Shown here: piece by piece, positions 1-32,000 of the stretch
How the letters are laid out: the number at the start of each line of letters is the position of its first letter
Numbering within the stretch: the first letter of the stretch is position 1
NCBI GenBank assembly: GCA_027460535.1
Contig: JAPZAR010000034.1
Location: 1,945-33,944, forward strand
From: Candidatus Methanoperedens sp.
Lineage (GTDB): Archaea > Halobacteriota > Methanosarcinia > Methanosarcinales > Methanoperedenaceae
Reading direction: 5' to 3'
DNA: 32,000 bases
The notes under the pieces: generated by a model
Database searches by the model: none
Seen by the model: the letters and a program-made list of their open reading frames with translations, nothing else
What the model was told of the DNA's origin: nothing
Translations under genes and position numbers: made by a program

Positions 1-728
1 ACATGGTATATTGCCACGGAACCGGAGGCTGCCATCGCAGCCCCAAGGGATTTAAGCTCATCTTTTGTTGGGTGGGATACGAGTTCGAAGAGCGGTACTT
101 TATCTGCGACCATCTCGCCGATGATATAGCCCAGGGCTCCGTAATCCGAATCATGAAGGCTTGCCTTCACCCTGATCAAAACATCTGGTTTTCTATTCTC
201 GTCCAGGTGAAAACCGTAATTCGGCGTCTTCCCTATCAACGCTGCAGAAAGCGCACTCGGTCCCCCTTCCCTGTTGGTGCGCGCCCCGATAACGGAATTG
301 GCGTATGAGATAGCCGAGGATTCACTCCATGCCACGTGGTCGCCAAATGATGCAAGGTTATCAAAGATTTGATATGGGGTGCAGGAGCATTCGGTTCTAA
401 CCCCGAGCGCCTCATAAGCCCTGATAATTTCCTCTTGCTTTTCTGCAAAGTCCTCGCTTATACCCATCTCTTTCCAGCATTCCAGATCCATCCCGGCAGG
501 ATTCAGGATCGAAGGCACGGCGACTTTTCCCTTCAAATCCGATATCCACTCAAGACCTGCGTCGCCTATGGTCTTGTACGAAACACCGGCGATCTGTGCG
601 CTTTTAATGGGGATAAGCCTGTCCGCGCCGTAAATATTGCCGAGTGCCGCGAGAATCTCAATGGCCTTCTGGTATGTGGGGCCGTGCTCTCCATCGAGAA
701 GCTTTTCTTCGTCAGTCGTGAGGTACAT
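1..728 (-). CDS. Aconitase-X (DUF521) large/catalytic subunit, probable phosphomevalonate dehydratase; only the 5' part is in the window, which it leaves at the left edge
   Basis: Absent from the ORF track because there is no stop in the window. A minus-strand ATG at 728 has GGAGGT ending 4 nt upstream. My hand translation, MYLTTDEEKLLDGEHGPTYQKAIEILAALGNIYGADRLIPIKSAQIAGVSYKTIGDAGLEWISDL...SAISYANSVIGARTNREGGPSALSAALIGKTPNYGFHL, stays open to position 1. It matches the AcnX/DUF521 N-terminus as I remember it. The plus-strand ORFs 3..308 and 369..800 are antisense shadows. Confidence 0.8.
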   Translation of the reverse strand, partial: MYLTTDEEKLLDGEHGPTYQKAIEILAALGNIYGADRLIPIKSAQIAGVSYKTIGDAGLEWISDLKGKVAVPSILNPAGMDLECWKEMGISEDFAEKQEEIIRAYEALGVRTECSCTPYQIFDNLASFGDHVAWSESSAISYANSVIGARTNREGGPSALSAALIGKTPNYGFHLDENRKPDVLIRVKASLHDSDYGALGYIIGEMVADKVPLFELVSHPTKDELKSLGAAMAASGSVAIYH

Positions 729-828
729 CTAAACCTCCAGCCTATATTTTGGGTAATTCGGATCGAATATAATTGGTTTTTTCGTACGTTCTCCCATTAA
801 GAGATTGATTATGAACATTTTCAACATT

Positions 829-1179
829 TCATCTGCCGATTTTCATTTCAAAAAGAAGTGCCTGAGTATTATTTTTCAAATCTGGAAGCTTGTTTGTTGT
901 TACATCCCATACGATCTCAAAATTTATTCCAAAATATTCATGCGTTAGAATATCTCTTAATCCAGCTATCTTTTTCCATTCGATGTCCTGTTTTTTATGC
1001 TTAATCTCATCAGGAATATTCTTGACAGCCTCACCAATTACTTCCAGATTTTTCAAAACGCCATCCTGTATTAATTCATCTTTAAGGAAGTCCTCATAAG
1101 ACATATTCTGGGTATATTTTTCAATTTTACGGATCGCCTCAAGAATATCTTTAAGATATGCCTCATACGTGCGCTGCAT
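829..1179 (-). CDS. hepT: HepT (DUF86/HEPN) toxin of a HepT/MNT toxin-antitoxin pair
   Basis: 116 aa. LRDILTHEY carries the Rx4HxY HEPN RNase motif. It overlaps the upstream MNT gene by 17 nt on the same strand. Confidence 0.85.
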   Translation of the reverse strand: MQRTYEAYLKDILEAIRKIEKYTQNMSYEDFLKDELIQDGVLKNLEVIGEAVKNIPDEIKHKKQDIEWKKIAGLRDILTHEYFGINFEIVWDVTTNKLPDLKNNTQALLFEMKIGR

Positions 1180-1483
1180 ATTTCACGCTCCCGAGAATAT
1201 ATGGCTTTAAATCCGGTTTGATTGCATCATGCATCACGAGATCAACCTTGCATTTGAACAGGTCTTCTAAGAAGAATTTTAAGTCCATGTAATTGTCAAA
1301 TGTTGTTTTGCCTATTTCAAATTCTACAAGGATGTCTATATCACTTGTGGGTTTTTGTTCGTTTTTGATGTATGAACCGAATAATCCGATTCTTTTTACG
1401 CCGTATTTTTTAATTTTGGCTTTATTTTCTTCGAGTTTTGATAAGATATTTTTATAAGTTAACATTTTAATTTCCATTTCCAT
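1163..1483 (-). CDS. mntA: MNT-type nucleotidyltransferase antitoxin
   Basis: GLFGSYIKNEQKPTSDIDILVEF carries the GSX10DXD minimal nucleotidyltransferase motif. It sits upstream of and overlaps hepT. The start could instead be the internal ATG at 1465 (MLTYKN). Confidence 0.85.
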   Translation of the reverse strand: MEMEIKMLTYKNILSKLEENKAKIKKYGVKRIGLFGSYIKNEQKPTSDIDILVEFEIGKTTFDNYMDLKFFLEDLFKCKVDLVMHDAIKPDLKPYILGSVKYAAHV

Positions 1484-1583
1484 AGGAAAATCATTCTATT
1501 GTGTCTGATCCATCCTGTTTTCGCGAAGATAATTGTTATGTGCTTTGCAATTTTTCACCAGAGGACATCATCTGCGTTAGTGT

Positions 1584-2381
1584 TTACTTCCCAAATTGGT
1601 TTACATATTCCTTCTTGTCCTGTTTTCCAATCCATATAACTTCTAAACGCTGGTATAATAAGCTTCCATATATCCCACAGATTTTTATAGATTGATTATT
1701 ATTTGTCAAAGTTGATTCCAAGTAAGTAAAAATTCTATCGACGAATAAACCAGTTTCTTTCAAATGGTTACCGTGGAATTTTACCACATCATCTATTAGA
1801 ATGGCATTGCCGTTTGATTTTGTTGTGTATCCAGATTTATCACTAAAGTAACAAATGGTATCGCCAGGCACTCTTAATCCAGATGAAAAATGACACGATT
1901 CGGTTCTTATGTCATTCAAAGATTTATAGGTGGTATAACTCATTATAATTCTGGTTAATGGTCCTGGGAGAGCATAAGTTTCAACTCTTGCGATTAATTT
2001 AGACATTGTTTCAGGCAAATTTTTCTTTGGGAAGATGTTCATGAGGATTTTTGCGATATGATCATTAATACTATAAAATTCATTCAGAATTGCTTCAAAA
2101 ATAGCTGTCATCAATTTCGAATGTACTGGATTAACAAATCCTTCCCTTTCTAAGATTTCCTTTTCTTCAAGCTGAATTTTTCCAATCTCGTTAAAGTGCT
2201 TCCACAAAAGATCTATCTTTTCAAAGCGTGATTCGATTGAATGCAGTAATGAAAATGTCTGATAACTAATTGAATATTCATCATTATTAAAAACACGAAA
2301 TCGTGTTAACGAAGACCAGTTTGAAGGAGAATAATATAACAAAAATTTTCCTTTTGGTTTGTTTTCTTTTTCATTTGGCAT
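1584..2381 (-). CDS. Orphan hypothetical protein (265 aa), AT-rich, possible HEPN-like Rx4H motif
   Basis: Clean 265-codon ORF starting at ATG 2381. It is visibly AT-richer than the flanking ubiD. I recognise no family. It has helical segments plus LNDIRTESCHF (Rx4H). It lies between ubiD and the HepT/MNT pair on the same strand. Confidence 0.6.
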   Translation of the reverse strand: MPNEKENKPKGKFLLYYSPSNWSSLTRFRVFNNDEYSISYQTFSLLHSIESRFEKIDLLWKHFNEIGKIQLEEKEILEREGFVNPVHSKLMTAIFEAILNEFYSINDHIAKILMNIFPKKNLPETMSKLIARVETYALPGPLTRIIMSYTTYKSLNDIRTESCHFSSGLRVPGDTICYFSDKSGYTTKSNGNAILIDDVVKFHGNHLKETGLFVDRIFTYLESTLTNNNQSIKICGIYGSLLYQRLEVIWIGKQDKKEYVNQFGK

Positions 2382-2443
2382 TTTTTCACATCATGAACTT
2401 TATCTTTCTCTTTTCTTTTCAGTTTGGTCTTTTTAGACAGTGT

Positions 2444-3709
2444 TCATATGCTTTTTATCTCCGGCCTCTTCGCCCTCTCGAACTTCCACTTCTTGCTCAG
2501 ATCCATCGTGGCATCTATACCTACCTTTGTCCCGATGCCGTTTTCTGAACGTGGATCAAGCGTGCTTCCCCTCACTTCGGGGTAAATGTATATGTCCTCA
2601 TCGCCCTTAACGCGGGTCGCGATCGCGAACTCGATATCATTAGGGTCGAAAATATCAATGTCATCATCCACCACAACAACGTGTTTTAAGCTCTTGTGAA
2701 CCGCGAACGCGGCATCAATGGCTTTCTTTGCCTCTTCGTCATTGTTCTTATGGATCTGCACGGCTGCATGGAAATAGCAGCATCCTCCCGGGGTGAGGAC
2801 CACGTTCCTGACATCAGACACTTTTTTTATTTCTGAGTATATCAAAGGCTCATAAGGAACCCCCATGAGAATATGATGCTCGCCTCCTGCAGGCAGGAGA
2901 GCATGATAAATGGGATCATGTCTGCACATCATTTTTGTGAGATAGATGACGGGCTGTTTCCTGATGATATCAAAGGTACCGCTGATATCTACAAACGGTC
3001 CTTCATCCGCAAGTTCAGTAGGATGTATATATCCTTCGAGCACGATCTCGGCGTGAGGCACTTTGATGCCGTTCTCGCACTTAAATAACTCGATAGGTCT
3101 GCCCGAGAGGGCTGAGGCGTAATTGAATTCCTTTCCCTCCGGCACGCGCGTTGAGACCGCGAACAAAGTCACTGGATCGATGCCTATGACGATGGCGACT
3201 GGAAGCGCTTCGCCCTTCTCAGATGCTTTCCTGTAAAGGTTGTAGGTATGGCGAAATTCAACAAGGCGCGCGGCGAGTTTGTCCTTACCTATAACCCTTA
3301 ACCTGTGGATGGAGGCATTCATCACTCCATCGTATTCGGAAACAATGACACCGGAGGTGATGTAAGGGGCCCCGTCACCTTCAAAATGGGTAAGTATGGG
3401 AAGCTTCGAGAGGTCGGGTTCTTCTACAACCTCTCTTGCAGGCGAATCATGAACAATCTTTATTTTTCCATCCATATCGCGTGAAGAAAGGTATCTTATT
3501 ATATTCTCGGGGGAAACACCCAGTGCGTTCGCAAGCAATTCCCTTGAACCGAGAAGATTCATTATGACCTTTGAGCCATTGACATTGGTAAACAGGGTCG
3601 GCTCCTTCCCGACTGAGGCCGAAACCTCAAAGTGCGGGGAGAGGGGTTTACTGACCTCCGTAATTTTCTCTTCCGATCTCAGCTGCTCTATGAATCCCCT
3701 GAAACTCAT
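2444..3709 (-). CDS. ubiD: UbiD-family prenyl-FMN-dependent decarboxylase, probably trans-anhydromevalonate-5-phosphate decarboxylase
   Basis: 421 aa, the short archaeal UbiD size. Family-typical segments are APYITSGVIV, CCYFHAAVQIHK, VVVVDDDIDIFDPNDIEFAIATRV and GTKVGIDAT. Its ATG overlaps the ubiX stop (ATGA at 3706-3709). Confidence 0.9.
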   Translation of the reverse strand: MSFRGFIEQLRSEEKITEVSKPLSPHFEVSASVGKEPTLFTNVNGSKVIMNLLGSRELLANALGVSPENIIRYLSSRDMDGKIKIVHDSPAREVVEEPDLSKLPILTHFEGDGAPYITSGVIVSEYDGVMNASIHRLRVIGKDKLAARLVEFRHTYNLYRKASEKGEALPVAIVIGIDPVTLFAVSTRVPEGKEFNYASALSGRPIELFKCENGIKVPHAEIVLEGYIHPTELADEGPFVDISGTFDIIRKQPVIYLTKMMCRHDPIYHALLPAGGEHHILMGVPYEPLIYSEIKKVSDVRNVVLTPGGCCYFHAAVQIHKNNDEEAKKAIDAAFAVHKSLKHVVVVDDDIDIFDPNDIEFAIATRVKGDEDIYIYPEVRGSTLDPRSENGIGTKVGIDATMDLSKKWKFERAKRPEIKSI

Positions 3710-4269
3710 TCACGCCACCGTCTGTACAGGTTATGCTCGATTGCCAGGAGATCCAGGGCACGACCCGCCATGAAATCAATGATATCATCAATAGACTTAG
3801 GTTTTGGATAAAATGCCGGACAAGCTGCAAGGATTGATGCCCCCGCTTTTGCCGCCCTTCCCATGTTCTCGATATGGATCAAATTGAGGGGTGTTTCCCT
3901 TACCATCAGTACAAGAGGATGTTTTTCTTTCAGGCACACATCGGCTGCCCTTGATATCAGCGTATCAGACATCCCGATCGCTATCGAAGCCAGAGTCTTC
4001 GTGCTGCACGGCGCCACTATCATGCCTCTTGACCTGTGAGAGCCGCTCGCTATGGGGGCAGTAAAATCATCATCGTCGTAAACATTATTGCTCAATTTCT
4101 CTACCTCTTGCATTGAAAAATCAGTTTCGATCTGAATGAGTTTTTTTGCAGATTCTGAGATGACCAGATGCGTCTCAAATTCTTTCATGTCTTTTAGAAC
4201 TTCAAGAAGTCTTATGCCATACTGTACTCCCGAGGCACCGCTAATGCCTATAATTATCTCATTATTCAT
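3706..4269 (-). CDS. ubiX: UbiX flavin prenyltransferase (prenyl-FMN synthase)
   Basis: 187 aa. IIGISGASGVQYGIRLLEVL and APCSTKTLASIAIGMSDTLISRAADVCLKEKHPLVLMVRETPL are classic UbiX/Pad1 segments. It is translationally coupled to ubiD. Confidence 0.9.
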   Translation of the reverse strand: MNNEIIIGISGASGVQYGIRLLEVLKDMKEFETHLVISESAKKLIQIETDFSMQEVEKLSNNVYDDDDFTAPIASGSHRSRGMIVAPCSTKTLASIAIGMSDTLISRAADVCLKEKHPLVLMVRETPLNLIHIENMGRAAKAGASILAACPAFYPKPKSIDDIIDFMAGRALDLLAIEHNLYRRWRE

Positions 4270-4351
4270 GCAGTATAGTTGGTTTATTTGTTTGAATAGT
4301 TTTTGTCAAGCGATTGAATAGAATTAAATAATACCATTTCAATTACTTGGC

Positions 4352-4552
4352 ATGTATCAGGTATTATATGATATTGCCCTGCGTTTTGGTATTGGTCTCA
4401 TCCTGGGCGTTTCACTCCTGATATTAATTACTATAGTTGAGACGGCCTTCTATAATCAAAGTAAACAGATACATTTGGCCGTTATCATTATACTTCTAGC
4501 GCTTATCATTTACGCCCTCGGGGATATCGCCATTGACATCTTACACATTTGA
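4352..4552 (+). CDS. Possible small two-TM membrane protein
   Basis: 66 aa with two long hydrophobic stretches (GIGLILGVSLLILITIV, LAVIIILLALIIYALG). Divergent from ubiX. There is no homology evidence. Confidence 0.35.
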   Translation: MYQVLYDIALRFGIGLILGVSLLILITIVETAFYNQSKQIHLAVIIILLALIIYALGDIAIDILHI

Positions 4553-4744
4553 TTTTTTCCTTCGGAATCTCCCGAAAATTTTTTTTAATCGGCTTTTCTT
4601 GGCACTTCTGACTTTGATCCTTAGATTTCCCCGTTTTGAGTTTATAACCATCTTGAACATTGTATCATCAGGACAAGAATCAAGAAAACTCTTGATTTCC
4701 CCGGCTGCGGTTTCCTTATTAATTCCTGTAAACTCTATGCTCAT
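4541..4744 (-). CDS. Possible small basic protein
   Basis: 67 aa with a lysine/arginine-rich C-terminus. It competes with the overlapping plus-strand ORF 4533..4769, and neither is verifiable here. Confidence 0.3.
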   Translation of the reverse strand: MSIEFTGINKETAAGEIKSFLDSCPDDTMFKMVINSKRGNLRIKVRSAKKSRLKKIFGRFRRKKSNV

Positions 4745-4823
4745 ACCCCTTCAACTACCATTGGAATAAATATATATCCTTCTATTCCATACTAGAGCAC
4801 GAATATCAAGGACAGCAGACTGT

Positions 4824-6143
4824 ATGGTACTGGATAAACTGGGCGATTCCCTTCAGGGCGCATTGAAAAAACTTGTCGGAGCGGGCAGGATTGATGAGAA
4901 GATAGTGGACGAGGCGGTCAAGGATATCCAGCGCGCGTTGCTCCAGGCCGATGTGAATGTCAGGCTCGTGATGACATTATCCCAGAAGATAAAGCAGCGA
5001 TCTCTGAAAGAAGAGCCACCAAGCGGAATGAACCCCAGGGAGCATGTCATTCGTATCGTTTATCAGGAATTGATCAACATCCTCGGCAAAACATCAAATG
5101 TAAAGCTTGCCCCGCAGACTATAATGATGGTGGGCCTGCAGGGAAGCGGAAAAACAACAACCACAGCGAAACTCGCCAGGTATTTTCAGAGGAAAGGATT
5201 AAGGACGGCTGTGGTCTGTGCTGATACGTTCAGACCGGGAGCATACGACCAGCTAAAAACATTGTGCGACCGTATGGGAATCTTTTTTTACGGAGAAAAG
5301 GATGTCAAGGATGCTATAGCTATAACGCAGCGAGGGTTGAAGGCTATTGAGAAATTTGATGTCAAAATAATAGATACGGCAGGAAGGCACGCCCTTGAGA
5401 AAGATTTGATAAAAGAAATGGAGGAGATCCACAATATTGCAAAGCCAGACCATAAGCTCCTGGTTATCGATGCTGCCATGGGGCAGCTTGCAAGCGACCA
5501 GGCGGCAGCATTTAACAAGTCTATCGGAATAACAGGCGTGGTCATAACAAAACTCGACGGCACAGCTAAAGGAGGCGGTGCAATGTCCGCGGTCTCGGAG
5601 ACCGATTCCGCAATTGCTTTTATCGGGATAGGTGAGACATCGGAAGACCTCGAAAAGTTCGAAGCGGACAGGTTCATTTCACGGCTTCTTGGAATGGGTG
5701 ATATCAAATCACTTATCGAGAGAGCAGAAGAGACCCTGAAAAGTGAGGACTTGGATGTGGAAAAGATGCTCAAGGGGAGATTTACCCTGATGGATATGTA
5801 TAAACAAATGGAAGCAGTGAACAAGATGGGTCCTTTAAAACAGGTAATGCAAATGCTTCCAATGGGCAAGCTAGGGGTAAATGTGACCGAAGACATGTAT
5901 AATGTGACTCAAGAAAAAATGAAAAGATACAAGTATATAATGGACTCAATGACCGATAAGGAACTTGAGGAACCAAAACATATTAACAGTTCCCGGATCA
6001 TACGGATAGCCCGCGGTTCGGGTACGAAATACGAGGAGGTACGAGAACTTCTGAAATATCATAAAACAATGCAAAAAGCCTTAAGAGGCATGATGGGCAA
6101 CAAATTTAATTTACAAAAAATGATGAAAAAATTTGGAATGTAG
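4824..6143 (+). CDS. srp54: Signal recognition particle protein SRP54
   Basis: 439 aa. It has the GTPase motifs [15 protein letters not shown] and TKLDG, followed by a methionine-rich M domain ([25 protein letters not shown]). Confidence 0.95.
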
Positions 6144-6222
6144 TCATGAAGACTTGAAAAAAACTATATAGCAAAACAACTATTAAAATACATAAGCCGT
6201 AATTTCGCGAAGGAGGCTTAAA

Positions 6223-7398
6223 ATGGTCACAGATTTAAAAGCATTTGCAAAAACAGCAAAACCATCTGTTGCTGTAGTCGGGCTTGGTGGTGCTGGTTGT
6301 AATATTACGACATGGATCGCAGAAAAAGGAATAACTGGCGGCAGGATTATTGCAGCCAATACGGATGTTAACCATCTTTATGTCCAGAAAGCAGACAAAT
6401 TGGTTCTTCTTGGAGAAAAACTGTGCAAAGGACATGGATGCGGGGGCTTTCCCGAAATGGGAGCCCAGGCGACGAGAGAAAATGTTAATGAATTAAAAGC
6501 TGAGCTAGAAGGTGCAAATCTTGTATTCCTTGTAGCAGGATTGGGCGGTGGTACAGGTACAGGCGCCATGCCGGTAGCTGCTGAAATCACACGCGAACTG
6601 GGGGCTCTGACAATAGGATGCGTGACAATTCCATTCACTATTGAGATGGCAAGAAGAGAGAAAGCAAGAGAAGCCATTGAACTTCTGGCCAAATCCTGCG
6701 ATTCGGTAGTTATAATAGATAACTCGAAATTAAGAGAAGTAGCAGGAAACCTCCCATTAAAAGAGGCACTCAATGTTGCGAACGCACTTGTGGGAGCTTT
6801 TGTAAAGAATCTTACGGACACAATCACACAGCCAAGCCTTGTTAACCTTGACTATGCAGATCTTCGTGCAGTAATGGAACGTGGCGGGGTATCATCTATA
6901 GGGATAGGCGAAGCAGACGGGCAGAACAGGGTTGAGAAAGCAGTTGCGCAGGCTATCAGCACACCGTTGCTTGATGTCCAGGATATATCCGAAAGCTATG
7001 GCGTGCTAGTGCACATCGTGGGCGGCGAAGACCTGACATTGGAAGAGGTCGCAGTCGCGGGCGAACTGATAATGGACAAAGTGCCCAATACCAAGAGGAT
7101 CATCTGGGGCGCGAAAGTGGACAACACGCTGACAGGTGCGGTCAGGGTAATGGCAGTGCTGACAGGCGTTGAGAGCCCGTTCGTATCGGGAAAAGTGAAG
7201 GAAGTTGTGGTGGAGGCGCCGCCGGAACCCGAGATAGTAAGGCCAAAGGTGGAGCCTCCAAGGCCGAAGCCGGTTGTTAAAGTGGAACCACCGAAAGCGG
7301 AGACAAAGAAGGAAGAGAAGGGCACCAATTATATCTGGATCGTAGTTATCCTGATAATAATATTGATCCTGCTCTGGTATTTCACGAGGACCGGTTGA
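6223..7398 (+). CDS. ftsZ: FtsZ-family tubulin-like GTPase paralogue with a C-terminal Pro/Lys linker and a transmembrane anchor
   Basis: AGGAGG lies 6 nt upstream of ATG 6223. It has GLGGAGCN, the tubulin signature GGGTGTGAMPVAAE and the T7-loop NLDYADLRAVM. The tail is PPEPEIVRPKVEPPRPKPVVKVEPPKAETKKEEKG followed by the hydrophobic helix NYIWIVVILIIILILLWYF. Confidence 0.9.
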   Translation: MVTDLKAFAKTAKPSVAVVGLGGAGCNITTWIAEKGITGGRIIAANTDVNHLYVQKADKLVLLGEKLCKGHGCGGFPEMGAQATRENVNELKAELEGANLVFLVAGLGGGTGTGAMPVAAEITRELGALTIGCVTIPFTIEMARREKAREAIELLAKSCDSVVIIDNSKLREVAGNLPLKEALNVANALVGAFVKNLTDTITQPSLVNLDYADLRAVMERGGVSSIGIGEADGQNRVEKAVAQAISTPLLDVQDISESYGVLVHIVGGEDLTLEEVAVAGELIMDKVPNTKRIIWGAKVDNTLTGAVRVMAVLTGVESPFVSGKVKEVVVEAPPEPEIVRPKVEPPRPKPVVKVEPPKAETKKEEKGTNYIWIVVILIIILILLWYFTRTG

Positions 7399-7428
7399 GG
7401 AACTGTCTTTCAAAATGGGCAAAAGATA

Positions 7429-7468
7429 GGTTATTCCGGTCAAAACCGGAAACCTTTTCTATCTTTTT
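7429..7468 (+). terminator. Hairpin plus T-tracts downstream of the ftsZ-like gene
   Basis: TTCCGGT (7434-7440) pairs with ACCGGAA (7445-7451) around a CAAA loop. TTTT and TTTTT runs follow (7455-7468). It starts about 30 nt after the stop codon. Confidence 0.4.
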
Positions 7469-7567
7469 CATAAAGGATTTTTTGGCTTAATTTTTCTTAG
7501 TTCATCTTAGTTATATTGTTCGCTTTCCTGCAAAACATTTATCAGGATTGCAAATAACAGGGAAATC

Positions 7568-8608
7568 ATGAAGCTATTTGTTCCCTCGCCCGGGCACATC
7601 AGCAGCCTAAAAGAGCTATTGAAAGAAAAAGACAAGATATATTCCATATTCATGGCGGGATCTTCTGATTACATAGGAACGGGACGAAGCAACCTTGCCT
7701 CGCCCCAGCTCGAGGATATCAGGGCTCAGACCGAATACGCACACAAACACGGGGTCAAAATGGAACTGGTATTGAACTCAAGCTGCATGGGCGGACGCCA
7801 GCTCACGCCTGAAGGTTTCAGGATAAATCACTGGTATGTTGAGAAATTGGTGGATATCGGGATTGACTCAATAGTTGTTGCTGATCCTTATCTCGTGGAG
7901 ACGATTTCAAGGGATTTCGATGTTGATGTGGTGGTCTCGGTACTTGCTTTCGTTGATTCACCGCAGAAAGCTGAATTTTATGAGGACCTTGGAGCAAAAT
8001 CGATAGTCATAGATTCAAATGTTAACAGGCATTTCGATGTGCTCCACGCCATCCGGGATTCTGTGGATTGCGAATTAAAACTTCTTGTGAATGAGGGATG
8101 CCTTTACCGCTGTCCCTTCAGATATGCCCACTTTAATTTCTTTTCGCATGCTTTCGGTCCAGAGCCGCGGCCAAATGTGCTGGATGATTACTATTACTAT
8201 AAATGCCTGGAATTGAGGATCACAAACCCTGAACTGATAATCAAATCCCCCTGGATCAGACCGGAAGATATCAAGCTTTACAGGGATATTACTGACGTTT
8301 ACAAGATAGGAGGGAGAACCCATTTTGTGGAGTGGATCCTGAACTGCGTGAATGCATATCATAGCGAAAGTTATGATGGGAACCTGATGGATTTGCTGGA
8401 CTGTCCCAAGGATTTAAAAGACCTGTTCTACATACCCAATAAAAGCCTTGATGGGGTCTTAGAGAAGCAGTGGAAAACCTGCAAAAAAGTATGCAATAAA
8501 TGCGGCTATTGCAAAGTTCTTACAAAGAAGGTCACACAGGTATATGATAAAGGTGGGACAGAGCTTGAAACCCTTACACCCTGGGAAACATTCGCGGTGA
8601 AAGCATGA
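7568..8608 (+). CDS. Peptidase-U32-family protein (likely a non-protease Fe-S enzyme type)
   Basis: 346 aa. The layout resembles U32 proteins: YAHKHGVKMELVLNSS..., GIDSIVVADPYLVETI, LGAKSIVIDSNVNRHFDVLHAI, ELKLLVNEGCLYRCP. It has a C-terminal Cys cluster, CKKVCNKCGYC. Confidence 0.7.
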   Translation: MKLFVPSPGHISSLKELLKEKDKIYSIFMAGSSDYIGTGRSNLASPQLEDIRAQTEYAHKHGVKMELVLNSSCMGGRQLTPEGFRINHWYVEKLVDIGIDSIVVADPYLVETISRDFDVDVVVSVLAFVDSPQKAEFYEDLGAKSIVIDSNVNRHFDVLHAIRDSVDCELKLLVNEGCLYRCPFRYAHFNFFSHAFGPEPRPNVLDDYYYYKCLELRITNPELIIKSPWIRPEDIKLYRDITDVYKIGGRTHFVEWILNCVNAYHSESYDGNLMDLLDCPKDLKDLFYIPNKSLDGVLEKQWKTCKKVCNKCGYCKVLTKKVTQVYDKGGTELETLTPWETFAVKA

Positions 8609-8988
8609 GTACATCGGAACTTTTGAAAAACAGAGCTATGTTTGAAGAGAAATTGAGGAAATTGATCGGCAGGCCCATACTTTTGATAGAGCTTGATATG
8701 TTTGCGCTGCCCTGTGGGTGTGCCGGGATAACCGCGAACACAAGAGGGCTTGAGGTGGACGACCTTGAGGTGTTCGAGCCGCAGCTTTTGCCATATCTGC
8801 GGGAAATGGCGGCAAACCTTGAAGTTAAACCAACGGCGACATTCGCGCGCATCGTGCCGGGAAGTTCGATTGTGGCTTCGCTCAACTGGCGCACGCTCTG
8901 TACAAGGTGCTATCCAGATTTTGCACGAGGTGAGGGGAAGATGCCGAGACCTGATTTGTATCTGCTGCAGTTTGAGAGAAGGAAATAA
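8605..8988 (+). CDS. Hypothetical protein, translationally coupled to the U32 gene
   Basis: 127 aa. Its ATG overlaps the U32 stop (ATGA at 8605-8608). It contains CGC and CxxC cysteines. I recognise no family. Confidence 0.55.
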   Translation: MSTSELLKNRAMFEEKLRKLIGRPILLIELDMFALPCGCAGITANTRGLEVDDLEVFEPQLLPYLREMAANLEVKPTATFARIVPGSSIVASLNWRTLCTRCYPDFARGEGKMPRPDLYLLQFERRK

Positions 8989-9043
8989 TTTTCTGCCTCC
9001 GGAATTACCTATAATGCATAATAATGAATGGAACTTATGAATA

Positions 9044-10255
9044 TCATGCAGAAGGTTTTGATTGTTTGTGATAAAGCTTGTTTATATCTTGGGCAACTAC
9101 TTCTAAAGCACGGGCACTTGGGTGTAATATTGGTGCAACTTCGAGATGTGATAAGCTATCTCGATAACTAATTCCAAATTCAAACATATTTTTATCCAGT
9201 TTTGTAATAATTTCTTTATTTACAAGCCAGTCGAGAAGTTCGTTCATTGAACAAGGAAATTTATCTCCATTGACTCTTATCTGTTCGCAACTCCAGTTCT
9301 TTTTCTTCTTGAAACCAAATTCTTGAATTTTTCTGTATGTTGGAGGGTCAATTTCAATTGATTCTTCCTTCTTATTAGTCAAAATAGCTCTGCCACCAAG
9401 CCACTCATTGTATTTATTCTTAATAGCCGATTCTAAAGCCAAGTATACATAATGGTTTGAGACTGTGAAAAAGCAGTACCTAAAGTAGCCGAATATATAC
9501 AGATATTTAGCGCAGCTGAAAACTCTCCTAACAGATTCTGGAACTGTTGGAATCAATTGGATGTCAGCGACATGTGACTGAAGGTCTTCGAGAGTCAGCT
9601 TGGAAGGTTTACCGTCTTTGTACTTAACAAAATGTTCGAAAATCTTATCTTTAGCTACAACTTCTAAAAACGGCAGGATGTTATCTCTTTTGAGACCGTA
9701 GAGAGTTTTAAAATCAATCTCATTTTCATTTTTAAATAGTTTTATTAAAGTGTCTTCTAGAATTAGGAAAATAACACTTAAGCTGTTAGCAAACTCATCT
9801 GGTCTTTTCAAAATATCAAACGGTGTAAGTTGTATATAAGAACGAGAGAAATCATCAAATGAAATTCCAACCATATTAAATTCCTTAGGTAGGTCTGAAA
9901 CGCGCTCCGACTCATTCTTATTCAATCCAAATTTTTCTTGTAGAACTTGAACCAATGATACTCTATTTTCTACATCAAATTGTCCCATGAATTCCACGGG
10001 GTTATCTCCAAATTTAGTAAAATCATATTTTATCAAGTAGCAAGCTTCATCTTTTACATTCTTGTAAATGCTTGGGTCGATTTTTAGTTCTATACATTTT
10101 ACAGCACATGGCAGTTTTGAGATAGCATTCCTTAAAGCCCTTTCATTTGGCGAAATTTCATCAATCTGGCTAAAACGATACCTCACCTCATAGGACTTTT
10201 TAAGCCTATTGAATGCTTCATGGAATACTGATTGCAATTCTACGTTACTATTCAT
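9044..10255 (-). CDS. Orphan hypothetical protein (403 aa), AT-rich, possible C-terminal HEPN-like domain
   Basis: Long clean ORF in a visibly AT-rich patch. The C-terminal third is helical, with ALESAIKNKY and ISYRDSLSHLE (Rx4H). The N-terminal 250 aa are unrecognised. Confidence 0.65.
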   Translation of the reverse strand: MNSNVELQSVFHEAFNRLKKSYEVRYRFSQIDEISPNERALRNAISKLPCAVKCIELKIDPSIYKNVKDEACYLIKYDFTKFGDNPVEFMGQFDVENRVSLVQVLQEKFGLNKNESERVSDLPKEFNMVGISFDDFSRSYIQLTPFDILKRPDEFANSLSVIFLILEDTLIKLFKNENEIDFKTLYGLKRDNILPFLEVVAKDKIFEHFVKYKDGKPSKLTLEDLQSHVADIQLIPTVPESVRRVFSCAKYLYIFGYFRYCFFTVSNHYVYLALESAIKNKYNEWLGGRAILTNKKEESIEIDPPTYRKIQEFGFKKKKNWSCEQIRVNGDKFPCSMNELLDWLVNKEIITKLDKNMFEFGISYRDSLSHLEVAPILHPSARALEVVAQDINKLYHKQSKPSA

Positions 10256-10350
10256 AATTTGCTATCTGTGTATTTTATCAGATATAACGTATCTATCGAT
10301 AAAGAGGAACAAATATAAGTTATATCAACTAATCAACCATCTTTACCTAC

Positions 10351-10728
10351 ATGCCAATAAACGTCCACCTGCGAAACGTCAATGAAAAGCTGTACAGGCT
10401 TTTCAAAAGCGCCGCTGCGAAAAGAAGCGTAAGCCTGAGCAAAGCCTTCGAGGAAGCCATCAGCGCATGGGTATCGCGTTCAGAAGAAGCATCTGAAAAG
10501 CAGGCGGAAAACGACATAACCTACAAAAAAATGAAAAAGCAGTTGGAAAAGCGGTTCTCCGGCAAGTGCGTGGTCATTGCAGACGGTAAATTCCTCGGAG
10601 CAGAAGACTCGCTGGAAAATGCATGGGCGCTGGCTTCTCATTATGAAAATGCGGTGGTGACAAGAATTACAAGAAAGCCCATGCGTGCAAAGATACTTGG
10701 GAGCTCCCTGAGAATGGCCCCTGCATAA
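10351..10728 (+). CDS. Hypothetical protein with a ribbon-helix-helix-like N-terminus
   Basis: 125 aa. The N-terminus INVHLRNVNEKLYRLFKSAAAKRSVSLSKAFEEAISAWV has a strand-helix-helix pattern. The C-terminal half (GKCVVIADGKFLGAEDSLENAWALA) resembles small archaeal DUFs. Divergent from the 403-aa orphan. Confidence 0.55.
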   Translation: MPINVHLRNVNEKLYRLFKSAAAKRSVSLSKAFEEAISAWVSRSEEASEKQAENDITYKKMKKQLEKRFSGKCVVIADGKFLGAEDSLENAWALASHYENAVVTRITRKPMRAKILGSSLRMAPA

Positions 10729-10746
10729 AGAAAAGAAACAAATTTT

Positions 10747-11307
10747 ATGGACATAACCCCTCTTCTGACAACCTTCGGTCTCATCGCGCTCGCGGAGTTC
10801 GGCGATAAAACCCAGCTCACGGTGATCGCATTATCTGCAGGATACGACAGAGTAAAAGTTTTCTCCGCAGTTATGCTTGCTTTCATATTTGTGACAGGGC
10901 TTGGGGTAATCTTTGGAAAAGCATTATATCAAATCGTGAATCCTGAAATGATAAGGATGGCAGCAGGTCTCCTGTTCGTGGCTTTTGGGATATGGATCTT
11001 TTTATCCAGAGATAAATGTGATGAAGCCAAGACCTTTCCGGTTAGAAATCCTTTTTTCTCAACGTTCAGCATGATTACCCTTGCCGAGATGGGGGATAAG
11101 ACGCAGCTTTCCGCCATTACACTCTCGGCAAAATACGATTCACCGTATCTGGTTTTCATCGGAGCTGTCCTTGCCCTCGCATCCGTAAGCCTGCTGGGAA
11201 TTATTCTTGGGAAAAAGCTGTGCGAAATAGCACCATTATCAAAAATAAAACTGGGCGCAGGGGCTTTATTTATATTCTTTGGATTGTTGTTTTTGGCCGG
11301 AGCCTGA
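10747..11307 (+). CDS. GDT1/TMEM165 (UPF0016) family cation transporter
   Basis: 186 aa, polytopic, with the duplicated signature ExGDKT (EFGDKTQL and EMGDKTQL). Confidence 0.85.
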   Translation: MDITPLLTTFGLIALAEFGDKTQLTVIALSAGYDRVKVFSAVMLAFIFVTGLGVIFGKALYQIVNPEMIRMAAGLLFVAFGIWIFLSRDKCDEAKTFPVRNPFFSTFSMITLAEMGDKTQLSAITLSAKYDSPYLVFIGAVLALASVSLLGIILGKKLCEIAPLSKIKLGAGALFIFFGLLFLAGA

Positions 11308-11394
11308 AATTCTTCAAAGAATGACTCACCCTGGCTTCCTGGCATTACAGGAACCTTTTTGTTATTAAAGAATAGTTAATCGCGTGGTGAGTTA

Positions 11395-11550
11395 ATGCAA
11401 AAATACCGATGCACGGTCTGCGGATACATATACGATCCCGAAATAGGAGACCCGCCGAGAGCCAACCCGGGAACTGCTTTTGAAGACCTGTCAGATGATT
11501 GGGTCTGCCCCGTATGTGGAGCGACCAAGGATATGTTCGAGAAGATATGA
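11395..11550 (+). CDS. rub: Rubredoxin
   Basis: Below the ORF-track size cutoff. My hand translation is [51 protein letters not shown], with two CxxCG knuckles and the canonical rubredoxin spacing. The antisense ORF 11376..11591 is spurious. Confidence 0.9.
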
Positions 11551-11572
11551 ATTAAACTGCATAGTCTGACCA

Positions 11573-12319
11573 TTATCTCAAATACATCCACTCATCGCCC
11601 CTGTATTTTTCACTGGCAAGCTCTTTAGCTCTATCTATCTCAATTTTGCTCCACCCGCCGAACTCCCAATCCTTCCCCTGCGTAAAAGCCTCAACAAGCG
11701 CCTCATAGACCTCCCTTTTCCCGGCATCGCAATGATTTACGATGCAAGTGACCCGCTCCTCCGCGTTCTGTATCATCTTATCGGTAATCTTCTGTTTGCT
11801 CACGTTCAGCACGCTGAACATGGTCGCAAGGTCAAGGTCATAAAGCAGAGTACCGTGCTGAAGCAATATCCCGCCCCGCCTTGTCTGAGCGCTCCCTGAA
11901 ATTTTTTTGCCCCCTGCAAGGATATCGTTTATTGGGTTGAATTCTGCCGCGATACCCACCCGCTCAAGGCCTTTAACGAGCCAGCCGCAGATAATTCTAT
12001 AAGACTCGATAATGTTCTTCGGGAACACAGTCGCCGGCACTATCACGCTGTATGTAATCTCCCCATAATGGTCGTGATATACCGCCCCGCCTCCTGTCCA
12101 CCGCCGGATGCAGTCAACACCCAGTTCCCTGCACACATCGAGGTTCACCTCATCCCTGATGCTCTGGAAATAGCCGATAGAGACGGCGCTCGGTTCCCAT
12201 GTGTAAAATCTTATGGTTGGAGGGGATGAGCCGCTCCTTATGCCTTCACTTACCGCCTCATCCAGCGCCATATTCTGGTAGGCATCATATGTTTCCAGCT
12301 CCACGACCCTCCACTTCAT
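11573..12319 (-). CDS. lplA: Lipoate-protein ligase A, catalytic (N-terminal) domain protein
   Basis: 248 aa with the BPL/LplA catalytic-domain pattern (TIRFYTWEPSAVSIGYFQ, GGGAVYHD, KKISGSAQTRRGGILLQHGTLL). Its ATG overlaps the stop of the upstream C-terminal-domain gene (ATGA). Confidence 0.85.
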   Translation of the reverse strand: MKWRVVELETYDAYQNMALDEAVSEGIRSGSSPPTIRFYTWEPSAVSIGYFQSIRDEVNLDVCRELGVDCIRRWTGGGAVYHDHYGEITYSVIVPATVFPKNIIESYRIICGWLVKGLERVGIAAEFNPINDILAGGKKISGSAQTRRGGILLQHGTLLYDLDLATMFSVLNVSKQKITDKMIQNAEERVTCIVNHCDAGKREVYEALVEAFTQGKDWEFGGWSKIEIDRAKELASEKYRGDEWMYLR

Positions 12320-12597
12320 TGCAGCGCCTCTCTGATGACAAGGGCAAGTGATTCAGGACTGACACCTATCATCTGTACATCATTAGCCTCAGCGATCTCC
12401 TGGATTTTAGAAACAATGACCCCGACGCGGCTATTTTTTTTCATGCCGACCATGCTTGTCTCTATTTTTTCAAGCATATCCTCTGGATGCATGAAAAAAT
12501 CGCCAGTGATCCTGAGCCTTTTGATATATTCATCGTATTCCACTTCCACTTTTACAAGCTTTCCTTCTTTGACCTTTTGCTTCGCAGATGAAATCAT
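12316..12597 (-). CDS. Lipoate-protein ligase C-terminal domain protein (LplB-like accessory subunit)
   Basis: 93 aa. KVKEGKLVKVEVEYDEYIKRLRITGDFFMHPED is typical of the LplA C-terminal domain. The separate-gene arrangement is as in bipartite archaeal ligases. Confidence 0.75.
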   Translation of the reverse strand: MISSAKQKVKEGKLVKVEVEYDEYIKRLRITGDFFMHPEDMLEKIETSMVGMKKNSRVGVIVSKIQEIAEANDVQMIGVSPESLALVIREALQ

Positions 12598-12659
12598 ATT
12601 TCAGAATCATCTTTAGATTCTCAAAAGACTTTATATCTTAGGTCTCAAAATGTTTACCC

Positions 12660-13322
12660 ATGGATACCGTCTCACTTCGGCGCAGGGTAGAACGGCTCAT
12701 ACATACACATTCTCGAACATATATCCCTGATATCCGTGATTCCGGCTTCTCCTGCGCACGCTGCGGATGGTGCTGCAGGGAGAATTTCATGATAAGGATA
12801 ACGCAGGATATCCTGCGTCCCTCAAATGCCATCTCGATTTTCCCCGATGACGTCAGGAGGATAATGAAAGGAACCGGATTGCTGTGGGATGATGTGGCCC
12901 AGCCTGATATCTATTCCTGCCTGTCTGTTGGGGAAAACATGCTGGCGATCGGCTGGATACTGAGGCGCAATGATGCGGGAGACTGCATCTTCTACAGGAA
13001 AAACGCATGCACGATATACGAATGGCGCCCCATGATATGCAGGTGCTATCCGTTTTTTATGAATGAACGGGGGATCGAGGTCATGCGCTGCGAGGGGCTT
13101 GGCAATAAAATTATTGAACAGACCGCTCAGGAGATCGGGTATATTGTGAAGAGGTATGAGATAAAAAAGCTGCAAAGTTACATCAGTATTATGGAACAGA
13201 TCGGGGATATGATGGATCTTGCCAATCTATGCTCACTTCCACAAGATTACCCTGGCAGTGTTCCCGTCTACGATGGAGAGTCGATAATAGCGGCGACTGT
13301 GGAACGCAAAGTTAAAGCGTGA
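12660..13322 (+). CDS. YkgJ-family (CxxCxxCC) zinc/iron-chelating cysteine-cluster protein
   Basis: 220 aa. It carries FSCARCGWCCRENF (CxxCxxCC) and a second Cys group, CTIYEWRPMICRCYP. Confidence 0.75.
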   Translation: MDTVSLRRRVERLIHTHSRTYIPDIRDSGFSCARCGWCCRENFMIRITQDILRPSNAISIFPDDVRRIMKGTGLLWDDVAQPDIYSCLSVGENMLAIGWILRRNDAGDCIFYRKNACTIYEWRPMICRCYPFFMNERGIEVMRCEGLGNKIIEQTAQEIGYIVKRYEIKKLQSYISIMEQIGDMMDLANLCSLPQDYPGSVPVYDGESIIAATVERKVKA

Positions 13323-13518
13323 TTCTCGCATACTCAAGCGCTTTTTTCGCATCGTCGATATCGAGGTTGATTTGAATTTTATACTCTTTTAATAAGTCTA
13401 TATATTCAGATATTGAAAGCCCCGCGATTTTCGCTCCAGGACCAAGACTGACTTTACCGCGTTCATAAAGCTCGATCGATTTCATTTTCCTGCCTTCATC
13501 AATCAGCTCCCGCAGCAA
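13312..13518 (-). CDS. UPF0175-family small protein (antitoxin-like)
   Basis: 68 aa. SIELYERGKVSLGPGAKIAGLSISEYIDLLKEYKIQI matches the UPF0175 pattern as I remember it. Its 3' end overlaps ykgJ by 11 nt, convergently. Confidence 0.65.
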   Translation of the reverse strand: MLRELIDEGRKMKSIELYERGKVSLGPGAKIAGLSISEYIDLLKEYKIQINLDIDDAKKALEYARITL

Positions 13519-13525
13519 TATGCTG

Positions 13526-13795
13526 TCACAAAGACAGCTCCTTTTTCAACTTATCCCATTGAACATTTTCTCCTTTAAAAGATTCTTTTTTCAATTGTTC
13601 AATCTCCTCAAGTTCTGATTTAGAAACTTCTTCCTTCGGTATGATTATGTCTTCGAAAGTCTCAAGTTTTTTTCTTACCCTTACTATTTCTTTATATACC
13701 ATTGCCAGCGAGACTTCATTTTTAGAAGATGATATTTCGGTCATGTTCAATAATTGACTTTCAAACGTTAAATTGTTTTCTTCCAATAAAATCAC
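13526..13795 (-). CDS. Small acidic helical hypothetical protein
   Basis: The track start is a GTG at 13795. An internal ATG at 13744 (MTEISSS...) is more plausible. It has a charged helical C-terminus (EEVSKSELEEIEQLKKESFKGENVQWDKLKKEL). Confidence 0.45.
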   Translation of the reverse strand: MILLEENNLTFESQLLNMTEISSSKNEVSLAMVYKEIVRVRKKLETFEDIIIPKEEVSKSELEEIEQLKKESFKGENVQWDKLKKELSL

Positions 13796-13828
13796 GGCTT
13801 CATAGAACAGGAGGTACTAAAAATATTA

Positions 13829-13903
13829 TGGGATAGCGCGGATTTGAACCGCGGTCTAAGCGTCCCAAACGCTCAAGGATGGACCAGGCTACCCTACTAT
13901 CCC
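13829..13903 (-). tRNA. tRNA-Pro (anticodon UGG)
   Basis: The reverse complement is GGGATAGTAGGGTAGCCTGGTCCATCCTTGAGCGTTTGGGACGCTTAGACCGCGGTTCAAATCCGCGCTATCCCA. The acceptor stem is GGGATAG/CTATCCC and the T-arm is CGCGG-TTCAAAT-CCGCG. The anticodon stem GAGCG/CGCTT closes the loop TTTGGGA (anticodon TGG, G37). No encoded CCA. The junction between the D and anticodon stems is slightly irregular in my hand fold. Confidence 0.85.
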
Positions 13904-13931
13904 GTCGGGCGTCTAACTAACAGCCTGATAA

Positions 13932-13939
13932 GATAAAAT
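13932..13939 (-). promoter_or_regulatory. TATA-like box upstream of tRNA-Pro
   Basis: ATTTTATC (minus-strand reading) lies 29-36 nt upstream of the mature tRNA 5' end. Confidence 0.35.
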
Positions 13940-13959
13940 CTTTACCCTCATTAAAGTAA

Positions 13960-14205
13960 TTATTCACGACATTTTTCTTTCATGCCCTGCTTTATGCCCC
14001 ACGATGCCCACATCAAACCCAGTATGGCTATCACTGCCAGAAGCACGACCAGGATAACGGCTATCTTTTGAAAAAGGCTGAATGAAGAAGCGAAGAATGC
14101 AACATAAATTATTGCAAAGATCAACCCGCCGAATAAAACTACTATGGATACAGCAACTCTTGGCGCAAGTCCCGGCGGCACTTCCCGGCTTTCATTTTGG
14201 TTCAT
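13960..14205 (-). CDS. Small two-TM membrane protein
   Basis: 81 aa with two long hydrophobic helices (VAVSIVVLFGGLIFAIIYVAFF, IAVILVVLLAVIAILGLMWA). Confidence 0.5.
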   Translation of the reverse strand: MNQNESREVPPGLAPRVAVSIVVLFGGLIFAIIYVAFFASSFSLFQKIAVILVVLLAVIAILGLMWASWGIKQGMKEKCRE

Positions 14206-14406
14206 ATATTATGCACCTCCTGCCAATCGGATTTTTATGCAATATTATCCACCACTCTTGTACAATGAACATATTTCTAAAACAGTTTCGCTCCCCAATA
14301 AGATTATATGACGGCTGAAGGAGTAATAGTTTTCGATGTAGTTAGGGACCTTTCAAATATACAACAAACCGCAGATAAACGCAGATTTGTTGCTCTTCAG
14401 AAGCGG

Positions 14407-14450
14407 GAGATGCATATTACAAAAAATTATATGCAATTTTCAGTAATATA
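14407..14450. repeat. 44-nt repeat copy A, ending 1 nt before the stop codon of gene 14452..14943
   Basis: GAGATGCATATTACAAAAAATTATATGCAATTTTCAGTAATATA aligns without gaps to 15196..15239, with 36 of 44 positions identical by my hand count. Confidence 0.65.
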
Positions 14451-14451
14451 A

Positions 14452-14943
14452 TCAGGACTCTGACGATGGCCTTTTTTCCCTCAGGCTTGCAATTGATTTT
14501 TCTATATTGGCTTTATATTCGTCTAAATAACGGACTTTGTTGATTGTACTTAAGGCTCTAATGCTTCTAATAAAACCTAACAAATAAAGTAATGTACTCA
14601 TTATACCGATTACAAAGTTAAGAATTATTACAGAATACGAATTTAACATACCGATATAACTATATCCCAAAGTTGTTAATGCGCCAGCAAGAGAGAAAAA
14701 TACCAAAACCTGCAAAATTGAAGTCGAAACCAAATATGATAACTCTTGGGAATTCGAATATTTAGATATTTCTTGAAGCTCTGACTCAAGTTCTTCTATT
14801 CTTGCTGTTGCACTACTTCTTGACCATGCAGCAATCCAATTTTTGACGATGGGTGTAACCAGGTTTCCAATTACAGATAGCAAAACCGCACCTAAGAGGG
14901 ATATTGCCCAGTTAATTTGGTTTAATAAATCGAACAAAGCCAT
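14452..14943 (-). CDS. Membrane protein (163 aa) with an N-terminal TM helix, a short coiled segment and a C-terminal TM bundle
   Basis: ATG at 14943. It has the hydrophobic helices WAISLLGAVLLSVIGNLV, ILQVLVFFSLAGALTTLGY and VIILNFVIGIMSTLLYLLGF, and the charged helix ATARIEELESELQEISKY. AT-rich, with no family recognised. Confidence 0.6.
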   Translation of the reverse strand: MALFDLLNQINWAISLLGAVLLSVIGNLVTPIVKNWIAAWSRSSATARIEELESELQEISKYSNSQELSYLVSTSILQVLVFFSLAGALTTLGYSYIGMLNSYSVIILNFVIGIMSTLLYLLGFIRSIRALSTINKVRYLDEYKANIEKSIASLREKRPSSES

Positions 14944-15195
14944 AATCTCTTCCTCGACATATGTATTACTTAAATTTCATATTAATAAACTTTTGGTTTC
15001 GATAACGAAGGAAAAGGAAAAAAGAAGAATGTACCTGCTTTTTATTGCAGTGCGCCCTATAGAAACGGTCTATTTCTGCAGATAGGTAATAGGATGCTTT
15101 GCATAATAAAATCCAACTGAGACCCTTTATGCGAAGAAGGAAAAGGAAAAAATGAGACCGTTTCAAATCGTGTGGTGAATTGAGACTATCTTTAA

Positions 15196-15239
15196 GAAAT
15201 GAATATTAAAAAAAATTATACGCAATTTCAAATAATAGA
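15196..15239. repeat. 44-nt repeat copy B, ending 1 nt before the stop codon of gene 15241..16041
   Basis: GAAATGAATATTAAAAAAAATTATACGCAATTTCAAATAATAGA sits at the same offset from its stop codon as copy A. Confidence 0.65.
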
Positions 15240-15240
15240 G

Positions 15241-16041
15241 CTACTTCTTTATAGATGGAAATTTAAATTTTAATTGATTTATAATTGCATCATATGATAC
15301 TTCATACTCTGTTCTATAATCCGCTGGGTGAGGAATTTTTCGATTAATAATAGGAATCTCAATATGAATATCAGTTTTTTCATTGTATGTATATTGATTA
15401 AAATAAGTTATATCTGTTATTGGTAATTTTAGAACATTTCCTATAAATAAACAGAAACCAAAGGGATAGTGAATAAATTCAGAAAGTAAATAAAATCCTC
15501 CATTTTCCCATAGGCCGACAATTCCAGAATTGAATAAAATGAGTTCAGTAGTAAGATACATATACACTGAAAAATCAAATGGAAAATTCTGTGAATCTTT
15601 TTGTAAAAGATAATCTTTCAAATCAGGATGAGCCAGTTGAAAATTATTTCCATTTCTTGAGCAAAATATCGCAATTACTTGCTTAAAGAAACGAAGAGGA
15701 TGTACATCCTGTAGTATTATTTCAATAGGTTTTGGTTTTCCAAACATCCGATTATCTGATAAATTACCCCGCTTCATATTATTCGACAAAATCATAGTCC
15801 ATTTTTTGTATTCTTCGCCATATAGATGACCTGTAATGTTATTACAGCTTGAACACAGACTATAATTTCCTACACCTTTTTGCTTTAGCTTACCTTTTTT
15901 AAAATATTTTCCTTCTGTGAGCAAAGGAAGCGCTTGAAACTCTTGTGACCGAAAAAAATTGAATGCCTTCTGCGGAGGCGTATGTTCAAATGATAGTTTA
16001 CTTTGTTTTCCACAAATACAACATGTACCATGTTTGCTCAT
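15241..16041 (-). CDS. HNH-like (HNH_5-type zinc-finger nuclease motif) protein with an unknown C-terminal domain
   Basis: 266 aa, ATG at 16041. The N-terminus CCICGKQSKLSFEHTPPQKAFN...SLCSSCNNITG has the pattern CxxC..EHxxP..N..CxxCN of beta-beta-alpha-metal HNH nucleases. The remaining roughly 190 aa are unrecognised. Very AT-rich. Confidence 0.6.
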   Translation of the reverse strand: MSKHGTCCICGKQSKLSFEHTPPQKAFNFFRSQEFQALPLLTEGKYFKKGKLKQKGVGNYSLCSSCNNITGHLYGEEYKKWTMILSNNMKRGNLSDNRMFGKPKPIEIILQDVHPLRFFKQVIAIFCSRNGNNFQLAHPDLKDYLLQKDSQNFPFDFSVYMYLTTELILFNSGIVGLWENGGFYLLSEFIHYPFGFCLFIGNVLKLPITDITYFNQYTYNEKTDIHIEIPIINRKIPHPADYRTEYEVSYDAIINQLKFKFPSIKK

Positions 16042-16308
16042 AGATAATTATCTCATTGACTTTGATATTCCTTGATGATAACAACCAACACTAATTGAAA
16101 CGTCTCTATTCAAGAAATCGTTTCAATACATTTTGGTGAATACATAGCGTTTTTCGCATGATGTTTGGCCTGTGTGACAATATAGCTATAATAGCGATTT
16201 CTATCTTTTCAGGTTTCATTTTATCAATTCATGCTGAGGAGCTGATAAGTATAGCATTCCTAGCCGTTGAAGCACCGGTAAATATCTGAACCCTCATGCA
16301 GAAAAATA

Positions 16309-18594
16309 TCATCCCTTGTACTCCCCGCTCACAACTTCCTTTATCCTGTCCGCTGTCTTTGGCCCCACAAGCCCGACCTCCATCAATTCCTCGCGCGATG
16401 CAGCCATGATTTTTTGCACACTTCCGAAATGAAGCAGCAAGTTCCTTGCCACCGCAGGCCCGATCTCAGGGAGCGAAGAGATAACGTATTCCTGTTGCTC
16501 CTTAAGCGTAAGCGATGTCTTCTTCCCGTGCAGGCTTATTTCTTTCTTTGTATCGCTCTGCTCCCTCTTTGCCATTATATGTATCAGCGCTGCAGTATCC
16601 TCCTCGTCCCTGCTGAAGATGATAGGCACCCCGAAATCAATGGCGATCGAGGCAAGCACCCCGCGTATTGAGTTGGGATGTATCTGCCTTGCAGTATAGA
16701 GCCCTTCGCCTTCAATTACGAGTACAGGCCTTTCAAATGTGCGCGCAAGGTCGGATATCTGCCCAAAAAGGTCCCTTCCATCCATCAGAGTACTCAGGAA
16801 ATCTTCGGCTGTTTTTCTCTCGATACCGACGCGCTCACTTATCACATAGTCTCCAACTTCGAGCGTCTTCAAAACGATCTCAGCGCCAAGTTTTTCAAGC
16901 GTTCGTGCCACGCGGGAACGGATCTCCCTCTGGTCAACGAAAATTCTTATTGGGGAGTTCTCTGGTTGTATGCTCCCCGGGAAATCCAGAAGATTTTTTT
17001 GCCCACCAATATCATCTTTCAACTCATTCGAACTGGAGTCTTCTTTTTTTCTTGATTGGAGTTCAAAGTCGTAATCGAGGTCCTTCATAGCCCTCATCAT
17101 ATTTTTCTCTTTCCTGCTGCTTGTCCAGTGATACGCTTCATCCTTTGAACCTTTAGCCATCAGTATTACGACACGTCCGGCATGTTTTCGTCCAGTTCTT
17201 CCTTTTCGCTGAATGCTTCTGATCTCGGAAGGAACGGGTTCGAAAAAAACAACAAGATCGGTTGCCGGGATATCCAGCCCTTCCTCTGCCACGGAGGTAG
17301 CGACAAGGGTATTGTATTCCCCGTCCTTGAATTTTTGAATGATATCGACCTGCTGTTTCTGCGTCAGGCCGGTATCCTTGTATTTGCTTGCCTGTCCCAC
17401 AAACCTCACGGGTTTTATTCCAGGCACTTCTTTAAGGGATTCTGAAACAAGTTCGGCGGTATCTCTGTAATTGGTGAAAACAATTACCCTTGATTGCGGG
17501 TTCTCAAGGATTTGCTTTTCAACTAATTCCCTGACAAGATTCAGCTTCGGATTATTGCCATTGCATCCCGAGAGGTGGTGCACTGCCTGGCGCATGCTCA
17601 GGTCTTCCATCAGACGCTTGGCAGCTTTGCTCCCGCTTCTTGATAGCGCTTCATTCTCAAGCCTCTCAAAATATTTGGAGAGCGCAGAGACTCCCTGCGT
17701 TTCCGCGATTTCTATTGCATGGCTGACCTTGAAGATCTCGGCAAGGAGCGAGATCCCCTGATATATTTTCTGGTCAGGGAAAGAACGAAGCTGGGACTGC
17801 ATCTTTGCCTGGAGTTCCAGCATTTCCCTTTTCGATAATCTTTTCTGGTAGGGAGATATGAATTTAAGCTCATGTAATTTATTGAGTCTGTCAGAGAGGA
17901 CTTTATCCATCAATTGTTTCAGTCCTTTGATCTCAACCGGAACCGGGACATATTTCCATTCGATATCCTTATCGAAGACATATGGTCTGACATCAGGGTC
18001 AGAATCCGTTCGCATCTCGACCGAAGTGATATGAAGGTTTGCACAGACTTCCTGTATCCTTGCAGGGTCGCTGCCCGGACTTGCGGTTATTCCCAGAACC
18101 AGTGGTTCCTTATTCTGCTGCGCATATTTCTCCGCAATGTAAACATACGAGTAATCGCCTGTTGCCCTGTGCGCTTCGTCAAAAATTATGCATGAGACAT
18201 TTTCAAGGTTTATTTTCTTTCCCAGGATATCATTCTCAATGACCTGAGGGGTTGAAACCACTACCCTGGCATTTTCCCACATGGAGGATCGTTTCTCCGG
18301 CGGTGTGTTGCCGGTGAACAGGACTACTTCTTCCAGAGGTATATTGAGGGTATTTTTAAAAAAGGCGGCATGCTGTTCCACGAGAGGTTTTGTTGGGGAG
18401 AGAATAAGGACTTTTCCTCTGGAAAGCCGAGAGACTATTACAAGCAGGGCGATGATGGTTTTCCCGAGCCCCGTCGGAAGGACGATGAGAGTGGATTTAT
18501 TTATGGCTTCCCCTGCAAGAGATAGCTGATATAATCTCTGCTCGACTGTAGCTGGCTTAATAAGAGGGTGATTAATATACTGCGTATCGCTCAA
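16309..18594 (-). CDS. hef: Hef: helicase-associated endonuclease for fork-structured DNA (SF2 helicase + ERCC4 nuclease + HhH2)
   Basis: 761 aa. Helicase motifs are LPTGLGKT, FDEAHR and RKGRTGR. The ERCC4 signature is GDYVISERVGIERKTAEDF. The C-terminal helix-hairpin-helix pair is GPAVARNLLLHFGS and LVGPKTADRI. The start is a TTG at 18594, with no in-frame ATG before the conserved HPLIKP segment. Confidence 0.95.
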   Translation of the reverse strand: MSDTQYINHPLIKPATVEQRLYQLSLAGEAINKSTLIVLPTGLGKTIIALLVIVSRLSRGKVLILSPTKPLVEQHAAFFKNTLNIPLEEVVLFTGNTPPEKRSSMWENARVVVSTPQVIENDILGKKINLENVSCIIFDEAHRATGDYSYVYIAEKYAQQNKEPLVLGITASPGSDPARIQEVCANLHITSVEMRTDSDPDVRPYVFDKDIEWKYVPVPVEIKGLKQLMDKVLSDRLNKLHELKFISPYQKRLSKREMLELQAKMQSQLRSFPDQKIYQGISLLAEIFKVSHAIEIAETQGVSALSKYFERLENEALSRSGSKAAKRLMEDLSMRQAVHHLSGCNGNNPKLNLVRELVEKQILENPQSRVIVFTNYRDTAELVSESLKEVPGIKPVRFVGQASKYKDTGLTQKQQVDIIQKFKDGEYNTLVATSVAEEGLDIPATDLVVFFEPVPSEIRSIQRKGRTGRKHAGRVVILMAKGSKDEAYHWTSSRKEKNMMRAMKDLDYDFELQSRKKEDSSSNELKDDIGGQKNLLDFPGSIQPENSPIRIFVDQREIRSRVARTLEKLGAEIVLKTLEVGDYVISERVGIERKTAEDFLSTLMDGRDLFGQISDLARTFERPVLVIEGEGLYTARQIHPNSIRGVLASIAIDFGVPIIFSRDEEDTAALIHIMAKREQSDTKKEISLHGKKTSLTLKEQQEYVISSLPEIGPAVARNLLLHFGSVQKIMAASREELMEVGLVGPKTADRIKEVVSGEYKG

Positions 18595-18668
18595 ACAATG
18601 AATAAATATCCCATATGATTATAAATCTAATGTGTGCGGGGAGAAAGTAATAAAACAAGTAAGAAAAC

Positions 18669-18676
18669 TTAATATA
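18669..18676 (+). promoter_or_regulatory. TATA-like box for the zinc-ribbon operon
   Basis: GAAAAC-TTAATATA has a BRE-like A-rich stretch plus a TATA box about 52 nt upstream of ATG 18728. GGAGGTG lies at 18714-18720. Confidence 0.35.
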
Positions 18677-18727
18677 TCCAGAGCAAGATTAACCATGTAC
18701 AATCATTATATCCGGAGGTGAAAAAGC

Positions 18728-18889
18728 ATGTGCAGTGTCGGAGACGCGTTCAATATAGAAATAACAGCGCTGAATGCTAAATTCTACAAGTGCGGAGATT
18801 GCAGGAACGAGTTCAGAGGTGTCGGGAAAAAAGTATTGTGTCCATCCTGTCACTCTGGCAATGTGAGTCTCATGTTCAAAGAGGAATGA
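18728..18889 (+). CDS. Zinc-ribbon microprotein (53 aa)
   Basis: Not in the ORF track. It has a strong SD (GGAGGTG) 7 nt upstream. My hand translation is MCSVGDAFNIEITALNAKFYKCGDCRNEFRGVGKKVLCPSCHSGNVSLMFKEE, with CxxC...CxxC. Its stop overlaps the next gene's ATG (ATGA at 18886-18889). Confidence 0.6.
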   Translation: MCSVGDAFNIEITALNAKFYKCGDCRNEFRGVGKKVLCPSCHSGNVSLMFKEE

Positions 18890-19347
18890 CCCCGCTGGAT
18901 CACAATGAAATGCTCCTCCTGCGAGGAAAGGAGGGCACCTTAGGCATTGTCAAAGCAGGAGAAAACAGGCAATTTTTTCTCGAGACGGAAAGGGAAGAGA
19001 TACTTCTGGCACTTGATCCGGAAGACCTGCTCGTAGCCTCCGGTTTTGGCGCAGACGAGAAGACAATAAAAGGATTAAGATGCGTACTTTACATGATACG
19101 TGAGGTCGGTTCGCCTTTTATCGTCCTGCCAAAGAAACATCCTGCATCAAAACGTCTTAAGATCGTGGTCTCTGCCGGCGGCAGGACGCGAATAAGCTGT
19201 AGGATAATACCCGGAACACATCCTGAGCAGGATATTCTGTGCGGGTCTGACGAATTTGACGGCATCGAGATCTCGGGTGTAAAAGGCGGGGTTGAGTTCA
19301 GGAATCTTACTGGCGGTATGATAGAACGTATTCCCTTTGAAATTTAA
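18886..19347 (+). CDS. Conserved-looking hypothetical protein (153 aa)
   Basis: The track ORF 18790..19347 starts at a GTG inside the zinc-ribbon gene. The ATG at 18886 (MTPLDHNEM...), coupled by ATGA, is the more likely start. No family recognised. Confidence 0.6.
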   Translation: MTPLDHNEMLLLRGKEGTLGIVKAGENRQFFLETEREEILLALDPEDLLVASGFGADEKTIKGLRCVLYMIREVGSPFIVLPKKHPASKRLKIVVSAGGRTRISCRIIPGTHPEQDILCGSDEFDGIEISGVKGGVEFRNLTGGMIERIPFEI

Positions 19348-19703
19348 CTCTTAACAGCCCGCTTTAACGCCTCAATGGAAGGCGGAGCCCCAACGAAAGC
19401 TGGCTTGCCGTTAATGAATATTGTAGGAACAGCATGGACCCCATAGAAAGCGGCTTTTGCAAGACCTTGTGGAGTCGCGGTTGAAAGTTCAATTACCTGT
19501 ATCCCGGGCACCTGCTCTGCAACCTCCTTTGCCATAACGAGTGCTCGCGGGCAGTGGGGGCATGTGGGCGACGTGAATACTTCTATAACATCAGATGGCC
19601 TTGGGGCTTTGATCTCTTGCTGCCGCTTCAACAGTTCTTTAAGTTTTTTCTTCTTTATCAGCGCAAGTTCATTATCTTCGGTCATGCCGGATAAACCTGT
19701 CAT
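19344..19703 (-). CDS. Thioredoxin/glutaredoxin-like small redox protein
   Basis: 119 aa. It has the active site FTSPTCPHCPRA (CPHC) and the thioredoxin-fold cis-Pro region VHAVPTIFINGK. Confidence 0.85.
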   Translation of the reverse strand: MTGLSGMTEDNELALIKKKKLKELLKRQQEIKAPRPSDVIEVFTSPTCPHCPRALVMAKEVAEQVPGIQVIELSTATPQGLAKAAFYGVHAVPTIFINGKPAFVGAPPSIEALKRAVKS

Positions 19704-19832
19704 GCACCATACATTATTCCCATGATGTATTCCTTTCTATTATCAGGAGCAGGCTTACGCTAACTGCCTTCTGGCTAATCAGGACATTCAGAAAAAAAAT
19801 TGGATTGATATTGTTATAACTTTCCAGCCAAA

Positions 19833-20021
19833 TTATGCACAAGCTAATTGACAGCTCATGCAAAATTTCTTATGGTGCGAGCATTCAAATTCTACCAATT
19901 CAAAAAATAGGGGCGTTTGAACTATTTTCAGCTTGTTGTATTTTACGTAAAGCGTCTCTATCGCTTTTTCGGTAAAACCTGCCCTCAATAATTTCACTCT
20001 TTCTTCAGCGGTTTCTAACAT
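19833..20021 (-). CDS. Small Cys/His-rich hypothetical protein
   Basis: 62 aa. GGAGGG lies just upstream of ATG 20021. The C-terminus is ECSHHKKFCMSCQLAC. There is no family assignment. Confidence 0.4.
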   Translation of the reverse strand: MLETAEERVKLLRAGFTEKAIETLYVKYNKLKIVQTPLFFELVEFECSHHKKFCMSCQLACA

Positions 20022-20164
20022 TGTCCCTCCGGATATGTCGACCTTCTTAGTTGCATGATATACATGTTCATAATGTATATAATACTAATCATAAGGTTAA
20101 TAGTTTTCGATAATAAAACAGATAAAAGACATGGTAACAAATCGTTAATCTCGAAATCTCAGCT

Positions 20165-20332
20165 TCAATCTTTTCTTATATGGACATCCATTTGATTGAA
20201 GGGTATTTCAATTCCTTCCTCTTGGAACCTGGTGAACATTTCTCTGAAAATCCAGTCCATGACAGGGTGGGATTTCCATTGATTGTCTTGATGATCCAAT
20301 TGTCTGAAATATGTTTCTATGCATATCGCAAA
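20165..20332 (-). pseudogene. Remnant of the 3' end of an MscS-family mechanosensitive channel gene
   Basis: The minus-strand frame is open only from a TAA at 20333-20335. It reads ...YFRQLDHQDNQWKSHPVMDWIFREMFTRFQEEGIEIPFNQMDVHIRKD*. The segment EEGIEIPFNQMDVHI resembles the MscS C-terminal consensus GIeIPFPq..vh. No upstream channel body is present. Confidence 0.5.
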
Positions 20333-20374
20333 TTACTTATATGTTATAATCATTTGAGTGATGGAAGTGAAATA

Positions 20375-21217
20375 ATGAAAAAAATATTAATTCTTTTATT
20401 TATTGCGACGATATTATTCAGCGGCTGCGTTGGTGTAAAAACGGTGAAAATTGGCGATAATATCTCTGTTGACTACATCGGGAGCATTCAGGATGGCAAG
20501 GTTTTTGATACATCGATTGAGCAAGTTGCAAAGGAAAATAATCTGTTATCTCCTGGGAGGGAATATACACCTTATAATTTTACGGTCGGAAAAGGAAAGG
20601 TCGTTAAGGGATTCGATGAGGGAGTGATTGGAATGAAAGTGGGAGAAACAAGAACCTTGACAATACCCCCTGAAAAGGGTTACGGCCCGATTGATCTAAG
20701 GAGGATCCAGGCTTACCCCGTTATACAGGTTGTGCCCTCAACATTCCCCAGGGTCATAGAAATCCCCATCAGCCAATTCGAAAGTACATTCGGTACCGGA
20801 CACAAGAAAGGTGATATAGTTTCTATCCCTAGGTCGGATACTAATATGACAGTCCAGAATATTTCTGAGAATGTATCATTATCCTATAATTTCAAAGTTG
20901 GGGAACAGATCCCATCGACAGGTGTCCCATGGAATACTACCGTGATTAAGGTGGATGACAAAAATATTACGGTTGAATACAGCGTGAAGAAAAACCAGAC
21001 ATTCCAATTTGAGAACGTTCCATGGAACACTACAGTGATAGGAGTAACGAATGCGAATATCACTCTCAGGCATAATCCAATTCCTGAAACAGATATCGAG
21101 ACCATGTTTGGCCTGATGAAAGTCCGTTTTAATGAGACTTCCATAATAATGGACCAGAACAACCAACTAGCGGGAAAGACATTGGTCTTCAAAGTGACTC
21201 TGAAATCGATCAACTGA
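20375..21217 (+). CDS. Secreted/lipobox FKBP-type peptidyl-prolyl cis-trans isomerase with a repeat-containing C-terminal extension
   Basis: I place the start at ATG 20375 (MKKILILLFIATILFSGCVG, a signal peptide with a lipobox-like SGC). The FKBP core is GDNISVDYIGSIQDGKVFDTS...FTVGKGKVVKGFDEGVIGMKVGETRTLTIPPEKGYG. The C-terminal half carries two VPWNTTVI(K/G)V repeats. Confidence 0.85.
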   Translation: MKKILILLFIATILFSGCVGVKTVKIGDNISVDYIGSIQDGKVFDTSIEQVAKENNLLSPGREYTPYNFTVGKGKVVKGFDEGVIGMKVGETRTLTIPPEKGYGPIDLRRIQAYPVIQVVPSTFPRVIEIPISQFESTFGTGHKKGDIVSIPRSDTNMTVQNISENVSLSYNFKVGEQIPSTGVPWNTTVIKVDDKNITVEYSVKKNQTFQFENVPWNTTVIGVTNANITLRHNPIPETDIETMFGLMKVRFNETSIIMDQNNQLAGKTLVFKVTLKSIN

Positions 21218-21248
21218 AGGCGACTGGCCTTCAGTATTTATCTTTTTT
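21214..21248 (+). terminator. Intrinsic-type terminator hairpin shared by the convergent FKBP and fbp genes
   Basis: CTGAAGGC (21214-21221) pairs with GCCTTCAG (21227-21234) around the loop GACTG. TATTTATCTTTTTT follows. The FKBP stop codon lies in the 5' arm. Confidence 0.55.
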
Positions 21249-21286
21249 CATTCACTTGAAAATCCGATTTTGATTTTTTCCAACAA

Positions 21287-22216
21287 TTATTTGTCAGCCA
21301 TAAGATTTTCTATCAGGCTGATCTCCTTTTTGCCCCCGGCGTATATGGGAGTGATTTGATCGATAGCATCCGGTTTGATTGACAATATGTCGATCTTTCC
21401 ATTGCTTATCGCCCCGCCGGCTTCTTTTATTATTTTTCCTATCGGATTTGCCTCGAACAATAAGCGCAGTTTCCCTTTTTCTTTTCCCCGAAATCCGGGG
21501 TATGTGAACACCCCGCCCTTGTGGAGGATCTGGTGAATGTCTGCCACGAAAGAACCCGAAAACCGCAGCTTATAACCATCATTCTCAAGCCTCTCGATAA
21601 ATCTCTTATGTTCGGGCAGGTAATCTTTTCGAAGGGCTCCGGGTGCATATATTTTTCCATCCGGTAGCTTGATATCTCTCTGGGTCAGGTTGAATGCGCC
21701 TTTTTCATCCATTGCAAAATCGTGCACGCCATTTCCGGTTGTGAGAGTCATTGTAGTCAGGGGACCATAGAGAATGTACATGGCAGCAAGCATGGTATTT
21801 CCGGGTTCAAGGACGTTACCCGGGTAAATCCCTATGATGGTTCCCACGGCGAGGTTTACATCTATTAAGGAAGAGCCGTCAAGAGGGTCGATAACAACGC
21901 CGAACTCGTTTCTCGCGTTTTCAATCTCGATAATATCAGGCTGCTCTTCTGTTGCGATATAGCGTACTAACCTCGTTCTTTTTAATCCATTGATTAAGAC
22001 TTCATCCGCCCATTTATCCAGGGCCACCTGCTCTTCTCCGTAGATATTCTTCGTTCCGGCTTTTGTATGGCCTCTCAGGAATCCGGTCTTAATGGTTTTC
22101 CCCTGTTCACTGAAGAAGAAGATTAACTCTGATAGCCTGGGGTTGGTATTATTTTGCAGAAGGAATTCTTTAAGGTTAATGCTCTCACCCTCTTTCTTGT
22201 TACGCATTTTAAGCAA
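21287..22216 (-). CDS. fbp: Fructose-1,6-bisphosphatase, class I
   Basis: Metal-binding motifs are [10 protein letters not shown] and ATEEQ. The C-terminus has [11 protein letters not shown] and ITPIYAGG. The track start is a TTG at 22216; the first ATG is at 22207 (MRNKKEG). Confidence 0.9.
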
Positions 22217-22354
22217 TCAGGCACTAAATAGTTATCGTTTGTGCACATGATTGATTTTCACAGCAAAAATAACAATTCTTAAGAACCGGGATGGACGCAC
22301 ATTTTTGACAGAAATTTTTGAAAAGTTTTATATCCTAATTGGGAATGTTGCTGC

Positions 22355-22732
22355 ATGAGAGGGCAAAAAATGTTACAAAAAGAAGAAAAAGTGGTTATGG
22401 TATTGCTTTCAATGGCTGCAATTTCATTGATAATTGGCTATTTCGGTTTTTCCTCACAGATTCCTGCTTATTCGGAAGATTCAAAGATAGGTGAGAGGGT
22501 GTTTGTTGAGGGAACGATACTCTCAAAACAGAAAACAGGAACTGGCGACAACGTGATCCTTACGATCTCAAATCTTAATATCAAGGTGTTCATAGGAAAA
22601 GAAAAAGGTGCCAAGGACGTATACGACTCTGTGAACAAGGGTGACAGGGTTAGAATTACCGGTAAAGTCTCCGAGTATAAGAATGCCAGGGAAATCGTTG
22701 TTGAGACAGTTAAAGATGTAATAACATTGTAA
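22355..22732 (+). CDS. Membrane-anchored OB-fold (tRNA_anti-like) domain protein
   Basis: 125 aa. It has the N-terminal TM helix VVMVLLSMAAISLIIGYFGF. The OB-fold pattern that follows is VFVEGTILSKQK...VILTISN...IKVFI...GDRVRITGKVSEYKNAREIVV. Confidence 0.7.
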   Translation: MRGQKMLQKEEKVVMVLLSMAAISLIIGYFGFSSQIPAYSEDSKIGERVFVEGTILSKQKTGTGDNVILTISNLNIKVFIGKEKGAKDVYDSVNKGDRVRITGKVSEYKNAREIVVETVKDVITL

Positions 22733-22735
22733 TAC

Positions 22736-23392
22736 TCATTGTTCAGGCGGTTTCCGCGCCCTGAATAATGTGAGTGTGCCTATTATCGTCATATATCTGG
22801 CGGTTTCCTCGACCTGATCAAGACCTGCGTCGCGGAACATCCCCGGCAGCAGACCTTTTATGTTATCCGAAGCTTCCTCAAGCCTTCGGAAGATAAGGGA
22901 TATGAGGGACATAAATACATTCTGAGGTTTCCCGATATCGGCAGCATGCAACTCCCCGCCAGGTTTGAGGACCCGGAAAATCTCCGTGAATGTGCGAATT
23001 TTGTCCTCCCGCGTAAGATGATGAAAAACGAGGCTTGAGAAAACACGGTCAAAATAGTTGTCCGGATATGTCAGTTCGAAAGCCATTCCTTCATCCAGGG
23101 CGATATCCAAACCTGTCACTTTGATTTTCGCACTGGCAATTTCAAGGATTTCTGGATCGCCGTCAAGTCCTATAACTTCGGCTTCGGGATGAGCTCTCTT
23201 GATGAGTATAGTTAGAGTCCCAGTACCGCAACCCAGGTCAAGTACCCTGTGACCATCCTTGATACATGCTTGCTCTACCAGACGGCGCTTGAAGGTGGAT
23301 TCGCGCATGCCAAGCCGCATAGTGAGGTCATAGAGAGGTGTCAGCAGGTTGAACCTGAGGGCGGGGATGTATTTTGTGGGAGTTTGAGGCAT
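22736..23392 (-). CDS. Class I SAM-dependent methyltransferase (UbiE/COQ5-like)
   Basis: 218 aa. It has motif I VLDLGCGTG, post-I VIGLDGD and the motif II/III region FDRVFSSLVFHHL...LKPGGEL. Confidence 0.85.
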   Translation of the reverse strand: MPQTPTKYIPALRFNLLTPLYDLTMRLGMRESTFKRRLVEQACIKDGHRVLDLGCGTGTLTILIKRAHPEAEVIGLDGDPEILEIASAKIKVTGLDIALDEGMAFELTYPDNYFDRVFSSLVFHHLTREDKIRTFTEIFRVLKPGGELHAADIGKPQNVFMSLISLIFRRLEEASDNIKGLLPGMFRDAGLDQVEETARYMTIIGTLTLFRARKPPEQ

Positions 23393-23426
23393 GGATTTAC
23401 GGATAGAGAATTATAAAATTATTTTA

Positions 23427-23774
23427 TCAGAGGTTCTTATTTCTCCCAACCAGTATTTTTATCTCTTTTTTCAATTCAGGAATATCTTTTCTTACGGTGT
23501 CCCAAACAGCATCCAAATCCACACCAAGATAATCATGGACCAGCTTATCTCTCATCCCAGCCATTTTCCTCCATGGTATATCCGGATATTTTTCTCTCAT
23601 CTCGGTGGATACTCTTTTTGTGGCTTCCCCTACTATTTCAATCTGCCTTACGACACCATCTTGAACCAGATTATTATCCATAAAATCGTCATAGTCCAGG
23701 TCTATGGTATATTCCTCGATTCGGGATATAGCATCCAGAATGTGTCTTAAATAAACAATATCATCTTTCTTCAT
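23427..23774 (-). CDS. hepT: HepT (DUF86/HEPN) toxin, second copy
   Basis: 115 aa. MRDKLVHDY carries Rx4HxY. Its ATG overlaps the MNT stop (ATGA at 23771-23774). Confidence 0.85.
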   Translation of the reverse strand: MKKDDIVYLRHILDAISRIEEYTIDLDYDDFMDNNLVQDGVVRQIEIVGEATKRVSTEMREKYPDIPWRKMAGMRDKLVHDYLGVDLDAVWDTVRKDIPELKKEIKILVGRNKNL

Positions 23775-24055
23775 TCGTAAATTACCTTCATCTCCTTTTT
23801 TATCCTGTCAATCAAGTAAGGACTAATGGACTTTTCAGTCAGCAAATCGACTTTCATACCAAGTGCATCGGAGAGATCCTGCTCTATTCCCACGAGATCG
23901 AGCAGACTTTTCCTCTCTGAAAATTCGACAAGGATATCTATGTCGCTTTTTGGCCTCTCTTCGTCTGTTGCGTAAGAGCCAAAGATGGCTACCTTTTTTA
24001 CGCCGTATTTTTTAATGAGAGAGATGATCTTTTTAAAGAGGGCTTCTTTGTTCAT
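23771..24055 (-). CDS. mntA: MNT-type nucleotidyltransferase antitoxin, second copy
   Basis: 94 aa. AIFGSYATDEERPKSDIDILVEF carries GSX10DXD. Confidence 0.85.
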   Translation of the reverse strand: MNKEALFKKIISLIKKYGVKKVAIFGSYATDEERPKSDIDILVEFSERKSLLDLVGIEQDLSDALGMKVDLLTEKSISPYLIDRIKKEMKVIYE

Positions 24056-24107
24056 TTTCCTTTACCGCCCTACAATGTTATCCATAAATTTTCATATCTG
24101 TTTCTTC

Positions 24108-24122
24108 AACTATTTAATAGTT
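24108..24122. promoter_or_regulatory. Palindrome/TATA-like element upstream of the second MNT-HepT operon
   Basis: In AACTATTTAATAGTT the arms AACTAT and ATAGTT are reverse complements. It lies 53-67 nt upstream of the MNT ATG (24055). It is a candidate promoter and/or autoregulatory operator. Confidence 0.3.
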
Positions 24123-24237
24123 AAATCGAATACTTCGCAATCAAGATTGGCATCGGAAGATGCGCCTATGTCTTTTTTCTTTAAGCCTCCTAATGAATAA
24201 GTATTCGGCTTCCTTTTCAATTGATTGGCATTGGCCA

Positions 24238-26517
24238 TTAAATTTTCTTCTCCCTTGCCGCCTTCAGCATCAGCTGCATCTCAGTCCTGGCTACCATCTC
24301 GCGCACAGCCTCCACTGCATCGATATTTGCAGAAATGCTCGTTATCCCAAGCTCCACAAGTCTCTTAGCCACCTTGGGATTGCTCCCTGCCTGCCCGCAG
24401 ATGCTGGTCTTTACGCCCGCCTTGTTGCACTCCACAATAACAAGCTCGATGAGTTTCATAATAGCAGGATGCATCTCATTATACAGATGCGCAACGTGCT
24501 CGTTGTTCCTGTCCACAGCAAGTGTGTATTGCGTGAGGTCGTTTGTGCCAAAGCTCACGAAATCAAGACCTTCAGCTATGAACTGGTCGATTATAAGCGC
24601 TGCTGCAGGTATCTCCACCATTATACCAATATCGGTCTTGTTGAAATCTATCCCTCTTTCGCTCATGAATACCTTGGCCCTCCGCAGCTCCGAAGGATGC
24701 TGAACAAGGGGGATCATAATACCCATATTATTATAGCCGCGTTTGATCAATTCCTTGAATGCTCTCACCTCAAGCTCGAAGTGTTCGGTATCAATAAGAT
24801 CGCGCCTGATGCCGCGGTAACCCAGCATAGGATTAGGCTCGATGGGTTCGCCTTCTCCGCCTTCCATTGCCCTGAACTCATCGGTGGGTGCGTCAAGTGT
24901 TCTTACCCAGACAGGTTTTGGATAGAATGCATCCACCACGGTCTGGATACGTGAGACAAGTTCGTTGACATATTCATCGGCTTTCCCTTCCTTGATATAC
25001 TGTTTGGGGTGCTTTGGAAGCCCGAGTATCATGTGCTCAATGCGCAGGAGCCCAACGCCGTCAGCCTGAGTCTCCACAGCACGCTGGGTAGCTTCGGGAA
25101 TGGAGACGTTCACTTTTACTTCTGTTGCGGTGATAGGTTTTTGTCTGGCAAAAGATACCGCCGTCTTCTCAGGCTGTGTAACATGTGCGGCAATCTCCTT
25201 CTTGCCTTCGAACACAAGCCCTTTCTCCCCATCCACCGTTATTTTCATGCCATCTGACAATAACTGAGTTGCCTTTCGTGTTCCAACTACTGCGGGACAG
25301 CCCAGTTCCCGCGATACTATAGCTGCATGGCATGTCATGCCACCTTCATCTGTTACGATCGCTGCGGCGCGTTTCATAGCCGGGACCATATCAGGCGTGG
25401 TCATGACAGCAACGAGAATGTCGCCCTCCTTGACCTTTCCAAGCTCGCTTGCATCAGAAACGAGTTTCGCCTCGCCATAAGCGATTCCCGGAGAAGCTCC
25501 CAACCCTTCAAGTATGGCCTGGGTTGCCAGTTTTTCTTTCGCTTCTTTTTTCTTCTTTATAGTGGTTATTGGCCTTGACTGGAGCATGTAGATTTCCTTG
25601 TTCTTTATCGCCCATTCCACATCCTGGGGGATGCCGTAAAGGTCCTCCACGACATCTCCGAGTTCAACGAGTTTCAATATCTCATCATCATCAAGCACCT
25701 TTGCGTTTTTCTTCTCTTCAGGCACAGGGAGCTCCACTGTTTTATCGGTTCTTGGGTCTCTGATGTGCATTATGTTTTTTATGGCAATTTTGCGCTCCAG
25801 GATTTTCTTATTGACTTTATCAATAACGTAATAGTCCGGGGAAACAGAGCCAGAGACCACGCTCTCGCCGAGCCCCCATGCGCCTTCGATAATCGTCAGC
25901 GGTTCTCCAGTGGAAGGATGCGATGAGAACATTACCCCTGCTTTTTCTGCGTCGACCATGAGCTGGATTACGGCACAGAGGTTCACTTTTCTGTGGTCAA
26001 AACCCTGTTTTACACGGTAATATATCGCCCGCGCCCCATATAGTGAAGCCCAGCATTTCTTGACCGCTTCAACTACATTCGTTTCGCCTTTGATATTAAG
26101 AAACGTATCCTGCTGACCCGCGAAACTTGCATCGGGCAGGTCCTCAGCTGTGGCACTTGACCTCACTGCCACAAAAACCTCGCTCCCTTCCCGTTTGCAA
26201 AGTTCCCTGTATCTTGCCCTGATGGTTTTTTCAATATCGGGAGGTATTTTTGCTCCCATAATTATTTTTTTTGCATTTTTCTCGGCTTCTCTCAGTATGG
26301 CAGCATCATCAACATTTACTTCGAGTGATTTGAAAAGTTCTTCATTGACCCCATTTTCATCGATGAATCGCCTGAAAGCCTGCGCTGTTACTGCAAATCC
26401 CCGCGGGACAGGAAGCTCAGCATGTAACATTTCCCCTAAACTTGCACCTTTGCCGCCCACTATCGCTATATCCTCTTTCCCAACCTCTTCGAGCCATACA
26501 ACTGTGTCATTTACCAT
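24238..26517 (-). CDS. ppsA: Phosphoenolpyruvate synthase (pyruvate, water dikinase)
   Basis: 759 aa. It has the N-terminal PPDK-type ATP-grasp (VGGKGASLGEM), the phosphohistidine swivel GGMTCHAAIVSRELG and a C-terminal PEP-utilising TIM barrel (FVSFGTNDLTQYTLAVDR). Confidence 0.95.
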   Translation of the reverse strand: MVNDTVVWLEEVGKEDIAIVGGKGASLGEMLHAELPVPRGFAVTAQAFRRFIDENGVNEELFKSLEVNVDDAAILREAEKNAKKIIMGAKIPPDIEKTIRARYRELCKREGSEVFVAVRSSATAEDLPDASFAGQQDTFLNIKGETNVVEAVKKCWASLYGARAIYYRVKQGFDHRKVNLCAVIQLMVDAEKAGVMFSSHPSTGEPLTIIEGAWGLGESVVSGSVSPDYYVIDKVNKKILERKIAIKNIMHIRDPRTDKTVELPVPEEKKNAKVLDDDEILKLVELGDVVEDLYGIPQDVEWAIKNKEIYMLQSRPITTIKKKKEAKEKLATQAILEGLGASPGIAYGEAKLVSDASELGKVKEGDILVAVMTTPDMVPAMKRAAAIVTDEGGMTCHAAIVSRELGCPAVVGTRKATQLLSDGMKITVDGEKGLVFEGKKEIAAHVTQPEKTAVSFARQKPITATEVKVNVSIPEATQRAVETQADGVGLLRIEHMILGLPKHPKQYIKEGKADEYVNELVSRIQTVVDAFYPKPVWVRTLDAPTDEFRAMEGGEGEPIEPNPMLGYRGIRRDLIDTEHFELEVRAFKELIKRGYNNMGIMIPLVQHPSELRRAKVFMSERGIDFNKTDIGIMVEIPAAALIIDQFIAEGLDFVSFGTNDLTQYTLAVDRNNEHVAHLYNEMHPAIMKLIELVIVECNKAGVKTSICGQAGSNPKVAKRLVELGITSISANIDAVEAVREMVARTEMQLMLKAAREKKI

Positions 26518-26950
26518 ATTTTTTCTCCTTTAACGACTTTTGAATTTTATTGAGTTTTTTATCGTAACTTTCAATTGCTATTTTTACCAAGAAAGGCAGT
26601 TTTTCACGGGAAAAGCCAAATTCCTTTACAATATTTTCAAGAAAATAAACGTCGATCTCCTTATGTTGTGCCCTCTCTACCCTGATTGCCTCGATCAAAG
26701 CCACTGTTTTAATAAAATTTTTCACAAACTCAAAGGTTGGTGTCACACTACCGTTTTCAATCCGCGATATAGATTCGCGGCGGAGATTCATTAATTCTCC
26801 AAGTTCTACCTGAGTCATATCATATCTCATCCTGTATTCACGTATCACGTCGCCTGAGTCAGAGTTCAGGATGATCTCAGATGCGATCTCCTTTTCAAAA
26901 GAAACCAGCCACTCCGGGATGTATAAAATGGTTTTAGATGCAGCCTTCAA
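26507..26950 (-). CDS. XRE-family helix-turn-helix transcriptional regulator
   Basis: 147 aa. The HTH_3 pattern is MTQVELGELMNLRRESISRIENGSVTPTFEFV. The start is a TTG at 26950 with GGAGGA just upstream. Its 3' end overlaps the ppsA start by 11 nt. Confidence 0.75.
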   Translation of the reverse strand: MKAASKTILYIPEWLVSFEKEIASEIILNSDSGDVIREYRMRYDMTQVELGELMNLRRESISRIENGSVTPTFEFVKNFIKTVALIEAIRVERAQHKEIDVYFLENIVKEFGFSREKLPFLVKIAIESYDKKLNKIQKSLKEKKYGK

Positions 26951-26961
26951 CTATCCTCCAA

Positions 26962-26990
26962 ATAAATGTTACATATTTAGTCACATTTAT
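26962..26990. promoter_or_regulatory. Inverted repeat (candidate operator) just upstream of the XRE gene
   Basis: ATAAATGT (26962-26969) and ACATTTAT (26983-26990) are exact reverse complements separated by 13 nt. The near arm is 12 nt from the TTG start. Confidence 0.35.
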
Positions 26991-27063
26991 CATTTGCATT
27001 ATGAGGCATGGTTATTATTTAAGAGTTTCTACCCTTTTTCATAAAATAACATGATTTATAGTG

Positions 27064-27675
27064 TCACATCTTTTTACGATTGCTCTTATGAACTTGAGAA
27101 CTACCCTTCGACAATCTAATATTTTCATCCATGATCCCCCTGAATATCAGGTCCTTCTTAACTGCCTTCCTTGCTTCATCGAGTTGCTGTTCAAGCTCCT
27201 GTAGTTTTTCCCCCAGCGTTTCCATTTCAATATCTTTCTTTTCCAGTTCCTGTTCAAGATTTTTGATAGTAACTTCTTGCCGCTGTATTGTGTAAGCCAT
27301 CTTTCCCTTTTTGCTTCGGTTCCCTTCAAGATACCCTGCCCTTGGCTTTTTCTTTTTTGTATCAGCAGGCTCGGAAACAGCTTTTCCTGGACGAGCGTTC
27401 AGGAAAGGTTTGTTTATATGCCTTCCTGATATCCTTTCTATAAAGAACATAGACTCTCCATGCTCTTGCGCTGAAAGCGTCCAGGTGGGTCCATTGTAGC
27501 GTTTTTCCTTATTCGCAAGTTCGAATAATTTTTTGGCAACGTCCCCGCTTATCCAGCCAAGGCTCTCATAGTAGTCAAGCAATCTTTGGAGGTTGTTATG
27601 GCCTACCCTCTCCAGCATAAAGAGAAGCCATTTACGCTGTAGGTATTTTGTGGAGTCGTCAAGTTCTTGCAGCAT
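27064..27675 (-). CDS. FlaD/FlaE (ArlD/E)-domain protein with a basic linker and a C-terminal coiled coil
   Basis: 203 aa. The N-terminal KWLLFMLERVGHNNLQRLLDYYESLGWISGDVAKKLFELA...TWTLSAQEHGESMFFIERISG matches the Arch_fla_DE domain as I remember it. It continues with KKKKPRAGYLEGNRSKKGK and the heptad region IKNLEQELEKKDIEMETLGEKLQELEQQLDEARKA. Its ATG directly follows the actin gene's TAA. Confidence 0.7.
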   Translation of the reverse strand: MLQELDDSTKYLQRKWLLFMLERVGHNNLQRLLDYYESLGWISGDVAKKLFELANKEKRYNGPTWTLSAQEHGESMFFIERISGRHINKPFLNARPGKAVSEPADTKKKKPRAGYLEGNRSKKGKMAYTIQRQEVTIKNLEQELEKKDIEMETLGEKLQELEQQLDEARKAVKKDLIFRGIMDENIRLSKGSSQVHKSNRKKM

Positions 27676-28866
27676 TTACGTGGTTTGCCAGAACTCTTTC
27701 GGCATATCGATTGCCATCTTTAATGCACCAGCCGCGCCTCCGAACACCGGGTCCCGGGTTTTGAGGACCTTGCATCCCCCGATCAATTCCAGTTCATGTT
27801 CCAGGACAGTATCAAGATTTCTTATCTGGCTTCCTCCCCCTGCAATATATAAATTTGAGCGCAGCTCATCCTGGAATTCAGGATCGTAGGTTGATATAAG
27901 CCTGGAAATCCCGCTCACGATATCAGGCAATATGGATTCGCATGCCCTCCTCATCTCCTGTGTGATGGAAAGCTTCAGCACTGAGGCGGCTCTCGGCACT
28001 TCCACTATGATCTCCTCATCAGGATTGCCAACAAAAGAGTACTTCTCCTTCCACAACCTGGCCATTTCCCGGGTGACCCTGAGCTTTGTATGGTTTTTTG
28101 TTACAAGCTTAACAAATTCCCTGTCTATGAAGTCGCCAGCTTTGGTGCTGCTTATCTGATCTTCCGGGTTCGGTCGCGCGCCATGCACCCTGCATAGATC
28201 CGTGGTAGCTGCCCCGATATCCACAATCAATGAATGTTCAAATTTTCCTAAATTGTACGCAACACAGAGCGGTTCGCTCGCCACCATTATCCCATCAAAG
28301 AAATCTTTAGCCATTTCGGGTATGATTTTTTTATTTTGTACGCTTGCCTGGGCAGGGACTCCTATGATGGCATATTTTCTTACATCCCTATCCGCATTGA
28401 CCGATCTGAGTACGAATTCGACTAATCCTTTAGCCGCCTCGATGCTCTTTCTCTGGATTTTCAAAACCCCTCTCTCGATCGGCCTGTAAAGTTTGAGGGC
28501 ATCTCTGTGCTTAAGTGCTTCTTCCCCGAAAAGGTGCTCCTTCTTTAAAAACTTAGATGCCACCGCATCCTTTGGAGCGCCCACAATGCTCAGAATGCTG
28601 TTCTTCTTGCCGTCGCTCGTAGAGATAGCAGTGTGATTTGTACCCAGATCGATCCCTATGAATAGGTTCTTTTTCTCATTCACCCCTGATACATTCGATC
28701 TCCGGATTTTTTTCTTATATGCCAAATTGTATTCCTCATTATTATAATGAACTAAGAAAAGTACACTCTGCTTAAATATATAGTTTACGTGACATAAGTC
28801 TCTTGCTGGATAATTTGAATCCTCAAACCCGGTTGGGCAGTTATAGACCGGAATATTCATGAACAA
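27676..28866 (-). CDS. Actin-fold (ASKHA) cytomotive ATPase, MamK/ParM/MreB-like
   Basis: It has the phosphate-1 motif FIGIDLGTNHTAI, the phosphate-2 motif LIVDIGAATTDL and the adenosine motif LYIAGGGSQIRNL. The track start (TTG at 28866) adds about 60 non-conserved residues, and a TATA-like ACTATATATTTAAG lies inside that extension. An in-frame GTG at 28683 (VNEKKNLFIGIDLGT) or TTG at 28725 is more plausible. Confidence 0.85.
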   Translation of the reverse strand: MFMNIPVYNCPTGFEDSNYPARDLCHVNYIFKQSVLFLVHYNNEEYNLAYKKKIRRSNVSGVNEKKNLFIGIDLGTNHTAISTSDGKKNSILSIVGAPKDAVASKFLKKEHLFGEEALKHRDALKLYRPIERGVLKIQRKSIEAAKGLVEFVLRSVNADRDVRKYAIIGVPAQASVQNKKIIPEMAKDFFDGIMVASEPLCVAYNLGKFEHSLIVDIGAATTDLCRVHGARPNPEDQISSTKAGDFIDREFVKLVTKNHTKLRVTREMARLWKEKYSFVGNPDEEIIVEVPRAASVLKLSITQEMRRACESILPDIVSGISRLISTYDPEFQDELRSNLYIAGGGSQIRNLDTVLEHELELIGGCKVLKTRDPVFGGAAGALKMAIDMPKEFWQTT

Positions 28867-28931
28867 TTCCGAAATCTATATTAAGCAGGACTAAAAAACA
28901 GTATGCAGGATAGATAAGAAGTGCATTTCCA

Positions 28932-29306
28932 TTGAACACATATACCTTGTACAGATACATAGAATTTCTAATGTTTGCATTATATTTGATTTTCATTTTC
29001 TATTCTATTCAAATCTGGTTCTTATGGAAGGATATAGATAAAAACAAATTAACATTAAATACCTTTGTCAGTGATTCATTTTTTAAGAAAAATTGCCTTT
29101 ATGTCTTCCTTTTCAGTATATTTTTTATGATCCATGAATTTTTTGAAGGGATAAGTCTCGCGGATTCCGTGGTATATTTTGAGTTTTTTGATATGCTTGC
29201 AGTTTTCGGGTTATTATTGTTCGCACATCAGTGGTATACGGTGTTAAAAGCATGCGCAAGTAAAAAATCTCTGCCAAAAGAGTTGATTGACTCTATCAAG
29301 CAGTAA
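28932..29306 (+). CDS. Small polytopic membrane protein
   Basis: 124 aa with three hydrophobic helices. The start is a TTG, with an internal ATG at codon 14. Divergent from the actin-like gene. AT-rich. Confidence 0.45.
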   Translation: MNTYTLYRYIEFLMFALYLIFIFYSIQIWFLWKDIDKNKLTLNTFVSDSFFKKNCLYVFLFSIFFMIHEFFEGISLADSVVYFEFFDMLAVFGLLLFAHQWYTVLKACASKKSLPKELIDSIKQ

Positions 29307-29391
29307 ATTGTTTTCAAAAGAAATTCCCCTTTGCATTCGGTACTTATTTATACAGGGCTCATAATAACAATAAGTCGGACTGATATCAAAA

Positions 29392-30039
29392 ATGATTATA
29401 GTCAGTGAAGACGAAGATGATAGCGACTCTAGTCCGTTGTTTTTTTTAAGGCAGCCAGTGCAGGAAAGCGTACTTAATATAACCCATGACTACCGGTATT
29501 TGAGGATGGGATATTATGTATCTGCTCATGCGGAAACCTTTGGAGTAGAAGTCACACCAAGCTGTACGGAAATAATGGATGCATACCGGAATCCACTTTT
29601 GATCGAGAAAGCGAGAAGGAATGGGTTGCGAACCAATGGTTACAGGCTGATAACTAAGCCAAAGGATGATTTGGCCACCCCTGCCCTTTTATTCGCCGTA
29701 AATCCTTTTACGAACAACTCGATGAAAGTCGTGAAGTCAGGTTCAAGATTACCGGGCATTATAAAGAAAATGAGCTTTGACGCCAGGTTTCCTGTTTCAC
29801 TGCATCCTCTCACTGGAGAAGTCCTGGAAATAATCCAGATGTTCGGGGAATCGAATAACGATGAGACATCGGAATTTGCGAAGAAATTTTTTGAGGTATT
29901 CAATATTCCGATATGCAAGTTGGTCGTTCAGGTAGATGACGGACAGGTTGTTTTGAATCACTGCGAACCTGCCATGAAAAAAGAAGTAAAGTGGGATATC
30001 GTGCATGAGAAAGTGCTCGAAATAAGAAGGAAAAATTAA
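29392..30039 (+). CDS. RLAN (RimK-like ATP-grasp N-terminal) domain protein
   Basis: 215 aa. YRYLRMGYYVSAHAETFGVEVTPS resembles the RLAN core (Y.s.GYY.SLLAEARG..v.Ps) that is usually fused in front of RimK-like ligases. The ATP-grasp gene follows 35 nt downstream. Confidence 0.7.
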   Translation: MIIVSEDEDDSDSSPLFFLRQPVQESVLNITHDYRYLRMGYYVSAHAETFGVEVTPSCTEIMDAYRNPLLIEKARRNGLRTNGYRLITKPKDDLATPALLFAVNPFTNNSMKVVKSGSRLPGIIKKMSFDARFPVSLHPLTGEVLEIIQMFGESNNDETSEFAKKFFEVFNIPICKLVVQVDDGQVVLNHCEPAMKKEVKWDIVHEKVLEIRRKN

Positions 30040-30074
30040 CCGCCATTTCCATTTTCCGGAGACTTAGTCAAATA

Positions 30075-30944
30075 ATGAGGATAGCATGTTTTGTCGAAGC
30101 ATATAATTTTCTTGATAAATCTGAACGCAAAGCCCTTTCAAAGTTTGAATCGACCGCGGAAGCCTTGGGGCATGAATTTGAATTTATCTATAAGGAACAG
30201 ATCTCACAAATAAATAAGTACGATGCGCTGTTCATAAGGGCGACAACAGACCCGAGCAACGCAGCCTACATCGTTTCAAGACTTGCTGAGCAAGCAGGTC
30301 TGAGGGTGATCGATGACCCGCATTCCATAAGGACATGTTCGAACAAGGCAATACTTCATGATATTTTCCTCAGGAATAAGATTCCTTCGCCAGGATCTCT
30401 TTTATTTATGGGAGATTATTCGAGGGAAGCTCTTGATAATATCTTTGGAACACTGGGATTCCCTGTAATTATAAAAACACCCTATACCCGTTTCTCATCC
30501 CATGTCGAAAAAGCGGAGAATGAAGCCGAATTTATTGAGATTTCAAGACATCTCCTCCGGAAATCCAGGGTTCTGGTTCTGCAGGAATATGTTCACTCCG
30601 ATTTCGACTGGCGTGTCGGGGTGCTCAAGAACGAAATACTCTATCTTTGTAAATACTGCATTCCCAGAGGCGGGTGGAAAGTAAAATCAAAGATAAATGG
30701 GAGATACGTGTGGGGAGAGACTATTGCCCTGCCAAGGGACTCAATATCCCCGGAATTAAAAGACATATGCATTTCCCTATCCAGGTGTGTTGGAGATAGT
30801 CTGTATGGCCTGGATGTCAAAGAAACAAATGATGGTTACAGGGTTATAGAAATAAATGATAATCCAAGCATTTATGCCGGGAATGAAGATAAAGTGAATA
30901 CGGATATCTATGAAAAGATAATCAATGCTCTCGCAGGTCTTTAA
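30075..30944 (+). CDS. RimK-family ATP-grasp ligase (carboxylate-amine/peptide ligase)
   Basis: 289 aa with ATP-grasp segments FPVIIKTPYTRFSSHVEKA, VLVLQEYVHSDFDWRVGVL and GDSLYGLDVKETNDGYRVIEINDNPS. The last is typical of the RLAN-associated RimK subgroup. Confidence 0.85.
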   Translation: MRIACFVEAYNFLDKSERKALSKFESTAEALGHEFEFIYKEQISQINKYDALFIRATTDPSNAAYIVSRLAEQAGLRVIDDPHSIRTCSNKAILHDIFLRNKIPSPGSLLFMGDYSREALDNIFGTLGFPVIIKTPYTRFSSHVEKAENEAEFIEISRHLLRKSRVLVLQEYVHSDFDWRVGVLKNEILYLCKYCIPRGGWKVKSKINGRYVWGETIALPRDSISPELKDICISLSRCVGDSLYGLDVKETNDGYRVIEINDNPSIYAGNEDKVNTDIYEKIINALAGL

Positions 30945-31404
30945 TGAGATGCAGTGCGTCATCTCCGTTTTTATAGTATTTCCTGAGTACTTTATCCACG
31001 GAAAAACCTTTAGAGAGGTATAGATTCTGGGCAGCTTTGTTAGTTATCCCCACTTCAAGCGTTAATTTTTTGAAATCCCTTTTTTTCAAAAATTCCAGGG
31101 AAGTGTCCATGAGCAAGCTTGCCAGACCTTTCCGCCTGAAATCAGGATGAACGTTCAATGAATAGATCCTTGCATGATGGATAGTACTTCTCAATAAGAC
31201 GATCATCGAACCGATGATTCTACCGTCGATCGATGCTACTAACACAAGAGACCTGGCTTTTTGCAAAAGATATCTCAATTGGTTCTTATTGAATGTTTCC
31301 TCTTTAAAACATATTTTCTCAAGATCGAATAAGGCCTCAAAATCCTCTTTTTTCGCTATGCGTAAATCTGCTTTCAAGGAACTGCCACTTTCGATCTTAC
31401 GCAC
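30922..31404 (-). CDS. GNAT-family N-acetyltransferase (RimI-like)
   Basis: It has the acetyl-CoA motif VHPDFRRKGLASLLM, then LTLEVGITNKAAQNLYLSKGF. The track start is a GTG at 31404. An in-frame TTG at 31377 would give a TTGA junction with the upstream gene. Its 3' end overlaps the ATP-grasp 3' end by 23 nt, convergently. Confidence 0.85.
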   Translation of the reverse strand: MRKIESGSSLKADLRIAKKEDFEALFDLEKICFKEETFNKNQLRYLLQKARSLVLVASIDGRIIGSMIVLLRSTIHHARIYSLNVHPDFRRKGLASLLMDTSLEFLKKRDFKKLTLEVGITNKAAQNLYLSKGFSVDKVLRKYYKNGDDALHLIKDLREH

Positions 31405-31781
31405 TCCTGCACTTGTTTTACAACTTCAGGATAATCGCCAAAAATCAGGCCAAGATCTACAGTACCCACAACATCTACTACCCCGAGGGCAGCTATCCCA
31501 TAACCCTCTTTATTCCTTACAGGAACTACAACTACTGGAATTCCAGTGTATTTGCCGCTTGTAGGAATTGCGCGGATTATCTTATTCTCTTTTAAAACCA
31601 TTTCAAGTATTGGGCCGGTATATTTACTGTCCAGGATTTTCCCTTTCTCCACCCGGACCCCCTTCTTCTGGAGACTTCTCATGGTTACCGGAAGTCCTAA
31701 GAGTTCATGAACCGCCATTGCAAAAGGTGCGATTTCTTCGGCGTCCGAATCCGCAGAAATCTGTATTCTTGTGAAATCCAT
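31374..31781 (-). CDS. Conserved-looking hypothetical protein (135 aa)
   Basis: ATG at 31781. Its composition is that of a compact globular protein (GIPVVVVPVRNKEGYGIAALGVVDVVGTVDLG). I cannot name the family with confidence. It lies directly upstream of, and is probably co-transcribed with, the GNAT gene. Confidence 0.6.
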   Translation of the reverse strand: MDFTRIQISADSDAEEIAPFAMAVHELLGLPVTMRSLQKKGVRVEKGKILDSKYTGPILEMVLKENKIIRAIPTSGKYTGIPVVVVPVRNKEGYGIAALGVVDVVGTVDLGLIFGDYPEVVKQVQECVRSKVAVP

Positions 31782-32000
31782 ACCTGCAATATACGTTTTT
31801 ACAATTCATAGATTAAATAGTTTCTTGTGGGGCGGAAGTAAAAAAGTGACTGTTACAATTGGTGACGACATGTTAATGCCTCCATTAATCTTTTTGGGTA
31901 GCGTGGTAACGGTCCGATTACCAACATGACCATATCGGTCGACTTCGTGACTGGACCTTTCCGCGCAGCTGTCGATATGCATAAAAGAACATGCGAATGG

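Follow-up and report, generated by a model that had tools for sequence, protein, structure and literature searches.

A conserved palindromic element at the 3' ends of unrelated AT-rich genes inserted between hef and tRNA-Pro in Candidatus Methanoperedens

The chromosome of Candidatus Methanoperedens sp. contains, between hef and the tRNA-Pro gene, an insertion that harbors two AT-rich single-gene modules in tandem, each ending in a copy of the same ~75-nt element, hereafter element E. The two genes are unrelated, and homologous copies of E with extended matches are found in at least 7 other loci of related archaea. Tentatively, and with a confidence that stops somewhat short of even, E is interpreted here as an end element that bears a terminator, belongs to mobile gene modules, and has its own signs of mobility. 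The modules, at whose 3' ends it lies, would form a small family, each with one AT-rich gene, that moves among sites in Candidatus Methanoperedens genomes.

An insertion absent from sister genomes

The window, i.e., the entire 32-kb stretch of DNA that was analyzed, is a part of a Candidatus Methanoperedens chromosome. Comparison with two sister Methanoperedens genomes (L112 and L113) shows the whole 2.4-kb block to be an insertion (Table 1): the distance from hef to the start of tRNA-Pro is ~45 nt in both of them versus ~2.4 kb in the window, and these empty sites do not contain E. The inserted genes code for an HNH-like protein, a protein with three transmembrane segments, and an 81-aa protein. 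An 8-nt repeat, ATGAGGGT, is a candidate target duplication.

No recombinase gene was found among the 30 open reading frames (ORFs) of the window that were scanned (36 to 38 when repeat scans with other libraries are counted), including any for an IntI integrase or another tyrosine recombinase, and there was no transposase gene in the window. Searches of the island against phage and plasmid collections with blastn returned no matches, and tblastx comparison of the window with the E-bearing loci revealed no synteny. The only RNA family that reached its Rfam threshold was tRNA-Pro.

Table 1. Sequence features of the hef to tRNA-Pro region (window coordinates)
Feature	Position	Strand	Remarks
tRNA-Pro (TGG)	13829..13903	-	Conserved right-hand neighbor of the insertion
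Insertion, ~2.37 kb	13944..16308	.	Spans the hef stop codon to the tRNA-Pro promoter
E copy B, 44-nt element	14407..14450	-	Core 14410-14440, AAAATTGCATATAA-TTTTTTG-TAATATGCAT
Membrane protein ORF, 163 aa, 35% GC	14452..14943	-	Three hydrophobic segments (hydropathy)
BRE/TATA promoter of the membrane protein gene	14980..14996	-	CCAAAAG-TTTATTAATA; conserved in the L036 orthologue
10-nt inverted repeat	15062..15164	.	GAAACGGTCT / AGACCGTTTC; 83 nt between arms; the 3' end of H forms one of them
Hairpin H of E copy A	15160..15186	-	GTCTCAA-TTCACCACACGAT-TTGAAAC; contains the 5' motif of 15159-15180
E copy A, 44-nt element	15196..15239	-	Core 15199-15228, AAATTGCGTATAA-T7-TAATATTCAT
HNH-like ORF, 266 aa, 30% GC	15241..16041	-	Member of a large unnamed family of ~260-aa proteins
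Partial H copy and inverted partner	16084..16141	-	ATTCACC-N8-TTGAAACG (16119-16141) with 16084-16102; 19-bp imperfect hairpin

Two unrelated gene modules

The HNH-like ORF, which terminates with a TAG codon (15241-15243), encodes a protein that has no match in Pfam, PADLOC, or NCBIfam and whose AF2 model (pLDDT 73) has no fold match in PDB. Its homologues share the invariant residues CxxC...EH...N...CxxCN, and family members show only sub-threshold matches to HNH_5, so the "HNH-like" label is reasonable. The profile of this family matches 2702 representative clusters, and viral contigs are among the locations of its relatives. Orthologues with 83 to 86% identity are found in three other genomic contexts (L010, L115, and L116); all three retain E at their 3' ends and have their own conserved TATA boxes, whereas a homologue with 66% identity lacks E. 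In the window, this module is 5'-truncated, with homology starting at position 16069.

The membrane protein gene ends with a TGA codon (14452-14454). Only 4 homologues of its product were found in all; one of these, an orthologue with 90% identity (P0014), is encoded in a different context (L036) and retains E at its 3' end, whereas those with 45 to 49% identity lack it. A box similar to the promoter of this gene, CCAAAAAGTTATTAAT, is also located upstream of a 347-aa gene in L017.

That the two proteins are unrelated, as noted in the preliminary description of this DNA, is borne out by their BLASTP E value of 1.5. A conserved two-gene system comprising the HNH-like and membrane proteins was considered and rejected because each gene is found elsewhere without the other, with no PADLOC hits. 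The modules are shown to occur in independent contexts, which supports their status as separately mobile AT-rich modules. With orthologues keeping E and more distant homologues lacking it, the element would have been gained separately by each gene lineage.

Structure of element E

Two 44-nt sequences had been described as agreeing at 36 of 44 ungapped positions and as beginning 1 nt past the stop codons of the two minus-strand ORFs; both statements were reproduced. When the AT-rich island was shuffled 300 times with its dinucleotides preserved, the top 44-mer match scored 27.5 on average and 31 at most, and none reached 36/44. These sequences, copies A and B, lie 789 nt apart in direct orientation, flanking the membrane protein gene.

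The core of this ~75-nt element is formed by the 44-nt repeat. E comprises an imperfect palindrome of 31 nt that bears a run of 6 to 8 T residues, its 9-nt arms enclosing a T-rich 7-nt spacer, and, ~20 nt downstream, the 27-nt hairpin H. The T8 run of copy A (15208-15215) and the T6 run of copy B (14421-14426) are both located at +26 from the stop. The fold of copy B is stable (-11.5 kcal/mol, z = -3.95); that of copy A is not (z = +0.56).

Each gene had also been described as preceded by a bipartite motif, CGTTTCAA-N7/8-GGTGAAT, and this motif indeed occurs exactly twice in the 32 kb (0.00 expected), in plus-strand reading at 16119-16141 and at 15159-15180, the latter 1 nt off from the originally assigned 15160-15181. 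Its proposed role as a cassette boundary or promoter did not survive comparison with other genomes: it is missing upstream of every orthologue, all of which have their own TATA boxes, and in L024/L027 and L017, where these genes are absent, the motif and the 3' core form one element. The motif corresponds to the loop and 3' arm of H and is therefore a part of the upstream gene's E rather than a promoter. L024/L027 carry a homologous H contiguous with the core, and H is found in L017 as well; in copy A, it is followed by a T6 run (15147-15152).

The 5' motif of the membrane protein gene is the hairpin at the far end of E in the module upstream, and the copy in front of the HNH-like gene is a partial inverted doublet of H, which abuts the truncated end of that module. 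The arms of this doublet (16084-16102 and 16119-16137) are 19 nt long and 79% complementary (-20.4 kcal/mol, z = -3.1). The other inverted repeat of the preliminary description (15062-15071 with 15155-15164) is a perfect 10-nt pair with a fold z score of only -1.5. The partial H copies (upstream of the HNH-like gene, in L036, and in L029) were singly not significant in the H profile search, so that all statements on them are based on the exact-block pattern test.

Element E in other genomes

A 23-mer derived from the core matched five independent Methanoperedens-type loci, with every match reaching past the search pattern and no more than one exact match per representative genome. The copies of E are homologous beyond what chance would give. 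The left half of the element, up to the T run, is its most conserved part, and copy A shares 72 nt, including H, with L024/L027. Most copies consist of the core without H; in L017, H is found 140 nt downstream of the core, and in L017 and L029 the two are separated by an insert of 78 to 135 nt. Additional 23-mer matches in Flavobacterium, L028, L031, L034, and L035 were rejected as chance matches or a conserved coding site. A profile search of ~173 kb of related loci detected no further copies, and searches of viral collections with the core and H patterns produced only chance matches.

Every copy of E adjoins an island with 24 to 32% GC in a background of 45 to 50% GC. In L017, L024/L027, and L029, E has no upstream gene on the same strand, and in two of these contexts it is positioned 5' of the AT-rich gene and faces away from it. 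In copy A and L024, direct repeats of 8 to 9 nt flank the body of the element; they differ between the two sites (ATTTGAAA and ATGATGAAA, respectively). In L029 alone, E adjoins a gene for an IS110-family transposase; recombination sites or palindromes are frequent targets of such elements.

The orthologous copies of L115 and L116 decayed at about the rate of neutral DNA, and so the constraint on E is weak, at least in these two loci. The strong conservation of the copies that were found by pattern is in part an ascertainment effect.

A proposed end element with a terminator

In its present position, the core most likely acts as the transcription stop of its module. Both copies have at least 5 T residues shortly after the stop on the coding strand (T8 and T6), and a run of 5 or more is kept in 5 of the 6 copies of E that were found through their proteins. 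The likeness to archaeal oligo-T intrinsic terminators lies in this run of 6 to 8 T residues on the coding strand, 26 nt past the stop, as in the native genes of the window: the terminal genes for the CxxCxxCC, FKBP, and RimK proteins have T5 or T6 runs at +20 to +26. The earlier suggestion of a shared promoter and terminator module can thus be retained for the terminator but not for the promoter. Ordinary terminators, unlike E, show no 31-nt conservation between unrelated genes and genomes and are not found detached from the 3' end of a gene.

E may also be mobile in its own right, as suggested by the flanking direct repeats that differ between sites. It would be a short palindromic element of the REP/MITE kind, mobile or prone to recombination, or a descendant of one, and would have arrived downstream of unrelated genes and at island margins. 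Similarly to REP/REPIN sequences and MITEs, which are found just past stop codons and are possible terminators, E is a short extragenic imperfect palindrome close to the 3' ends of genes. Partial copies occur in both orientations, including the inverted doublet at 16084-16141, two copies are flanked by site-specific direct repeats, and one has the IS110-family transposase beside it. However, the copy number of E appears very low in the representative genomes and related loci that were searched, no RAYT or transposase is linked to it, no terminal inverted repeats of E were found, and it is bound to foreign AT-rich DNA instead of being dispersed over the host chromosome.

Recombination sites, integrons, and dif

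The core could instead be a site of the tyrosine recombinase type, with inverted arms on either side of a 7-nt crossover region, akin to an integron or a dif module but neither of the two, at which AT-rich cassettes are inserted, excised, or shuffled by an enzyme encoded elsewhere. This alternative is unlikely, although several observations are in its favor. The core has a 9-7-9 geometry and arms, GCATATAA...TAATATGC, that resemble those of archaeal dif; all four combinations of left- and right-arm variants are present among the copies; two direct copies flank the membrane protein gene; E sits at the edges of islands, once next to the IS110 transposase; and copy B and L020 are homologous over exactly the 31-nt core, which is identical at 31 of 31 positions with unrelated flanks. 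Against these stand the window without a recombinase, the empty site without E, islands that carry E at one end only, and left module boundaries that have no core. In addition, the length of the spacer is not constant (7 to 8 nt), L115 and L116 show a decayed right arm, and the flanking direct repeats differ from site to site, which is not what is expected of an att core.

The preliminary description had proposed cassette-type mobility in the style of integrons; the mobility of separate modules has held up and the integron analogy has not. Integron cassettes and their attC sites, including those of archaeal integrons (PMC9668308), likewise combine unrelated ORFs in the same orientation with a palindromic element straight after the stop, and the present modules also occur singly in other contexts and have no adjacent integrase, as in attC clusters that lack one. 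However, the tests for attC failed: no integrase gene was found among the scanned ORFs of the window, no RYYYAAC...GTTRRRY pair bounds a 57- to 141-nt element on either strand of 13900-16399, and none of the four GTTRRRY sites in this segment coincides with E. Hairpin pairing and covariation in 11 copies of E, in both registers, showed no excess over shuffle controls; attC is conserved only in structure, whereas E is conserved in sequence. The membrane module and the three HNH orthologues have TATA boxes of their own, unlike promoterless cassettes, E is also found 5' of genes and facing away from them, and copy A lacks a stable hairpin. E was accordingly rejected as an attC site.

The sites of the Xer/dif system and of the Acinetobacter plasmid dif modules (PMC6449649, PMC13141974) are similar to the core in their length of ~25 to 31 nt, inverted arms, and short center, and the latter, too, are small modules of accessory genes bounded by such sites, with the recombinase not encoded nearby. 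The likeness extends to the arm sequences (ATATAA / TATAT), those of archaeal dif being GATATAA...TTATATG (PMC11840125). However, the geometry is 9-7(8)-9 as opposed to 11-6-11 in dif, and only 3 of the 11 copies (copy A, L115, and L116) have the archaeal hallmark TAA-N6-8-TTA. A chromosomal dif, expected as a single copy at a conserved terminus, was rejected on account of two copies inside an insertion that sister genomes lack and a mostly missing hallmark motif. Plasmid dif sites are inverted and lie on both sides of a module; the copies of E are direct, at one end of the island only, with just a 3' core in the orthologous modules, and missing at the empty target.

It is rather unlikely that the core is the site of an undescribed archaeal cassette-exchange system, dif-like in its 9-7-9 geometry and served in trans by a recombinase of the host or of an element. 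Such a system would bring AT-rich single-gene modules with their own promoters in and out of Methanoperedens chromosomes and maybe Borg-like elements, a functional parallel to integrons and Acinetobacter dif modules that is built from different parts.

Other explanations

A similarly low probability is assigned to the possibility that E is a regulatory module (a terminator and perhaps an operator) from a common AT-rich donor replicon, e.g., a Borg-like one, with no role in mobility; unrelated genes would then share E through homogenized intergenic regions of the donor. This would agree with the T run at the native terminator distance, with the near-neutral decay of E once it is in the chromosome, and with the similar promoter boxes of the AT-rich genes. 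The 30 to 35% GC of the modules is also close to the ~33% reported for Borgs, compared to 40.6 to 44.1% in Methanoperedens (PMC13444090). However, there are the three contexts in which E has no upstream gene on the same strand, the 31/31 identity next to unrelated flanks and the site-specific direct repeats would be unexpected in a passive 3' untranslated region, and no E-bearing replicon was found in viral, phage, or plasmid collections.

It is very improbable that E is a small RNA gene. In that reading, the core would supply a BRE/TATA promoter, and H would be a solitary RNA resembling a CRISPR repeat, on a par with the RNA anti-CRISPRs that mobile elements carry; solitary repeat RNAs on such elements have been described (PMC10651486). 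H does start with GTYTCAAT and has TTGAAAC-like 3' ends, as many archaeal repeats do (TTTGAAAC in copy A, GATGAAAC in L024, ATTGTAAC in L017, and ATTGAAAC in the partial copy upstream of the HNH-like gene). It also begins ~25 nt past a TATAAT-like box, with the T6 run after it in copy A, and the greater conservation of the left half of E also counts in favor. Weak matches to Rfam CRISPR-DR5 and CRISPR-DR18 were obtained on the palindrome arms in front of the HNH-like gene, but these matches are far below threshold (14.9 bits versus a cut-off of 40; E value of ~5), and H of copy A has no Rfam CRISPR match. H, at 27 nt, is shorter than typical repeats, most copies of the core lack H, and in L017 and L029 the inserts separate it from the core.

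Chance similarity, or a duplication restricted to this one locus, is already refuted by the shuffles and by the extended homologous copies in other loci, even if AT-rich low-complexity DNA inflates short matches and several 23-mer database matches are due to chance or coding sequence.

Implications

Methanoperedens archaea are methane oxidizers that exchange genes with large extrachromosomal elements. Being common to unrelated imported genes, E offers a searchable marker for imports into Methanoperedens chromosomes, and it is itself a definite candidate for the joint or the signal at work when small modules enter them. Should E prove to be a recombination site, the cassette system so defined would belong neither to the integrons nor to the dif modules; were it no more than a terminator carried along with foreign DNA, E would still serve as a useful tag for tracing the donor replicons.

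An element repeated behind two genes

The minus-strand genes for an HNH-like protein and a membrane protein each stop 1 nt before a 44-nt sequence (copies A and B, respectively), and the two copies are identical at 36 of 44 positions without gaps. When the AT-rich island was shuffled 300 times with dinucleotides preserved, the top pair of 44-mers had 27.5 matches on average and 31 at most. The window contains exactly two instances of the bipartite motif CGTTTCAA-N7/8-GGTGAAT, with none expected from shuffles, the first being shifted by 1 nt from the position in the preliminary description. Both inverted repeats reported there are also present, the one upstream of the HNH-like gene folding at -20.4 kcal/mol (z = -3.1), and the two proteins are indeed unrelated to each other. 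The finding of a repeated end element is real.

Features of the window and of compared loci (L-numbered, from other assemblies)
Feature	Coordinates	Remarks
2.37-kb block	roughly 13944-16308	between hef and conserved tRNA-Pro promoter
ATGAGGGT, 8-nt direct repeat	16290-16297; 13944-13951	both ends of block
hef		47.5% GC; neighbor of block
HNH-like gene	15241-16041 (minus)	30% GC; in block
Membrane-protein gene	14452-14943 (minus)	35% GC; in block
81-aa gene		45% GC; in block
Copy A, 44 nt	15196-15239	behind HNH-like gene
Copy B, 44 nt	14407-14450	behind membrane-protein gene
Hairpin H, GTTTCAATTTACCACACATGATGAAAC, 27 nt	15186-15160	also in L024/L027
Bipartite motif	15159-15180; 16119-16141	
Partial H with inverted partner	16084-16141	
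Stretch before HNH-like gene	16042-16069	lacks TATA-box region of HNH-like orthologues
ATTTGAAA, direct repeat	15233-15226; 15168-15161	around copy A element body
TTTTTTCCTTTTCCTTC, 17-nt direct repeat	15136-15152; 15007-15023	encloses ~112 nt
CAACAAATCTGCGTTTATCTGCGGTTTGTTG, palindrome of ATCTGCG-type heptamers	14362-14392	after copy B
Match to CAACAAATCTGCGTTTATCTGCGGTTTGTTG, L027	3765-3796	19-20 nt
ATCCGCG-type repeats, L018	about 1255-1335	opposite end of E-bearing island
Second insertion relative to L112	13312-13795	between tRNA-Pro and CxxCxxCC gene
HepT/MNT (nucleotidyltransferase) toxin-antitoxin pairs	829-1483; 23427-24055	
Perfect 22-nt repeat	1393-1414; 23995-24016	inside MNT ORF spans of both pairs
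1-nt deletion, L003 (another sample's assembly)	2290-2300 (~window 14474-14484)	near membrane gene 3' end
Lost stop codon, L116	998-1010	HNH orthologue
IS110-family transposase, L029	2831-3892	adjoins E
Truncated Y2_Tnp ORF, L037	654-1178	PF04986, annotated putative transposase

The 44-nt repeat is part of a larger element, E, which forms a family of copies. A 23-mer of its core matches five independent loci in assemblies of Methanoperedens or closely related archaea, where the similarity runs past the search pattern; the same 23-mer also hit Flavobacterium and other sequences, by chance or in coding regions. Over exactly 31 nt, locus L020 agrees with copy B at every position, between unrelated flanks, and L024/L027 have 72 nt in common with copy A, reaching through hairpin H. 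In L017, H lies 140 nt downstream of the core, past an inserted stretch, and a weaker version follows a 78-nt insert in L029. E is thus made up of the core AAATTGCRTATAA-T6-8-TAATAYKCAT and, ~20 nt farther on, H. The direct repeats around its body differ by site, with ATGATGAAA found in L024. Profile searches over ~173 kb of related loci yielded no additional copies.

Every copy adjoins DNA with 24-32% GC, against 45-50% GC in the background. E begins 0-16 nt past the stop of a same-strand ORF for both window copies and in L010, L115, L116, L036, and L018; in L018, the TAA stop codon overlaps the core start. It lies on the 5' side of an AT-rich gene, facing away, in L017 and L024/L027, and has no adjacent ORF in L029, where it sits beside a transposase gene. 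The Y2_Tnp ORF of L037 is convergent with a 45% identical membrane-protein homologue. The ATCTGCG-type palindrome, its match in L027, and the similar ATCCGCG-type repeats of L018 are a second repeat family.

Insertion between hef and tRNA-Pro

The 761-aa neighbor has the Hef architecture, in which a DEAD-box helicase is combined with an ERCC4 nuclease and with HhH domains; its best homologues are 74-85% identical, some of them named Candidatus Methanoperedens by their sources. In the sister genomes L112 and L113 (Hef 85% and 83% identical), tRNA-Pro starts ~45 nt past the hef stop, and in L112 the genes that come next, CxxCxxCC and LplA, are those of the window. Both sites lack the ~2.37-kb block as well as E; therefore, the block was inserted, or else lost from both sisters, and E arrived with it. 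The terminal ATGAGGGT repeat could be a target duplication or a crossover core. The ~112 nt between the TTTTTTCCTTTTCCTTC copies, missing upstream of the L036 membrane gene, look as if a short stretch had been secondarily inserted or duplicated between the genes. The second insertion holds an 89-aa ORF (31% GC) and a 68-aa ORF of the UPF0175 family; the two may form a toxin-antitoxin-like pair.

Separate gene modules

Orthologues of the HNH-like gene (83-86% identity; L010, L115, and L116) each carry a partly decayed E behind the gene and a TATA box, ATATTTTTTATATAAG, ~75 nt upstream. The window gene lacks this box, its homology to the orthologues beginning at 16069, directly past the H palindrome, which takes the place of the TATA-box region; expression of this copy may therefore be poor or rely on read-through from hef. 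In L036, the 90% identical orthologue of the membrane gene lies behind another gene and retains promoter CCAAAAGTTTATTAATA and a variant core. E was not found with more distant homologues of either protein and was acquired independently by each gene lineage.

The motif that the preliminary description took for a 5' cassette boundary is, before the membrane gene, the loop and 3' arm of copy A's H, and thus part of the E behind the HNH-like gene; before the HNH-like gene, it belongs to a second, partial H. It is missing upstream of every orthologue of either gene. Since the orthologues keep the 3' E without this motif, the 3' association is real, whereas the 5' association is not. Mobile cassettes with a common end element are supported, but not the 5' boundary or the integron reading.

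In L116, the HNH ORF enters E for 7 codons and ends at the TGA of ATTTGAAATTGC; after the deletion in L003, the membrane-gene ORF becomes 171 aa long and extends into the core of E. The HNH-like protein is a member of a large family without a name (~260 aa; 2702 representative clusters at an E value of ≤0.001) that has relatives on six viral contigs; the family has no Pfam model, and the C-terminal ~180 aa have no PDB fold match.

Comparison with known elements

Integron attC sites were rejected: a search for an RYYYAAC...GTTRRRY pair gave nothing, the window contains no integrase, copy A folds no better than shuffles, and neither hairpin register exceeds controls in pairing or covariation among 11 aligned copies. 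Unlike integron cassettes, the modules have promoters of their own. As to dif, a 7-nt spacer separates the inverted arms of the E core, and these arms resemble the dif sequence of Thermococcus kodakarensis, TTTTGATATAATGTACCTTATATGACAA (PMC11840125), whereas the archaeal hallmark TAA-N6-8-TTA is seen in only 3 of 11 copies and the core is duplicated and located in an insertion. In Rfam, tRNA-Pro alone scored above threshold; CRISPR-DR5 and DR18 gave weak matches (E value about 5) to the palindrome upstream of the HNH-like gene. Phage, plasmid, and viral collections contained nothing similar, and E fits no described family found.

Possible role of E

The core carries a T run on the coding strand 26 nt past the stop (T8 in copy A and T6 in copy B), and native terminal genes of the window (CxxCxxCC, FKBP, and RimK) show runs of T5-6 between +20 and +26. 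Oligo-T tracts terminate archaeal RNA polymerase, which makes the core a plausible terminator, judging from sequence. A terminator alone leaves unexplained the 31-nt identity across unrelated contexts, the copies without an upstream gene, and the direct repeats that differ by site; these suggest that E is, or descends from, a short mobile or recombination-prone sequence that comes to lie behind genes and at the margins of islands. Tentatively, and as the likeliest of the readings considered, E may be a terminator-bearing, REP/MITE-like module-end element. The small-mobile-element reading is made less certain by the low copy number, the missing terminal inverted repeats, and a decay in L115 and L116 that is close to neutral.

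That E is a true recombination site is less likely, though its core geometry, the direct copies on both sides of the membrane gene, and arm variants that assort freely among copies speak for it. A passive shared regulatory module, for which the 31-nt identity, the copies without an upstream gene, and the site-specific direct repeats would be unexpected, is slightly less likely still. A small-RNA gene is improbable, and chance or local duplication is hardly credible for a similarity that no shuffle reached.

Follow-up and report, generated by a model that had tools for sequence, protein, structure and literature searches.

A MamK-family actin-like ATPase and an ArlD/E-domain coiled-coil partner form a strictly conserved gene pair in Methanoperedenaceae and marine ANME-2

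The minus strand of a 32,000-nucleotide stretch of DNA from Candidatus Methanoperedens sp. (the whole stretch that was analysed, hereafter the window) carries a two-gene operon in which the gene of an actin-fold ATPase (27676-28725) is followed by the gene of a coiled-coil partner of 203 amino acids (27064-27675). In the direction of reading, the features of the operon are as follows.

28774..28788, minus strand: promoter-like element (TATA/BRE-like) GTAAACTATATATTT, a 15-mer present as a single copy in the window, with 0.13 copies expected by chance
28732..28738, minus strand: Shine-Dalgarno-like TGAGGAA, 6 nt ahead of the TTG start
27676..28725, minus strand: MamK-family actin-like ATPase, 349 amino acids plus stop, from NCBIfam, PDB and AF2/Foldseek matches
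27673..27678, minus strand: TAA-ATG junction, with the actin stop at 27676-27678 and the partner ATG at 27673-27675 directly abutting
27421..27675, minus strand: ArlD/E (FlaD/E)-type four-helix domain, partner residues 1-85 (Pfam PF04659)
27313..27420, minus strand: disordered variable linker, partner residues 86-121, with AF2 pLDDT below 50-60 and low column conservation
27106..27312, minus strand: C-terminal coiled-coil module, partner residues 122-190, a single long helix with pLDDT 87-95
27064..27105, minus strand: tail of partner residues 191-203 and the stop codon, short, variable and mostly basic, with low conservation

The sequence-only reading of this locus had described the ATPase stop and the partner start as joined without a gap (TAAATG), and the coordinates of the two minus-strand ORFs bear this out. 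It had also given the ATPase as ORF 27676..28866 with the motifs of an actin; the peptide motifs that it quoted are all found in the translations, but 28866 is the start of the longest ORF only. We place the start of the ATPase at TTG 28725 because the conserved promoter-like 15-mer lies inside the longer ORF, with a GAGG Shine-Dalgarno-like element and then a conserved TTG/ATG-GCA start downstream of it. NCBI annotates the identical 349-residue gene. The 15-mer, which forms a promoter common to the two genes, was found in exactly one copy in each of 29 related loci, which cover both synteny contexts described below; in all of them it lies some 50-65 nt ahead of the actin start, and the sequence ATAATGAGGRA is kept ahead of the TTG/ATG-GCA start in orthologous loci.

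The locus is chromosomal and native in composition, and the remaining genes of the window are housekeeping genes (UbiD/UbiX, SRP54, FtsZ, Hef, FKBP, FBPase, PpsA and RimK). Archaellin, ArlH/I/J and magnetosome genes are all absent from the window, in agreement with the earlier statement that it holds no archaellin or flaH/I/J gene, and the window contains no KaiC-like or chemotaxis gene. With no arl genes in the window, the partner lacks the archaellum operon that would identify it as ArlD or ArlE proper. Likewise, mam or mad-type genes were found neither in the window nor in any related locus, and the ATPase therefore lacks the gene cluster that would mark a functional MamK.

Searches with the ATPase against NCBIfam gave 379.5 bits for the MamK subfamily, 183.7 bits for BeeR, 56.3 bits for MreB and 29.4 bits for salactin, and a sequence search of the PDB gave 268 bits for MamK (5LJW, E=8e-79), 112 bits for BeeR and 45 bits for MreB. 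In the AF2 model (pLDDT 89.7), the actin fold occupies residues 21-348 and is preceded by a basic N-terminal tail of low confidence (residues 1-20). The top Foldseek match of this model was the MamK filament subunit 5LJV (TM 0.95, rmsd 1.7 A, E=5e-41), with BeeR at 6.5e-32 and actins at about 1e-22; eukaryote-like actins matched far more weakly than MamK. Thus, by NCBIfam, PDB and Foldseek alike, the ATPase is of the MamK family in the sequence and structure sense and is not an ordinary MreB, in agreement with the earlier remark that its N-terminal third looks nearer to MamK/ParM-type actins than to MreB.

The score of 379.5 bits lies just below the cutoff of 400 bits of the curated NCBIfam model for MamK (NF040964), and an orthologue 68% identical to the ATPase (P0064) is named 'MamK family actin-like protein' by NCBI. 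The two NCBIfam MreB models gave 56.3 bits (cutoff 293) and 44.2 bits (cutoff 366), and the salactin model NF053533 gave its 29.4 bits against a cutoff of 400. A Pfam MreB_Mbl match of 65.6 bits reflects the common fold only. Pfam matches of the ATPase to volactin and salactin were weak or absent, ParM_N was matched at E=0.04, and PHROGs returned a weak match to a generic actin-fold 'partition protein'. No crenactin structure was among the PDB sequence matches of the ATPase, and PADLOC matched neither of the two proteins. In a rough NJ tree, the clade of the ATPase stands apart from Magnetospirillum MamK, and close relatives of the ATPase carry fused N-terminal extensions, both long coiled-coil and disordered.

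The nucleotide-binding motifs FIGIDLGT, VDIGAATTD and AGGGS (phosphate-1, phosphate-2 and adenosine) are intact in the ATPase, and the Glu of its S-E-P motif aligns with E143, the catalytic Glu of Magnetospirillum MamK. At the position where the substitution A278D renders Magnetospirillum MamK non-polymerizing (PDB 5LJW title), the ATPase has an Asp. We rejected this residue as a sign of a non-polymerizing protein because across the family that column most often has Asp or Glu.

The partner had been read as opening with the conserved domain of FlaD/FlaE, and Pfam Arch_fla_DE (PF04659) indeed matched its residues 11-84 at 63.2 bits, well above the gathering cutoff of 21 (E=2.1e-17; positions 17-96 of the 96 in the profile); PF04659 is also present in all 22 close homologues of the partner. 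AF2 modeled the whole partner as a four-helix N-domain (helices 7-24, 26-39, 44-56 and 69-82; block pLDDT 77-89), a disordered linker and one helix of 88 residues. The N-domain is 38-45% identical to the canonical FlaD/E domains of archaellum loci (L035-L039), matches the domains of genuine FlaC-FlaD/E loci at 46-74 bits, and keeps the canonical ArlD/E signature W-L-x-F-L-L-E-R-V-G ... Y-Y ... G-W-I-S. Its conservation is highest at residues 16-42 and 57-84.

The linker contains the short motif PRAGYLEG, for which the family consensus is PREGYLE and of which the ANME-2 partner has three copies. Its net charge is +8 in this sequence and from -3 to +6 across 46 orthologues (median 0), so that the lysine-rich linker of the sequence-only reading holds for this protein and not as a trait of the family, while the coiled coil and the basic tail of the same reading stand. 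The tail has a net charge of +5 here and of 0 to +7 (median +4) in orthologues, in which its length ranges from 1 to 22 amino acids. The C-module between linker and tail is defined by the motif R-x-E-V-T-I-K-N-L-E-x-E-L-E ... I-F/Y-x-x-I-M/L-x-x-N-I-R-L. An alignment of this module from the Methanoperedens partners, the giant ANME-2 partner and a partner devoid of the FlaD/E domain (contig L009) required one single-residue gap and left R, V, N, L, L and N invariant, and each of 58 loci contains the pattern R..V.I.NL..[ED]L once.

A profile search with the C-module alone returned 12 short, fragmentary gene calls and no new architectures. The partner has no significant homologue in the PDB (best Foldseek E=2.1; best hmmsearch E=0.0045, on the coiled coil). 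Matches of its coiled coil to FlaC were weak and below the cutoff (E=0.013), and we read them as non-specific coiled-coil similarity. In the partner of locus L010, a tail similarity (DLFAKIMKDNRTL) does not fall into register with the family motif, and we treat it as unproven.

The actin gene lies immediately upstream of the partner gene in 24 of 24 loci from GTDB species representatives and in all 24 metagenome contigs that extend upstream, and 43 of 51 distinct orthologous pairs have a spacing of 0 nt (TAGATG or TAAATG). Across two unrelated synteny contexts and ANME-2, the pair is the sole common element. The proposed check of the gene neighborhood found the two genes adjacent in all related genomes that we examined, whatever the surrounding genes; the pair is strictly conserved across Methanoperedenaceae and marine ANME-2. 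Of the three outcomes that the sequence-only reading had named as refuting it, none was observed. The ANME-2 partner has 1,940 amino acids, with an ArlD/E-like N-domain and a C-module separated by about 1,750 residues of E/K/L-rich coiled coil. Between ANME-2 and Methanoperedens the actin is 55% identical and the N-domain of the partner is 22-26% identical, and therefore the target of this domain may differ between lineages. On contig L009, the partner without an ArlD/E domain has kept the C-module and directly follows an actin that is 54% identical.

Genuine FlaC/FlaD/E loci (L036 and L037) differ from the locus of the pair and have no actin. A scan with two peptide patterns found a second, canonical ArlD/E locus in 0 of 24 pair-bearing genomes. 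We do not rely on the impression that the pair and canonical ArlD/E replace each other, because the scan comprised these two patterns only and archaellum genes have been reported for Methanoperedenaceae (PMC13046784). In the literature searched, we found no paper describing the pairing of a MamK-like actin with an ArlD/E-domain partner.

Actin-like filaments with dedicated adaptors are present in bacteria (ParM-ParR and MamK-MamJ/Mad) and in Crenarchaeota (crenactin-arcadins), and the pairing described here is most likely a variation on this actin-plus-adaptor theme. The best match in sequence, HMM and structure is the actin of the MamK systems, whose adaptors are MamJ in Magnetospirillum and the coiled-coil proteins Mad20/23/25/26 and Mad28 in deep-branching magnetotactic bacteria; these systems likewise combine a filament with non-enzymatic coiled-coil or adaptor proteins (PMC12748827). 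In contrast to them, the host here is an archaeon without a magnetosome gene cluster, and the partner matches no Mam/Mad NCBIfam model at the thresholds used and has an archaellum-derived domain instead. ParM-ParR-parC and AlfA-AlfB share with the pair the order of the genes, first an actin-like ATPase and then a small adaptor, of which a C-terminal helix presumably contacts the filament. Unlike ParM-ParR-parC, the locus has no centromere repeats and no DNA-binding fold in the partner, is chromosomal, and encodes a MamK-family actin.

The crenactin-arcadin system likewise joins an archaeal actin to genomically linked small partners, one of which, arcadin-2, is reported to bind crenactin by a C-terminal peptide (PMC5173319); on the other hand, its actin family, its partner architecture and its lineage differ from those of the pair, which belongs to the Methanosarcinales. 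To ArlD and ArlCE the partner is tied by an N-domain that passes the Arch_fla_DE threshold and keeps the signature, and the combination of this domain with a coiled coil recalls FlaC-FlaD/E fusions such as that of L037, although the order of the domains is reversed in the partner. The partner differs from ArlD/ArlCE in lying outside an archaellum operon, in being always coupled to an actin and in having a C-terminal module of its own that is missing from the canonical proteins. Salactin and volactin are likewise archaeal actin-fold proteins of Methanotecta; salactin, reported as the archaeal family nearest to MamK (PMC10746226), has a long disordered N-terminal tail, as do some relatives of the ATPase. 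No ArlD/E partner was reported for salactin or volactin in the literature searched.

We tentatively propose, as a reading that is quite possible though short of probable, that the pair is a self-contained operon for a cytoskeletal filament and a dedicated dimeric tether or adaptor, of which the ArlD/E end would connect to an archaellum-type or polar assembly. The operon is chromosomal and has its own promoter, and its two genes would be translationally coupled. The first gene encodes a MamK-family ATPase, for which ATP-dependent polymerization is expected by homology, and the second would encode a tether, a coiled-coil dimer conserved at both of its ends. One of these, the C-terminal module with its terminal amphipathic helix, tracks the actin in every lineage and may be the filament-engaging end, by analogy with the C-terminal helices of ParR and arcadin-2. 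The other, the N-terminal ArlD/E-type domain taken from the archaellum switch complex, would be the anchor or cargo end. Because the partner that lacks the FlaD/E domain keeps the C-module beside the actin, the cargo or anchor end is the more likely role of the FlaD/E domain. The earlier idea of a filament with an adaptor is the best supported, with the refinement that the actin is tracked by the C-module and not by the FlaD/E domain, for which a docking or filament-binding role had been suggested.

In Haloferax, the ArlC/D/E proteins bind ArlH, CheF and one another, and ArlD and ArlCE, each of which needs the other to localize, dock via the KaiC-like ATPase ArlH and bind an additional, unidentified polar factor (PMC7534055). 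By its N-domain, the partner could attach the filament to an ArlH/ArlCDE-type or polar-cap-like assembly, or could itself assemble into one. Methanoperedenaceae have planktonic rod morphotypes in which archaellum genes are up-regulated (PMC13046784), and such an attachment would probably be connected with this motile rod morphotype. The rod between the two ends would set the length of the tether, about 13 nm in this protein and about 260 nm in its ANME-2 counterpart. Some observations weigh against the proposal: archaellum, KaiC-like and chemotaxis genes are absent from the window, the ANME-2 N-domain has diverged strongly, the actin has Asp at the A278 position and scores just below the curated MamK cutoff, and, as weak evidence, the scan with two patterns gave no second ArlD/E locus in the 24 genomes.

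A role closer to that of MamK itself, in which the pair would position or partition an inclusion (PHA granules, or another inclusion in ANME-2) and the ArlD/E domain would serve oligomerization or granule docking with no link to motility, seems unlikely to us. It is true that the sole characterized function of the MamK family is the positioning of organelles via adaptors and coiled-coil proteins (PMC12748827; PMC5597319), that Methanoperedenaceae have a PHA-storing morphotype (PMC13046784), that the pair lies outside any archaellum locus, and that a coiled coil as long as that of ANME-2 would be fitting for a tether. However, PHA, phasin and magnetosome genes are unlinked to the pair in all contexts examined, the N-domain has retained the canonical ArlD/E signature rather than diverging freely, and an amphipathic or membrane-anchoring segment is missing. 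We are similarly doubtful that the MamK-like filaments are bundled or cross-linked by the partner into a shape-determining scaffold, whether to drive or stabilize the rod form of Methanoperedens or for the cell architecture of ANME-2, in which case the partner would be a cross-linker and no cargo adaptor. ANME-2 cells are cocci and keep the pair nonetheless, the actin and its partner have neither a membrane-binding helix nor envelope-synthesis neighbors, simple bundling needs no conserved globular ArlD/E domain, and we know of no MamK-family filament that determines cell shape. Such a scaffold would nevertheless fit the alternation of coccobacilli and rods in Methanoperedenaceae, for which the literature searched gave no other shape-determinant candidate and the 2026 review of the family is silent on actin and cytoskeleton (PMC13046784), and the 1,940-residue ANME-2 partner is a coiled coil of a kind able to form filaments itself, as the long coiled-coil and disordered N-terminal extensions fused to close actin relatives would also suit.

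The sequence-only reading had further offered that the basic region binds DNA in a segregation-like role, that is, that the filament pushes or pulls chromosomes or extrachromosomal elements apart as in ParMRC or salactin while the partner holds DNA by its basic linker or tail. The gene order mirrors parM-parR, the linker and tail carry +8 and +5 net charges in this sequence, the actin fold has its weak PHROG 'partition protein' match, and salactin, which among archaeal families stands nearest to MamK, has an effect on DNA partitioning (PMC10746226). Against this, the linker charge is not conserved (median 0 in the 46 orthologues), the basic tail is missing from the end of the ANME-2 partner, and no RHH, HTH or other DNA-binding domain was found in the partner by Pfam, NCBIfam, PDB sequence search or Foldseek. 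Iterated or centromere-like repeats are also absent, with short two-copy chance repeats only in 26400-29500; the locus is chromosomal, of native composition and in housekeeping contexts, and the salactin model reaches only 29 bits on the ATPase. We consider this role very improbable. Least credible of all is that adjacency and co-transcription are only historical and the two proteins act independently. Synteny within one family can be passively inherited, but here the adjacency has outlasted both rearrangement into two unrelated contexts and the divergence of ANME-2, where the actin is 55% identical and the N-domain of the partner about 25%; stop and start still abut in 43 of the 51 pairs, and the C-module always accompanies the actin.

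To our knowledge, very little is known about the cytoskeletons of methanogen- and methanotroph-related archaea. The 2026 review of the Methanoperedenaceae does not mention actin or a cytoskeleton, despite the cocci, motile rods and PHA-filled forms of the family (PMC13046784). Strictly conserved and equipped with a promoter, the pair is a candidate for the cell biology of these morphotypes, and it shows a domain of the archaellum put to an unexpected use elsewhere. In ANME-2, the same two end modules are joined by a rod about as long as the cell radius. The pair may also offer a handle on the polar factor bound by ArlD/E-domain proteins (PMC7534055), and since both proteins are small, soluble-looking and heterologously expressible, the hypothesis is directly testable. 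In its boldest form, which we regard as quite unlikely, the methanotrophic Methanosarcinales would have an unrecognized actin cytoskeleton in which a MamK-type filament is tied, via an exapted ArlD/E domain on a tether of about 13 to about 260 nm, to a polar motility/chemotaxis platform or 'polar cap'. If this is true, the module would organize polarity in the transition from coccoid cells to motile rods, and the C-module would be a new class of actin-binding element in archaea.

The actin-fold ATPase and its partner were found in the window as two abutting minus-strand reading frames joined by the TAA-ATG junction that the sequence-only reading had described, and the peptide motifs it quoted were all recovered in the translations. 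The features of the operon are as follows:

27676-28866, minus strand: actin-fold ATPase, longest open reading frame
27676-28725, minus strand: actin gene, 349 aa
27064-27675, minus strand: partner, 203 aa, directly abutting the actin frame
27676-27678 and 27673-27675, minus strand: actin TAA stop and partner ATG, 0-nt junction
28774-28788: promoter-like 15-mer GTAAACTATATATTT, inside the longest actin frame

The ATPase start had been placed at 28866, so that the promoter-like 15-mer fell inside the gene. A single copy of GTAAACTATATATTT is present in the window and in each of 29 related loci, always about 50-65 nt 5' of two conserved features, an ATAATGAGGRA element and a TTG/ATG-GCA start. 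Because the 15-mer and this conserved start fix the real start, the actin gene is 27676-28725, and the NCBI annotation gives the same gene model. From its position and conservation, the 15-mer looks like an archaeal TATA/BRE promoter. By their layout, the two genes form a translationally coupled operon with its own promoter-like element. The operon region is native in composition. The window is from a Candidatus Methanoperedens MAG, and its partner protein matches O8C66_06260 of NCBI at 100% identity (contig JAPZAT010000033, GCA_027460495.1).

The N-terminal third of the ATPase had been judged closer to MamK/ParM-type actins than to MreB, and both sequence and structure comparisons placed the protein with MamK. 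Among NCBIfam models it scored 379.5 bits for MamK (marginally under the curated cutoff of 400), 183.7 for BeeR, 56.3 for MreB and 29.4 for salactin. Against PDB sequences, it matched Magnetospirillum MamK over nearly the full length (268 bits, E=8e-79), followed by BeeR (112 bits), MreB (45) and Arp2 (29). The AF2 model (pLDDT 89.7, pTM 0.86, residues 1-17 disordered) had its best superposition with 5LJV, a subunit of the MamK filament (TM 0.95, rmsd 1.7 A, 38% identity), with BeeR second and eukaryotic actins next. The nucleotide-binding motifs are kept, as is the Glu aligned with MamK E143. Thus, the first gene encodes a MamK-family fold with intact ATPase motifs, not an MreB. The A278D substitution renders Magnetospirillum MamK non-polymerising (PDB 5LJW), and the window actin has an Asp at this position (D274, PEFQD); across the family the column is highly variable, with D/E commonest (E 13, D 11 and A 10 in 74 sequences).

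The partner consists of an ArlD/E (FlaD/E) domain, a variable rod and a conserved C-terminal coiled-coil module (C-module). The FlaD/E domain recognised earlier at its N-terminus is a significant match to Arch_fla_DE (PF04659, aa 11-84, 63.2 bits, cutoff 21). In the AF2 model (pLDDT 78.8), residues 7-82 fold into a four-helix N-domain, the linker at about 85-114 is disordered, and 115-202 make up a single long helix; sequence and fold searches returned no solved structure resembling it. Conservation among 46 orthologues peaks at residues 16-42 and 57-84 of the N-domain, at 122-146 (R-x-E-V-T-I-K-N-L-E-x-E-L-E) and at 177-190 (I-F/Y-x-x-I-M/L-x-x-N-I-R-L); the linker and the very end of the tail vary. 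The lysine-rich linker pointed out in the window partner is present but specific to that sequence, since the net linker charge across orthologues has a median of 0 (range -3 to +6). Methanoperedens partners have a single copy of the short linker motif P-x-E-G-Y-x-E; the ANME-2 partner has three.

When GTDB species-representative genomes were searched with the partner alignment, 24 loci with full-length-type partners were found, only in Methanoperedens, Methanoperedenaceae or unclassified Methanosarcinales MAGs, and a MamK-like gene lay directly upstream of the partner in all 24. A metagenome scan with the C-module added 26 contigs, and the actin was present and adjacent in each of the 24 that extend upstream. 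The actin stop directly abuts the partner ATG (TAGATG or TAAATG) in 43 of 51 distinct pairs. ORF clustering revealed two unrelated synteny contexts within the family. In the first, to which the window belongs, an HTH_3 gene and then PEP synthase come after the pair; in the second (strain BLZ2 and L007), PNPOx-type genes do. Beyond the pair and its promoter, the two contexts share nothing. The co-occurrence is strict, and the pairing is strongly indicated to be real.

In the window, the HTH_3 (Xre-type) gene (26507-26950, minus) overlaps the start of the PEP synthase gene (24238-26517, minus) by 11 nt. This order directly downstream of the pair recurs in 20 related loci and is absent from the second context; in some loci (L001, L013, L014, L018) a multihaem cytochrome gene separates the partner from the HTH gene. 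A divergently oriented 124-aa ORF (28932-29306, plus), with many hydrophobic segments and no Pfam match, is absent from NCBI gene calls; its conservation upstream of the actin is confined to 7 loci, all of the first context. Elsewhere, an FtsZ gene (6223-7398, plus; Tubulin and FtsZ_C domains) adjoins SRP54 (4824-6143) about 20 kb from the operon, and is not linked to the pair in other loci. An MNT nucleotidyltransferase and HepT-like toxin-antitoxin pair (23771-24055, minus, and an upstream gene at about 23400-23770) was identified by its correspondence to L044 (8024-8652), and similar MNT/HEPN or PIN modules occupy the same place in related loci. The stretch 14001-16000 has a GC of 0.336 (about 0.40-0.48 elsewhere) and two ORFs without Pfam match (14452-14943 and 15241-16041, both minus), and may be a foreign or fast-evolving segment.

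Marine ANME-2 MAGs and contigs encode an actin 55-56% identical to that of Methanoperedens, followed by a giant partner. In ANME-2 contig L074 (JGI Ga0369713_1000478; 9103-14925) this partner has 1,940 aa, with an ArlD/E-like N-domain, then E/K/L-rich coiled coil over about 1,750 aa, and finally the same C-module (IHRLQVTIVNLNRELEKRD...KLFYQNVKIK); PF04659 is precomputed for the L008 orthologue (1321-5255). A coiled coil rises about 0.15 nm per residue, which gives rods of about 260 nm for the ANME-2 partner vs about 13 nm for the Methanoperedens helix. The linker motif 'P.EGYENFDEL.SFF..LKK' appears in the L074 partner at aa 139, 197 and 274, and its SFFxxLKK repeats resemble short linear motifs for binding. 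On L009/L072, which is unclassified, the actin is 54% identical, and 1 nt beyond it begins the gene of a 206-aa all-coiled-coil protein without the ArlD/E domain, in which the same C-module aligns almost without gaps. Thus, the C-module tracks the actin and the N-terminal domain is exchangeable; we therefore infer that the C-module faces the filament, with the ArlD/E domain serving as the end for anchoring or cargo.

An exhaustive representative search returned 840 actin relatives, 126 of them at E<=1e-30. The nearest after ANME-2 are proteins of 520-1,232 aa (P0154-P0167; L073:4864-8562), in which a coiled coil at the N-terminus and a long stretch of charged, disordered sequence, both without Pfam match, are fused to a C-terminal MamK-like domain. 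In a rough distance-based NJ tree of mostly unlabelled sequences, without support values, the L009, Methanoperedens and ANME-2 actins share one clade and the long forms a neighbouring one; Magnetospirillum MamK, a Nitrospira and an Acidobacteriota sequence are placed elsewhere. On unclassified contigs L073 (8694-13716) and L072 (10001-20322), MamK-like actin genes adjoin Roadblock/LC7, Arf/Ras-like small GTPase, KaiC-like and T2SSE-type ATPase genes, and in L072 the GTPase is fused to a KaiC-like domain; by analogy, these may be polarity or motility-regulation clusters resembling MglA/MglB.

Genome-scan loci matching only the N-domain (L035-L043) were without the actin. L036 has the canonical order of FlaC then FlaD/E, and a Methanoperedens MAG (LC 1; L037:4048-5136) has a canonical FlaC-FlaD/E fusion adjoining a KaiC-like ATPase and an MCP. 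The window N-domain keeps the canonical ArlD/E signature and scores 51-74 bits against canonical domains (46-74 for three Methanoperedens partners together), and only 31-40 bits were obtained between Methanoperedens partners and the ANME-2 N-domain. In the scan, the L037 MAG gave the canonical locus without the pair, and no canonical locus turned up in any of the 24 genomes that carry the pair; this apparently complementary pattern probably arises only from the pattern limits of the scan and from incomplete MAGs. In function, the partner does not count as an ArlD/E protein: it lies outside an arl operon, bears a specific module in addition, and in every case comes with an actin gene. In Haloferax, polar localisation of ArlD and ArlCE is mutually dependent, docking occurs mainly via the KaiC-like ArlH, CheF is recruited, and a fraction stays polar without the motor via an unidentified factor, maybe the polar cap (PMC7534055). 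Methanoperedenaceae have three morphotypes, namely coccobacilli, planktonic rods up-regulating archaellum genes and PHA-filled cells, and a 2026 review of the family mentions neither actin nor cytoskeleton (PMC13046784).

We propose that the MamK-family actin would polymerise and the partner would dimerise via its long helix. The C-terminal helices of ParR and arcadin-2 bind their filaments; by analogy, the C-module and terminal helix would bind the actin filament, and the ArlD/E domain would self-associate or dock on an ArlH/ArlCDE-type or polar platform. A filament with a dedicated adaptor is a reading we hold with good confidence; the complete proposal, with polarity and target, is tentative. 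Given the strict adjacency, mere co-location of the two genes is hardly credible.

Among other roles, a MamK-like part in placing inclusions (PHA granules, for example) seems unlikely, and we give a similarly low chance to a scaffold for structure or shape that the partner would cross-link. The earlier suggestion that the basic region binds DNA in a segregation-like role is disfavoured, and ParMRC- or salactin-like partition is very improbable, because no repeats surround the operon, the partner has no DNA-binding fold, the basic linker is not conserved and the locus is chromosomal.

The gene order had been likened to parM-parR and crenactin-arcadin; the logic is indeed analogous, but the parts are not homologous. 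Among known systems, MamK, together with its adaptors and coiled-coil network, comes closest; it shares the actin family but differs in host, partner and the presence of magnetosome genes. No description of an actin paired with an ArlD/E-domain partner was found in the literature searched. In databases, the two genes go under the names 'rod shape-determining protein', 'MamK family actin-like protein' and 'Archaeal flagella protein' or 'hypothetical'. The theme of an actin-like filament with an adaptor is already known, and the Methanoperedens pairing is a variation on that theme.
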